Assembly: GCA_004022145.1 (NCBI GenBank)
Contig: RCNU01000010.1
From: Paecilomyces variotii
Taxonomy: Eukaryota
Length of the DNA: 64,000 nucleotides
Direction: 5' to 3' (one strand)
Program-made: the position numbers and the translations under genes
Shown: positions 1 to 64,000 of the stretch, piece after piece
How positions within the stretch are numbered: the first letter of the stretch is position 1
Layout: each line of letters begins with the position of its first letter
The notes under the pieces: generated by a model
The model's database searches: none
The model's input: only the letters and a program-made list of their open reading frames with translations
Told to the model about the DNA's origin: nothing

Positions 1-270
1 CTAGAAAACGGTAATTATAGCCATTTCGGGCTTCTCGTATCTCTGAAGACATGCTGCGGTATGGAGATCCTGCTGGACTCTACTCCGATCTTCATGGTGT
101 TCAAAATACTACTAAATTGTCGTAGATATAAAGGTCGGGATATTTCCGAGAGGCAACATCCATTGTAGGGCTAGTCTGTCAGATAATGACTCTACCCAGT
201 CTCGTATAGTGGATGCTATAAGCGTTGGTGGTAACTAAGCTTGTCGGTAACATCTCGTGATGGTCTCAAT

Positions 271-621
271 CGGAACGCTGTCCGCTTGTGCCAACAAGCG
301 ACTACTTACGCTAAGTAACGTCCTAGCACAATGATCAATTCTGTACGTCAAAAGAAACCACCATAGATAGCCTGAAAATATGGTAGATCTAACACAGGCG
401 GGTCTGTCCAACCTCCACGGTTAGTTTGCGTGGGTATACTCGGATTCCCTACCGGTGATGAATCAAGCTGCGCCAGTGTTGTTCTGCGGGGTCGAGGCGG
501 CGAGGTTACCGTGATTATGGCGAAGAGTGCAATAGATTCGGAACGAGTAGTTATGGGTACAAGCCAATACGATGCGATAGCAATCTATGAGCCGATAGAT
601 CAGCCTACGGGTTGAAGTCCG
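271..621. promoter_or_regulatory. Four CGG-N8-CCG inverted motifs upstream of P5C dehydrogenase (putative Zn2Cys6 binding sites), plus a CreA-type GCGGGG
   Basis: CGG-N8-CCG at 271-284, 441-454, 498-511 and 608-621. SYGGRG at 486-491. Confidence 0.7.
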
Positions 622-730
622 GCAAATCTGGCCACATCATAAGTAGAGCTTCGAATGTTGACTCCCCTTGAATCGTTTAGCAGTCAGTTGTATACCTGTT
701 CTCGGCGTAACACTGACAACTCATCGAAGT

Positions 731-2651
731 ATGGCACTTATGCAGTCCGTGACTTGTTTGCGTTCGAAGTCTCGACGACTGATTCGAGACGGCATAGCTT
801 CATTGCCTTCAGGATCAATTGTGCCGTTACGACACGTTGCTACAGTGCCGTTCCGGTTACCAGCTCCCAGGAATGAACCCAATGTAAGTCTCGGACTGGC
901 AGATCAGAAGAAATTCAGCTAACTGTTTTTAGCTCCAATACAAAAAAGGATCCCCTGAACGACTCCGTCTCGAAGAAGCTTTGAAAAAGCTCCGCTCACA
1001 GCTGCCTCTCGAGAGTCAAATCTTCTACAATGGCAAGGCACAGAAGGCACCAAAGTCCGTTGGACAGCCGATGCCCAGCGAGCATGGCACGACGTTTACC
1101 AACTTCCCACTTGCCACCAAGGAACAAATTTCGGTTTCAATTGACTCTGCCCTCAAAGCAAAGAAGGACTGGGAGAACACACCTTTCGTTGACCGAGCGG
1201 CCATATTCCAGAAAGCAGCTGAACTCGTCGCGACTAAATACCGCTATGAACTTATTGCAGCAACAATGCTGGGCCAGGGGAAGAACATCTGGCAAGCAGA
1301 GATCGATGCTGCAGCGGAGTTGGCGGATTTCTTCCGCTTAAATTGCAATTACGCTGCGGAGCTTCTAGGAAGGCAGCCTGATCGTGGGAGCGATGGGATG
1401 TGGAGGTTAGCCAGCTATCCCTAAGTTAACGTGAGGCATCCCGATCGCGCTGACCTTGAATAGCCGTCTAGACTATCGTCCATTGGAGGGATTTGTGTAC
1501 GCCATCTCTCCGTTCAACTTCACTGCCATCGGTGGAAACCTGATTTCAGGCCCAGCTTTGATGGGAAATGTGGTGATTTGGAAGCCGTCTCCATCCAACA
1601 TTTATGCGAGCACTCTGATTTACAAGATCCTTGTCGAAGCCGGTCTGCCACCAGATGTTATCCAGCTAGTGCCTGGCGATGCTGAAGAGATCACTGACAT
1701 TGTTCTTTCCCACCGTGAGTTTGCGGGTTTGAACTTCACTGGCTCATCGCATGTATTCCGGTCCATCTATGGAAAGGTCAGCAAAGGCGTTTCCGACGGC
1801 TTGTACCGTGACTATCCCCGTCTTGTGGGAGAGACCAGCGGCAAGAACTTTCACCTCGTTCATCCATCGGCAGACATTTCAAGTGCTGTTAACCATACCA
1901 TCCGTGGAGCATTCGAGTACCAGGGCCAGAAGTGCTCGGCAACTTCTCGTCTCTACCTTCCAGAATCCCGTGCTCAGGAGTTCCTCTCACAACTCACAGC
2001 TGGGGTGAACAAGATCACAGTCGGAAGTCCAGATAAAGACCTTGGTGCATTCGTGGGGCCTGTCATCCATCGCCAGTCATTCGAAAAGATAAAGTCCATC
2101 ATCGATGCCAGTAACAAGGATCCGTCGCTGGAGCTTGTTGCTGGAGGAACCTACGATGACTCTGTCGGTTACTATGTTAATCCAACTGTGTACCGAGCTT
2201 CTACGCCAGACCATGAACTCTTTCATAAGGAGATATTCGGCCCGGTCCTAGCTGTATACGTCTATCCAGATGCTGAATGGTCCTCCATCTTGAAGAAGGT
2301 TGACCAAACTGGAGGCGGGTTCGCCTTGACCGGAGCTGTATTTGCTACTGAGCGCACGGCAATTCGAGAAGCAGAAGATACCCTCCGGTACTCTGCAGGA
2401 AATTTCTACATCAGTAAGTCATCCATTGAGTTATTCTATTTGAATGGCTTGTCGAACGCATATGCTAATTATCAATAGACTGCAAAACCACAGCGGCTTT
2501 GATTGGCCAACAATCTTTCGGTGGCAGCCGAGCCAGTGGCACAAACGACAAAGCAGGCAGCTCCAATGTTCTGCTGCGATTTACGAGTCCAAGGCTCATC
2601 AAGGAAGAGTTCTTCCCTCAGAGCACTTTCTTTTACCCTAGTAACGAATAA
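731..2651 (+). CDS. prnC: Delta-1-pyrroline-5-carboxylate dehydrogenase (ALDH4; PrnC/Put2-like), mitochondrial, 4 exons
   Basis: ATG at 731 gives an Arg/Ser-rich presequence then FRLPAPRNEPN. Introns are 884-932, 1406-1463 and 2414-2478 (all GT..AG). Motifs: AISPFNFTAIG, FTGS, ETSGKN (catalytic Glu), EYQGQKCSA (catalytic Cys), EIFGP, FGGSRASGTNDKAG. Stop TAA at 2649-2651. This may be a paralog of the housekeeping gene. Confidence 0.95.
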
Positions 2652-2958
2652 GTTGTATTGGTAAAGATGAAAGGTATGAAATCAAGACGACGGTGATTGG
2701 AGGGTAGCGTAAATGGATTATTCGCAGAGCTAGCTAATTGATTTCAATTATTGCCATAGACCTCGTACATCAGAAGACCACTACATAGTCTTTCGAAATT
2801 TAGAGGAAAACTGTGCAGCGCAATCAATATGAAGTGTATAAATACACATTCAAGAGGCTAGGCGTCATCACATACGGTAGAGGCCTTCATTTTCCATATA
2901 GCAACCTTCTAAGAAGTGTCGTGAGATCCAATTTTCTTAGTTACATTGATATGGAATT

Positions 2959-5494
2959 CTACCATATGTTATTTTGCGCCAGAGCTTGAGACACCCATTC
3001 CGCGTCTCCACTCTCAATCGAGTTGGCCACGGCCAGTATCTGTGCTGTCGTAAACCCTTCGTTGAAAGCATACTGTTCCTGGTTTTCTGAGCTGAAGTTA
3101 TTTTCTGTAAATTGCATTGGGTGTTCTTGTGCAAGCGCGGGACCTGGTTGGTTAACAGCACCGCTATCTCGAGAAACGGCAACATTGGTAGCCGGTATAG
3201 GCCAGGACGATGATAAACGATCCAATACGCCCTCCACTTGTTGTAGCTCAGACTTTCTGAACTTCGCAATCAAATTTCCGCTTGATATCATGTCATCGAT
3301 GATGGAGTGTGACTTTTGAAGCCATGGTGACCGGGTCTCGAGAAGCCGAGTATCAATCACGGGCGCAAGCAAAAGCACCATTGCTGATACGAATACAGAC
3401 TCAAGATCGAAGTAGAGGAATGTCTCTGAGCGAGAATGTGACGTAAGTATAGATATACATAAATATATAGTTTGAAAACTACACCTTACCTAGAAGACCC
3501 TGTGTTTGGAGGTTTCCGAGGATATTGATCATTTGAATGGAAGAGTCGATGCACATCTGCAGCACATTCCGAACTGTCGGAGAAGAGCTTAGAGAATCGG
3601 CAAGAGTCTCTGGAGAGGATATTCGTATCTTAAGGAATGAGAACAACAGCGGTCTTGTGGCAAGGACAATGCACTGAACGCAGGGTTAGTAAGCATCAAG
3701 GAATGGATATGCCATACGCAGACCTGGTGGTAAAGAAGATGTATATACGCTGCCAGCCTGGATATACCGCTAGCGGAGTTTTCCAGTGGAATAGGTAACA
3801 TTCGTCGCATCTCATCGGCTAGACCTGCTACGCTTGCGAGTGCTGACTTGGTGCTGAGCAAAAAGCTCGTGTTGAGTCGTCCGTCAGGACCATAGATAGC
3901 TTATTAGATTAGCCAGTGGATAAGTAGAAGGCCAGTTATTTTACATACTCTCGTTTATCCCTGCTATCACCCGAGACAACTTTATTTGCATATTTAGAGC
4001 CGCCGTCCGCTGTGCTGAGACCATAGACGTTGGTGCTTGGTTATGCAGATGATCGTCGCGTATCGATTGCGGTAGGCCGAATAAGGATGTCATTTCTCTG
4101 TCCAGTATGTATACCGTCCACCAGATCTTTCGACACCTCTGCACTAGACGCTCTCCCAAGTATTGAACTGGCATATCTGTATGCATTCCATATCCTAACG
4201 CCATACGCATTGCTTGCCCGATCTAAAGGTATGAGATGCGTCATTATTTCGTTTCTGAAATGCAATCCAGGTAACTTACATATTGGTGGGACGAATGCCT
4301 AAAGTCCAAGGACTGAAGGTATAAAGCGATGCAGCAAAGGATTTCCGTTGATATAACTGGTTCCTTGCAGAGAACGCTTACGTCTGGCAGAAGTTGAAGA
4401 GCGAGGACAAAGAATTCGGCACCAGGAGGTTTTCTGCCGTCGTTCTTCCGCAACACAAATGCTTTTCCAAACGCGAGAATGACGAGAAAGTGGATATACC
4501 AGAGGTTCGTTTTAGATGTTCGACTGTTAGAGTCCGAATAAAAATCGTAAAGTGACCTCATAAACTCCTCTTCATCGAAAAGGTGGAACAGTTGACCGCA
4601 ATGGAATTTGACAGAGTTGATTAAGTAAATAGCGTGATCAGTAGTTGGAATAGCAGGTTCCTCGGGAATGGAAGTGCGGAATCCATCCCATCCTAAATCG
4701 TAAGCAGAACCGTCAAACAATAGTGTCTCTGTCGGGAGGGGTTCTTGGTAAATGTGCTCATAAACCATGGCTAAAACTCGTCTCGCAAATGACCAGTTTG
4801 ACGAAGTTCCAAGATAAACTGGATTTCTGTTAGCTTTTTGCGTTCCATTACTGCAGGAGAAGCATGTTCACTGACAGGCCCTTCCGTTTGCTGCTGACAT
4901 GTAGGCTGACGGTCCTGTAGAAAGTGGATTTGTTAAACCTGAGGGGATATTTTCCATTTCCTTTTCTGACGGAGCATCTCGGTCCTCGATTTGCGCTTGT
5001 TCCTCGTCCTGGATTGAACCTGCCTCCATATCTGCTGACAAAGGTCAGTAGATATCTCAAGGGATGTTAGAAAGCGAACAATAAGTATCTCAGCCGCCTA
5101 CCATCTTCCAGAATTGTGTCTTGTTCTGGGTCTGTAACGTCCGGACTGGACGGAGTATGGCCTTTGCTCATTCGTCTCAAAGACACAATCTGTCGCTGGA
5201 GATCGATAATGTATCTAGACCACGCACTTAGCAAGTTTCCACTCTCGAATTCTTTCTCCCGTATTACCCTCTGGTCACCATCATTTTCTGATCCCGGTCA
5301 TCGAAGATGCATGGCAGGTTTCGCTTGCTGCACCCACTGCACGGTTGCGATCCCGAACACTTGATCTTTTGCCTTCGACATCGTGTGCACCTGAACAGGC
5401 ATTTTAGCAAGAGTTCCCATTCCTATCGCGGCGGGTTTACATGCGCATTAGAAGATCTTTTTCCTACTCTGCGTTTTTCCTTCCCAGATTCCAT
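2959..5494 (-). CDS. Zn(II)2Cys6 transcription factor with fungal TF middle-homology domain (Put3/PrnA-like), multi-exon
   Basis: The spliced N-terminus reads MESGKEKRRVGKRSSNA-CTRCRRQKIKCSGSQPCSGCSKRNLPC (CX2CX6CX5CX2CX6C). Later segments: YLGTSSNWSFARRVL, FHCGQLFHLFD, PPGAEFF, ALRMALGYGMH, RCRKIWWTVYILDR. The C-terminus FTTAQILAVANSIE...NNIW* ends at 2959. Internal exon boundaries are approximate. Confidence 0.88.
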
Positions 5495-5875
5495 TTGTCT
5501 GAACAGTCTCTTCAATGTCTGGATAGCATGAGCGATGAGTGTTCCTCTCACTTGGTCACTGCGGCGTGTACAGGCTACTCCTAAGTACCATCGCTACCTA
5601 CCTAATCTTTCCATCGGTTCGAGGGGAAACCCGGGGCCATTATCCTTGTCTAGCCCATTATGGTAATCAAATCGCAGCGCGTTAAGCTTTAATAATGCAC
5701 TTATGGAATATATACCATAGTCAAATGCGGGGTAGCAGTTCTCAGAATTGAATTGGTCCTGTGGGATGGAGACCGATGATTAAGTGAATCGACTCGAAGA
5801 ACGCCGCCGAGAAATGCCAGAATTCCCGTCTTTTGCCGCTCCAGTTTAGTTAGGTACTTACACCCGATAAGAGAC

Positions 5876-5889
5876 CGGATGCTCTTCCG
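5876..5889. promoter_or_regulatory. CGG-N8-CCG motif in the promoter of the cluster TF
   Basis: CGGATGCTCTTCCG lies about 380 bp upstream of the TF ATG. A CreA-type GCGGGG is at 5727-5732. Confidence 0.55.
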
Positions 5890-6148
5890 ACCATTTGAGA
5901 TAATTATATACGAGCTAGCGACAACTAACTACCTAACTACCTACTTGTTAGTTCTCGCATATCAATAGATAGAAGAATGATAGCGAGAACAACCAATAGT
6001 AATGCTATGCATATCTCAAGAACCTATGATATGACCAGGATCAGATCGATAACTGTCTCGCTTCCTATCTACTATCTATCCCACACATGGGACTAGAACA
6101 GATCCTATCTGTGCCTCCGTCTTACCTACTACTTACTAACTATTTTAA

Positions 6149-7763
6149 TTATACAGAATTGGAGTTATCGGCGCAGGACCAGGCAGCGGATCCTCCCGAT
6201 TCTCTGTAAGTATCAATAATGTTGACAATAGACCCATAAGTACCACCAACCATCAAGAACGTTCCAGAGAGTACAACGAAAACACTCCAGCAAACCATCA
6301 AAGCCCATTTGCGGTCAGTGGCCAGCTTTCCGCGGCTCCAGTTATCGTATAGCCACATGCAGCCCATCGGCTGAAATGCCATGAGTGTACCCAGTAGAGC
6401 ACCCACTAGTGAGACAAGACTCCCAAAGACAGGGATCGCACTGGCAATGATATAGGCAGTTACCGCGATACCAAATGTACAGCCCAACCAAGTTGTCCAG
6501 TGTACTACCGTATTGGCGACAAGATGCCTGGATCCTTGCAATATGCGAACAAAGATATACTTGGCTGGCAACTGCAGAAAACAATTAGCAAATCTTCCTG
6601 GGTAGCATCCACTGGAGTGCTTAGTTACATGAATTACAAGCGTGGTTGTGACGATTAGACCGGGTAGAGCAAAACCGTAGGCAACCTTCTTTACCATAAC
6701 ACCAGCGGAGCCAAGGGCGGGCGAAGCAACATAAGACCCGCAATAATAGTAGACAACACAGCCAATTGTGATATATATGGCCGTTACACCACCCTGGCAT
6801 AGTAGTAGTGATCGAGTATATTTGCGAGGGTCGCGCATTTCAGATACGATGGCGAAGAATGCCGGTGTTCCCGCGTACGCGAAGACGATAGAGGACACAG
6901 CAGACATGGCATCGCTGAAGCTAGGGTTGTTGACAATTTTATAGTCTGATTTCCAGGGACCACTCTGTGGCGCAGCGCTGGGACGATCTTGTATACCAAC
7001 AGCAATGGTCACAATGAGGACTGTGAAGCATGTTAGATCATAGCTGGAGACTTATAATGGATCAACCCACTAGCAGTAAGGATACAGGTGACGCCAACCC
7101 ACGCAAGCCAACTGATGCGGCCGAGCGTACGAATACTACCCAGGACGAAGCTTACGGCAGTGGCAATGGCAACGAAGACAGCTGTACATGTACCATGGGT
7201 AGAAACAGCATTGAGCCCGATCGATATACCTAGGATACCAGATCCAGCTACGAAGGTCCAATCTGTATGGTCAGAAAATAGTCTCTTTCGTTGCAGGAAT
7301 GACCTACAAAGACAGAACGAGAATCCAAGCATCACACGGCCAATGTGACCAAACATTAATCCACCGGCATCGTCGATACTGTAGACTGTGGGATGGAGAA
7401 GCTTGAAAACTCCGATCATGTAGTCCGACCACGTCGTGATAACCGCAACAACTAACAAGATGATGACCCCTGGAACGAGGCCCAATATGTCAAAGGCACT
7501 TGGAATTGAGAGGACACCGAGGCCAATCTGGGTCTTGAGCATCAGAACGGTTGTTCCGAGCCATCCAACCTGCAAGGTCATCAATTCGTGCACGAAAATG
7601 GATCTTGGAAAGAGCATACGTTACGATAGTTGGGGCCGTCGTCGGTGATATCCCCAAAAACAGCATCGTGAGTATAACTCGTGCCATTGTGAATTTCTCC
7701 GATCTGTGAGGGAACTGTAGCTAACTCCTCGGGGCCAACTTTAGCCTTGGACATGTCAGACAT
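6149..7763 (-). CDS. Amino-acid permease, Aa_trans/AAAP family (Mtr-like neutral amino acid transporter), about 5 exons
   Basis: ATG at 7763 (MSDMSKAK). Motifs: HDAVFGDITDDGPNYRNVGWLGT, MLKTQIGLGVLSIP, FAYAGTPAFF.IVSEMRDP, GSYVASPALGSAG, C-terminal WSCADNSNSV*. Many hydrophobic TM segments. Confidence 0.92.
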
Positions 7764-8009
7764 TGTGCAGAAGATGTTATGAATAACCATCAATCCGGGC
7801 AATGGTTGTGTGGGGAGATCGAGTCTTTAAATTCAACTGAGGCACCCAACTTTCTCTAATAAAGAGGCCTGTCTGCCATTGTTGGGTTTCATAATCCCCG
7901 AAGGCCTGAAGGGTGACGCCACCAATCTGTGTTATCGCTAATCTGATACTGTTACTAGAACCACTTTATCGGTTATGTTCTCTCCTCTCCTAGCTCAGGA
8001 TTAGATACC

Positions 8010-8423
8010 CGGAGGCCTTGCCGACAACGGAGGCAACGATCAAGCTTCCACGAGCAATTCCTCGGGAAGACGCCGCCATTAGACCGGAACCTCAGGCGAC
8101 GTGTCACTTGTTAATGTTCTGTTGCTTCCCCGGATTCTTCGAATCTAGTTTGGGCATATGATCTTGGGAAGTACTGGATTGAACAGGCCGTAATGTCCAA
8201 TTCAAAGTTATCACCGACGGAGACTGTTGGCCAGTCGTAATATAACTACATGTAACTCTATATGCCATGCAAGTAGTAGTAGCTTTAGGAGAGCGCATAA
8301 AGTCACGATGCGAAATCCTGTAACATCCCTACCAGTGAAGCAATACTCCATACTTCACATCCTTAATAAGATTACTGTTGATTTATTATTCTGAAGTTAT
8401 CAGTCCTTTCGGGAGGCCTTCCG
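8010..8423. promoter_or_regulatory. Two CGG-N8-CCG motifs upstream of the permease
   Basis: CGGAGGCCTTGCCG at 8010-8023 and CGGGAGGCCTTCCG at 8410-8423 share an AGGCCTT core. CreA-type sites are at 8587-8592, 8772-8777 and 8785-8790. Confidence 0.65.
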
Positions 8424-9943
8424 GAGTCTAACGATGTGAAATAACGTCAGATGCATCTGCATAAGTCCAACATTATTAAACTGCGAAGGATTCTTCATAG
8501 CTATAATCAGTTAATATGCGGCATTGTTGTCACTTGCTAGGGATGGATAACCCGGATCTATCAATTCGCACTTTGGACATACCTATGCGGGGTACCTAGT
8601 CTTTGTGTTACACATGAGACACCTCGGATATTTCATTCTGCAGATGGCCATAGATGCTTGTATAACTATACCACTGCCACGGATATTGCCGACCTGCAGA
8701 AACATTGTTGGATATGTGCACTGATCGGAACAATTGACTTCTGATCAAGCCCCAGATTTATTCTGTTGGGTCTGGGGTTGCAATGCGGGGGAACGGGCAT
8801 GTCAATCACTGCTTCTTACGGCAAGCGGAGGGATAAGCTAATGATGGCACTGTTGAGAGACTGGCTGAGGAGTGGGACATTTCGCCATGGGCACAGAGAA
8901 GCTGAGCAGGACCTCTTGCTCTGTCTGAAGCTCATTTCAGTGGGGGTGAAGTTACAGCTACCTGTCGCGATACAGGATACATTCTGAGGATATCGCGCAT
9001 CCGTGTGTACCTGAGACAATGGAGTCGAAGCCCACCAATTATAAGGTGGAGGTTGCGCGGTTGCAGTCTTCGCTCATTGATAGCGACCGTGAACAGCAAT
9101 TAACAAGGAGCCTTCTTTTCAAGCTTAACATGAGGTATGCATGGGAACTTATACAACGGCTGCCCAAAATGCAAGAGTTACATAGTATTTATATTCGCAA
9201 AACCGTTACTCAACAACGCCTAGTAGCAGTCAAGGTTGACATCTATTAAGTCTTCGCTTGGCCTGTGAATGGACGAGTAACTAATGTCTGGTTAAAGGTT
9301 GCTCAAACGAGTCTTCTGAAGTTGTTAACATTTCGGACTATTTGCTCCCCATTAGCTTACCAGGGTACACAACACTGTATGTACAGAGCTATCCAGACGA
9401 AATATGAAACAACGACTGTTCCGTTCTCGATCGAATGTGTGGGCTCTCTTCTATTGGTATGGCTGTCTCGGTTGTATTCCGTATCTAGTCGATTCTTGGA
9501 CGAAGGATATAGAAGACGGATACGGTGACAGGCTTCTGCTAACACTTGGCACCGCAGTGGTTCTCTTGAAGTACATGCATTAACGTACCTCATACTCTGC
9601 CGCAGTCTCTGCTATGTTTGATTTTGGCATTTTCGGGTGTTTTCTTTGACCAAGAGGATATTCTGTCCTCGTTAAGATAGTCTCATTAATTTGTGCCTTC
9701 TGACGAAGTAAACGGGATAAACTGAACAGAGGTTGTTTGAACGGGGTTTAAATGTACCCTATTATATACCCTCAAGAAGCTTCTAGAGAAATATTCTACT
9801 TCAACTGCAAGAATGGATCAACATGATAATTTATTGTCCAATGCCATATCGAAGAGCTTTCGCTTTCGTATGCTGCTGAATCTTCATATTGAGTGGTTCC
9901 CCTTTCTTTTCTTTTTTTTATATATTAGTTGTTTCCATCTGAA

Positions 9944-11089
9944 CTAAAAGTCCTGGACAGAAAGCCCCTTGCCTCGCCGACTGGCGAGTGATAATATCGC
10001 TGTACCCGCTGCGAGATCAGTCATACTCACGCCGACGCTCTTGTATATAACAAATCCCTTTCCTAACCAGTTTTCCAATTGCTCATTATCCGAACGATCG
10101 TCCTTCAAGTTTATGACCTCGCCGACTTCTACCAGCTGCTCCGGTTTAAGTTGACTTTGAATTAACTCGCCGGAGCTCGTTCGTGCAACTTCACGATCAT
10201 CCACTATCACAGCTCCACCGGCACCGCCTCTTGGGTTATACGCGGAGTTTGATGTGACGGCATCCCGTAACAGTTCAGGATCCAACTCAATCATGCTAGG
10301 CTGCCAGGAACCGATGCTCGATACATAACAACCACCTGTTTCAGAGAGTTGTCTCCGAAGAAAACGAGCGGGAAACAAAGGAACTTTCGACGGTGTCGTA
10401 CAGAAAACAACATGAGCAGTAGCAAGCACGTCTTCTAACTGCCTCTGGAACTCGGCGTCTGTAATATCGAGAGAATCCAGCTGAACAGAAGACTTCCAAC
10501 GTGACTGATTCTCTTCTCTTATCTGAGAAACCAACGATCGAGACCTCTCAGCAGATCGATTCACGATAGTAATCTGTTTGATCTCGTCTCCTCTGAGTGC
10601 CAAGGCAAGGCGAATATGCCATAAGGCTTGCTTCCCGGCCCCAAAGACTACAATTTTAGCAGTCCTTTCTCGCCATGAGAATGGGATCATAACAGAAAGC
10701 GACGTGCGGTGAGCTGTGATCTCGTCGGCGTTGATGATTCCCCTGGGCAGGCCGTCCTTGTTGCACAGAATCAAGAGCCCGTGCAGAGTAGGTTTATTGG
10801 CATTGGTAGTGTTCTCCTGCAAAGAATCGGTTTGTTCTCTCGACGTACTTGGATCAACGATGATCTTCGTTCCCACATATTCTGGCGAGGTGAAGGCTCT
10901 GAATAGAGTCTTGACGCCGTTTGAACGGGCCACAACGGCTGGTTCTGGCTGAAAGCTTCGTTCGTCAGAGGTGGAAAAGCTCAGCAGAGACGTGGCGAGA
11001 GTATTGAGGAATTCACAAATCTCATCTTTTGAGAGGCTGATTAAGATTTCTTGCACGATTTTATCGCCTAGGACGGTGCAGTTTTCCAT
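9944..11089 (-). CDS. Ornithine cyclodeaminase/mu-crystallin family NAD(P)-binding protein (PrnX-like; candidate Delta1-pyrroline-2-carboxylate reductase), intronless
   Basis: First ATG at 11089 (MENCTVLG). Motifs: INADEITAHRTS, Rossmann VVFGAGKQALWH, FCTTPS..PLF, IGSWQP.MIELDP, IYKSVGVSMTDLA. Confidence 0.88.
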   Translation of the reverse strand: MENCTVLGDKIVQEILISLSKDEICEFLNTLATSLLSFSTSDERSFQPEPAVVARSNGVKTLFRAFTSPEYVGTKIIVDPSTSREQTDSLQENTTNANKPTLHGLLILCNKDGLPRGIINADEITAHRTSLSVMIPFSWRERTAKIVVFGAGKQALWHIRLALALRGDEIKQITIVNRSAERSRSLVSQIREENQSRWKSSVQLDSLDITDAEFQRQLEDVLATAHVVFCTTPSKVPLFPARFLRRQLSETGGCYVSSIGSWQPSMIELDPELLRDAVTSNSAYNPRGGAGGAVIVDDREVARTSSGELIQSQLKPEQLVEVGEVINLKDDRSDNEQLENWLGKGFVIYKSVGVSMTDLAAGTAILSLASRRGKGLSVQDF

Positions 11090-11298
11090 AGTTTGGTTCA
11101 AATGAGATATGGTATTGTCAGAGTCTGTAGGATTCAAGTGATATCAGGTAGAGTTAATTGCTCGAGTATTGCAAATCATAGCACGGCTACAACGCTGATT
11201 TATGCTTCAACAGCGCTGCTCATATCACTCCGGATTCAGAGGGTTTCTTTGGCTCTTTCAAAACGGAGTTGATCAGATACGGCTCTCTTTGCCGAAAT

Positions 11299-11570
11299 CG
11301 GCGGCGTTTCCGACTTTCATTTAATCGACACACGTCCCAACTGAGACAGCCAACAGAAGTCATTAATATGATCGTATCTTATAATATCTACTTAGCAAGG
11401 AGGGGGAAGTCTCTATGTGGACTGGTTGGTTGTCATCGTCCGAGTCCATACTCGGAGTGGTAGGCGCAGAAGATCTACCGCAGGGTATATAGGGACAGCG
11501 AATTCAAAATCTATAAACATTTAATATCCATGGACGACATTACCTGTCAACTTTATCGGGAATGTTACCG
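11299..11570. promoter_or_regulatory. Two CGG-N8-CCG motifs in the divergent OCD-like/racemase promoter
   Basis: CGGCGGCGTTTCCG at 11299-11312 and CGGGAATGTTACCG at 11557-11570. A CreA-type CCCCGC is at 11652-11657. Confidence 0.65.
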
Positions 11571-11862
11571 TTACTGAATGGATACTTATCGTATTTGCGC
11601 GGAAGTTGTACCTATATCGGTATCTCTCCCCATATACGCATAGATACGGTGCCCCGCAAGGCAACATAAAAGAAAATAGGAAACGCGCAAAGCGACATTT
11701 CATCTTTCTAGTTACTTATCATCATCATCATCATTATTATTATTATTATTTTTCGTCCTTGCATGTTCAAAGATAATAAATTCCATATACTTCTCAACGG
11801 CAACAGCAACAGTCCGTTTGATCCCTCAGACATCAAACCGGCCCGGTTGATATCTCAGCGGA

Positions 11863-12909
11863 ATGGGTATCAGTCGAACAATTAGCATAGTTGGCTGCCA
11901 CTGCGCGGGCGAAGTTGGCGATGTCATCGTTGGAGGTGTTCTCGACCCCCCTGGATGTTCAACGATGTATGAAAAACTGGTCTACTTCCGAGACAAAGCT
12001 GATGATATTCGTCAACTTCTCCTGAATGAGCCCCGAGGCCGGCCGGCCATGTGCACGAACCTCGTCCTCCCGCCATGCAATCCCAAAGCAGATGCCGGGT
12101 TTCTTATCATGGAGAGTGAAGAATACCCACCAATGTCGGGTGGTAATACTATTTGCACAGCCACTGTGCTGCTGGAAACGGGGATGGTGCCAATGAAAGA
12201 GCCGATTACCAGGATGCTACTAGATACGGCTGCAGGTCCTGTAGGCATCACTGCCGAATGTGAGAATGGGAAGTGCAGGGCCGTTGCTTTTGACAACGTA
12301 CCTGCGTTCGTATTCGCTCTAGATTATAAGGTCCGAGTACCTGGTCTTGGAATGATTTCTGTGGATATTGCCTGGGGCGGCATGATTTATGTAGTTGTCG
12401 ACGCAGCGTCCGTTGGTCTTCGTATCAACAACAGAAATGGTCCGAAACTTATTGACATCGGCGAGAGGATCAAACAAGCTGTACAAAACGCATACACTCC
12501 TGTTCATCCGGAAAACCCGGGGATTCAAGGAGTCTCTATTCTCGAGTTTACGGAACCTCTGCGGCAGGAACCATCAGGAGAAAAAGTAGCTGTTAACACA
12601 GTTGTGGTAGCTCCTGGAAGGTTTGATCGTTGCCCATGTGGCACTGGGAGCTGTGCTAGAATGGCGATTTTACATGCAAGGGGACAGCTGGAAGTTGGAG
12701 AAAAGTTTCAGCATCGCAGCATCATTGGGAGCAGCTTCGAGTGTCATATACGAGGTACGACGAAGGTTGGAGAATATGATGCAATCCTCCCAAGTGTGAA
12801 AGGAAGTGCTTGGGTCACAGGGTATAAGCAGATGTTCTTGGATTCTACGGATCCTTTTCCTCTTGGATTCAGGGTGGGAGATCAATGGCATATGTCAGAT
12901 GCTGCTTGA
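11863..12909 (+). CDS. Proline racemase superfamily enzyme (Ser/Cys catalytic pair; candidate hydroxyproline epimerase/dehydratase), intronless
   Basis: 348 aa ORF. Motifs: GCHCAGEVGDVIVGG, LLNEPRG, YPPMSGGNTIC (Ser92 at the first catalytic position), VDIAWGG, DRCPCGTG (Cys259), DPFPLGF. Confidence 0.93.
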   Translation: MGISRTISIVGCHCAGEVGDVIVGGVLDPPGCSTMYEKLVYFRDKADDIRQLLLNEPRGRPAMCTNLVLPPCNPKADAGFLIMESEEYPPMSGGNTICTATVLLETGMVPMKEPITRMLLDTAAGPVGITAECENGKCRAVAFDNVPAFVFALDYKVRVPGLGMISVDIAWGGMIYVVVDAASVGLRINNRNGPKLIDIGERIKQAVQNAYTPVHPENPGIQGVSILEFTEPLRQEPSGEKVAVNTVVVAPGRFDRCPCGTGSCARMAILHARGQLEVGEKFQHRSIIGSSFECHIRGTTKVGEYDAILPSVKGSAWVTGYKQMFLDSTDPFPLGFRVGDQWHMSDAA

Positions 12910-15900
12910 AATATGTTTCAGCCGCGCATTTCGTATTCGAGACATCTCAACGCCTCTAGCAATGAGAATAAAAGAAAGAGATAAATCTAAGAATATATGG
13001 GATAACAAGAGACTGAATCTACCCTGTATTTTTTCTATCTCGCGCTCAAGTATTTAGAATGAAGGCATCGTACGATATTAACCGCGACTTATGGGACTAA
13101 CAAGATCCCAACAAACAGCAGTAGCCTTGCCTTCCCATAAGTCCTTATCATTCAACGCCCGGAACGCAGGCACAGACGATCATAATGCGTGAAAAAACAG
13201 AGCCTCCCATCAGCTCAGCTGTCCTAAGCCACATACAGGCAAATTGGTAGCTAGAGGAACATACAATTACTGCGGTCTCCAAACCGGTTATATTGCGCGA
13301 GCGTCAATACCTATTTGAAGTAATTACAGTCCAGCAGTTACAGTATGTAGCGACTATCTTATAATTGATCTTTAATCAATATTATCCTTGTCGAAGCGAT
13401 ATTGATAAAGCAAATAAGGCGTTTCATCACAGATCACATTCTATTGCGGGTTTTATGTAACAGAGTAGTCCCATGCCAAACCTCATTCTAATTAGTTCAT
13501 TTCACCCTAATGTTACATCCCCTTCCACCGCTTTTTTTCTTTTCTGTAGTCAGGCCACTTTACTGTCCCTATTCTCTTAGTCATCGGCGCTCGGGGTGCG
13601 TAGGATCCCTAGTAGGCTAGTAGGGTTCTATGTACAGTGTGCGCCTTACATTGGTGCCCTGACGATATCGGGAGAAAAGCAAAAGAAAAACAAAAGAAAC
13701 AAAAAAAATAGCGTGCTAGAGATTTTCTATAGTGCTTTTTACTCTAGAGTATTGAGTCTTATGAAGAGTCTTTCAAGTTTTCGGGGAGGTACTTGTATAT
13801 TGATCAATTGCTAAAGCTAGCTTTGACCTTGACGAGGATTTTAGTGACTTAACAACAGGTAATTACTTACCTTCTCAGTCCTCTCCGGGGAATGGTCTTT
13901 GTGTATGTGTATTGGTATGTGTTATCCTTGCACGAGTCACCAACTCTTCTTCTTGTCTTTGAAAGACGATGAATAATACTGCAGTGCGATTGACCAGTCG
14001 AGTACCTTGTTGAGGCGAGGTTATCAGGGTTCATCGACCCGTACCCAATTAGAATATGTAGTATCAATAAGTACGGGCTGGCTGAAAGACAACCCTCGAA
14101 ACTCCAACTTTTGCCGACTCATCCAACATCATACTGGCTGACGCTGTCGGCCCCGGTGATGCCAAGCGCATACCAGAGGAAACAGGCTCGCGACCTCCCT
14201 CGAACTTCCAAGGGAGGGAGCGTTCGTGAGCGCCTGGCTGGTATTATTATTGATTAATGCTAGTTCTCAGAATAGCGGTGATCAGTTGCGGCTTGGTTTC
14301 TTTTGGCGTTCCCGGTCTAGATACATTACTTACAGCAGAAGTGAGAATACTTTGTACGCTGTTTCTTGTAATGGAGACGGATGTGCTTTGATTGCGAATC
14401 CCATTATCATATTTGTTTCCTTTCTTTCGCAGGGAATAATGATATTAATAATAACTAACAATATCATTGACTAACTACTATTTTTTTTATCCTAGCTTCT
14501 CCATGAATAATAACTAGCAGCGCTACAGCAGCACGCCGCCGTTTCGTACCTGTCAAACAATAGTAACTAGTGGTAAGTGAGACCTCGACTCCGCTTCCGA
14601 AACGCAGATCACATAGTAAGCGTGAAACGAGGGCAGTAATTATTATTATTATTATTTCCTCTCTCGCCACCCAGGAACCGCATCTCGTCAGCAAATCGAC
14701 GGGCCTCAGATCGTCCGCAAGAATTTAGTTAATTATTCTAGATTGGGGAGTCCTTGCTGAGATAATAATTCCAGCCATTCTGGTGTTTCCTGTCGGGCGC
14801 ACTGCTGTACGACCATGGCTGGCTTAGACACAAAGCCAGGACTTAGCATTGTGTCGCCTTACAGGACTTGAGAGTACTTACAATACTGTACAATGGATAT
14901 CGCGGCTTCTGAGGTAGTTAGTTACTTATGCCTGGCGATCGATCATGAAAATCGAAGCTTGAGTCTGCTGCTCACAGGGAGTAGTAAACGGCAGGTAATA
15001 ATAATAATAATAAGAACTATTATCGGTTCAGCAGCTGGGAATGCGAAGGCCCCACTGGCCCTATTATTACTGCTTGCGAGAGAGGCCCCTTGGGGAGATG
15101 ACCGCTCCGCGATGTCAAGGAACGGTACCTTGAGCCTTGAGGCCTCCTGTGATCCTCAAAAGGAGCCTATCAAATCTGGATGCGGACCTTGTAAGATCGA
15201 GCGCTGAATAATGGTGACCCTTGCCACTCTCGTTCAGCTCTGCTGACTCGCACATGACTATTATTATCTGGTTCTGAGCAACAGGGAGAACCGGTGATAA
15301 CTTAATAATAATTGTATACATCGGTGGCTAACTCGATGCTACCATGAGAGCCGGCGGATGGGAATCGTGCTGGTCTTCGCGGACACGTGTATCGCATATT
15401 ACGTTAGCGAGGGGAATCATAGTTAACTAAGTTAACTAATAACTACCTAAAGAATAAGCAACCGGGGGTTGAATGCGAGATGGTCAGCTTCGATTTCAAC
15501 GTCCTACGACCAATTTACGAACAATTCGGATCCGAACGTCGCCTGGTTTCCCCCCCTGGGGTTACTGGCTTGCAGCAGCCGGGTGACCTGCGGGTCAACT
15601 CGTAGCCTCTCTGATTCATGAGGTTGCCAGGCTCCGCTGGTTCTTTTTAAGACATCCATTATTGCTGCTGCATGTCGCGATATCTATGATCGACCAGATT
15701 CCCATCGGCGGGCACAATTGACGCCAGCTACGGCTTAAATACGCAGAAAGAACATTGTGAGATTCCGCATTCTAATCATCAATACAATCTCCAGAGAGCC
15801 AGACCCAAAGCGAGAGAAGTGTCGATGTCTCCACATTTGGCACGCGAATGGGGCCGACGTCTATAAGTTAGCGGTCCGTCGAACGAGCTCGCGAAGTCCG

Positions 15901-16929
15901 GAGGCGCTCCGGAAAGCCCAGGCTTGGGCCGGATTCGCTGGTAAGTTACGTAGTGGTCCCGAGGAGCGAGAATCGCCTCCCTTCCAGCTGGAGTTCCAGG
16001 CATTGGCTCTTTGTTTTTGCAGAGGTCGGCGGTGTGGTGACGCTTTTCAAGAAAAGAAAAATTTGGTGTTCGCTCTTACATTCCTCTGCGAGGAGCTGTA
16101 GAAACCGAGGCGTCGCGGCGGGTGATCTGCGGTCAGGGAACAGCTTAAGGCGAACCTCGTGGGAGGCTGCTTCCACGAAAAGGAAAGCTGTGGACCGAAT
16201 GTAGTACGACAAACCGTCCAAGCAGAAGCAAGCAAGCAAGGCATGGTTGCTATCACATCCTAATAATCTTCTAGTCGTCTTCCCCGCTTGCTGGGCGTTA
16301 GAGACCCTGGTCCTCCCGACTCGATTCTTGCCGGGCATTAATTGATTAATGTTTCGACGGGCACAACTAGAGAAAGGCAGTCAGTCAGTCGATAGGGCGA
16401 CAGGCTCCAGCTGGGAGAGAGCAAGACGGACGAAGCCATCGATTGATCAGTCCATCATCCTTTACGCCCCCTTCTGGACGACCAGTGGGGGCAACGCCGT
16501 GGCAGGGCAGGGCCATGGCGTAAGGTAGCGTCCGTAGCGCGGATAGCGTGCCAGAGGAGGACAAGTTCCGTATGGTCACGTCCGATGGGTGGTGTGTACA
16601 CGCTGCGAAAGTCAGTCAGTCTGCCCGAGTTGACGTGGGAGAAAGAAAGGATAGCAGTTGGGTGAACCAGCAGCGAGCCAGAGTTACGAGCCAGACCAGA
16701 CGGACGGGAACTGGGCTCAGAAGGAGAACATCAGTGATTTCCGTCAGTCTGGATGGGGAGAGAAGCATCTCGACTGACGATTGACTTCGAGGTTCGCTCT
16801 CAGCTGGACTCGAAGAAGCAGAACGCAGCCACTGCACCCGCCTCGCTTCGCCTCAAGCAGTAATAGTGCAGTCCTGCTTGGCACGCCTACCGACAACGAG
16901 GTACCCTACGCCGCTTCTCCCCACTGCCT

Positions 16930-17010
16930 CCTCACTCACTCTCACTCTCTCTCACTCTCTCTCTCTCTCATTCCCTCATTCCCTCAGTCTGTCACTCTCA
17001 CTTTCTCTCT
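16930..17010 (+). repeat. CT-rich microsatellite-like tract (CT box) upstream of the ELL-like gene
   Basis: ctcactcactctcactctctctcactctctctctctctca... pyrimidine tract. Confidence 0.7.
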
Positions 17011-17297
17011 CTTCTCTTCCAGCATCCCTCCCTCCTGCTCGACTTCTCTGGGCTGTTGGCGTCCTGCTGGCCATGTGTCTGTCTCGTCCTGAGGGCTTGT
17101 TTGCCTCTCTCCCAGCAAACATCATTCCTGCTCCCTCCACCCTTCCGGCCATCGCCTGATCTATGGAGCTGGGCGACCTCAGCTTTCCGTGCTTCTGGTA
17201 GCTGAGAGCCAGCTCATAAGATCCTCCAGGTTGTTTAACCTCTTTCTCGAGACTCTTGACACTCCAATTCCTTTCCGTCACGGCCACATCTCTCGTC

Positions 17298-19469
17298 ATG
17301 GCGGTTTTGGATGTTCCCGACACCGGGCTGTCTCTCCGGAGAGACCAGCCCGATGGCCTCTCCCCCGGACCGTCAGCCAGAACCACACAGATCATGCGGT
17401 TGAATCTCGCCCAGAGCACCCTGGATGAGCTCGTCCAAAGCCTTCGAAATGAACAGAAAGCTCGAATCCGCCTAGGGAGACACCAGACCCTTTACTACGG
17501 TTCCAAAGCTCAACATTTCCGCTCCTCACCCGAAGCCCACCGATCTGAGATCTACAGCGCCAATCCGGCAGATAAGGAAAACATGTACTTCACTGGTGTC
17601 CTTAGTCACAACCTCGAGGTTCAAAAGGCTAAGGAGGACACTGCGGCAACCGATGAGGCCCTGGCCAACCTTGAGCTGAGCCTGAATGCCTTCGAAAGGG
17701 GAAAGGAGTCCAAGAAGACACACATGATCACAAATATACTGGATGTGAAGGCTCTTGGCGCTGGAGATAACCGGTCTTCGACGGGTAAACAAGCCGCCCG
17801 TCTGGCTCGCATGCCAACAAGCAAGATTGATGTGGAGAAGGAGAGGTTCTTCAAGAATGCGGCGAACCGGTCCATCCCCACCAGCCCTGCATTAGGCGTT
17901 ACACGCTCTCCCGTTCCCGCCCTCTCATCTACCTCCGCACCCTCAACCCAAAACAAGGATAGAATTCGTCTAGAGGCATTGAAGGTGCCCTTCATCCATC
18001 TACTGGCCATTCGGGCTGTCTCGGTGAAGTTCTTGGCGCGGCAGACTCGCTCTTCTCAAGAGGACTGTCAGGCGTTGGCTCGCAAATATGGCACTGAGAA
18101 CCGCCTTGATCGTGACAAGTTCGATCTCAAGGACAAGGCATACCGAGATCTCGATGTCTGGAACTTCCCCTATCCCAGTCAGGAAGACCGCCAGGAGGCT
18201 ATCGAGAATGCCATCTCGGCCTTTGACCGGATGCGTATCTCCCGCTCAGACAAGCTCTGGCAGATGCTTCTCCCCAAAGAAGAACGTGGTAAGGGCAAAG
18301 TGCTCTCGCGTCTGGACCTGAGCAAAGGACCCATCAAGAAGGCTGTCACTCCTCGTATCCATATCCAGCCGTCTGAGGATACTGGCAAGGAAGGATATGT
18401 CACTGGAAACGAGACGGATAGGACGAACGGAAGGCATACACCTAACACCACCGCTGGAAAGCTGACTCCCAAGCTTGGGGCAACGACGCAAAAGAAACGA
18501 GTTGGAGACAGAGATGGCCCTGCCAAGCGAGCATCAACCAAGGCCAAAAACACAACGTTGACTGGGCGGGTGACCAAGAAGACGGAGAAAAAGCCAACTG
18601 CCAAACCAGATGGCAAGTTCAAATCTGCTGAATATGTACACGACTCTGATGAGGATGATACGGATATGGCCGATGCTCCCCCACCCAGGAATCCAGAGCT
18701 CGAAAAGGTGAGACCGGCCAGTGCGGTTGCCAGCAAGGCTCCCACACCATCGAAGGTAGCCACGGACTCCCGGTCATCCGCCCAAAAAGCACCTAAGCAA
18801 GAGGCTGAACGTGCCAACCCAAAGCCCTCTTCCTCCACTGCCGGTACTACTGGATCGAAGACGTTGCCCAGCTCATCGCGACCCTCAAACTCGTCACCCC
18901 AGAAACCGTCCCCTCTCGCGTCTTCGCCTCCTACGAACGCATCCGACCTCGACAGTGCGAGCAGCAAGTCTGTTCCAGATGCTTCGTCGAGTTCCTCGTC
19001 ACCTCTCATCACACAGATATCCAAGAATAAACCATCTGCTGATGCCCCTCGCGTGACGAAACCCTCTGTGAAGGTTAATGGTACTGCCCAGAGACCGCAA
19101 GGAACTGGGAATCCGCTGAAGCGCAAGGCTCGTATCGACCATGATACTAGCTCTACCGCCCGACTGAATGGGCATATCAATGGGCATCTTGAAGCAAAGC
19201 GGCGACGACCACCTAGTGTATCTAGTGGCAGCAGTACTGGCAGCGCCTCCCCGCCTCTTAGCCAGGAACTTCTCCGGCAGCAACTGCGAGAGAAGTCGCA
19301 AAAGTTCAAGCAGTATTACACCAAGTACCGCGCTCTACATGAGACATTGGCATCGCAGCCAAATCCGCCTCGTGCGGAGCTAGATAAGCTCGAGAGACAG
19401 CATACTCGCCTACAGCTGATGAAGAAGGAAATCTGGGATGAAGATCGGAGACTCCGCAGTGGCCTATAA
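17298..19469 (+). CDS. Putative RNA polymerase II elongation factor ELL-like protein
   Basis: Intronless ORF from the first ATG at 17298 (MAVLDVP). It has a central winged-helix-like block (FDLKDKAYRDLDVWNFPY), a long S/P/K-rich disordered region, and a C-terminal occludin/ELL-like helical domain (FKQYYTKYRALHE...LERQHTRLQLMKKEIW). Confidence 0.65.
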   Translation: MAVLDVPDTGLSLRRDQPDGLSPGPSARTTQIMRLNLAQSTLDELVQSLRNEQKARIRLGRHQTLYYGSKAQHFRSSPEAHRSEIYSANPADKENMYFTGVLSHNLEVQKAKEDTAATDEALANLELSLNAFERGKESKKTHMITNILDVKALGAGDNRSSTGKQAARLARMPTSKIDVEKERFFKNAANRSIPTSPALGVTRSPVPALSSTSAPSTQNKDRIRLEALKVPFIHLLAIRAVSVKFLARQTRSSQEDCQALARKYGTENRLDRDKFDLKDKAYRDLDVWNFPYPSQEDRQEAIENAISAFDRMRISRSDKLWQMLLPKEERGKGKVLSRLDLSKGPIKKAVTPRIHIQPSEDTGKEGYVTGNETDRTNGRHTPNTTAGKLTPKLGATTQKKRVGDRDGPAKRASTKAKNTTLTGRVTKKTEKKPTAKPDGKFKSAEYVHDSDEDDTDMADAPPPRNPELEKVRPASAVASKAPTPSKVATDSRSSAQKAPKQEAERANPKPSSSTAGTTGSKTLPSSSRPSNSSPQKPSPLASSPPTNASDLDSASSKSVPDASSSSSSPLITQISKNKPSADAPRVTKPSVKVNGTAQRPQGTGNPLKRKARIDHDTSSTARLNGHINGHLEAKRRRPPSVSSGSSTGSASPPLSQELLRQQLREKSQKFKQYYTKYRALHETLASQPNPPRAELDKLERQHTRLQLMKKEIWDEDRRLRSGL

Positions 19470-20793
19470 GTCGATGGAGAAGAGCATAGTCGTGACGTCT
19501 ACAGAGTGAAGTGTTTTGGAGCTTCATTTGATTTCTATTTGCATTCTAACTTTTCTTATCATGGAATATCCTGGAATATCCTGGGCGTTGAGTTACTGGA
19601 ACAAAAGGTCAACTGCATTGGGCGTCTGGATAATGAGCCTCTCCGAATTTGAGTGAGCATCTGTTTATTTTTTACCCTCTATTTTTGCCCTTGATTTACG
19701 CCCTCTTGATGGAGCCGGCTATTGTCATTATTTTGTATAGAGGAAACCCAAAAAAGATTGGGGACCACGCAGCTACCATGTAGAGTTTCACAACCATGGC
19801 GGCAGTGCATCCATGCATTGTAGTATCAATCACGTTAGAATTCATTCGATGATAAATTGAATCCGTGTTGATTGTAAAGTCTATGTCCACTTGTCGTACT
19901 CCTGCGATATGCCGTTCGCAAGTCCTTGATCGCACCAGGGTTGGCTGCAAGTAAGCTATCATACGCCAACCAACATCCCGCTAATTATTCCTCAAATGCC
20001 CAACCTACGCAAAAGCACACAAGGCAACTTCCGTTTCTCTGTTTTGTTTTTGGCCCTCACATTCTCTAATAATACATCAAAGCTTCGTTCATCCGCGGAA
20101 ACCTCTTCTAAGCTTCCCCACTCCCCGAGTCCCGGAACCCGATCCGACCTGGCTAATCCCATCGCGGTCTAGTCTTGATCTTGCCCCGGACTGGACTGGT
20201 ACCCCGAGGCACGTGGCTGCAGCCAACTCGTAACTTACCGAATCATCCCGTCACGCTCGTGTATCAAAAATACCATACACCCAGCCATGATGTCATGACG
20301 AAGGCTGTAACCACGCTAGACTGAAAACGGGACAGCGCCATCAGTGACCACTGACCGCCCGTCGAGTGAGAACGTGCAAGAGCCGCAATCTGTTTGGAAC
20401 GACGGCGGCAGATATCTCCTTGTTCTGGCAGTTCGCTCTTCTGGTTGCCCTCACGCAGGATATTCGGGTCTGGCTCATTGTTGGGGGGCTGAGTTGCGAT
20501 TCTAATTGATTTTCCGTCGTGTCATGTTGAGATTAGCGTGACGTGATTCAAGCTGGTATCGGGAAGCTCCATCACGCATTGAAACGAGATCGACCACGGG
20601 CAACTCCACGCAGTCGTATCGATAGAGGATCGAATTCAAGAACAATACATCGATTCTACACACTGGAAAGTTGGTGGCTTGCCAGGTACGGGCAGAGCTG
20701 ATCTGCTATTTGGCGCAGACTTTCTGTTCTCTCGTCACACCGCACCGCCACGATCGTGACACCTACGAATATTCCTAGCAAGCAGATTACGCA

Positions 20794-22990
20794 ATGCCTC
20801 CAGCAAAAGGCCCGGGTTCAGGAAGGAGAAATCCAAGTGTGCTGGTGAGTGTCTTCTATCTGTGGGCATTGCTCCAGTCAAATGTGTAGGGGGCTTGCAT
20901 TTGGGAGTTGGAGCTAATATCTGCCAGGTCACCGATTCTCGCGAGCAACAACAGCCAGCACGCCGCAGCCCAGCCTCAACACGTTTCATAACCGTCGATA
21001 ATGTCCTACAGTATGCGTCTGATGTGCCCTCGATGCAGCAGCGGCACCCTCCGCAGGGCGTGCGACAGCGTCCGCGCTCCCGCCTGGCATCGGGCGGTGG
21101 TCTGATTGGCAGCGGGGGCGGCGGCGGAATGGGTTCGAGCAACGCGACAGGGACAATGGGAAGATTGGCTGCTCAGCCCAGACTGCCACCACGGACGACA
21201 AAGGTCAGCGAGAAATTGGTGTTGCTTCCGGAAACAGACCAAGTAACGCAGGAAGAAGAGGAAGAAGAACAGGCGGACGAGGAGGCGGTTCGCAAATTGG
21301 CGGAGGAGCGGAATCTGGACCCTGAGATTGTTAGAAGGCAATTGGCTTTGGGGAGACAACAGGGCGACTTCGATGTCGATAATGAAATTGCGCCATTGCT
21401 TGCGGACGAGGAGTTAAAGCGCCGTCGCCGCGTTCCTCCTGAGAAGGCAAAGAGCTACGCGGAACGGCTGCCAAAGGCCCGTCGGGCTGAAAAGCTGGCT
21501 CGGGTTACGGCATACTGCACGGCACAGGCTTACAAGATGAGCACAACGGCTGCTTTCCTGAAGGAATGGCATGGTGCAAGGACAAAGCTGTACGATGACT
21601 GTCTCTATGTCGCTTATCAACTGCCGCTGCTGCCCGGCCGCGGGGGCTACAGGATTAAGAGCAGCGCTGCCCTTAAGACTGCTGGCGGCAAAGCAGTTCT
21701 CGATGAGGAAATTGAAAGAAATGAGCGGAGAGATTATCATGAGGAATACTTCACGGAAGAAGCGGAGCACTCTGTTGGTGGGGGTCGTCTCGATCAGGGT
21801 TCAAGAGACAGCCATGAGAGCACAGAAAGCAACCGTGAACATGGCGAGGCTCATTTAGCAGGGACGGATGGCAGCAATATACACGATCAAGAGTCCCGAT
21901 CAACGCCACAAGCTCCCGCTAGGATCTCGCCCAGTGTGCTCGCCGTCGCAGAGATGTTCGTTTTCAGCTACGGAGTGGTCGTCTTCTGGAATTTCACAGA
22001 GAGTCAGGAGAAAGATGTTCTTGCCGACTTGGCTTTCTCTCACTCGACGACCGGGGACCCTCTCTTTCTGGCCACCGTGCCGCTGCAGGAGGAAGATTTC
22101 GAGACTGAAGAGTTCCATTTCGAGTACTCTACCGAGATATCTCGGCCGCGCGTATATAACGACATGATCACTCTGCGGAGCGGTGACCATATGATCAAAT
22201 TGGCAATCAGTCATGGAATTGCCCAGAGCACCAAGCTCTGTTTCTTCGAGGAGGTCATGGCCAGACAGATGAGCGAAGCTAAAGACGTGCCCAGGAGACT
22301 AGCGACGACAGGAAAGCTGGGTATGAAACGAGAAGAAGTCTTCCGGATATTAGGTCGGCTGTTCAAGAGCCGTGTTGAAGTCAATCTATGTGAGTTCTTG
22401 CCCATTTTATCTTCCCCCGATTCATTCCCAACTAACCGCAACCTCTTCCCCAATCAGCTTCGAATATGCTTGACGTGCCAAACTTCTTCTGGGAGAGCGA
22501 GCCGACCCTCTACCCGCTGTACATCGCCGTCCGGGAATACCTCGAGATCAAACCGCGCATCCAAGTCCTGAATGAGCGCTGTCGTGTGTTCCTCGATCTT
22601 GCCGAGATACTGTCCGATTCAATTGCAGATAACAAAGAATCACGTAAGTTTTTATCAATCTCAAACCCAACCACCTTTGCAATCAATCCTACACGAGGAA
22701 ACGAAAAAATAAACACCCCAATTATATTTCTTTCTTTCCCTTTCTTTTCCTAACAATCCACAGACCAAACCTGGATCATCATCGTCCTCATCATCATCTC
22801 CATCTTCGTCACCATCTCCGAAGTCGTCCTCCGCTTTGGCCTCCTTCACGCCCGATCCGGCCCCGCCTCCGCATCCCCCTCACTTTTCTCCACCGTCTTC
22901 GGGTCACGATGCACGTGTCCTACAAATCTCAACTCGACCGCGGCCATTGGCTCGTCTTTCCCACAGGGCATGTTGGAATATACTACCTAG
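20794..22990 (+). CDS. RMD1/RMD8 (Sif2/Sif3, DUF155) family protein, 4 exons
   Basis: ATG at 20794. Introns are 20845-20927, 22390-22458 and 22644-22764. Motifs: RVTAYCTAQAY, EMFVFSYGVVVFWNF, KLAISHGIAQSTKL, LDVPNFFWESEP.LYPLY..VREYLEI.PRI.VLNER, C-terminal TM WIIIVLIIISI. Stop TAG at 22988-22990. Confidence 0.9.
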
Positions 22991-24073
22991 CTAGTATAGT
23001 AATGATTACATTCTATCTCTTGAGAGGTGTGAAAATGAAGGGAAGCAAGCAAGCCAATTAATGCGATCAATCCTTACAGGTAAAGGATCATGGACTTTGC
23101 ATTTTCTCTTTCTTTTTGAGTCAAATGGCCATTGACCAGGTCACTGTTTTGTGCCTTTCTCTCGTGTCTACCTAAATTATTTGTTCTTTTTATCGGTATA
23201 ATAATCACTGTAGAACATCCTCTTCCTCGCGTGGCGCATGTTTCTAGTCCTGGTAGGAGTTGCGGGTCTCGCCTAGATTCAGTACCTACTTTGCGGTACT
23301 ACATGTCGTATGCTTGTATGTATGTATGTACAATGGACAGGTTCTTTTCAATCACGGTATTCTGTTTCGGATCTATTCTACACGAATCATGTAAGCAAGT
23401 ACTAGCGTATTTGAAGTGTAGTATGATAGGTAGGTGAGGTTTGGTTGCACCAAAGAAACTATCTTGAGGTGTATGAGCAACTAAGAAAAGCCCTCGCGGG
23501 CAAGCAAATACGACCGGATAAACAATAAAAGAGCAATATGAGACACGTAGGAAATTAGTAGGTAGGTTAACATGAGAAAATAAGTTATCGCTGAACAAAG
23601 AATGATGAGAGACCAGATCTCCGATGCAGAAGAAACCCGAACCAATTCCATAGCCCAACCCCAAACCTTGACGTGAATATTTTCCCGCTCTCTATCTATG
23701 CTTCATTCTGGTCATACGGATCATCAGACGGAAGCATCGAGTAGGAAATCAACCGACAAAAATCGCCACTCAAACCGGACTCCTTCCAGTGCCAAGCCGG
23801 ACTGCAGGGGATAATAATGGGTTCCCCTGAGAAGAGAGAAAAGAAAGAGAAAAAAAAAGAAATTAAAGATATCGACACGTGTATGAAAGCTAAATTGACA
23901 GACAGATGAACGAAGTTATATCAAGGTCGATTGCTTCGAGGGAATCACATCACAAGAAACCCAACGCACGAGAACACCGATAATGCCATATTCTTACAGA
24001 ACCAAGCGCCCAGACGCTTGTTCGGTTCCTGGTGTAGCAAGAACGAACATGCGTATGCCCCATTTTTGTGTGA

Positions 24074-25463
24074 TCAGACAGGTGTCGACCACGCATTCTC
24101 GCCAATTCGTGGCTTCATTTCGTAGTTGTCTGGCTCAGTGCTGGTGGGTCGTCTGATCGTCGAGTTGGGGAAGTACATATGAGGGGGCATGGAACCCGGG
24201 TACGCTGGACCACTGGGTTCAGGGTAGGCGTAGTCCGTTGCGGAGCCAGGAGAAGGCATGCTACCGTGAGATGGCGATGCCCATCCAAGGCTAGTCATAT
24301 GCGGGCTTCCATTGACGCTGTTGGGCCGGTGGTCATTGTTGGCCGGAGGCTCAAGAGGCTGAGGAGGAGCGTAGCCACTCGGGTGAGATGTCATGGATGG
24401 TCGTGTGTGGGGGGCACTGCTGAAGCTGGATAGGGAAGGAGACGTGGCTGTCGGAGATGCCCGAGGGCTCGCCTGCTGGAAATCCCCGCGGACGTGAGGC
24501 GGAATTGATCCGTTTGGCATATAATAGTCGCCGACTGGACGGTGCATATTCAAAGGTGGCAACTCGCTACCAGGTGACATTGATGCCTGAGCAGGGGAAG
24601 GCGTCGAGTGGGCAGAGGCAGTCTCGGAGTAGACCCCGTCAGAACGACCAGATCTCTCCTTGTTCTGCCTTAGGTTGGCTTCCGTTTCAGCTGCTGCTTC
24701 CTCGATAGTCCCCGTGTGATGGTTCTGATGCCGCGTCAAAGTTGTGCGCCGTGTGAATGTCTTCTGGCAGTTTGCGTATGGGCACTTGTATGGCCGCTTG
24801 CCGGAATGTATTCTGCGGTGTCTCGCGAGTGAGGACGAATCACTGAAGGGCTAAAATGCATTCTGTTAGATGATGACCTATATATAGATTTCTGAAGCTG
24901 AAACGTACCTTGCCACATCTCTCACACATATGTGGCTTCTCTCCAGTGTGGACACGAGCGTGGACCGTCAACGCAGAGCGCTGGATAAACTGCTTCCCAC
25001 AACCGGGCCATTCACAAGCGTGAGGCCTGATACCTGTGTGGATTCTCTCATGTCGCGCCAGGTCACTGCGACGAGCGAAACCCTTGCTACACGTCGAACA
25101 GTGGAAGGTCTTTGGGGCCGGTTCTGATCGAGGTGGTGGGGCAGTATTCTGCATCTGAGGATTCGGAGGGAAACCTCCATGCATATAGGGACTTTGCATC
25201 ATCGGTACACCGTTGCTTGGATGTGTGGGCGAAGGATATCGCATTCCCTGGGTGATGTTCGCCATCTGATGGAGCGAAGGAGCGCTTGGGGGATAGGACA
25301 GCACTGGATGATCTCCAGATTGGGAGGTACCGTGTTCTGAACCCATGTCGGACGACGTTCGGGAATCGAAGTGGGCGGCTTGTGCAAGTTGTTGTTGAAA
25401 TTGTGCTTCTGCAGCAGCTACAGCAGCTGAACCTTTTCTATTCAGAATGGTCGTGATCTCCAT
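24074..25463 (-). CDS. C2H2 zinc-finger transcription factor with 4 tandem fingers, 2 exons
   Basis: Fingers: CSTC..HERIH, CEWPGC..HARVH, CERC..HRRIH and CPYANC..HQNHH, with TGEKP-type linkers. Intron 24851-24908 joins the two ORF pieces. The C-terminus is S/P-rich. Confidence 0.93.
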
Positions 25464-28082
25464 GACCCGACTCAGCGGTTAGCTGAGGGATTGCGGTCAA
25501 GGACTAGACAGGCCTCCAGCACGTGGTCCTCGAAGGATATATATCAAGACCTTTTCCCTAGGTATGAAAGTGGCCAGCCGACAGAGGGAGCGATATGCGA
25601 CGCGGGGTTCCTTTCCGTTATGTGGCCCAAAGTCTAACTCGCGCCGGAATGCTTGTAGAGTGCCGGAATTAAGAATTGGCCGTAGCGTCCAGAGTTGGAA
25701 CGGGCACAGACCCCGCGGTGGTCAACGCTAAAGCTATCCCAAACAATCAGTCTCCGATAGGTATTAAGGTCGCAGAATCAAAAGTGCACAGCTTGAAGCA
25801 AAACAAAAAGAAATGACCACGAGCGGCTAGGCGACCACCCAGAGAGGATCATATGTGGTGCCGCTGCGAGAACGTGAATAGAACAGTCTGCGCGAAAACT
25901 GTGCAGCAAGTACAGTAGGGCAATTAGAAAAAGCGAATGACCTACCTTGCGTGATGGTGTCTCGGTAACTCTTCTCGAGGAAAGCGCAGTGTGGTCGAAG
26001 AATGGTAGTTGTAAGATCCGGAAATTCCACAACGCGGAATGTGAGCAGGAGCGGTAAGGGTGTCGCCCAATGAGCAAGGAGAGTGGACGAGGGAATGCAA
26101 CGCTTGACCTTGCCAGAAAGCGCTGTAGACTTGAAAAGGCAGACTGTAAACGGACTTCTCCCAAATACCTCTTGTCGGCTTCCGTCTTGCCCTCACAAGT
26201 CTGAATCACTCGCAGGTGCTGCGAACCTCGGTCACAAAGATTGGAATATGTGTCTAAGGAGACTGATGACTCAGTATTAACGTTGTTTAGAGATCCGTCG
26301 ATATATTGATTTCCACGTCGAAAATTCGAGGACACGACTCGAGCGGTACAGGGAAGAGCGACCGGAGTCAAGAGATAATCCCTAGAACTTGCAGGAGACG
26401 GTGATGATGGGGGCTTCAAAAATCGCGTCTCAACCCAAGATCTTCACAGAATATGCGATGTATTTATCGAGCAAGGACGTAAGGCGACAGGATCTTGATC
26501 CGTGCTGTTGATCAACCAATCATCCGATTTTTTTTTTCTTCTCCTTTCTTTTTCAGATGGCCCGAAGAGACGATAGCAAGCGGAAAATAGGAGCACTCTG
26601 TGTGAGGCTAGCCCTCGATTATTGCCAGACAGCTCAGAACCTCTGTTGTCTGACAGACGAGATGGCCACGAAGGTGTGACAAGGTGGAGAAACGATGACG
26701 GTGGGATGGGAAATTGCACGGCGCTTCCCGCGGTCCAGGTCGCTATCAGAGTTCAACAGTCAGTAAAGCGTGGAAGACAGGGACTTGAAAGAGCTTCAGT
26801 CCGTGGTTTAATGCTCGCAACGTAAAAAGAAAAAAAAGTCGGCGACAGTTTCGTGCTGCTCTCATCCCAGACGGAATTTGTGCGGTAACTGGCGGAGAGA
26901 ACCTGGGGCTGCAGCGTAGACGGTTGTAACAGCTCCGCTTTTGTCGAGTTCTCTAATAGAGGAACGACTCTGCATTTCAATCCACCAAGAGTAGACACCA
27001 GTAAAGGAGCTGAACAGTGAAAATGTTGCGGGATGGCTTGGGGGTTTCCACTGGCGTCATCGAGACAGCAGTTGGAAACGGGCCGGCCAGCGCGTCCAAA
27101 GAAGGAGAAAAAGGCACGTACCGTGATCCCGAAGCCTGCAGGCTCGAGTAATCCTGGGTCAAGGAGGTGCCTGGAGTCAAGACGATCGAGGTTTGCTGTC
27201 ACAGCCCGAGGAGTGGAAGAGTTTCGACGTCAAGCGGCGCAACCGCGGGAGGAAATTCGAGAGCGGCAAAAAAGGGAAACAGTACAAACAATCCGCGGTT
27301 GGCGACGCCAGCACAATACAATGCAAAGAAAAGAAAATAACCAGGACACGAGAGTTGCAAGTGTCAGCAGCGAGCAGCTGAGCACAGAAAGGACAGGACG
27401 GTCGAGAAATCGAGCTTGGATGCCCGGCGGGAGAATAATGTTATATCGATGATAATATGGGAGGCCAGGAACGGACGGGCAGGTAAGGTAAATAATAACT
27501 AGCTGGTAGGTGCTGAGAAAGCGTCCCAGGCACGAGATTGAGTAGAGTACTTATTCCAGAACAGGGCTACACGGTCCACCGCTCGACATCCACGATCAAG
27601 GATCCCAAATGGGCAAAGCCAGCGTGATTATTATTACGGATGTTACAGCTTCCCACGTTTCCACTTACGGTGGCTCCCTGAAGTCCCTGGCCGGTCTGGT
27701 CATTGCTGTCGGTGCCGGGGCCAGGGCAGAACAACATACCATAGCGCTGGCGGCGCCAAACGGTCGTCTCTCCCTTCAAGTGCCGGCTCCACAGCGTGGC
27801 CTTCCCCGTCCCCTTGGGCGAATCTGTCAGTGGATATCCTGAGCGCAGATCTGAAGATTCGGCAGCAGCTCGTCCAGACTAATGGCGATGGTCAGCTTGG
27901 AGGAGAGGAATAATGTCTCTCTCAGCTTCCCGACGTCGTCCGGCAGAGAAAACGCAGGAAGGACTGGAGAGCTGTCAGATCTCGATAAGCATTCCAGGGA
28001 ATCCCGTCTTGGGGATCGTTTGTTTCTTCTCATCCGTACCGCGACGGCTGTACGGATGCCTACTTGGAGCAGCAGCCACAGA

Positions 28083-28109
28083 CACACACACACACACACA
28101 CACACACAC
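28083..28109. repeat. (CA)n microsatellite
   Basis: About 13 uninterrupted CA units. Confidence 0.9.
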
Positions 28110-31100
28110 TCGAGCCTCGTGTCGATCTGCTGCGACGTGGAGGGAGGGCAGCCAGAGCCATACGCACCAAATGAACCACTTATTAGGGGTCTAGAGTGTA
28201 TTATTTGTTTGAGACCAGCCCGAATGGGGTCAAGGTTGGCGCCGGTTGGCGGCACAGGGCATCCTCCAAGAGAAGCCAACCCCATTCAGATCATTTAACT
28301 ATTCGCCATCTATCTATGTATTAAATGATATCTGTAAACCTGTTGTCCTATGAGTGTGTTCACTTGCCTATCCGCGTTTGTTCTTTCTCCGGTGATGGTG
28401 ATAAGGGTCAACTACGGCTGGCATCCGCCGTCATGCTGCCGTCACTCCTCGAAATCCGGATGAAGATCGAATACCAAGAGGTCGTCCATGACCAGAATCT
28501 GTTCTCTCGAACAACAGGGACGGCCTACCCCAGTGCGCTTCCACGACAGGATCGGCCGTCTCCTAGCAAGGATAATGATGGCATACTCGAAACACCGCTG
28601 TCGAGTTCCCCTCTGCATGTTCTCCCGGGGAGTTATAGCAGATGTGGATGCGTGGGCCGCAGCCTCCCCTGGGCCCAGGCGTGCATTGGGATGCTTTTTG
28701 GATCATCTCGTGTCCGTCGGGGATTCCCCTGCGACGGCGGCTCTTCACTAACTCCAAAAGTGTGATAGACCGTCGCGTCTCCCCGTGGCCAAGCCTCGCG
28801 CGGCCCCCTTGGCGAGTTTCCAGAAGAATTTTCGAACCGAGATGGAAGCCTTCGAAAGCATCCACCGCCGGGGCCTGGAAGTAGCGCCAGCTGCATCTGA
28901 CATGACGGTGCCGTCGACCGGGCGGTCCCTGGACAGGCCATCCTTGCACCATCGAGGCATCCTACTGAAACACGATCTCTTTATAGCATGAACGTAGCGG
29001 TAAAGGGGCTCTCTCGCTCTTCCCCTCTCTCTTAGCGTACGGCTTACCGTCGATTGGTTTTGGTCCTGTGGCAGAACAGCAATCCACATTCGATCGTGAT
29101 ATTTATCCCGCAGCCTTGGAGCAGCATGGAGCCCCGTCAGAAGATGTTGACCTTGGAGAGCTCCAAGCACAGACAAACACTGCATCCAATTCATGACGCT
29201 GTTCCGTAAACTTAATTCCTTCATGCTGCAATAATGTTCGGACCGCAAGGTCGTCGTCCCCACCGGTCAGGCCCTATCACTCGACGATATCGGATATACA
29301 GTCAATGAGTCGCGGGCCTTGCTCCATATCTCCTGGCACCATCCGATCTAGCTGGACTGATCGTCTCGGCCCTATGTCAACTATCATTGTTCGGGCGTGG
29401 ATCGTGATCGTACGGTCTTACCCCTGTCACCTGGGCACTGACAGCCGTTGGAATGACCACGGCTAGCATAGACTAGCTGTTGCTGGGGGTAAAACATATT
29501 GCGTACGCCAAAGAGGCTGGTGAGAACCATTTTACTGTGCAGTGTGAGGCTCACTTCCCTCCACCGCTGCATAAAGAGTTTCTATTCTATTCAAGTTCCA
29601 GACTTTTGTTTGTTGGTTTTTTGAGGGGCTCCATTGCCGCACGATTGCAGTTTATGAAACATCCAGAAGCATGCAAAAGAGAAGATGAATCGAAGATCTA
29701 CGGAGTACAGTCAGGGCAGTGCAGGCATCAACAATAGCACGGCCACTTGCACTGACTCGGGAAGGCATTTGGGGGGATTGATGACCCTTTTTTCTCGGGG
29801 GGGCGGCTGGGAAAGCCGTGGAGAATATCCACTGCGCCGGATCGACTCTTCTGATCCTGCACGATACTCTAGACTCGACTCTTTGTTGCTAAATTGCCAA
29901 AACGGAACATCACCAAAAATGTGGACTTCGTGGTTCGGTCTACCGTTAAACTAGGGCATCGGCAATTCTGGAAAAGTAACTTACGTGGACCCCGGGATGC
30001 AATAGTAGTGAAAATGGAGGCCATGAATATCAGCCACAAACAGACTGCCTACTCGACTCTAGCACCCGGATCGGTTCCTCTACCGTCCAAGGACAGATGA
30101 CATCAGAAGGTTGATGTCATACAAATAACTCCCTATTTGTCTTCGGTACTGATTCTTGCAACTGGCCATCCTCCTGCGCCCTTCCTTGCGGATACACTGA
30201 ACTCTTCAGGGACTCTCTGAGCGTCTCATACTGGAGTACGCGGCCGGATACAGTCGCTGCTGCTTCTCGACATCACCGCGCGAGTCCTCTTGGAGATCCA
30301 CCAAGTCTGGTTAAGGCGACGTCTATAAGCCTGGGACCCCTGTTCGGACCTCCAGCCGTCCTTATCAACATCATCCACCCGGCCCCGGGGGATTCGGTGT
30401 AGGGGGCAGCTGAAGTCCTGAGCTCTACTGGTTCAAAGGACCAGAGGATAATCTCTCCGCGAGCGCTAAACAAGGTCCAAGGGCCTCCTTTCAACCTTGT
30501 TCTCTTCTTTTCGCAGGACGGTTAAATTACTGCTCGAGCCGGCGTCGTTCCAGAATTTTCTGGAAGGCTTCCTATTGTTGACCGTCGAAGCTTCAGAAGC
30601 GGGTAACCCCTGTCTCATCAATGATGACACGGTCCTCCGGTGGGCCTGCTCGTCCGTCGTCTTCCTGTTCCACTGCTAAGTGTGCTATACGGCTCAACGG
30701 ACGGTGGTGGATCCCCGTTACGAGCGACGGAGATGAAGGACGGCGAGTATCGTCACCGCCCACCTCAATTCTCCGTGTTGATGGCAGCATAGTTATGTCG
30801 AACAGCGAACGTCAGGCTCGTAAAGCACGGAAGAGCCCCTCAATTTCCCTAGATGACTCGGTTAAACCTCCGTTCAAGAGGCCAGGCTCGAGTCGGCTCA
30901 ATCACTCAGAAGCAAACGATCTACGCGCCTGGGCTTCTCCATCCCATGTTGACTTGATGCACACGGACGGGACCGTAAATCAAAGATCCACTAAGAAAAT
31001 GGGCACGGAATCACGCCAAAAGTGCTTCTAGAAGGCCGCTAGAAACAAAAGGGGGTCCAGTGAACAACCGGTGAGAGAGGATGCAAGCGGCATTGCGGCA

Positions 31101-32931
31101 TAACCCTGGAAGGAACCCGAAAGCGCAGTTGTAGGACTGCTGTGGCTTGGTCCTCTTTCTCGGGTACTCCTCATCCCCCAAGACGAGGAATGTAAGTGGT
31201 AATACCTACGGAGATGCGGTGTAGATACCGATCGCCTTTGCGCAGGCATCATGCAGCTTCGAAGCAAATCAGAAATCCATGTGCGCGTCAGGGGCACAGC
31301 CAAGGTCCTCGAGCGGCTTACTGAGCCAGAATCGACGTCCCCGGTGAGTTTCTTGAGGAGACCGGGCAAGAAACATCCTGATATCGTCTATCTAGATTCT
31401 AGAGATACATAACTCTTGGTGGTGTCCTCAGGCCCAGGCGCATAGCTGGGGATGATTGCATCTTCTATGGCATGTTCTCTATCATCAACTATCTAAATAT
31501 ACATAGTGGGGGAGGGTCAATCAGACGGTCAGACCTCGTTATCGCCGTGCGGACAATAATGCGATCCGATTGTCATCTGTATCTCAACGCGCAGTACCAC
31601 AGATCTACTTTTCTTTTTCCCCCATCTGCTCGCGAGCACCGATATCTTCCAGACCCCTTCCATATTGCCAAGTATCATAGCGCCTATGCCCCTGCCACCC
31701 GATCATCGAGCCCTAATACTTTTTTTCTCCGATGATCAAGTATCATTATTTACCTCAATTTTTCCCAAGCTCATTGCAGAACAAAGAAAACTGAGAAGAA
31801 ACGCCCGAGGCCAGCCACCACGTGCGCCACGCATCTAAGAATGCCACGCGGCGCATGTAGGGGGAAGAAAAAAAGAGAAGAAGGGAGCTGCATAATGCTA
31901 AACCCCGACTCTGCATAATGACCATGTGTTAACTAGTTCTTTTGTCCCCTTAGCCGCATCATCGATCATGCAGAGTACTCGCATAGAATCCTAATATAGA
32001 CAGCGATCTTGTTTCAACCTGTTATGATTTGCTTTTTGTTTTGTTCATTCAACATTTTCCCATACTTGGGATCTTTACCATGCAGGAGTCGAACATTCGT
32101 TTGCATTGTTATTTTTCGTTTCTCTAACTATGCTAGGTTGATCTTCAGCTTAACATCTAGACATCAACTGAGCTAATAATATTTCCCATCTCTCATCTAA
32201 AAATTCAGCCCTTCTTTGTCCGTAAGGGATCGCCATCGCGCTAACTTCTTCTCTTTACATTTATTTATTTATACTTCATCTCTAATACCCCTTCTTATAA
32301 TAGACTAGAAAGTATACCCCGTATTCGTGGAGGATAAACCTATGTATAAATATAGTAAAGACCGGGGTTTTTCTCTTTTCATTGTTGTTTCCTCGGGTCC
32401 GGAAAACTTTCTTTCTTTCTTTCTTTCTTACTAATTAATGTAGTAGCTATTTCTGGAAAGTTGTGCTTTAGTTATAGTAGTTTTTTTGAACGGGGCGTTT
32501 CTTATAAGCTTTTTCTGCGGTTCGGTCCAGGAGGAAGGAGTAGTGGTGGGTTTCTGTTCTAAGGGTTGTTGGTTTGTCCAGTAGTGGTGTGGTATATTCA
32601 TTGTTTCGCTGGCTGGTTGAGAAGAGGGAGTGGCAAGCATTGTAACTTGAAACTTAAACTGGATAGAGTTGTTTTATTATTGTTTCTGGTTATTCAAGAA
32701 TTGGAATCTATATATTTGGTTCGGGAAGAAGTATTTACCGCTGCTTACTACAAAGATCATACCTTCCTTTCTGTCATCGTTTTCTATTGATTTATATATA
32801 TATATTTTTCCAGATTATTTTCTCCGTGTCACTTTTGTTTCTTTCTATTGGCTTCAGGTCCCATCTCTTCTAGGAAAAAAAGAATACACATACACATACA
32901 CATACAGAATTGGTGGTATATTGATATCACA

Positions 32932-33945
32932 TCATACACCCTTCCTCACAGCCCAGAAATAATTACCCCAGTATTCCGATCCAGGGACAAACTTCCACCC
33001 AATTCCAGGAATATATATCACACCAGCAGCCTTCCAGCGCATATCCTCTAGAGCCTCGCTGCCTGCTCTCTGTGCGGCGCCGTCCTTCGATCTCATCAGC
33101 GCCTCCTGAGCCCAGCTCTTGGCTTCGTCCACGTTGACGAACTTGTTCCATTCATGCGTGCCGGGGGGTACGACTCCAATGGGCCATGGCGCTTCTGCGA
33201 TGGCTTTGCTGACGAGGAACGAGGTGCAGGTGCGCGCGATGGTTGATCCGACCAGCCATCCGCCGGGACGGACGAGACGGAGACAGCTCGTCAGGAAGGC
33301 TAGTGGGTTGTCGACGTGCTCGAGCACTTCGAAGAGCGTGACCATGTCGAAGCCCTCGCGGGCATCGGGTGTCTCGGAGAGAGCCTCGACGGTCGTGTTC
33401 TCGTATCGGAAGCGGCCGCTTTGTAGGTGGGCGTGGAGAGCTGGGTCGATGCGAGCGTGATCGCGCGCGATCCGGATCAGGGTCGTGGAGGGGTCAATGG
33501 CAAGGAGGGAGGTCGCGTGTGTGATTGGAGATAGTGGTTGTGCTCGTTCGGGAAGAGGGATTGTTCGTGCTAGAGATTCGGCGAAGATGCCCCCGCCGCA
33601 ACCGATGTCGAGGTATTGCAAGCCAGGTGCTGTAGTAGAGCTACTTGCTCCATCATCTAAAGCTGTGTTGTTCTGTAAATGGCGAGGAGGAGCATCAGCT
33701 AAGCAGGATGCGATAAAGTCATGTCGTAGCGGGTTCATCAGGTGGAGAGGCCGAGATGGGCCTACGGGATCCCACCAGCTGCTGGCGAGGGCGGAGAAGT
33801 GTGAGAGTTCATCTGCCGAGACAGATGAGGAGGAGTGGTTTCGGATGAAGGATCGAGCGGTCTTGGAAGGGTTATAGGTGTTGCGGAGGAGGGAGGAGAG
33901 CTGTCTTGTAGCCGCCATGGGCCGTAGGCATGAAGTGGACGCCAT
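32932..33945 (-). CDS. COQ3: Ubiquinone biosynthesis O-methyltransferase, mitochondrial
   Basis: Presequence followed by SSVSADELSHFSALASSWWDP.GPSRPLHLMNPLR. SAM motif LDIGCGGGIFAESLAR, plus FEVLEHV, PPGTHEWNKFVN and GNYF. Confidence 0.95.
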   Translation of the reverse strand: MASTSCLRPMAATRQLSSLLRNTYNPSKTARSFIRNHSSSSVSADELSHFSALASSWWDPVGPSRPLHLMNPLRHDFIASCLADAPPRHLQNNTALDDGASSSTTAPGLQYLDIGCGGGIFAESLARTIPLPERAQPLSPITHATSLLAIDPSTTLIRIARDHARIDPALHAHLQSGRFRYENTTVEALSETPDAREGFDMVTLFEVLEHVDNPLAFLTSCLRLVRPGGWLVGSTIARTCTSFLVSKAIAEAPWPIGVVPPGTHEWNKFVNVDEAKSWAQEALMRSKDGAAQRAGSEALEDMRWKAAGVIYIPGIGWKFVPGSEYWGNYFWAVRKGV

Positions 33946-34835
33946 GGGAGCGCCGTGATATCCTCAAAGGAAGGCTGCGACTGGGACCGTATCGCGAAAG
34001 GTCGATTCAATGAGATTGACGAGTATGCCTCTCTCAAGGATCTTTTATTTCGCAATCAAGAATCTGCTCATCATCCATCATCGATCAGTATGCTTTCTGG
34101 TCCCGGGATCGACACCATCATCAGCTATGCACCTACATACCTACAGCAAAATAAAACCCCTTGTTGCGATTATCATGATGATTAGTATAAAGCAAAAGCA
34201 CTACTTGGCCATTGGCGCAATAACCAATTAGTTAGGCAAAGTTTAGGCTGGTGAATGATGAAATCAAGCTCGTCGAAGCTCCGGCGGCGGCCAAAAGTTG
34301 GGGAGCTTTCGGGATGTCGAGAACAAACACGCCAAGAAGTCGACTACATACCTGTACAGTACATACGAACCAGATCAACGATTTTCAAGAAAGAACTAAC
34401 ACTATAATGCGAAGAGTCCCAATCTCTGCGCATCTGATTATCTATCAGCTACAGCTGCTGGTGAATATTGGTGGTATCTATACTGTTAAGTACAGCAGTC
34501 AATCGAGGAACCCCCGCATATCCTATCCTAAGTATCCTATCGACCAAGGAGTAATTTGGTAGGCGTAGTAAGACTCTGATGGCTTTCTGCCAGTCGACCA
34601 AAAAGGAGAACTCCTTGTTGGTCTGCCTGGGTCTCTAACAGACTCCAAGGACGATGTGCAAGTACAACCCGAGAACACATGCGCAAAGTCGTGTGCGTGT
34701 GCTGCTGTCAAGGATAGATAGCATCATCGAAATCCACAATGGTACCCCTGGCTGAATGGTAGGCGCATGTACGAGTCTCGATCTAGAAACCGCTTCCATC
34801 GCTTTCCTCATAAGCTCCACATCCTCGTCCTCCCT

Positions 34836-36193
34836 TTACGATGTGCTCTTCATTATAGCCTCTCTCAGTTGTACTGAGAGCATGATATTGATATCATCGT
34901 CGTGGTCGTCTTCCATGTCAGCACTCTTGAATGTCGTGTCCTCAAGGAGGGATGGCGGCAGTTCACAACAACCACAGATGTTCCTGGCGAGAGAGATGAG
35001 AGTAGAATATCGCAGGTACGGCCCAGGGCTTGCCCAAAAGCGAGCTCTATCCTCGACCTTTTCTATGAATGATGTGTTGCCTGAGTTCTTTGCATGCAGG
35101 TATGTAACGATGAATCTGAAGCACAAGAAGCGCCTTGATGGGCGGTTCGAGGTAAGGAATGTAAGCTCCTTCCCATCAAGATCCTGTAGCCGGTATCAGC
35201 AATGTTGCCATAAAAAAAATAGTAAAATGTCAATGTAATGAGCTTACCTCCCATCTTATGAGAGTATCACCTTTCACAAGGCAGACAAGCTTCTTACGAG
35301 AGTTATCCACCAGAATACACTTCCATCTCGTACCTTCCCCGGAGTTGTCTTCTGGCACAGGTACTATCGCGATACTTCCATCATCCAGACCAGCCTCGAT
35401 CCTGCCATGTAGGGATATACCTGGAACCATTTAGTATCTTGGAATATAACACAAGTATTGAGAGAGTAAGCAAGAGCGTACCGCTGCGCGGGTCAAATCG
35501 GACCAGTTCTTTTGTTCCAAAGAGATATCCGATCTCTTCCCCAGCCAAAGACTTGGGTACAAGATATGCAGCCTTTACGCATCCTGAATCTTCCCAGCCG
35601 GTGAGATGGCAGTATGCCGCAAATTCTTCCCTTTTACCGTTATGGTCTTGGACTTGAACGGCTGAGTAAAATTCGAGAACGTCCCGTCTGAAATCGCTCC
35701 GATTAAACTTGGCCTTCTTCTGCTTTGATAAGGCTCTCATCACGCGAGGAACAATAGCGTTGGCATACGCTCTCTCGAGAAAGTCCTGGTCAGGTCCAAC
35801 ATCATCTTTTCGACGTTTCCCCCGGAGCTTATCCTCGAGATCGTCCTGCAGGATGTTCCTCTGGCGCTTTATTAACTGAAGGTCCCCATAGGCTAGCTTC
35901 ATATCGTCCAGGACCGAATGTAGCTCAGTTTTATAATCAGCGTCGTCGATCGTGTGAGCAGCTCTTACCTCATGCAGACCGTCTTTATAGGCCCGCAAGT
36001 AGTCTATTTCTAGCTGGTAAGACTCTGTCTTATCCTCCAGGAATTCAGACACTGTCGAGGACGCCGCGGATAGGCGAGAGAAGGCAGGGGTCTGACTGAA
36101 ATTGAAATCTCGCTGCTTGCTTCGAAGCGTCTTTTGGCGGTCCTCTGACATCAGAGAGGAGTATCTCTCTGGAATCGAGGGTCTCCGTGACAT
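34836..36193 (-). CDS. Fungal HNH-endonuclease-like (HNH_2 type) protein, possibly catalytically dead or decaying; 3 exons
   Basis: N-terminal coiled region, then YCHLTGW...VKAAYLVPKSL (family usually AAH[IL]VP), DPRSG|ISLHGRIEAGLD.G.IAIVP, W.|DLDGKELTF...RP.RRF..FRF and FWASPGPYLR. GT..AG introns lie at about 35421-35480 and 35183-35247. Confidence 0.6.
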
Positions 36194-36725
36194 AGTGGAT
36201 AGATAATTAGAAGATAGAAGTCAGCTGAAAGTGATAGATTCGACGTCTCTTTCTGTAGTCAAAGAGGAGTTATCTTCTGCAGAGATAGAGCGCGTAGACG
36301 ATAAGAAGGTGTTTGACCACGGGGTTGTTTCTGGCACCTTTTACCAAGCTCGAGGTAATGATAGAATGGGAGAGACAAGAATATGAGTGAATGTCAAATC
36401 CGTACGCGAGTGAGGATGAGGTGGAAACGATCAAGAGATGCTCAATAGTCGCCTGCAAAGGACCGGAGATCACAGTAGGAAAGGCAGGAAGAAAGAGATG
36501 ATCACAGAGGCAGATGGCTTTCAGTGCCTTGTGAGGGACAAGGACAACACTATCCTCGATATACCAGGAAGTTTGAAGAGGATGGGAGAAGGGGGCAGGA
36601 TGGCTGAGAATGATGGACGAGATGAAAACAGAAGAGATACGACGATGTGATGATTTCAAAGTTGCTCTGTCACGATTGATTGATAGAGGGTTGGGAAAGA
36701 TGACAAGGAAGAAATGAGCTGGTAC

Positions 36726-36989
36726 AAATAATAAAGCAGGCAACTATGTCGGCGTACAAAGCGAACGCCAGGTGATCTGTCAATTTGCGGCAGGTTCTTT
36801 GAATCCTGATCATAGGATAGAACCTACTGGATTATTTGATTGCTAGATCCTTTGTATACTTATAGAGAGATAAAATACGGGTTCAAATCCCCCCAAGAAC
36901 TAGAAGCAAGCAAGAAATTCAAGGTATCCAGGTCAGGCTTTGCTTCCGTGCCAGTCAATATCCGACAGAAATAATAAAGCAGGCAACTA
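36726..36989. repeat. Perfect 21-bp direct repeat pair
   Basis: AAATAATAAAGCAGGCAACTA at 36726-36746 and 36969-36989. Confidence 0.85.
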
Positions 36990-37650
36990 AGCCTTCGGTA
37001 CTATACCAGACTGGGACATTGTTGACAACGGGCTTCCAAGGCTGCCGCATATCTGGCATTCACCATTTTCTCTTGAAGGGAATACATTAGAAGTGCAGCC
37101 TAGATCTGAATAGTTCGCGGAGTTTTCAAGATGCTTGGTTGAGGAACTATGTAGGGTGCTTGGTTAACGTGTTCTATCCTTAAGTAGATCAAATCTTCGT
37201 GTGGATTATGTACTACTTTTCTGGATATACAATGTTGATTTGATTTGAATAATAATAAATCGCATCTGATTGGCAACAACAGCGTCCTGGTTCATGCCAA
37301 GTTAATTATTTTAAGCGGTTCGATAGGTCTGGATAGCAAGATATAAGACCTTGGCGGACAGTCATTCTTAGGCGCCCTGCAGGGCCTAAACTAAACCTCA
37401 ACAGGTCCCCGACGACGACGGGATACTGTGATTATAAAAGTCCGCGTAGGACCGCCCAAACATAAGCACTTGAAAGTACGGACTCAACTAGACATAGATC
37501 GACTGGCAGTATCATCAGCTCTTCTCAAGACTATCTACCTAGACTGCCTGTTTTCCGACCTACTGTGAAGAGCCCACTTCTACCGATTTCATCAACCAGA
37601 TCCCATTTTGATCCGTACGCATCTCACATCGAGCGGCGACAAGTGGAATC

Positions 37651-39033
37651 ATGGACGAGATCAGGAAATACGAGTTGTCTGATTTGGACAAAACGGGCAT
37701 CAAGAAGAGGGTGCAACTCGTCATATTCTATGAGCTCCAGCCCACCGTGGATCTCGACAAATTGATATCCTCCGTGAGGGAAGGGGTGAATAACGCAACA
37801 CGCCGATTACCATTCATGGCCGGGAATTTCAAGTTCGATAATACCGGCAGACCCTATATCGAAACACTTCCAGGAAGTGAGGTGGAAGTTTCCATCCGTC
37901 GGTTCGATTCCACGGAGCACCGGTCTTTATCTGCTTTGGCAAACCGTTCATACTCTCCCAACGATGTGCCTTTTGTCCAGTTTCTACCTGACGAGCCACC
38001 GGCTAAGAAACCGGTCCTTCTATCTGACGAGCCAGCGCCTAAGGAACCGGTCTGCGCCCTCCAAGTAAACCTCATCGAGGGTGGGTTGGTTCTGGGATTC
38101 CGAATGAACCATGCGGCTGGGGATTGGGCGTCTATCGATACATTCCTGTCTCTTGTCTGTCAAAGCAGTAAGGCATACCAGGAAGGCCTGAAGATGCCCA
38201 CCTACACACCGAATCTCAATAGAACTCCATTCAATGCCCCAGCAGCTGATCCGGCCATTTCGAGGCAAGACCATCTGGAACGCCTCCGCATCTTTCATGT
38301 TATGAACAAGAGTCAAATCAAACCAAAGCAGCTGCCAATATGTCGATATAGCATCTACACTATATCCGAACCGACTATCCAACAGCTCAAAGAGCAATGC
38401 ACCCCGCATCTGAGCGAGGTCGACTACATCAGCTCATATGACTGCATCTCGGCCCTCGTGTGGAAATCGCTCACGCGTATCCGCCTCCAAATTCACACGG
38501 AGAAATCGACCTCTCCATCCCATTTCGTCCACCCCATCGATGTCCGTTCGCGAGACCCAGAGAACAAAACATCCAAACAATACTTTGGCAACGCCGTTAT
38601 TGGAACTCAAGCTGGTCCTCTTACTGCCGAAGGCTTAGCATCGCACGGAGACCGCAGTCTTACAGCTGCTGCTACTGAGATTCGTAAATCCGTCAACTCC
38701 GTCAATTTGTCCACAATTAGCCATATGACCGCCCTCAATGCGTCCCTCGCTCATTGGGAGATACTCGGTTTAACTTCAGATTTTGATGATATGGACATAT
38801 TCATGAATTCCTGGTACTCAGGAAGCGCGGAAAAGTACGATATTGGGGCTGGTTCGGTCCCTGTTGCCTGTCGGCCGGCTGATGGTATGCCGGGATCTTG
38901 CGTTGTGATTTTGCCGAATTTTTCACGAGGAGAGACGAAGGTCTTTGAGGTTCTTGTAAATGTGACGGTTGAAGAGGACGAGTTGTTAAGGAAAGATGAG
39001 GAATTCTTGAAGTATTTCGAGCCTCTTGCGTGA
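37651..39033 (+). CDS. CoA-dependent acyltransferase, BAHD/Transferase family (Tri101-like O-acetyltransferase), intronless
   Basis: 460 aa. Motifs: N-terminal LSDLD, LPFMAG, PVCALQVNLIEGGLVLG..MNHAAGD (HxxxD), ISSYDCISALVW, DVRSR, YFGNA. The DFGWG motif is degenerate (YDIGAG). Confidence 0.85.
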   Translation: MDEIRKYELSDLDKTGIKKRVQLVIFYELQPTVDLDKLISSVREGVNNATRRLPFMAGNFKFDNTGRPYIETLPGSEVEVSIRRFDSTEHRSLSALANRSYSPNDVPFVQFLPDEPPAKKPVLLSDEPAPKEPVCALQVNLIEGGLVLGFRMNHAAGDWASIDTFLSLVCQSSKAYQEGLKMPTYTPNLNRTPFNAPAADPAISRQDHLERLRIFHVMNKSQIKPKQLPICRYSIYTISEPTIQQLKEQCTPHLSEVDYISSYDCISALVWKSLTRIRLQIHTEKSTSPSHFVHPIDVRSRDPENKTSKQYFGNAVIGTQAGPLTAEGLASHGDRSLTAAATEIRKSVNSVNLSTISHMTALNASLAHWEILGLTSDFDDMDIFMNSWYSGSAEKYDIGAGSVPVACRPADGMPGSCVVILPNFSRGETKVFEVLVNVTVEEDELLRKDEEFLKYFEPLA

Positions 39034-39591
39034 GAGGTTGATGTTGTTGCTATACTCGATATCGTCTTTGCTTGTTTACTCTTGTTACATACAATCATCA
39101 TCATCGTTATGATATTGCGTAGCGGCTGCTGGTTAATACATCTGAAGGTTTCGCACTTCCCGACAGAGATTAAAAGACCTCGACAGGTTGATACATCATG
39201 TTGCATGTTGTTTTGACTGACACGTATATAAAGTATAGTTGAGCAGATCAATAAATCTCCTAAGTGGATTGCTACTTTTTCTATCTAAATAATAATATAT
39301 AGACCTATTCGATCAGAGATATAGTGGACTAACAATCACAATCCTGTGATCGACATCCGAAAAGGAGTCACTATCTATCAGAATAAACCATGATCCAACA
39401 GATAACAGAGGAGTAGGTGGATATGTCCAAATCATCAGGTATCATCATGATCGAGAACCACTGTCAAGCAAGACACAAACAAACAAAACAGCTTTACACA
39501 CAAGTCAGCAGTCCAAGCGTTCATGTCCCAAGGTCAAATGTAATCATCCTGTCATAAGTCCTCGGTCATTGAAAACCAAATAAATCGTCGT

Positions 39592-42500
39592 TTAAACGCG
39601 CTCCACGAATTGAGCATTTCCAGTATTCTTCCTCGTGCTGGGGCTCTTCATGCTATCCAAGCCAAGACTCTTGCCACTCGTCCCGGTGAACGTTCTCGCA
39701 ATGGTGAAGAAGCCCTGTCTTAAACCGAGTTCATGCCCAATCTTCCTGTGACCTTCAGATCCATGGCCGTAGTCTTCGCCTTCGGCAAACCAGCCAGTGT
39801 ACCGCTTGACGGACTTCCAGGCCTCGATACCAAGGAAGAAGATAATGAGTCCGCCGAATGAAAGGCCCCATTCCCAGCTAATTCCTTGATGCTTGAAGAC
39901 ACGAGTATTCAAACCGGGGATATATATGGCAGGGAAAACAGAGATTGCGCCAATGACGACGGCCCAGAAGAGGAACTGGTTCTCCCAAACGTCGTGGAAG
40001 AAAGGGAAGGCCTTGAGGCCACGGTCTTCGCTACGGTCACGCACGGGATCCAGATTGAAAATGCTATTTCGGAGATGTTTGAATTCCCATGCGGAGATGA
40101 GGATCTGCCAGGTGAGTTCGGCAAAGACTGCGGCACGAGCACGGAAGACGATCTTGCATGAAGCGGATTCGTTGCCGTTGCAGTCGACTCCTAGAGCATC
40201 TTGCCCGTTGCCAACACCGTATACTATGATGACGAAGGTAAGTAATGTGGTGGTACCCATAATAAGGCCATACACCAACATGTCTGTGATGATCTGCCAT
40301 GTGAAAACACCCTTCTTGGTATCATGTGGTGGACGATGCATTATAGATGCTGAAGCTTTCTCGCGCCCAAGCCCAAAGGCAGGGAATGAGGATGTCAACA
40401 TATTGATCCAGAGAATCTGCAGAGGCGAGAGAGGGAAGACGGAAACTCCCTGTCGATCCTGGAAAGCAAGACCGACGACCAGAAGAACAACTTCGCCCAC
40501 ATTCGAGGTAAGGAGATGGAGTATGAACTTCTGGATGTTATCGAACATGCGTCTGCCTTCTTCAATAGCGTTGACAATGCTGGCAAAGTTATCGTCTGTG
40601 AGTACAATATCGGAAGCGGATTTTGCAACATCAGATCCTCCCATGCCCATGGCAATACCAACGTCGGAAGCCTGGAGAGAAGGAGCATCATTGACACCAT
40701 CACCGGTCATGGCGCAGTAGCGCTTGCGGCGATGGAGAGCAGCGATCATGCGGGTCTTCGTATCAGGAGCGCAACGTGCGATGACGAGGGGCAGTGTGGG
40801 CAGGGCGTCAATTTGTTCCTCAGTCATACCGTCAAATTCAGCTGCCGTTTTGACGAGCGAAGCTGCCTCCTCAGCGGACATGGTCCCGGCATTCTTCGGG
40901 ATAATACCGACCTCTTTCGCAATAGCACTCGCAGTGGAAGGGTGGTCACCGGTGAGCATATGAACTCGAATACCAGCAGTCGTACATTCTAGATCCGTCA
41001 GTAAAGTCAAATATCACATAAAGGAATCCAGCTCTGTTAGTAACTCACCTTTTACAGCGCCCTTAGTCTCCAGTCGTGGTGGATCATACAGACCAGCCAA
41101 ACCCAGCAGCGTCAAGTCCGACTCAATATCCTCTCTTGAGATATCTTCTCCTTTTGCGTCTCCAGGTGCCTGCTTCTGAGCAACAGCAAGGACACGGAGA
41201 CCTTGATCAGCCAAGAAGCTCATTTGCTCCAGGACCAGTTCCTTCATCTCAGAAGTCATCTGCTGCCGGTGCGCACCAGCGCCGACGGTCGTACATAAAT
41301 CCAATATACGTTCTACGGCTCCTTTGGTGAAGACCATGGCACCATTATCGCCGTTTCTTTGGTAGATGACAGACATGCGCTTCACAGTACTATCGAACGG
41401 GTATTCAGCAAGCTGTTTCCAGCCCCTTTCGCTCTCGAGCACTTTCTTTCCAAAGCTGAACCGATGAGCAAAGACTTGCAATGCGATCTCTGTGGGATCG
41501 CCCATTGTCTTCCACTTGTTTGAATCGGCATCATGACGAACAGTGGCAAGGTTACAAAGAGCGGCAGCGTGGAGGAAAGACTCCAGTTCGGGAACGATTT
41601 CCGGAAGAGGAGGATTATCACCATTAGAATATTCTTTCTCGTTAACCTTTTCATCTGCATGGAGCTGGTCCTTCTCCCGCTTTTCAGGCGGAAGTTCGAA
41701 CTTCAAAGCAGCAGCACTTCGCGACTGATCTCGCTCTGAACGCTGACGCTCTTGTTCCTCTTCAGCTTCTTTCTTCGAAGCCGGGGCCTGTCCCAGAGAG
41801 ACAGTACCGCGAGTCGGATCATTGGCATCATCTGCGTTGCTGAGACTGTAAATCCCAACACCGGGGATCCAGGCCTTGCGCGTGATCATCTGGCCTTGAG
41901 TGAGCGTTCCTGTCTTGTCAGAGCAGATGTTCGTAATGCCACCAAGTGCTTCAAGAGCCGACAGCTGTCTCACGACCACTCGCTTCTTGCGCATCTCCGT
42001 CATTCCAACAACCATAGTGATGGTCAAAACGGCAATCAGGGACTCGGGGATGATAGCAATTCCTACATTCGTTAGCTCAGGACGAGGATGGTTCTTGAAG
42101 CAAGAGACGAAAACATACCGGTAGAGATAGCATAGATTGCAACCTCATTTGTCACATTGAACTTGTTCACTCCAAAGACAATGATAGCTAGGATGATAGC
42201 ACACCCAAAAAGAGTGTACGCCAACTTGCTCAACTTGATCTGCAACGGCGTACCCTCAGTCAGACCTAAGAATTTACCAACACCATCCCAGATCCGAAGA
42301 GACAGACCCTTGACAGGCTGGAAATGGCCACCCTTCTTCCGGGACAAAGAGCGGTTTGGCTTCCTCTTCTTTCCCTGCATGGACTGTGCGATCTTGCCAA
42401 TTTCCGTGAACATGCCCGTGAAGACAACAATGCCGCGACCACGGCCTTTCGTCACGGTCGAAGAAGAATAGGCCATGTTGAGGCGGTCACCTACACCTGT

Positions 42501-43515
42501 GGAAAGCTCATCCTTGTCCGTGGTGTCAAAGTCTGCCTCTTTGGCAACGGGGATAGCTTCACCAGTAAGGATTTTCTCGTCGCACTCGAGGTTCATGCAT
42601 TCGAAAATACGGAGGTCAGCGGGGACGGTGTCGCCTGTCTTGATCAGGACAATGTCTCCAGGGACGACTTCGCCTGATGGGATAGTGGTCGTCTGTCCAT
42701 TGCGAATGACTGTTGCAGAGGGAGAGGAAAGGGATCGCAGGGAGTCCATTTTCTTTTCAGCTTGGAATTCTTGGAAGAATCCAATAAGGACGTTAGCCAC
42801 GATGACGGCGGTGATGACTCCGCCTTCGATGTAGTCCGAGACACCGTATGCGAGGGCCATGGCGAGAATAAGAACCTGTTCATCATCGGGAGTTCGTTAG
42901 CAAGAGTTCAAGTATGGTATCCGTAGTTTCAGGAGGAAGAGCCCAGAGTTGAGATGTGTTCAACTCTCCATGAGCGGCACAGTAAATATACTTCCGACAG
43001 ATGGAAAGTGAGCAGAATGAAAGAAATGGAGCACAGTGCTTTTGATCGTAATCGGACCATTCCAATGTACCATAAGATTGATTTTCTTCTCCTGTCGAAT
43101 TGCTATGGCAATCTATATGGAAACACCAGACAATTCCCTCTGGGGAGCCCAACAATAAAGGAAGAACAAGAGAAACTGAAATAGTATCGACCATCTAACT
43201 ACTCCCACACTATACGCCTCTGAGAGAGCATAACATGACCACAAACCACCCATAAAAAAAAACAGAGAAGAACTAGCAACTCACCATAATCATCGCATTA
43301 GAAATCTGCTTTCCCAGAATCGAATACCACTTAACAGCGCCTTCGCCTTCCAGCCTATTAGGTCCATAACGCTGCTGGAGTTCCTGCACCTGAGTGTCCG
43401 AGAGACCATTCTCCATATCCGTTCGGAGAAAGCTCGTCGTCTCCTCGACGGACATCAAGAAGGGATGTCTCTCGAAGCCCTGCTTACGGGAGGCATCTTT
43501 CTTTGAACCACTCAT
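39592..43515 (-). CDS. ena1: P-type ATPase IID, Na+/K+ efflux pump (ENA family), 4 exons
   Basis: ATG at 43515. Introns are 42876-43284, about 42063-42118 and about 40989-41048. Motifs: DEKILTGEAIPV, IIPESL, ICSDKTGTLT, KGAVE, MLTGDH, TGDGVNDAPSL, LSPLQILWINMLTSSFPAFGLG. Confidence 0.93.
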
Positions 43516-43563
43516 GATAAATCGTGATTTAGACTTGTTCACTTGATGATGGTGCCGTTTCTC

Positions 43564-44789
43564 CTTGGCCTGTTTGCGTATAGCCTTGGGGGACCGGAGT
43601 CGATGATGCTGGTACTCATAAAAGAGGGTACGTCCTTGGATCGGATAGAAGATAGTTAATCTCGGTGATATATTCGTATAATATCAGAAAACGAACGAAT
43701 AATTCAATCTCGGCCGTTATTTATTCAGGAGAAAGAAATTACAACCCCCCAAAAACAAGAAAGAAGCGGGGTACCAACCGCCTCTTATATAGACCTACCT
43801 TTTCTCCTTATCTTCAATCCTCAATGGCCTGACGCACTGAGATGCCTAGAACTCTGTTCCGAACCAAGGCTCCATTATCCAAGGAATAACGTTCCGTGAT
43901 TCTGGGTACGTATATCCGCAAGCGTGCCAATATGAACCATTATCAACAGCCAAGAAAAGCTCGTATATCATCCGACCGTTCGCACAGACGCTCTTCGATC
44001 TTACTGGCCAATAGACCAACAGGCGGAGAGTATGGATTATCTTATCTTGGCTCTTGGCTCTTGGCGCAGGCGGCGGAAAGACGGCGGACTTGCCTAGATG
44101 AGGGGGGCCTTCGGAAACTTGTCCGCTAACATAATGCCGGTTTCTAGTGCGTTGAACTACGGTTCTCCTGTGGTGGTTATGGGTGCCGCGGAGAAGTAAC
44201 TCCGGGTCTGTCGAACTCTAAACAATCATGACTCTTGCATTTTCGCCCCTGTGAAGAAGAAGAGTCAGAAGAAATGGAAATCATTCCAGAGATATGGATA
44301 ATTCATTGATTCCATCTCAGAGATATTCTCTATCACTGATATATAGATCTATCTATCTCAAATAAACAAGATGATAAGCCGCCGAATCAAGCAACGGAAC
44401 AGCATGTGCTTATCCCCAGAAATACTATAGTTACTATAGGCATAACACTATATAAGAAAAAGAATATTGATAAGAGACCTGAATATGCCGACATTGAATT
44501 GCATAATTGCATAATTGCATCAACGGCTTAAGGCACAGTGCCCCAGAAGAGTTCCAAGAAGTAGTTCCATGGAACAACGATAACTATCAGCATAGTGCCA
44601 ACATCCCCAAGCCCCGCGTTACCAATGATACACCCACGCGGGGAAGCGTCATGGAGATGATGGTATTTGTCAGTCGACAAACTCCTAACTAGTTGGTCGG
44701 AGCTGGCTCTCCAACCAGAAATACCATGTCGCAACCGGTCGGACGTCGGAGGTTCCCATTTTCCACGACGGCGCCAAGGCCATGCCAAG
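43564..44789. promoter_or_regulatory. Cluster of PacC-type GCCARG sites upstream of ENA
   Basis: GCCAAG/CTTGGC at 43564, 43949, 44046, 44053, 44060, 44773 and 44784. Confidence 0.65.
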
Positions 44790-45620
44790 CCCGCCGCTCG
44801 CCACGCCGAGAAGTCCGGAGAGGAGCGGGCGCTTTTGGTCTTCCTTCCCACCAATGTGCGGTGGGCAGGAGGCGAGATAGTCCTTGTTAGGCAGTTTGTA
44901 CGCGGCATCTCGCATACAATATGGTGAAGAGGATATGCATGTGTATCTTTTTGTCTGGAAAGCCTGTTGTGTAGATAAAGGAGCAATGTTGACTGTGAAT
45001 AATTCCTTCGTGTTACTACCACAGCGGGTCTTACCCACGACTAAATGGAGGATATTGCAGAATAGCTTATTCAGAGAAGAGATGGATTGTTGGTATATTG
45101 TACTGTCTGCTTATATTAACAATACAGGATGAGGGCACAGCTCAGATCGGCTGAATAATTCGCTTGAGCGATAATGCCAGCCGCATGGAGAAGACTGTTT
45201 TGATGCTATGCTCATCGCTTTTTGAGAAGTATGTACATACGTGTCTCTCAGCACAATGGATCAGTTAGAAACTGTCGCTAAGGCTGCCACAGACAACGGA
45301 TAGTGTTGATCACCACGAATGGGAGACTGAACAGGGAAATGAATTGTGGTGTCTGCACTGTATGTCATGGATATCTTCGGAGACCACCAGTGTCACAATA
45401 GTGCCCCCAGTAGTGTCTGCACTTCTCTGGTCGGCTCGAAGTCTAGCATGCATCTCTATCAAATGACACGCCTGACCAAGGTCTAGTACGGCCATCTGGA
45501 GTACATTCCATCGCAGATGAATATGCTAAAATCTGGATTCGACTGGAGATAGGTCTAAGGAAGGACCCGACGTCACGTCGATCGTTTCTCAAGAATGCAG
45601 GCTCGTTCCCTTTAAATCTC

Positions 45621-47820
45621 CTATCTCTTGCCTTTCCCTCTGTTCTTCTTCTTCTTGGAACTTTCTGCCTCTGGGATACTTATTGTTCCCTCAACCACGT
45701 CTTCACTTTGGTTTTTCAGCCTTTCCGATCCGCTGATAAAGAAGGTGAGGTCGCGGTTCTGTTCGCTCAAGTCCGCATTCTCAGCCTTGAGCTTTTCTAC
45801 CTCTGCAGTCAGGAATTCGACGCGCTGCATCAGACTCTCGTTCATAGTCTTCTCTTCACGCCACTCCTTTTCCATTTTGCGCGCCATGCCCTCGAATTTC
45901 TCTGCTCGCTTCTCCGCCCGGGTCTTATCGCGCTCGAGGCCGGGAATAGTCTCGTGGGTCAAAGTATCGTACTGTTGTTGTAGGCTCGTCAGACTTGCAG
46001 TGGCTTTTTCAGCAGCCTCCTGCGCCGCTGATGCAGCATTGCTCGCTTGCGACGCTTTATCGGCTGCACGTTCGAGAATTTCTTCAAAGTACGCACGTTG
46101 ACTCTCAAGTTGACTGGTAAGAAGGTGCGTGTACTCGACACTCATGTTCTCCAGCTTTTCGCGCGGCACGGCGTCTTCCCAGTCTGGCGGATCGAGCGCA
46201 CTGTCATCAGCGGCAGGCAATTCGACAAGCTTGCCGTCAGTCTTGCTTTGAATGATGCGATGCACGTAACCATCGCCCACGTAATCCCAAACCCGTTGTG
46301 TGGCAAGGTCCATGGCGAAGGCGTGAGACGTCTGCTTGAAGTGAGCAAATGCGTGAGCACCATCGTAACGGCCGCAGCCAATATTTCCGCATATCAGGCA
46401 CAGCCAAAGATTTAGTTCTGAATGACAGACACTGCATTCGCAGGGCCCCTCGCCCAAATCCAAGCTCTGGCGTCTTGCTAAACCATCCTGCGTATATCGA
46501 CACACTGGACATCCGCTCCCTTTCCATTTTTGTAGGCAGGTACAGTGGAAGACATGTTGGCATATGATGGTTAATAACCCTGTCGTCTCGTCCATCCGTT
46601 CCAGACAGACAGGACAGGTTGGGAGCTCTATCAGCGAGGGGGTTGGCGGAGCGAGAGGTTTGCTGGAGAGAGAAGCGGTGGACAGAGAACTAGTTTGGCC
46701 TGTTAGGTTTGCCGTTGTTGACTGTGTAAGACTCCGATCGCCGGAGTCAGTAGCATCTGCAGTCACTGCCTGTATTTCGACCGTCTTCACGAAAACGACA
46801 TGGCAGGTCTCGGGCTGAGAAATATCCACTTATCAGCATCTCAAGCTATCAACAAGCGCACATATGCTCTTGTAGACTCACCTCCATACTGTTAAACACC
46901 TTCCCATTCCACTCCCTCTGCCATTCTCTCGCCCTCCTCCCATTGCGGAACTTCATCAAAACCATGTAGCGATTGGCCCTAGCCGTCCGGATCATGCGGA
47001 AGTGACTGACATCGTCCCTGGTCCGCTCACCGACAAAGCCAAAGAAATCAGACGGTGACATATACGACGGTACTGCCAAGATACAGAGGGTCGTGCAGTC
47101 TTCATCTGGTGGCGTCGTCGACGAGCTTCGTCCCGCCCCGCCGTCTACTTGATAGTTGCTGCTCCCACCCAGTCGATCGCGGGGCTGTCGCGCGGCAGAC
47201 GATCCCTTCAGCTCTGCCGGGTAGTCATCTACACCGAGAGAGGGTGTCTCCTTAGCATCTCGGTACAGGTGCACGATACCCCAGACGCTGTCCGATACTT
47301 TCTGGTCTAGAGGAACGTATCGGCCCTTTGTATGCAGACCACCTAAGATATCCGTTCCAATGCCCGTGGTCACCGGATTGCTCCCAGCTAGACCTCTATC
47401 GCCCCGTTTCGACTGTGCTGTATTCTGTTCTGGTGGTACCATATCGATGCTCTCAATATACAACCTGTCCAATCTCAAGTCGTTGTTGATTGCGGTGAGA
47501 GTGTTCGGGGACTGAGTAACTGAGGGAGGAGGATGCGGGGGTATGTCCGTAACGGTCTCCGTGAAATCACTGCCGGATTGATACTGTGAAGCATTCACCA
47601 CCTGTGGCGTCAGACATTGATCTCTGCGGCCGGATGCGCGCAGGCCGCGTCCTGAGGATTTGTGATGCCGTCGCTTCTGGAACGGAAGCAGAGCTTCACA
47701 TGCAGATTCAAACGATAAGGATATCTGCGGGGAAGTCGTCTCGCTCTGATCAGCGTCAGCGGAACGGGATCGCTCGCAAGGAAGTAGCTCAAGCGATATA
47801 TGATAAAAATATGAGGGCAT
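45621..47820 (-). CDS. ETP1: BRAP2/ETP1-type RING and UBP zinc-finger ubiquitin ligase, 2 exons
   Basis: BRAP2 domain (LCILAVPSYMSPSDF...RYMVLMKFR...FNSME|PETCHVVFV), RING ELPTCPVCLERMDE...CQHVFHCTCL, zf-UBP LWLCLICGNIGCGRYD..HA..HF, and a C-terminal coiled coil. Confidence 0.92.
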
Positions 47821-48243
47821 CCCGGCGCCAGTTCATATTGCTGTCCGCGTCACAAAGTAGCTAGGCATTACTAGTTGGTGGGATAGCTCATTTCTGGGGT
47901 AGAGGAAACGGTTGGCACGTGACAGTATGCAGGATGCCAAGCCTGCGATTACGATAAGCTATCGGACCGCCACGGTGGCGAAATAATGAAGCAACTACGA
48001 GCTTAGACTACGAGCGGCAAATGGCAAATCGCTACAGAAACAAAGATCTTCAGGGGTTATGCAGAATGAAGTCTATTCATTCGGGGTCTCAATAGTTTAA
48101 AAGTCCATGTATATGTTAGAGAAAGTGGGACGCGAAGGTCTCCCGAGTCATAAAAGCCGTCCAGACCATCCAAACGCCATGCAGGCCATGCAAATCCATA
48201 GCCGAATCATAACCGAAGACAAGCAAACAGTATCATCAACCGC

Positions 48244-49280
<1,037 letters not shown>

Positions 49281-51157
49281 GATGACTATCGACGATAACG
49301 GAGTCTCTGTAGAAGGTAGGGGCTCTCTTGAGCGACTGAGGAGTGTGGAGAGATGGAAGAGTGAGAGTTGGAGTGGATGAAAGATGAAAGATGGAAGAAG
49401 AGGAAGAAGCAAAGAAGAAGGGTGATGTCGGATCGATGGAGGGGAGGTTTAAGTAGGAGGAGGAGGTGGAGGCGAAGCCGGGCGGGTTAGTCAGAGCTGC
49501 CTAGGATGAGGAGACAGGCTGATACGGCGAGTGGCCACCGCTCACGGCAAGTGAACCTCGCAGCTGCCAGCAGTTTCCGGCCGACAGCTGGTCTCTGATA
49601 GGCGCGCGGCGAGTGCGTGGCTGGGGAAGCTGCTAGAAGCTTGCTGACCCAGGCAGTAACCAGAGGCATCCCAGAGCCTAAGGCCGTCACTACTAGGGAC
49701 TATTAGAAGCAGGACCTTGGGGGGGAACACTTCGATGGCCATGGCGCCGCTGACGCCATTCACTGCGCTCTCGCCGTGCTTCTGTCGTCGACTGTACTCT
49801 ATCTCGCAGCATTCGAGATTATGGTTATTAGTTATCATTGTCTCAATGCTGACTATGAAACTGGTCCAAGTCAACTACGACGTCTCCCGGCTGGATTGCG
49901 ACACCCCCATCAGGTACCGACCCCCTCAAGGTTTCCCCTAGCCACAGACAGCCACAGGCAGGATCCCGAGGCCAAGATCGACACTGGACAGAGTGTCTGA
50001 TTAACTAGTCTTGATGTCCTATTGATGTCCTATTTTACAGTCGAACGATGCCAACATCGCCTGTCAGCAGATGCATGCATTCATCTCTGATCAACGGATG
50101 TCTGCTATCGTGACAATGACGTGGTGACGCCTTATCGCCAGCAGACGCCGGTGGGCTTAGTGGACACGGGAACGGGCATTGGCGCAGATTACGGATCCGT
50201 TATGCTCGACGATTACGGAAACCTCCGACTATCTACTACTGCCTTAGTTGATCACTAGCGCTTCTCCGTTCTCTGCCCCCAGTCCTCACCGCTGCCACGA
50301 CCTTACGACACTAGATCTACGAGACTAGCTCTCCAAATAGATGCACTTGTAGGATGTGACCACATCTTTGCAATGCGGGAGCTCCTGGTACTTCGCCAGG
50401 GTGATCGTAGCAGGGATGGAGTCTGTTACTACTGAATAACGCCTGGGACACAGGTTCAACACGCTAGGAATAGAATCGATATTGATGTCTTCGTCATATG
50501 TAACTGTCGAGCCATCCAGGCTCGTCACGATCTGTCCAAGATCCAGATTGTGGCCATGCCCAGCACGTCCGCCGCCAGGGCTGTCTCATTGTACTTTTTT
50601 CTCTTTTTTTGCCTGCCGGACGGCCTCTCGGGCCACAGCAACCAACGACCCCGAGCCCTGGAGATCGCCTTTTCCAAAACAACAAAAAAAAAGGAAGAAA
50701 AAAAAAGGAAAACAAAGCAGGTGAAAGTCAACGCTCAATGCACATTAAATCAAGAGAGAAAAAAAAAAACACAGCAGCTGAAAAGAAATGAATAAGCAGA
50801 ACAAATCAATAACACATCGCATCAACTATACGCCGTAGATGAACTGGTTCGTGACCTCTGACCGTACAAAGTCATAACGTTCGTGATCCTCGTCGCTGCT
50901 GTTCGGAAAACATCTTGCGAGAAATATATGTCACTGCGAAGCAGAAGTAGAATCGGAAGGTCACGGAGAGCAAAGAAAACGGGAAAAGGAGAAGGAAAGA
51001 GCGCTTGAACGACGGCAGGACTCCGGTAGGCGCCGCAAAAATAATCGAAAGACGATCAAATCTCATACGGATCATATCGTGCCATAATATGCGGAGGCCA
51101 TAACAAAAACTACATCAGTCGTCTCTCCATAATGCTTCGTATCGGGGCATGTTTTTT

Positions 51158-53627
51158 TTAATTAGCGCGGATAACAAGTTTGGACACGAATTTGTTCGAC
51201 AAGCAATCAAAGTTATCGCGGCTGAAGGTCGAGCTGGGACGCGTGCGAAGATAGGCCTCTGTGAGAACGGTCAGCGATGTGTAGTCAATTGAATCTTGAC
51301 TGGCTGCATAGTCATACCATATTCAGTGACATGTCGTCGGACTTCGGTCATGGTGTTGCAGACATCGGGATTCGAGTTGAGCAGGTGGTGATGCTTGTGA
51401 GTCTCCCAATCCGTAAAGGCTGGCAGCTTCTGGGAGATGGCTTGGAAAAGACCCACGATAACCCCGACGGGCGTGGTCTCCATGTCATTGCAGAACTTCT
51501 CCACGGCAGCCGCATCCTAACAATGGCGTTAGCAGGGCATTTCTCGAAAATAACGGCAGAACTACGAAACTTACGGGAACACGGTAATGGCAGTCAAACT
51601 GCATCTCCTCCCATACTGCGAGCAGAATGGATGCCAGAATGAAAATGGTTGGCCAGTTCTTCAGCTTGTCACCGCTGTAAACGCTGGAGTAGAGAGCCGA
51701 CAACTCTTCCAAGACGTCCTTCTGGAGCTCACGCCACATGTTCGCCATGGCGCACTTGACTTGGAAGTTGATCATGACCGGAGCCATCGTCTTGCCCTTG
51801 AACTTGGAGGTCTCGTCCTTGATCTTTCCAACAAATCCCTCCTCCTCGCCGATACCTTCGACCATGGTCACGTGAAGCGTCAGGTTGTACGCCAGAATGA
51901 GCTTGAGAGCCTTGCGGATCACGGGGAGCTTCGTTCGGAAATAGAAGCGGAAGGCGGTCTTCAGCATCTGCGTCAAGAATGGCGTCCCCTCGAAGTAGTC
52001 ATCAACGAACTTCTCGAAGCTGCCGTTACCGTCGATGTGGCGGTCGAGATAATCCGACAACATGGCATGTGAGATGCCTTCCATCCCAGCCGATAGCTTA
52101 GCGGTGGCAACCTCATACTGAGTAGGTTCACGGTGCATGCTTTCTACCCAGTCCATGTTGAAGCACTCGTCATCTCGCACATAAACTTCGCGAGCATTAA
52201 TTGGGAGGATCTGGCCATAGCCGTGGGTCACGAAAAGAGTCCTCTCATGCTCAGAAAAGCCCTTGATATTGCCGACGGAGAATCCGAGGGTCATGTGTCG
52301 CTCATAGTCCGCCTTCCAGTCCTTCATGAAGTACCCGATCTCCTTGATGTCAATCCTGGTGCAGGGAACCTGCCACAACCTAGCATGGGATGGCTGGCAA
52401 CCAGCGCACGGTTCTCCCTTGTCGCACTGTTTTGGGGATTAGCTTAAAATTCAAACGGGAAACTAATCGGGGTCCCAATCTTACAGTCTTCTTCAAGAAC
52501 TTGCACCGCAGACAGGCTCTCAACTTCCTGATCTCGCTAGCCTGTTTGCGCTGGTCTGGCTTCAGGGGACCCTTCCTCTTTCCAACACGCTTCTCAGTTT
52601 CCGGCTTTCCACTTTGCGACTGCTTGCGGACCTTGGTCTCCGCCGTCTTCGCAGCGATCGGGCTCTTGCGAGACGGTTTCCTGCTGGGAGGAGAAGCCGA
52701 CGAAGATGAGCCGGACGAACGAGTCGGAGAAGATGACTTGTTGACAGGAACCGGCATTGGTCGCACAATAGCAACTGGGCTAGCAGTGACCGGGCTGACG
52801 GCAGTAGGAGATTGGGAGCCATGGGAGGTGTGATCATACGAGACACGTCGACCCACAGAGGAGGTGTACATCGACTCAAACGAGTCCGAGCAGGGCGAAT
52901 TCACCGGGTTCACATTGACGTAGCCATCAAACGAGGTGCGCGGGTGCTGGTCCAGATCGGAATAAGAAGACTCCGACAGAGTTCGGTCGTGCAGAGTGTG
53001 CGTCGGGTTGATGAAAATGCCTTGCTCCGGGAAGAAGTCAATGGAACGACGATTCTCGATAGTAGTCCAGCCATTATCGCTGCTCGAACTCGTCAGAGAG
53101 CGGACTTCCAGGTACGTATCCGTAGGCGAACTGCTGTCCGGCAGATTCGGCTGAGGCTGGTACAGAGGCATATCCGGCAGTCCATCGGGAAAAGCCATCA
53201 GGTCAGAATGGAAGTTTTGATAGGAATAAGGCATCTCGACCGGCGCAGACATAGGCAGATAGGATCCGTCCAAGAGGCTCGTTTCCAGATGTCCTTGAGT
53301 CGCAGGCATGAGCTCTACGGGCGATGCTTGCAGAGGCATGCCATAAGTCGACGTGAAGTGGTGAGCTGCCGATGAGTGCTCATCCTGAGGATATTGCAGG
53401 TGGGGATGCAGCTGTTGAAATTGCCAATCCGCCATCAGGTGAGAATCGTGAGCGACGGCCTGCTCGAAGGCGTGACCGCTGGTTTGCAAAGGTGAGATGT
53501 CTCGCCTTCCATCCGCTCGCTGACCACTCTGGTCCACCGCCACGGGCCAATTCTGGGGCTGAAGATAGCCTCTCGAGTCGTAATCGAGCCCGACGAGGCC
53601 ATCGTTGGTGATATCAACATTGGACAT
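51158..53627 (-). CDS. Zn(II)2Cys6 transcription factor with a centrally located zinc cluster, 4 exons
   Basis: ATG at 53627 (MSNVDITNDG). The spliced cluster is RACLRCKFLKKT|CDKGEPCAGCQPSHARLWQVPC. The last exon AYLRTRPSSTFSRDNFDCLSNKFVSKLVIRAN* ends at 51158. Confidence 0.88.
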
Positions 53628-56242
53628 GCTGGATGCCGCAGGTTCGTCAACAGCGAACAACCGGCTGCTGTATAAAAAAAGGATTGTCCAGGGAGGAAGG
53701 AGACCGTGAAGCCTGGAAAGAAGGGCTTCACAGATCGAGACGCCCAAAATCCGGGGGACACGAGAGGAAAAGAGAGCGAGAGGTTCATGGGATTAGGCGG
53801 CCCAGAGCCGGGCGGTGGGGGAGCAAAGCGGCGGTGAAGGAGGATGCGCTGGTTGAGATACGCTAGAGACTCTTGGAGGTTAGTTATCGCTATCGCGGGC
53901 TTGCGTTACTGGCGGCTGGGGTGACCCGTCAGATGACGGCGGCAGTTGCGGCCCCAGTCTAAATGCCACGCCGTCCCGTGGCTAACTCGGTTTGTACCTG
54001 CGAAGTACCTCGCGGCGCCCATATTTGAGACAGCATTCGTGTGTTGGTCGAAGCTTCGGTTGGGATCTACCCAGTCCTGCAGTGGCACTACACTGTAAAT
54101 AGAAGCCATTATTCTTTTTTTTCTTTCTTTTTGGCCCTTTTGGAGCTATTCACGACTAAATACTATTTTAGCAGTTGTTGTTGTACGGTAGTACATCGCA
54201 GTTTTGCCGCATTGTGTACAAATGTAGTCCGTTGAACCGAGACATGGTATACACTACTGTCTAGTATCTAGGGCAACGTATCTAGATGATTTTATTACGT
54301 GGTCTCAACGACAGGTACAGGACACTCTGGAATAAGGCTATAGAGTCAATTGACTTGACTCACAAATTGCAACTGACTCAACGTTCTCCTTCACGGAGGG
54401 GGCTGGGGGCCACCTTATACTACTACCAACTTACTACTACTTGTAATTGTAGGTATACTCCGTAGTGAGGCGAGACACGGGTCACGGCCCGAACCCCGGG
54501 AAGGAACATCAACCAGGGTTGGAACGGGAGGAACATCAATGGGTACTTGGCCCTTTCGCCCTACTCGAATCAGAATAGGGTTAAACACGCCGGGCCGTGT
54601 TGATACGCCCCAAGAGGGCTGTGGCAATTGGGATCCGACCAGACCCCCCGCCGTGGGCAAGTCATCCGTCCCGTGCCCGGCTATCCAATCAATCCGCCCA
54701 TGATCATACCTTCAACTTGTTGGCTCTGTGCATGCATGAGAAAATGCATCAGGATTGTCCGTGCGGGCGAATGGAAGCACAGCGAGTGCGCCGTCCAGGT
54801 CTTTTTGGTTCGATTGCTTGATGGAATTCATCGTCACGCAGCGTCGTGGATGGCTGATGCAAGGATCTGGGAGCAACTTTGTGTAGGGTGTAGACTAGAA
54901 CTACTAGAACTAGGAAGGAAAAAAAAAAAAAAGACACCACACTCTCTGCAGCCCCCGTGCTGCTTGTTTGGGCTGGCAAACCCATCAGGATGAGCCGACT
55001 GGATTCTCAGCAGATCGGAGGATCCTTTAGTGTCCGGCCCAGACAACCCTGCCACAGGATAAAGTTCCCCGTTGCGTCTGAGCGGGGTTCTATTGATCTA
55101 TCTAGTGGGGAATTATTTCGTGATAGCAGCAAGAAGAAGTAGATCTCTTTCCTGCTCCTCGGTTGTCAGATAGATCACCAAGGTCACGGCGTTTTAGTTA
55201 CCGTTCGAGAACAAGTTGCCACGACTGAGTTGGCAAAAAAGAAAATACCCGATCTGGATAACTACGAGGGCCGTATCTACCTACTCTCTGACGGGGTCAC
55301 ATTGTGATAATAATAATGAACGAGAATGGGTTTGCTCTTTGTCCTCGCTACGGATAAGATACGAGAGCGCTATCGCACGCAAAAGAAGCACTCTTATCTC
55401 GGGAAGTTTATTATTCCCATCTTACGTGCAGCTGTCATCATAAACCATGCTTATACATTTACTTCATATTGCGTGCGCCCGCTGTGGCATGATCAAAATA
55501 ACTCTGCATTGGCCAGGGACTCGTCGTTGACAACGTGTCGCATCCCGGAACAACCCCCCGTTAAAGGGCGCTGCTGAGCTATTGGCTCTGATATATCGGT
55601 TAATGCATCAAGTACAGTCATGCAGGCGCAGGTTCGCACATTGCGCATTCCTTTGCGGAAGCTCTCATCCTACCATTTCCCACGGTCGATGTTATCATCG
55701 CTCACTTATAGCAAAACAAGCTCCGTTCCTCGTGAAAGGCCGCAGCAGGATTTCCACATGACCAGAATCGAGCGATTGTGGCATTATATTATTGTAGATA
55801 GAGTAAATCTCCTGGGCGCTCTTGGCGACGGTTTTTTCGTAGCTATGTGGCTATCCCTTTGGTCCCGCACAAGAAACCCCCCTCACCAAAAGATATCCGA
55901 ATAGTCCAGGGCTGTAATTTCGAAGATAAACATTTCCGCGCGAAATGGCAGTAATATATATGAAAATTCAGCCTTGAGCCACCAAGGCTGCTGCCGCACT
56001 GAGTTTATTGACGGATTCCTGCGCAACTGGTGTCTTCGCCCAGTTGGGGTTCTTTGTGGGAAATGGAGGGGCTCGGCGGGGAACACCTGGCTGGGCCCGA
56101 CAACAATACCTACACAAAGCACCATATATAATTTTGGAAGGATATCTGAGTTGAAATAAGGGGATGACAATAGGATTCAATAGTTGGCTGCTCACTTTCT
56201 CTGTTCTATGTGATAAAAAGAAGACCATCCACAGCGGCTTCC

Positions 56243-58242
56243 ATGCCTTCTGTTTCAGTGTCAGGAAAATACCGTCGAAAAGTTCGTTTTCCGTCAAGCA
56301 GCAGGCCCATTCCACCAGTGTCCCACAAGAAAATCCTGCGTGAGTCGGGTGACAAAGACTCTCACGGGGACGGTGACCAATCTAGCGTGTCTGGCTCGAA
56401 AGATCAGGCACCACGAAAGCAGCGCAGCAAGATGGCTGTGAGCGAAGAGCATCCTAGCATACCCAGGCTGTTCAAGGAACCACCTCCGATCCGGGACAGC
56501 TTGTCTACAGAGACCTCAGAACTCCAATATGAGACTCTAGAAAAATGTCTTCCATTCCTGAAAGGGACAGAAAGCAGTCTGATAGGCTCTCTAAACGAGC
56601 ACGGAGTGCCGGCACTCCAAAAGGATGATCACATTGAATACCTGTATGATTCCTTAGAGGACTACCCGAGTAACTTCGTGGGCATCGATTCCAGCCGTCC
56701 TTGGATGGCCTATTGGGCCCTTGCTGGTCTGTCTCTTCTGGGTGAAGATGTTACAAAGTATCGTGAACGGTGAGGCATCCAGAGTATCTTCTTCTCCCAA
56801 TCTACGTTTGATTATTGAATTCCACCTTTGTTTTCCCCGTGTTTTGTACTCTTCATAAGGAAAAGATAGATAATTCTTCTTGTCTGAGAATTGCTAATGA
56901 TGAAACCCTACAGAGTGATCACTACATTTACTCCTATGCAGAATGCCACTGGTGGGTTTGGCGGGGGTCATGGCCAGCTGTCTCATTGCGCATCAACTTA
57001 TGCTGCAGTTCTTTGTTTGGCGATGGTCGGGGGAGAAGATGCCTTCAGTATCATCGATCGAGAAGCGATGTACGTGTTTATTGCCCATATTGCATGGACC
57101 AACTGTTTCAAGCTTCTAATTCTGGATATCAGGTGGAGATGGCTGGGTGATGTGAAGCAACCCGATGGAGGCTTCCAAATGTCTGTCGGCGGCGAGGAAG
57201 ACGTGCGGTAAATCTCCGTCCCAATTGCCCCACCATACTAGTGATAGCTTCTGATATTAACGATATCAGAGGTGCGTACTGTGCTATGGTGGTCATCTCT
57301 CTGCTGGATCTGCCGCTCGAATTGCCACCTGAGGCTGCAGCCAGACAAGCCGGTTTAGATACGTTCTTGAGTGGATTGCCAGAATATCTCGCAAGATGTA
57401 ATGGTTTGAGAGTTTACCCCCGGTCTTGATCACGCATTGACAGACAGAGTTTAGGTCAAACATTCGAGGGTGGCATCTCTGGAAGCCCCGGAACGGAAGC
57501 ACATGGTGCATATGCTTTCTGTGTCCTGGCGTGTTTATGTATCCTGGGGAAGCCAGAGGAGACCATTGCCCGGTATGCGCCTGTATGCTCTCCACTTGCC
57601 AACTGTCATTGCTAAGGTTTCTAGGTACATGGATATCCCGCTCCTGTTATCCTGGCTCTCTGCTCGACAATACGCACCTGAGGGAGGTTTCTCCGGAAGA
57701 ACCAACAAATTAGTCGATGGATGCTACAGTCATTGGGTAGGAGGTTGCTGGCCTCTGCTCCAGGCTGCCCTCAATGGCACACAGTCCCTATCGCAGCCCG
57801 TGCAACCGTCTGTTGGCAGCCTCTACAGCCGTGAAGGGTTGACGAGATACATACTCGCCTGCTGCCAATCAAAGAGAGGCGGCCTCCGTGATAAACCTGG
57901 AAAGTACGTTGCGACAACACCCCTAGTATTCATGTGGCGATGGATCTGTTGACAAGAAGAAGGCACCCTGATTCGTATCATACCTGTTACACATTGACAG
58001 GGTTAAGCAGTCTCCAGAATTATCACTTCCACACGGACGACTCATCCGCATCCCGTAGTGTTTTCAGTTCCGCTTTCTCCTGGAAGTATACGCCTATCGT
58101 CTCGTCTTCTCAGGTTGAAGCTGATGTAAATGTTTTTGACGAGCGTGACAGGCTGCAAGCATTTCATCCAATTTACAGTATACCTCACAAGGCAGCGGAG
58201 AACATGCGTGCGTGGTTCGAATCGAGAAGCCTCGTACTCTAA
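56243..58242 (+). CDS. RAM1: Protein farnesyltransferase beta subunit, multi-exon
   Basis: Prenyltransferase repeats: DSSRPWMAYWAL, GGFGGGHGQLSHCASTYAAV, GGEEDVRGAYCA, EAHGAYAFC, EGGFSGRTNKLVDGCYSHW, GGLRDKPGK.PDSYHTCY. Confidence 0.95.
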
Positions 58243-60473
58243 AATGCAAGCTTCCGCGGCAATGGAGAGGGTTAGTTTAGCCTGGCCGGCATGTGTATTA
58301 TTAGGAATGGAGTTATGCGATATTTGAGAGCATATAACTAGTCGTGAAAATGTCACTGTTGTCAAGGGGTCCAGACCGGGTCTCATGGCGAAAGGTGTCA
58401 TCGGCGCGGTATCGTCCCTACTCTAGGTACCTAGAGTGAGTGGCTAAGTAGTAGACTTGGCTGAGCAATCTCTTAAAATGGCATCTAGGCGGGGTACAGA
58501 GCATACTGTGCTTGATCTCGCCGCCAGATCCAATCACGTATTATTCTGTCTATTGCTTCGATACTTCTCTCTTTTTATATACCAGAGATTCGTGAAGAAA
58601 TAAGATGCAGAAACCATAAGAGCGTACGGCCAATGAGCCAGCGCCCTTGGCCGTGAATCTCGCCCGCACGAGACCTGCTGTCGACGGTGTGCAACATCAA
58701 CTCTCCCGTCTTTGCCCCCTGTTTCTGCCACCAGAGTCAACAGAGCAAACGCTGACCGTTTAACTCCAGGTTGTTCAGGGTTACTGGCCGCCATCGAATC
58801 CATTGCGTGCGAGACGCTGCTGGGAACCTCGAGTTTACGATAACCTCAACGAGCCGGCGACCCCGGTCCAAGTCTATTTCTTGCCCGCCTCCTTGGCGCT
58901 TGCTCGAGCGGCAAGTTGGACTCTTTTTTGACTCCATGGAGCCTGGAGAGACGGGCAGAACACGGTGGGGTTTTCTAGGCATCCGGAAAAACCGCCATCG
59001 CGGTTCTACCAGGCAGCTTCTGAGGTGCACAGCATGGCAGTTCTGTGGCTCCTGAGGAACGAAGAGGAAATATGCTTTTTGGATAAATCATCATCTGAGG
59101 ACGTGCCATCGTGCGTGATGGTCATCACACTCCCTCCGGAATCGCTGGTTACAAGATGTCCCGTCCTCTTCTGGAACGCGTCGCATGTGTTCCCCACTGC
59201 GAGGAGCGCCCAGCAGACTGCCAACTCATCAGTGCATCCGATGCGGCGACGCTTGTCCGTCGAATGATAGAGCACAGTTTGGAGGCGCTACGCCGGTACC
59301 CACGGCGAGAAGAAGTCTGCTCGCTATCACGATCCGCCAGAGGATCGCCTGCAAAGGAAGCGTTGTGCGATGCTCTCCACTCGTTCTCTCTCAGGTTCAG
59401 CAGCTCCCGAGTCCCAGTAAGTAGAACTCGGAGTCCAGCCCTTGACCCGACAAAGCGGTCAGCTTTCCTTTTGAGATCCCTGCCGAATGTCACAACCCGT
59501 CATGACAACTAAGGGAGGACTACTGACAATATGCTTGGCTTGGCCGAAATCTGATGGTACTGTTTTCCCCTGTCCGGACGTCAGCTTAGACGGGGGCACG
59601 TTCTGCGCAACGCGACTCCCAGATCTCCCCAATCATGAAGTACATTTAGTGGAAATCGACAGCGCTACCAGAATGCTCGACGCGCCACTTGAGGCGGTAG
59701 TTTCTGACGCGCTGCGGGGTTGAGACTCACGATGGCTCTGCCGTTGAAAGACGAGCCCCTTGATAGCGAATGATATCGGCACCGTTCTGCAGTGACAGTG
59801 GGCCTTACTAGGCCCAGCGTTTGAACGCGTTCTTTCAGGGTTGGAAGCCAATCTCTGATTCCTAGATCGGCGGCGCATCCTACGGTGATAGGTCAATGGG
59901 AAGCGCTCGATCTTAAGAAATCTATCACTGGTAAAGAGCCATGCCAGCACATCACGGTGAGAAACAGAAATGGCAGAAGGGAGATGAAAGCTCGCATTAT
60001 TACACACTGAGTAGCGACCAATCTGGAGAACACCAAAGCGACCTGGGACGTCGGTCCTCATGTCTATTTTCAGCCCCACCTTGTTCATTTGCAGTTGCAT
60101 TCAAGCACATTGTGCTGTCGACAGTGGCACGTCGTTTGCTTCAGCCGCCGGCTCTGCCGTCCACTTGTACAGTTTCTCCCCCGAGGACCAGCTGTCCTCT
60201 CTTAATTGACCCAGAAGTCGTCCTTCAATTCAATTCCTGATCTCTCCGGACTACCTGGACATCTTCATTTCTGAAGATCCACGACCGTATCCAGAAGGTC
60301 TGGTTGGCAGCAGCAGCTATATTCCAATTGCCATCAATGTGCATTTTGTGATTACGGAGCTTCTTACGGAATCAATTGCCTCCGACATTCCAGACTCCTG
60401 CGTCGATATCGTCAGCTTCCCTACTGGGAGAAGAAGGAAAAAGAATATCACTGGATCCAATTGCGCCGTTGAG

Positions 60474-61204
60474 ATGTATTACATCCTTTACTTGGCTAGT
60501 ACGTTACCATCCATTCACGTGCACCCCCTAATCTACATGGAAAAATTATAGCGAGAGCTATATCTTCAACTGCAATTGCACGATATTTTCTTAAGCTGCC
60601 CATGAAACACACTTGGTCTCTGGCCATTCAATATTACCCTTTCCCAGCAAGGCGACATGCCAGATCGGCCAATCCCAAGCCACTCCCCTCTAGTCTTATG
60701 ACAGACTCCCTCATTGGATCTGATTCAGCTGCAGCAGATATCTTTAGAAAACGTTTAGTGTTTCATAGCCAATAACCATTTTGTACAGGTCTTTGCCGTC
60801 GTCGCCGTTGGGGTGATCCTCTATACGAAGCCTATTCCTGCCCCACAGGATATACATGCGTTGTGCGCGTCAATAATCGCGAATACCAGACAGACATAGT
60901 CTGCGAGTCGGAGACTCTGGCTCGCGAGAATGCTGCGATGCGTGCATACCTTATTTGCCGTAACTTTTCGGTCAACGACGGGATGTATCCCGCTGGACAT
61001 GACCATGGAGGAGTGGTGCAGGGCGTTCCCGTAGCCATAGGCACCGGCCGGAGGGGCCGCTTCAATGACGATACAGACACATCGACCAGTGCAGGAAGCA
61101 GAAGCGGTGGCAGCAGCCCAGAAAGCTACGAAGGCCGGGTTGGCTTCGATCGTCGAACATCTGGCCCGGCTAGGGCTCTCGCCTACAGCGGTCGTGCCTT
61201 ATAA
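60474..61204 (+). CDS. Small protein (146 aa) with a dsRNA-binding-domain-like fold, 2 exons
   Basis: Exon 1 60474-60498 (MYYILYLA), intron 60499-60788 (GTACGT..TACAG) and exon 2 give SLCRRRRWGDPLYE...GYTCVVRVNNREYQT...LARENAAMRAY. This matches the alpha-beta-beta-beta-alpha dsRBD pattern. Confidence 0.72.
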
Positions 61205-62237
61205 GCCGAGCACCTGCGGCTACCATTTTATTTTCCCGTGGACAGGGACGACATCGAGTTTGGTTTTCAGGAGATCAGGGTGTACAAAGGGGGACAAAAA
61301 TTACGACGTTATGACTTTCATGAATATTTTCTGGTTCTTATAGATGGAAAGAAAATTCAGCCTGAGCAACGACATGTTTCTCACTGACAGATGCGATGAT
61401 AACGACGATCGGGCTAATGACTGATAGAATGTACTGCTCCTCTCGGATTTTTTTTTTCTTTCTCTTATCTCTTTTCCGGTAACTCAGCGGTTTCAAACTC
61501 TCTCTGGGTCATGTCAATGGTGCGTAGCGCAACATTGTTCGTTTCTCTTCGAAATCGCGTGGAGGCCAGCTGTTGATTTCAGGGGCGGAGCTTGTGGTAT
61601 TTCTCTTCCTGCTGAGGCTTATGGTAGGCGTTACTATCTCCGCCTTCAATGAGACGTCGACTTGACAGTGCTATTTCACTGGATTGGTCACCATGAATCT
61701 TCGTCAATGAGCTATTGAATACTAGTTCATAATCTTCAGTGCACTTCTTTCGTGGCATTATCGGATCAAGTTGCCAGTCCTTGCACATAGTTGCGCGGGA
61801 GCGCTTCTGACGGTTGCAATAAGCTCTAGATAGATAGTTCCCATAGCCTTCAGAATACCGTCTGTCAATTGCCCTATCTACGGCCCATCAAGCTTACAAT
61901 TACTGTATGTTCGTTTTATACTCCTAGCAGGAGGTCCCTTAAACGTCATAGTTGCCTGAGGCAGAAATAGATAGACGAATTTGCATTGTTTGCATGGCCG
62001 AACCAGTGATGACGTAGATGACGGCCCGCGTACCTGACAATATCCAAGGACAGTACAGGATCTAACAAGATCAGCCCCAAAGCTGGGGAGAACAGCGTAG
62101 TTATAAGCAATTTCTCCGTATACTCAAAAAAATCCCCTAGAGAAAAACATCCTGTTCCCCATCCAGGTTATCATGCGCTTCAAGGCACCCTGTCCCTACG
62201 CTTCCCGCTGCTAGGCTACTTAAGTATCTCACGAACC

Positions 62238-63840
62238 ATGAGTTACGTTCCGGGCCGCGCAGTAGTAGCTGTCGCTCGCCCTTCGCTACGCTGCGCATCA
62301 CCCAAGGTTACAACGGCTTGGAAACCGGCTGCTACTACTACCGTCCCCCTCGCGAAGACCTTCTCTACATACCGTGTTCGACCTACGTCAAGAACAATTG
62401 AGGCGGCTCCACGAATATGGAATCGACCACAATCGGTGGTTCTCGGTGGTGTCTATCTCCTACATGTTCGACAATATGGCTCCGAACCAGCAAACAAGGA
62501 GAGCCAGAGCGATGACCCGGAATATCTGAGGACAATTGAAGAGATCAGGAAGAAACAGCGTGAGACTCCGTGGCAGCGAGAGGGTTCGAGCGAGTCTCCG
62601 GTGCGCAAGCAGCGGTCTGCTACTGCAATGACCAAGGGTAAGACATGGCATCCTCGCAATGACAATGGATTTTCCCATCTGAATAGATGCTGATGTATTG
62701 GAACTCATAGGGAAGCTTCTAACCACCCCCTCGCGACTCTTGAAACTCATACTACCGGTAACGACTCGCGACCATAACGATGACCGGAAAGGTACGGACA
62801 GTCCTATCGAACTCCTGGGATATAGAGGCTAATTTATATCCATAGATATCGAGCCCTTGGCTCTTCTGGTGCATCCTCAACAACCCCTGTCTTACTTGGA
62901 ACGGCTCATCCAAGCAGAAATACCTCCCGTCAAGGCTGCCGATGGCAATGTGAAGCCTCCATCGATCTCTTTCATGGCGATGGAGATAGAAGACGATGTA
63001 GTGAAACCGAGACCTGCAAAGGATCAAAAGGACGTTGAAGAGCAAAAACAAGAGGAGGCGCAGCCTCGTCGCTCGCGCAAGAAGGGTGGTCCGATCGAAG
63101 ATTCGCATAGATACTTGGAACGACCAGACCCGGCGGAAAGCGGCCAGACTCAGCGGTTCGTCCGCTGGTCGGCTTCCACGGAGGTTGGAGATTTTATCAG
63201 AGACGCGGCCCGCGCGAAGGAATTCATCGTGGTTATTGAAGGATCGCCTCTTGGCGAAATACCCGTCGCAGTGCCCTCGTTTGAAGATCGGACTTACTAT
63301 TTGAGGATGAGGCTAAGGAAAGTGTCGAAAGAGCTGAAGAGTATGGCCGTGATCAAAGAGGAGTGTGATGCGCTCGCCCATCGCGGGGCACAGAGGGTTG
63401 CGATGGGTGGTTTTGGTGTTCTCGTCTTCTGGTGGTACCTGGTCTATCGGTTGACTTTCGAAACGGACCTGGGATGGGACACCATGGAACCAGTGACCTA
63501 TCTGGTCAGTTTGTCTACGCTAATGGGCGGTTACCTCTGGTTCCTGTACCACAACCGAGAAGTGTCTTATCGATCTGCTCTTGATTTCACTATCAATAAA
63601 CGCCAGCAAGCCTTATACCAAACGAAGGGTGTGGATCTACAGCGGTGGGAATCGCTCATTGACGAGGCCAATTCATTAAGAAGGGAGATTAAGTCCATCG
63701 CCGCCGAGTACGACGTGGACTGGGACGAAAAAGCAGACGAAGGAGATGAACGAGTCACCAGAGCATTGAAGCAGGACAGAAAACAAAAGAACGGAAAGTC
63801 CCGAGACTCGAACTCGAAGGAGGACGAGGAAGACGAGTGA
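62238..63840 (+). CDS. mcuA: Mitochondrial calcium uniporter, 3 exons
   Basis: Presequence, then MTK|GKLLTTPSRLLKLILP and ALLVHPQQPLSYLERLIQ. Two TMs flank the selectivity motif WDTMEPVTY. Introns are about 62638-62710 and 62792-62846. Confidence 0.93.
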
Positions 63841-64000
63841 AACAACCGGAACCCCAAAGAAATATTTTTGTCCCTTTCCAGCCATTATTGCCTAGTTGTC
63901 CAGAAGCGCCCATCCGTTCTGTCAGTGAGTGCCGTTTCTGACAGGATCATAATATCCCTTTTTGACCTGTTGCACGTTTCCTGCTGTTGTTGTCTTTGCG

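Follow-up and report, generated by a model that had tools for sequence, protein, structure and literature searches.

CGG-N8-CCG as a probable operator of the Zn2Cys6 regulator in a proline/hydroxyproline-type gene cluster of Paecilomyces variotii

The inverted repeat CGG-N8-CCG is, in our assessment, probably the operator of a cluster-encoded Zn2Cys6 transcription factor (TF), through which the predicted regulator would co-regulate the genes of its cluster together with its own gene. The cluster lies at the start of the window, that is, the whole 64,000-nucleotide stretch of DNA analysed here, and the nine exact sites claimed in an earlier note on this sequence are all present (Table 1). They occupy every promoter of the cluster, as that note had stated, with four sites in region 1-730, one in 5495-6151, two in 7765-8744 and two in 11090-11870, these four regions totalling 3,148 bp. 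The gene assignments of the note also proved correct, as judged from Pfam and NCBIfam matches and from the start regions. For the ornithine cyclodeaminase-like (OCD-like) gene, the nearest models are Delta1-pyrroline-2-carboxylate reductases, all scoring under their cut-offs, while the racemase-like gene is a candidate 4-hydroxyproline 2-epimerase or 3-hydroxyproline dehydratase. The tenth motif, at 5342, is probably incidental.

Table 1. Genes, CGG-N8-CCG sites and an indel stretch in the window. PWM scores (in bits) are from the cross-species matrix described in the text.
Feature	Position	Strand	Remarks
Delta-1-pyrroline-5-carboxylate (glutamate semialdehyde) dehydrogenase gene (P5CDH), with introns	731..2478	+	ATG ~731; Pfam Aldedh; NCBIfam TIGR01236, 468 bits on one exon
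Zn2Cys6 TF gene (zinc cluster, linker, coiled coil, Fungal_trans)	2960..5494	-	ATG ~5494
Aa_trans family amino-acid permease gene	6152..7790	-	PF01490 on two exons; ATG ~7760-7790
Ornithine cyclodeaminase/mu-crystallin family (OCD-like) gene	9947..11089	-	family match
Proline-racemase-superfamily gene, Ser/Cys catalytic pair	11863..12909	+	divergent from OCD-like gene
Site 1, P5CDH promoter	271..284		~-460 from ATG; PWM 0.04
Site 2, P5CDH promoter	441..454		~-290; PWM 3.15
Site 3, P5CDH promoter	498..511		~-233; PWM -5.43, poor extended-consensus fit
Site 4, P5CDH promoter	608..621		~-123; PWM -6.27, poor extended-consensus fit
Site in TF's own promoter	5876..5889		~-382 from TF ATG; PWM 6.17
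Site in permease promoter	8010..8023		~-250; PWM 0.91
Site in indel-polymorphic stretch	8410..8423		~650 bp upstream of permease; PWM 4.94
Site in divergent OCD-like/racemase-like promoter	11299..11312		PWM 4.36
Site in divergent OCD-like/racemase-like promoter	11557..11570		PWM 1.45
Tenth CGG-N8-CCG	5342..5355		within TF zinc-cluster coding sequence
1,579-bp stretch, no recognisable gene	8262..9840		bounded by 7-bp repeat ATGCCAT

When spacings of 0 to 20 are compared in the four promoter regions, N8 occurs nine times and every other spacing zero to two times, for a sum of 11 over the 20 other spacings. The regions hold 52 CGG and 39 CCG triplets and are richer in them than their AT-biased surroundings; from these counts 0.62 N8 sites are expected (Poisson P = 2e-8). 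Furthermore, an unbiased scan of the promoters ranks CGG-N8-CCG first of 32,349 trinucleotide dyads, with nine observed against 0.65 expected (p = 3e-8, or about 1e-3 after Bonferroni correction). Over the whole window there are 29 N8 sites, compared with 5-18 at each other spacing from 0 to 20 and with a mean of 11.7 in shuffled sequence (sd 3.4, maximum 23), none of 100 shuffles reaching 29. The first 13 kb contain 10 N8 sites, against 0-4 at other spacings. The rest of the window, which together with the far flanks of orthologous loci served as background for the N8 counts, has 19 between 13 and 64 kb against 5-16 (mean 9.75), an approximately twofold excess outside the cluster. Other orientations of the triplets behave differently: at N8, the everted repeat shows no enrichment and direct repeats at most a marginal one (21 and 10 in the window, against 8-25 and 6-17 at other spacings).

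Conservation in orthologous promoters, the check that the earlier note had called for, came out strongly positive. Sixty-eight metagenome loci were fetched solely by TF homology, and the 52 non-redundant ones (488 kb) contain 233 N8 sites against 44-114 at other spacings; the everted form CCG-N8-CGG, with 70 occurrences in the same loci, is not enriched. Within 1 kb or less upstream of the TF, in 40 non-redundant loci, N8 is found 65 times against 3-20, and 35 of the 40 have a site. No other spacing is enriched there across these loci. Taking one representative of each of 21 mutually unalignable groups leaves 32 N8 sites against 1-8, with a site in 17 of the 21, and CGG-N8-CCG comes out on top of 43,624 dyads (p = 5e-19), the next dyads being its own flank variants. 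Five of the 40 loci lack N8 in this region, namely L002, L017, L068, L058 and L067; the upstream sequence is short in the first three (541, 643 and 344 bp, respectively), and L067 and L068 are weak TF matches, through the zinc cluster only. In the zones of the loci classed as far, N8 occurs 27 times, against a mean of 14.4 for other spacings. Across TF loci the motif spans four classes of Pezizomycotina.

Neighbouring genes carry sites as well, namely P5CDH, Pro_dh, DAO, P5CR-like, DHDPS, permease, OCD-like and racemase-like genes. All 13 P5CDH upstream regions carry the motif (24 sites), and at least one site lies between DAO and Pro_dh in each of the eight loci in which TF(+) is followed by DAO(-) and Pro_dh(+). 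Two sites each are present in the divergent OCD-like/racemase-like promoter of L054 and in the racemase-like/TF promoter of L044. At the level of individual sites, ten of ten Cladosporium-type loci retain one, in which the triplets never change while the spacer varies. In a second footprint, all five related loci keep a site that is the best-conserved 14-column window of the alignment (rank 1 of 841). The counterpart in the window is site 5876, which reads CGGAAGAGCATCCG on the TF strand, ~-382 from the ATG, and shares 13 of 14 bases with this conserved site, which is identical in L009 and L030. Site 5876 is also located 3' of the permease gene.

An extended consensus, T-CGG-[A/G]-A-G-N5-CCG-A, is common to TF promoters and target promoters. 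A position weight matrix (PWM) built only from the TF-upstream sites of other species gives the nine cluster sites a mean of 1.04 bits and the other 20 N8 sites of the window a mean of -2.46 bits (Mann-Whitney p = 0.018), and site 5876 has the top score in the window. Individual scores of the nine sites extend from 6.2 to -6.3 bits.

The TF displays the canonical cysteine pattern CX2CX6CX5CX2CX6C (PF00172, precomputed for orthologues). Its six cysteines (C18, C21, C28, C34, C37 and C44) show no variation among 20 orthologues and the same residues are encoded in the window; precomputed annotation assigns the Fungal_trans domain PF04082 to P0001 and to most orthologues. The closest solved relatives of the DNA-binding domain are Ppr1 (1pyi, E = 2.8e-6) and then Put3 (E = 5.6e-6), both of which are homodimers on inverted CGG repeats. 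The domain aligns gap-free with Put3 (1zme, 1ajy) from the zinc cluster across the linker to the first part of the coiled coil, and with a single gap with Ppr1, through the linker into the coiled coil (YIIDLQRQI). A linker and a putative coiled-coil dimerisation element thus directly follow the zinc cluster, and together with the six-cysteine cluster and the PF04082 region they mark the TF as a predicted member of the Gal4 class. Prediction of the spacing from linker length was ruled out, because the linker has the same length in the alignments to Put3 (N10) and to Ppr1 (N6).

The member of this orthogroup in A. nidulans FGSC A4 is AN6030.2 (P0221). Judged by sequence orthology, the TF is the orthologue of AN6030 and not of prnA, which the Figure 3 legend of PMC5983819 identifies as AN1729; identity with PrnA was considered and rejected, and no PrnA label appears among the TF cluster names. 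The comparison with PrnA in the earlier note therefore concerned a different protein. The orthogroup is uncharacterised and present across Pezizomycotina; the name AN6030 was not found in the main texts of the literature searched, and supplementary screens or expression tables could name it. The L022-type group was rejected as a paralogue, being the Cladosporium orthologue whose Eurotiales matches are the same proteins.

Among known systems, Put3 of S. cerevisiae (1ZME, 1AJY) is a pathway-specific Zn2Cys6 activator of proline catabolism, with Pro_dh and P5CDH genes as its targets, and acts as a homodimer on inverted CGG triplets. Its operator is CGG-N10-CCG, a spacing that occurs 0 times in the window promoters and 8 times, against 65 for N8, upstream of TF orthologues. 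The Gal4/Ppr1/UaY class shares the succession of zinc cluster, linker and coiled coil as well as palindromic CGG-Nx-CCG operators of fixed, factor-specific spacing, but with N11 or N6 where N8 is found here. PrnA is described in PMC5983819 as a Zn2Cys6 regulator within a cluster with Pro_dh (prnD), P5CDH (prnC) and permease (prnB) genes, and as binding CCGG-N-CCGG and CCGG-6/7N-CCGG. The present clusters differ from it in content and gene order, with DAO, DHDPS, P5CR-like, OCD-like and racemase-like genes. PrnA-type motifs with spacers of N, 6N and 7N are absent (0, 0, 0) from 37.5 kb upstream of the TF and number 2, 1 and 5 in the 488 kb of loci, without enrichment. One CCGG-N-CCGG is present in the window's cluster promoters, and the CCGG form accounts for only 34 of the 130 N8 half-sites.

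The earlier note had regarded N8 as a specificity distinct to the cluster TF, which is not borne out, as CGGN8CCG has already been described for other factors, A. nidulans ClrB among them. PMC13267753, citing work on A. nidulans mndB, gives 5'-CGGN8CCG-3' as the ClrB core operator, with binding abolished when either triplet is lost, and adds that ClrB also acts via McmA at CeRE-like sites. ClrB/CLR-2 (A. nidulans, A. niger, Myceliophthora) is a Zn2Cys6 cellulase and mannanase activator and shares its core operator with the present system, as compared by operator and regulon. Its regulon consists of plant cell-wall enzymes, whereas here the genes are of the proline/hydroxyproline catabolic type; the site-bearing neighbours listed above do not form a set of cellulase, hemicellulase or mannanase genes. 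The N8 switch is thus of an ordinary fungal kind, known already for ClrB and predicted here for an unstudied regulator. The spelling CGG-N8-CCG was not found in the literature searched; of six spelling variants CGG-N8-CGG alone occurs in the text covered, for A. niger cexA. Among the papers listed, titles and abstract openings yielded no fungal hydroxyproline regulator, and hydroxyproline, Zn2Cys6, catabolism, gene cluster and Aspergillus did not occur jointly in the literature searched.

That CpG-rich promoters alone could produce such an excess, by composition or chance, was worth considering given their higher content of both triplets compared with the surroundings. Yet the same triplet counts predict the same low number at any spacing and all other spacings stay at two or fewer, the everted form does not follow the inverted one and the direct form does so at most marginally, and the result is replicated in 21 independent lineages; the dyad scans, the promoter spacing counts and the 21-group set refute this explanation, to which we attach practically no weight. 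A more substantial alternative is that the sites are real and bound by another N8-preferring Zn2Cys6 protein, ClrB-like or another amino-acid regulator, the TF gene being just one target. Because N8 is read by other Zn2Cys6 proteins and is in excess outside the cluster, the bare motif has no power to identify the TF, and the DNA-binding domain itself makes no spacing prediction. We nevertheless consider this unlikely, since in loci chosen by TF homology only, the motif peaks directly upstream of the TF and in adjacent catabolic promoters, the extended consensus is common to both kinds of promoter, and it is usual in fungi for a TF to lie within the cluster that it targets.

Which of the nine sites are functional is a separate matter. 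Only a subset may be bound, namely 5876, 8410, 11299 and 441, perhaps with 11557, 8010 and 271, leaving 498 and 608 as chance or low-affinity occurrences; the motif would then still be in every promoter, but nine sites would be too many. The wide range of PWM scores points this way, and with a chance expectation of about 0.6 sites in the promoters one chance site is plausible. On the other hand, the four sites upstream of P5CDH, within 350 bp, resemble the two to three found upstream of P5CDH in other loci, and Gal4-class factors accept variable spacers. On balance we find such a restriction possible but somewhat doubtful.

The best reading is therefore the one that the earlier note had put forward, a single regulon with autoregulation, as suggested by N8 sites upstream of TF orthologues and in neighbouring catabolic promoters. 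Binding of the TF to the sites, its dimerisation, the direction of its effect and its inducer are inferred from these data as follows. The TF would dimerise via the coiled coil after a 14-residue linker, each zinc cluster reading one CGG half-site; with half-site centres 11 bp apart, about one helical turn, both modules would lie on the same DNA face, and the linker would probably read the inner A/G-A-G bases. One to four sites per promoter of the P5CDH, permease, OCD-like, racemase-like and TF genes would then tie proline/hydroxyproline catabolism into one co-regulated regulon whose TF also activates its own gene, the inducer presumably being proline, a hydroxyproline or an intermediate.

More broadly, we tentatively propose, at a little short of even confidence, that a second proline-type regulon, separate from PrnA, Pezizomycotina-wide and previously undescribed, has its master regulator in the AN6030 orthogroup; it would be an N8-wired, positively autoregulated fungal hydroxyproline regulon. 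Its core would comprise Pro_dh, P5CDH and a DHDPS/HOGA-like aldolase, joined in some species by an aminotransferase, and would be equivalent to the mammalian-type 4-hydroxyproline route; permeases, an MSOX-like oxidase and a P5CR-like reductase would be added to it. Some lineages, including the Paecilomyces-like genome, would further add a Ser/Cys epimerase or dehydratase and an OCD-like reductase. This work thus assigns a predicted cis-element, target set and autoregulatory loop to a widespread uncharacterised Zn2Cys6 orthogroup, and sets the AN6030-type regulator apart from the classical proline regulator PrnA. The nine sites, the extended consensus and the defined DNA-binding domain could serve as a directly testable entry point to the use that filamentous fungi make of collagen or plant cell-wall proteins as sources of hydroxyproline and proline. 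A second, unrelated regulon in the N8 spacing class also cautions against calling each CGGN8CCG a ClrB site.

Elsewhere in the window, the 29.3-32.9 kb stretch holds four N8 sites, and the one ORF scanned there (30582-31028) has no Pfam family match. The stretch 8262-9840, in which site 8410 lies, resembles none of the neighbour families at the protein level and is not repeated elsewhere in the window; four metagenome runs lack it in their main allele, their contigs skipping over it. These runs carry a strain ~1.5% divergent from the window, with differences covered up to position 2740. In region 1-730 this strain has nine substitutions and one insertion, none of them in the 56 bases of the four P5CDH-promoter sites, but with just ~0.8 expected there the strain comparison has no statistical power.

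Searching the window for CGG-N8-CCG recovers 29 exact matches (N8 sites), including all nine that the earlier note had listed, while shuffled versions contain a mean of 11.7 (sd 3.4, maximum 23) and reach 29 in none of 100 shuffles. Among inverted CGG-Nx-CCG arrangements with x = 0-20, N8 accounts for 29 occurrences against 5-18 for every other spacing, and for 10 against 0-4 in the first 13 kb; everted and direct CGG arrangements in the window show no comparable N8 peak. The four promoter regions of the cluster, totalling 3,148 bp, hold nine N8 sites against 0-2 at each of the other spacings and an expectation of 0.62 from the regions' own triplet counts (P = 2e-8). Furthermore, CGG-N8-CCG comes first in a hypothesis-free scan of trinucleotide dyads (spacers 0-20; 32,349 dyads in all). 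The N8 observation is thus confirmed, far beyond chance. The gene map previously drawn agrees with the Pfam and NCBIfam assignments (see table). A tenth site (5342) lies within the coding sequence of the zinc cluster of the transcription factor (TF). An approximately twofold N8 excess also extends beyond the cluster, and may stem from additional targets or from other factors that read N8.

Cluster genes and other features of the window
Feature	Position	Strand	Remarks
Group-1 P5C dehydrogenase (P5CDH; TIGR01236)	ATG ~731	+	Pfam/NCBIfam
Zn2Cys6 TF	ATG ~5494	-	
Aa_trans permease		-	Pfam/NCBIfam
OCD/mu-crystallin-family gene (OCD-like)		-	nearest models Delta1-pyrroline-2-carboxylate reductase, scores below cut-offs
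Proline-racemase-superfamily gene (racemase-like)	11863-12909	+	divergent from OCD-like gene
Promoter region	1-730		four N8 sites (271, 441, 498, 608)
Promoter region	5495-6151		one N8 site (5876)
Promoter region	7765-8744		two N8 sites (8010, 8410)
Promoter region	11090-11870		two N8 sites (11299, 11557)
TF first intron	5391-5444	-	54 nt, apparent GC-AG
Polymorphic stretch	8262-9840		1,579 bp, includes N8 site 8410
PrnA-type palindrome CCGG-N-CCGG	11838-11846		sole copy in the 64-kb window
N8 site CGGAAC...ATCCGA	20133-20146		PWM score 0.93
DUF155/RMND1-family ORF	20760-22568		
Group of four N8 sites within 1.15 kb	30072-31230		starts 30072, 30345, 30859, 31217

Conservation of the motif was examined in metagenome contigs scanned with an alignment of 20 TF orthologues, TF homology being the sole criterion, which yielded 68 loci. 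After removal of 16 near-duplicates, the remaining 52 loci (488 kb) contain 233 N8 sites against 44-114 at other spacings; everted CCG-N8-CGG occurs 70 times. At least 300 bp of upstream sequence and a match starting within the first 30 residues were available for 55 of the 68 loci, 40 of them non-redundant (37.5 kb). In these orthologous promoters N8 is the sole peak: 65 sites against 3-20 for other spacings, with at least one upstream of the TF in 35 of 40 loci. To remove relatedness, upstream regions alignable by blastn were merged into 21 groups, and one representative of each was kept (19.3 kb); N8 still counts 32 against 1-8, and 17 of the 21 groups have a site. With 32 occurrences where 3.84 are expected (p = 5e-19), CGG-N8-CCG tops 43,624 dyads in these regions; next come variants of itself that include flanking bases, for example CGG-N9-CGA (= CGG-N8-CCGA).

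The same motif marks putative target genes in other fungi. Clustering and annotation (Pfam and NCBIfam) of the ORFs of 31 loci and of the window's first 14 kb revealed a recurrent order of P5CDH(-), sometimes DHDPS(+) and AA_permease(+), TF(+), a DAO-family oxidase(-), Pro_dh(+) and a P5CR-like gene(+), with N8 sites in the intergenic promoters. Upstream of P5CDH, where usable sequence exists in 18 loci (13 non-redundant), 24 N8 sites were counted, with at least one in each of the 13; other spacings reach 1-9, except N7 with 16, and CGG-N7-CCG is raised upstream of P5CDH (loci L001-L053) and not upstream of TF genes. At least one N8 site separates DAO from Pro_dh in all eight loci with TF(+) followed by DAO(-) and Pro_dh(+). 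A racemase-like gene is found in two other loci, each with two N8 sites in its promoter, which is divergent with an OCD-like gene in L054, as in the window, and with the TF in L044. Moreover, mis-fused database gene models from different genera, in which the TF is joined to Pro_dh, P5CR, DAO, aminotransferase, DHDPS or Pro_racemase domains, point the same way. The strongly conserved recurrent cluster is seen in L003, L009, L011, L021, L026, L028, L030 and L034, the last two showing it only in part, and its DAO oxidase is MSOX-like.

In database searches the TF finds its best match in P0001, a Paecilomyces variotii Zn(II)2Cys6 factor with 97% identity over the middle exon. The six cysteines of the TF are canonical and invariant in the alignment of the 20 orthologues, and among solved structures its N-terminus matches Ppr1, Put3, Lac9, Gal4 and Leu3. 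Since the alignment with Put3 runs without gaps from the zinc cluster via the linker into the coiled coil, sequence comparison places the TF in the class of homodimeric binders of inverted CGG repeats. Put3 recognizes a spacing of N10 and Ppr1 one of N6; despite this difference their linkers are of equal length, and the spacing is therefore not readable from the TF sequence. An N8 spacing would separate the half-site centres by 11 bp, or roughly one turn of the helix. The first TF intron lies directly ahead of the first zinc-cluster cysteine, and is taken to start with GC rather than GT because the conserved orthologue N-terminus ...SSNA|CTRC... requires such splicing.

Taken with the strong cross-species evidence, these data argue for the proposal that the cluster TF uses the N8 motif as its operator, and we consider it likely that the motif defines a common regulon and mediates autoregulation. 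What does not hold is the suggestion of a specificity distinct to this TF: CGGN8CCG is already reported for A. nidulans ClrB at mndB and for predicted ClrB or CLR-2 sites (PMC13267753), and for Botrytis BcSpd1 (PMC9280406), and is discussed as a GliZ site (PMC4006717). The spacing itself is therefore known; what is new is that it is attributed to this regulator and regulon. In kind, the system is an ordinary one, a pathway-specific Zn2Cys6 factor with a palindromic CGG operator. Identity of the TF with PrnA (AN1729), which binds CCGG-N-CCGG and CCGG-6/7N-CCGG in A. nidulans (PMC5983819), is ruled out: the A. nidulans member of the TF orthogroup is AN6030.2, and PrnA-type CCGG motifs are not enriched near the TF orthologues. 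The name AN6030 is absent from the main texts of the literature searched; the orthogroup, its N8 operator and the conserved proline/hydroxyproline-type cluster appear to be undescribed.

The racemase-like protein falls under the cut-off of every NCBIfam equivalog. In the alignment its catalytic pair is Ser and Cys, where its nearest solved structures have Ser and Thr; the deposited entry for one of these, 4k7g, names it a 3-hydroxyproline dehydratase. According to PMC4113996 (eLife 2014), a 4-hydroxyproline 2-epimerase has a Ser-Cys dyad, and another cluster of the proline-racemase superfamily has Ser-Thr. This dyad comparison and the relative 4k7g would make hydroxyproline a plausible candidate substrate. 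The content of the recurrent cluster of the other loci, taken with the aminotransferase and DHDPS fusions, resembles the mammalian 4-hydroxyproline route. The PrnA-type palindrome lies 17-25 bp ahead of the racemase-like ATG, inside AACCGGCCCGGTT, and may serve cross-regulation or have arisen by chance.

One cluster site varies between strains. In four metagenome runs that sample a strain about 1.5% divergent, contigs connect 8261 directly with 9841 and skip the intervening stretch, which is bounded by the repeat ATGCCAT (7 shared bases); a lower-depth contig in run X2 retains it. The stretch is therefore a presence/absence polymorphism between strains, and its absence takes site 8410 out of the permease upstream region. 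No recognisable gene or other content was found in it.

Footprints refine the motif. Ten upstream regions of the Cladosporium type, whose mean column identity is 0.53, all have a site some 200 bp ahead of the ATG, with invariant triplets and a variable spacer. Five other loci all share one N8 site, which ranks first for conservation among 841 windows of 14 columns; this site, CGGAAGCGCATCCG, differs by one base from the window's TF-promoter site CGGAAGAGCATCCG (TF strand, ~-382). The consensus of the 65 sites upstream of TF genes is (A)T-CGG-[A/G]-A-G-N-N-C-[A/T]-N-CCG-A. With a PWM derived from foreign TF-upstream sites only, the nine cluster sites score a mean of 1.04 bits against -2.46 for the window's other 20 N8 sites (Mann-Whitney p = 0.018); sites 498 and 608 fit poorly. 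The group of four sites at 30072-31230 has low to neutral scores (0.3, -0.6, -1.5 and -6.4), and the one ORF scanned in the surrounding 3.6 kb matched no Pfam family; these sites may be chance matches, belong to a different factor that reads N8, or mark a target lacking annotation. The site at 20133-20146, about 600 bp upstream of the DUF155/RMND1-family ORF, is like the conserved Cladosporium-type autoregulatory site.

Follow-up and report, generated by a model that had tools for sequence, protein, structure and literature searches.

A candidate imino-acid utilization module in a five-gene cluster of Paecilomyces variotii

Plant cell-wall glycoproteins and collagen are rich in hydroxyprolines, whose breakdown has been worked out in bacteria and mammals. 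A literature search found no paper on a fungal hydroxyproline pathway or on the cluster described here; the only fungal remarks found, both in one paper (PMC5144071), were that an A. niger AcnX gene sits close to a putative 3-hydroxyproline (3-Hyp) dehydratase gene and that the Trichoderma reesei AcnX homologue was assayed. Within a 64-kb stretch of Paecilomyces variotii DNA, the whole of which is referred to as the window, a sequence-only reading had noticed five contiguous genes that might import a non-standard proline and carry it to glutamate. The question raised by this locus is whether these genes work together on such a compound and, if so, by which route.

All five genes were present within nt 731–12909, and profile search matched their products to the Pfam families Aldedh, Fungal_trans, Aa_trans, OCD_Mu_crystall and Pro_racemase. 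In order along the window they are:

731–2651, plus strand, P5C (L-glutamate gamma-semialdehyde) dehydrogenase (P5CDH) of the PrnC/Put2/ALDH4 type, 582 aa, 4 exons (731-883, 933-1405, 1464-2413, 2479-2651)
2959–5494, minus strand, Zn2Cys6/Fungal_trans transcription factor, 693 aa, 9 exons (5494-5445, 5390-5268, 5214-5102, 5031-4876, 4818-4280, 4222-3949, 3899-3724, 3673-3490, 3425-2959)
6149–7763, minus strand, AAAP-family amino-acid permease, 470 aa, 5 exons (7763-7620, 7569-7308, 7262-7071, 7020-6629, 6571-6149)
9944–11089, minus strand, OCD/mu-crystallin protein of the PrnX-like family, 381 aa, single exon
11863–12909, plus strand, proline-racemase-superfamily (PRS) enzyme, 348 aa, single exon

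Spliced RNA contigs of run X1 matched 12 of the 15 coding introns, namely all three of the P5CDH gene, all eight of the factor gene and one of the four in the permease gene (6572–6628), the other three being predictions based on GT..AG sites and the reading frame. For the factor gene, RNA contigs placed the start at the ATG at nt 5494, with a first intron of the GC..AG type, and one acceptor at 5031. The gene also has a 5′-UTR intron at 5519–5601. The racemase-like gene was covered by an unspliced X1 contig spanning nt 11569–12881, which begins at or before 11569. The five gene models are consecutive by P. variotii locus tags (DTO166G4_1879 for P5CDH, DTO166G4_1882 for the OCD protein and DTO166G4_1883 for the racemase-like enzyme), and the OCD and racemase-like genes diverge from a shared intergenic region of 773 bp (11090–11862). 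Contiguity of five genes with these family functions, and divergent transcription of the last two, are thus as the sequence-only reading had them, on the evidence of coordinates, Pfam matches, RNA splicing and locus tags. The window begins 730 bp upstream of the P5CDH gene, and the left edge of the cluster lies outside it.

Between the permease and OCD genes is a strain-specific segment of 1,579 bp (nt 8262–9840), across which the RNA contigs of runs X2, X3 and X4 carry a joint from 8261 to 9841. In X1, a contig over 8583–9290 with an intron at 8501–8582 represents a spliced minus-strand transcript of this segment; inspection of its translations revealed no convincing ORF, and the segment probably lies outside the pathway.

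The P5CDH, which has an Arg-rich N-terminus, shared 95.9% identity over its full length (residues 1–582) with P0242 of P. lecythidis; P0242, taken as a stand-in for the window protein, passed the NCBIfam model TIGR01236 (group 1) with 722.5 bits (cut-off 613.6). A C-terminal motif was common to 15 of 16 relatives; in the remaining one the pattern was not found. Among the best 120 hits a single Paecilomyces cluster, and so no second Paecilomyces P5CDH, was seen. By sequence the enzyme belongs to the single, universal fungal PrnC-type orthogroup, and it looks like the ordinary P5CDH and not an extra copy. Given that it is canonical and that a second Paecilomyces copy did not turn up, the idea that the cluster is a second, specialised prn-like regulon is left unproven. 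No genes for proline oxidase (PRODH, prnD), DAO, DHDPS or the YAT permease PrnB were found in the 64-kb window, to which the left flank beyond the 730 bp before P5CDH does not belong. The route to P5C suggested earlier would depend on a PRODH gene elsewhere, as none is present in the window.

The racemase-like protein matched PF05544 with 407 bits over profile positions 1–325 and carried the motifs PMSGG (with Ser92) and DRCPCGTG (with Cys259), which agree with the PRS motifs M-[C/S]-G-x and D-R-x-P-[C/T]-G-T-G as defined in PMC4364671. Ser92 and Cys259 were invariant in 28 fungal sequences, and all 80 of 80 metagenome relatives were likewise Ser/Cys. In PDB alignments, Cys259 fell on the Thr of 4k8l, 1tm0 and 4k7g_B, and the Ser92/Cys259 dyad was the same as that of 4lb0 and 4q2h. 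Characterised enzymes with a Ser/Cys dyad are 4-Hyp/3-Hyp 2-epimerases, the 3-Hyp dehydratases having Thr as the second residue (PMC4113996), and PMC3958920 describes a human Thr-to-Cys mutant that gains epimerase activity. The Thr of the dehydratases is therefore missing, and the residues are those of 4-hydroxyproline 2-epimerases (EC 5.1.1.8; Cys/Cys or Ser/Cys on opposite faces); genes for a D-Hyp oxidase, a Pyr4H2C deaminase and a KGSA dehydrogenase did not accompany it in the window. The loop WGGMIY was also nearer to that of epimerase chains (YGGIFY, YGGVFY) than to that of dehydratase chains (YGGDSF). The top PDB hits were Ser/Thr chains of the t3HypD type (304–332 bits versus 258–272 bits for Ser/Cys epimerase chains), and the top NCBIfam model was that of trans-3-hydroxyproline (t3-Hyp) dehydratase, with cut-offs unreached for NF047722 (391 bits, cut-off 550) and NF045511 (246, cut-off 540) as well as for the 4-hydroxyproline 2-epimerase models NF010578 (262/376), NF052296 (158/450) and NF010577 (112/442). 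The enzyme is predicted to be a hydroxyproline 2-epimerase and/or a 3-Hyp dehydratase. Because the dyad is Ser/Cys and not Ser/Thr or Cys/Thr, one would not by default expect the enzyme to form Pyr2C directly, and the earlier proposal that this enzyme converts its substrate via Pyr2C loses ground. Relatives called "proline racemase" share 67% to 84% identity across Eurotio-, Sordario-, Dothideo- and Chaetothyriomycetes; some of them carry the label dehydratase, racemase or epimerase with nothing to justify it, and the dyad bears on their annotation.

The OCD protein matched PF02423 with 36 bits (cut-off 24) and possessed the Rossmann signature G-x-G-x-x-A as GAGKQA (residues 150–155), together with Lys75, Arg128 and Asp358, corresponding to the carboxylate-binding Lys-Arg-Asp triad defined in PMC3958920; the Arg and Asp aligned to 8h8p, and equivalence of the Lys rests on motif likeness only. 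Its best PDB match was 8h8p, a thiomorpholine-carboxylate dehydrogenase (E 3.8e-19), and its best NCBIfam models were Pyr2C reductases, to which it scored far under the cut-offs (NF005603, 80.5/266; NF004793, 72.4/322). An Atlas cluster with the automatic name "PrnX-like" ranked third, and on this ground we take PrnX to be an OCD-family protein. A function as NAD(P)H-dependent ketimine reductase of the Pyr2C type is predicted.

The factor had a zinc cluster CX2CX6CX5CX2CX6C, containing CTRCRRQKIKCSGSQPCSGCSKRNLPC, and one exon matching PF04082, in accordance with the Zn2Cys6 family pattern (CX2CX6CX5-12CX2CX6-8C plus a fungal-specific middle domain). For the permease, two exons matched the AAAP profile PF01490 (72.6 and 51.8 bits), together covering profile positions 4–409.

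A candidate for the element linking these genes is CGG-N8-CCG, of which ten sites, listed without strand, were found in the intergenic DNA of the cluster:

271–284, 441–454, 498–511 and 608–621 (span 271–621), four sites in the P5CDH promoter
5876–5889, one site upstream of the factor gene
8010–8023 and 8410–8423, two sites upstream of the AAAP gene
11299–11312 and 11557–11570, two sites in the bidirectional OCD/racemase promoter (11090–11862)
13273–13286, one site downstream of the racemase-like gene

These ten sites in 5,781 bp compare with a shuffle mean of 0.5 (reached in 0 of 2000 shuffles) and have a Poisson probability of 6e-5 at the rate of the rest of the window; for the P5CDH promoter alone, four sites in 730 bp stand against 0.26 expected at that rate (1.6e-4). 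The whole window holds 29 sites versus 11.7 expected, a count reached by none of 100 shuffles. Other spacers (4–7 and 9–13) gave 0 to 3 sites each, so that the enrichment is specific to spacer 8. In a distant fungal locus (L009), five of six sites lay upstream of the factor gene and between the OCD and racemase-like genes (binomial 3.6e-5), and in another (L001) five of eight adjoined the racemase-like and AAAP genes (1.7e-3); in L001, L004/5 and L006 the racemase-like gene was preceded by one site at a distance of 243–263 bp. Sharing of a spacer-specific element among the promoters makes the grouping of these genes more than chance, and its recurrence at orthologous genes in two other fungal loci favours the view, already taken from the sequence alone, that they form a regulon. 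The clustered factor is a candidate for the protein that binds, but a putative site of the same form, CGGN8CCG, has been published for the cellulase regulator ClrB (PMC8313289).

Linkage was patchy. The distant locus L009 carried the factor ortholog adjoining the OCD and, divergent from it, the racemase-like gene, with no P5CDH, PRODH or permease gene within 6–8 kb, and in L001 the AAAP ortholog lay 2 kb downstream of the racemase-like gene; the window, L009 and L001 grouped as one subclade in the tree. Five further independent loci from fungi lacked all four partner genes beside the racemase-like gene, and OCD and racemase-like locus tags were non-adjacent in all three species with serial tags for both (A. 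nanangensis, E. dermatitidis and C. hubeiense). The P5CDH gene of P. variotii No. 5 was on a different contig from the OCD and racemase-like genes. The 48 bacterial Ser/Cys loci that had 2 kb of flank or more gave a mixed picture, with PALP as a neighbour in 10, DHDPS in 8 and an adjacent OCD gene in 7. The five-gene linkage is therefore not conserved outside Paecilomyces, where the sub-modules alone recur.

An imino-acid theme for the cluster is plausible. The reading that we prefer, with about an even chance of being right, is a co-regulated Paecilomyces module for non-standard imino acids, most likely hydroxyprolines, that joins the ordinary proline-to-glutamate route. The AAAP permease would import the imino acid; the Ser/Cys PRS enzyme would epimerise hydroxyproline at C2 or dehydrate 3-hydroxyproline to the ketimine Pyr2C; the PrnX-like OCD enzyme, judging by its family, would use NAD(P)H to reduce a cyclic ketimine to L-proline or L-hydroxyproline; P5C would come from a proline oxidase encoded elsewhere; and the clustered canonical P5CDH, a member of the family by its profile, would yield glutamate. 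All the genes would be switched on by the clustered Zn2Cys6 factor through the CGG-N8-CCG sites found in the cluster. The simplest serial version would run from 3-Hyp through Pyr2C, L-Pro and P5C to Glu, as it alone lets the product of the racemase-like enzyme serve as substrate of the OCD protein without a further enzyme.

The bacterial precedent invoked earlier for pairing a PRS enzyme with an OCD-family Pyr2C reductase is sound, since the two work together in bacteria (PMC4113996, PMC3958920). As in the bacterial trans-3-hydroxy-L-proline pathway (LhpH dehydratase and LhpI, an OCD-family Pyr2C reductase; the t3HypD/OCD pairs of Zhao et al. 2014), which leads to L-proline, a PRS gene adjoins an OCD gene and a transporter gene. 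The window PRS, whose best matches in PDB and NCBIfam are of this kind, differs in having Cys in place of Thr as the second residue, in reaching no equivalog cut-off, and in its eukaryotic setting, in which a P5CDH gene is linked and the regulator and permease are of the Zn2Cys6 and AAAP families. Mammalian L3HYPDH, a Cys/Thr t3-Hyp dehydratase, with the ketimine reductase CRYM likewise takes 3-Hyp to L-proline through the same two superfamilies, but it is distant (PDB 7qpo, E 2.9e-40), has another dyad, and the mammalian genes are not clustered. The Ser/Cys 4-hydroxyproline 2-epimerases of the "orange" cluster (4lb0, 4q2h), which are also promiscuous 3-Hyp epimerases (PMC4113996), have the identical dyad, but are less similar overall and have genes for DAAO, a DHDPS-type deaminase and KGSA dehydrogenase as neighbours, which the window lacks.

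This last likeness raises an arrangement in which the two enzymes act side by side and not in series, a possibility that we consider doubtful. The PRS enzyme would be a true 2-epimerase interconverting D- and L-imino acids (for example cis-4-hydroxy-D-proline or cis-3-hydroxy-D-proline), the OCD protein would separately reduce ketimines formed by a DAO encoded elsewhere, and proline oxidase and the P5CDH of the cluster would receive L-proline or L-hydroxyproline from both. The invariant dyad shared with characterised 2-epimerases (PMC4113996) and the WGGMIY loop agree with it, as do the induction by D-proline of an A. brasilense Pyr2C reductase (PMC3958920) and a Monosporascus gene model in which P5CDH and a DAO-family oxidase are fused, with an OCD homologue four locus tags away on that contig. 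Against it, the window contains no oxidase gene, the divergent OCD/racemase pair conserved in L009 suggests a common intermediate, and overall similarity of the PRS enzyme is highest to dehydratase-type chains and the dehydratase NCBIfam model.

Comparison with the A. nidulans prn cluster (prnA, prnX, prnD, prnB and prnC) suggests another explanation, unlikely in our estimate, in which a prn remnant or variant (prnC, regulator and a prnX-like gene), with an unrelated racemase-like gene and a permease close by, serves L-proline use; the racemase-like and OCD proteins would then be passengers that the fungus could do without, like prnX in A. nidulans. The two clusters share a Zn2Cys6 regulator, a prnC-type P5CDH and a permease; the OCD family includes clusters named PrnX-like, and prnB and prnD could lie to the left of the window. 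According to PMC5983819, prnX encodes a proline-inducible protein of about 40 kDa, of function not established and dispensable for proline use, and the full prn cluster is kept in few Aspergilli. The window differs in lacking a proline oxidase, in its permease (AAAP and not YAT/APC), in possessing a racemase-family enzyme, and in its enriched site: CGG-N8-CCG is shared by the racemase-like gene in several fungi, whereas PrnA-type CCGG-N-CCGG (at most one mismatch) occurred 26 times versus 18.8 expected, with 26 reached in 6 of 100 shuffles, and the exact CCGGNCCGG once in the window, at 11838–11846 in the OCD/racemase promoter. In addition, L009 has the factor, OCD and racemase-like genes with no P5CDH, PRODH or permease gene inside 6–8 kb, and the OCD protein shares only 52% identity with its best hit in Aspergillus, less than would be expected of PrnX orthologs within Eurotiales. 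Mere adjacency, with the motif owed to another regulator (e.g. of ClrB type) or to local composition, appears very improbable: the majority of the fungal loci studied do not conserve the linkage, the window outside the cluster also carries roughly double the number of sites expected from shuffles (18 in 50 kb) and CGG-N8-CCG is a generic Zn2Cys6 geometry (PMC9280406, PMC8313289), but the enrichment is specific to spacer 8 and recurs by orthologous genes in L009 and L001, and all five genes fit one metabolic theme.

Should the preferred module work as proposed, it would provide a function for the widespread fungal "proline racemase" annotations and for the PrnX-like OCD family, which has lacked an explanation ever since the description of the prn cluster, and would define a testable regulator/site pair. 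More tentatively, and with the balance somewhat against it, the module may represent a hitherto undescribed, hydroxyproline-type imino-acid regulon of Pezizomycotina, in which a dedicated Zn2Cys6 factor acting through CGG-N8-CCG would drive a Ser/Cys PRS enzyme and a PrnX-family ketimine reductase to convert 3-hydroxyprolines to L-proline; if true, this would be the first biochemical role for the PrnX family and the first fungal hydroxyproline catabolic route.

Gene models for the five contiguous genes at 731-12909 were built from open reading frames and splice sites and then checked against public reads. The genes are as follows:

731-2651, plus strand, P5C dehydrogenase (P5CDH)
5494-2959, minus strand, Zn2Cys6 transcription factor
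7763-6149, minus strand, AAAP permease
11089-9944, minus strand, OCD/mu-crystallin protein, PrnX-like (OCD, 381 aa)
11863-12909, plus strand, proline-racemase-superfamily enzyme (racemase-like, 348 aa)

The window is fungal, and its proteins shared 98-100% identity with Paecilomyces variotii and P. lecythidis entries. Spliced contigs of sequencing run X1, aligned at 100% identity, reproduced all 3 P5CDH introns, all 8 coding introns of the factor gene and 1 of the 4 AAAP introns; in the same run, the racemase-like gene was represented by an unspliced transcript. RNA joints of X1 placed the factor start codon at 5494 and one acceptor at 5031, giving a protein of 693 aa with the N-terminus MESGKEKRRVGKRSSNACTRCRRQKIKC; the GC..AG first coding intron (5444-5391) and an extra 5'UTR intron (5519-5601) were visible only through the RNA contigs. 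The P5CDH model was 95.9% identical to the annotated P. lecythidis protein over residues 1-582, and the P. variotii locus tags number all five genes consecutively. Therefore, the sequence-only reading was correct on the coordinates, the gene list and the divergence of the last two genes. Contig depths in X1 give no ranking of genes, so no conclusion on co-expression was drawn from this run. Runs X2-X4 were labelled RNA, yet their contigs ran unspliced through introns, and they were set aside as expression data; they represent a collinear strain about 98% identical to the window.

Between the AAAP and OCD genes, a segment of 1,579 bp (8262-9840) was missing from that strain (joint 8261 to 9841 in X2-X4), and in X1 it carried a spliced minus-strand transcript (8583-9290, intron 8501-8582). 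Inspection of its translations revealed no convincing ORF, and a strain-specific insertion carrying a non-coding RNA would be one explanation. A single X1 RNA contig of 6,964 nt spanned the convergent P5CDH and factor transcripts (window 1-5600) and extended about 2 kb past the left end of the window, indicating transcribed sequence directly upstream of P5CDH. Beyond 12909, long ORFs were absent for about 4 kb, after which unrelated genes appeared (DUF155/RMND1, C2H2 factor, methyltransferase, acyltransferase, P-type ATPase, BRAP2, polyubiquitin and MCU). Two long ORFs, at 17220-19469 (749 aa, plus strand) and 52380-53792 (470 aa, minus strand), had no Pfam match. The whole window was without a gene for proline oxidase, a DAO-family oxidase or a DHDPS-family protein, an absence that applies to these 64 kb, which begin 730 bp upstream of P5CDH. 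A tblastn search of the window with a DAO-containing protein matched at its P5CDH part only.

The OCD protein matched PF02423 weakly, above the cut-off, and its best solved relative was 8h8p, a thiomorpholine-carboxylate (ketimine) dehydrogenase. Among NCBIfam equivalogs, reductases of the cyclic ketimine Delta1-pyrroline-2-carboxylate (Pyr2C) and Pyr2C/Pip2C reductases ranked ahead of cyclodeaminases, SbnB and alanine dehydrogenase, every model scoring far below its cut-off. The protein possessed the Rossmann motif GAGKQA, and Lys75, Arg128 and Asp358 lay within motifs of the LhpI carboxylate-binding triad, as defined in the available text of PMC3958920. The third-nearest Atlas cluster bore the automatic name 'Proline utilization protein PrnX-like'. 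Outside Paecilomyces, the best matches were 46-59% identical, with 52% for the top Aspergillus match; the protein is therefore probably a relative within the PrnX family and not clearly a PrnX ortholog.

The racemase-like enzyme gave a full-length match to the PF05544 profile (407 bits). Its best PDB relatives were 4k8l, 1tm0 and the chain 4k7g_B, which is named 3-hydroxyproline dehydratase; all three carry PPMSGSN and DRSPTGTG, a Ser/Thr dyad, and the corresponding motifs of the window enzyme are PPMSGGN and DRCPCGTG, a Ser92/Cys259 dyad. The Ser/Cys chains 4q2h and 4lb0 gave a weaker overall match than the Ser/Thr chains. Both dyad residues were invariant in 28 fungal sequences (68-92% identity), and Ser/Cys was present in all 80 metagenome relatives (12 fungal, 68 bacterial). 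No NCBIfam equivalog cut-off was reached, the dehydratase model coming first with 391 bits against 550. In the sections available of Zhao et al. 2014 (PMC4113996), the solved Ser-Cys enzyme is a 4-hydroxyproline (4-Hyp) 2-epimerase promiscuous for 3-Hyp epimerisation, the solved Ser-Thr enzyme is a t3-Hyp dehydratase, and a 'light sky blue' sequence cluster is of mixed function. A Thr-to-Cys change in the human Cys/Thr dehydratase led to a gain of epimerase activity, according to the part of Watanabe et al. 2014 (PMC3958920) available.

From the Ser92/Cys259 dyad, a two-base mechanism and hence epimerisation would therefore be predicted. The dehydratase route is favoured by overall similarity and by the partner gene, and on sequence alone the enzyme may follow either course. 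The proposed serial route would run from 3-Hyp through Pyr2C to L-Pro, and it is the sole scheme that couples both conserved partner enzymes directly. A parallel model with an epimerase is kept alive by the Ser/Cys dyad and was given roughly one chance in four.

Among bacterial relatives, 68 loci had the Ser/Cys dyad, and neighbourhoods were examined at the 48 loci flanked by 2 kb or more of DNA. Nearby genes encoded PLP-dependent (PALP) proteins at 10 loci, DHDPS-family proteins at 8, OCD at 7, SDR and GntR at 6 each, and ALDH, 2-hydroxyacid dehydrogenase and GMC at 5 each. The OCD gene was usually directly 3' of the racemase-like gene, and a PALP gene often preceded the two. This recurrent operon (PALP, racemase-like, OCD) was seen at L040, L050, L061, L069 and L075, often with a 2-hydroxyacid dehydrogenase gene upstream; no mention of such a context was found in the available sections of PMC4113996. 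In the tree, the fungal clade was sister to all bacterial Ser/Cys relatives. Given the heterogeneous neighbourhoods and this sister position, bacterial gene context transfers no function to the fungal enzyme, and such a transfer was rejected.

A close ortholog of the window P5CDH (P0242) passed TIGR01236, and the query exon shared 74-81% identity with P5CDHs in nearly every Pezizomycotina genus listed. The C-terminal stretch NFYINCKTTAALIGQQSFGG, considered as an unusual feature, was dropped, the same or a near-identical form occurring in 15 of 16 relatives inspected; the remaining relative gave no match to the pattern. A tree built from the 120 best matches contained one copy per species, with no demonstrable paralogue split and only one Paecilomyces cluster. 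A second, specialised P5CDH copy received no support from these matches, and the enzyme is most simply a canonical PrnC-type P5CDH. In five gene models (P0245, P0257, P0309, P0351 and P0354), a P5C-reductase-like domain (PF03807/PF14748) was fused N-terminally to P5CDH. Such models imply neighbouring genes of the same orientation in Aspergillus section Flavi, Colletotrichum, Aplosporella and Thelonectria.

A variant of the Aspergillus nidulans prn cluster (prnA, prnX, prnD, prnB and prnC) carrying passenger genes, with which a PrnC-type P5CDH and a PrnX-family protein would agree, was considered improbable; PrnA-type sites showed no clear enrichment in the window. The sole exact CCGGNCCGG, a PrnA-type inverted repeat, lay at 11838-11846, 17 bp ahead of the start codon of the racemase-like gene, and may be due to chance. 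An Atlas search with one factor exon returned just 'transcription factor domain'.

A scan of metagenome contigs yielded 12 fungal loci (about 8 independent) and the 68 bacterial loci. Fungal locus L009 (GC 37%) possessed the factor, OCD and racemase-like genes, the last two divergent as in the window, with identities of 40-70% by segment, 41% and 65%, respectively, and no further related gene within 6-8 kb. Locus L001 had a racemase-like gene (78% identical) and an AAAP ortholog; the window clustered with these two loci in the tree. Neighbours of the racemase-like gene were unrelated in L003/L007, L004/L005, L006, L010/L011 and L012. Judged by serial locus tags, the OCD and racemase-like homologues were adjacent in none of three species (A. 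nanangensis, E. dermatitidis and C. hubeiense), and in P. variotii No. 5 P5CDH was on another contig than these two genes. These observations show that the five-gene arrangement is a Paecilomyces feature, with sub-modules recurring elsewhere. The expected conservation of linkage thus held for the factor-OCD-racemase core (L009) and the racemase-AAAP pair (L001), and failed for the full set outside Paecilomyces. In Monosporascus sp. (P0361, P0135), a fused P5CDH+DAO model (DL769_000287) lay four tags from DL769_000291, an OCD homologue on the same contig, and in Xylaria curta (P0241) a sideroflexin-like domain was fused to an OCD homologue; these cases hint at other arrangements of proline-related genes.

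Intergenic DNA was scanned for CGG/CCG pairs with spacers of 0-14, among which CGG-N8-CCG stood out. Its sites in the cluster were:

4 sites in the 730 bp preceding P5CDH
1 site upstream of the factor gene
2 sites upstream of the AAAP gene
2 sites between the OCD and racemase-like genes
1 site downstream of the racemase-like gene

These 10 sites in 5,781 bp of cluster intergenic DNA compared with a shuffle mean of 0.5, and none of 2000 shuffles reached 10; spacers 4-7 and 9-13 gave just 0-3 sites each. The whole window had 29 sites (11.7 expected; 0 of 100 shuffles reached 29). The rest of the window was itself at about twice the shuffle expectation, and when this background rate was taken as the null, the cluster count had a probability of 6e-5 and the count in the P5CDH promoter alone one of 1.6e-4. 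In L009, 5 of 6 sites lay upstream of the factor ortholog and between the OCD and racemase-like genes (3.6e-5), and in L001 5 of 8 flanked the racemase-like and AAAP genes (1.7e-3). In L001, L004/5 and L006, the racemase-like gene was preceded by a single site at 243-263 bp; the more distant loci L003, L007, L010 and L012 had none. CGGN8CCG is also a published putative ClrB site and a generic Zn2Cys6 geometry (available text of PMC8313289 and PMC9280406), and the clustered factor is therefore a candidate for the protein that binds here. Chance adjacency of the five genes, with which the unlinked loci would agree and the spacer-specific, recurring sites would not, was regarded as unlikely.

No paper on a fungal cluster of this kind was found in a literature search. 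The closest statements came from the available part of PMC5144071, in which AcnX of A. niger is noted to be encoded close to a putative 3-Hyp dehydratase gene and the AcnX homologue of Trichoderma reesei was assayed. The best-supported reading, held at about even confidence, is that the cluster forms a co-regulated module, which would act on a non-standard imino acid and join proline catabolism.
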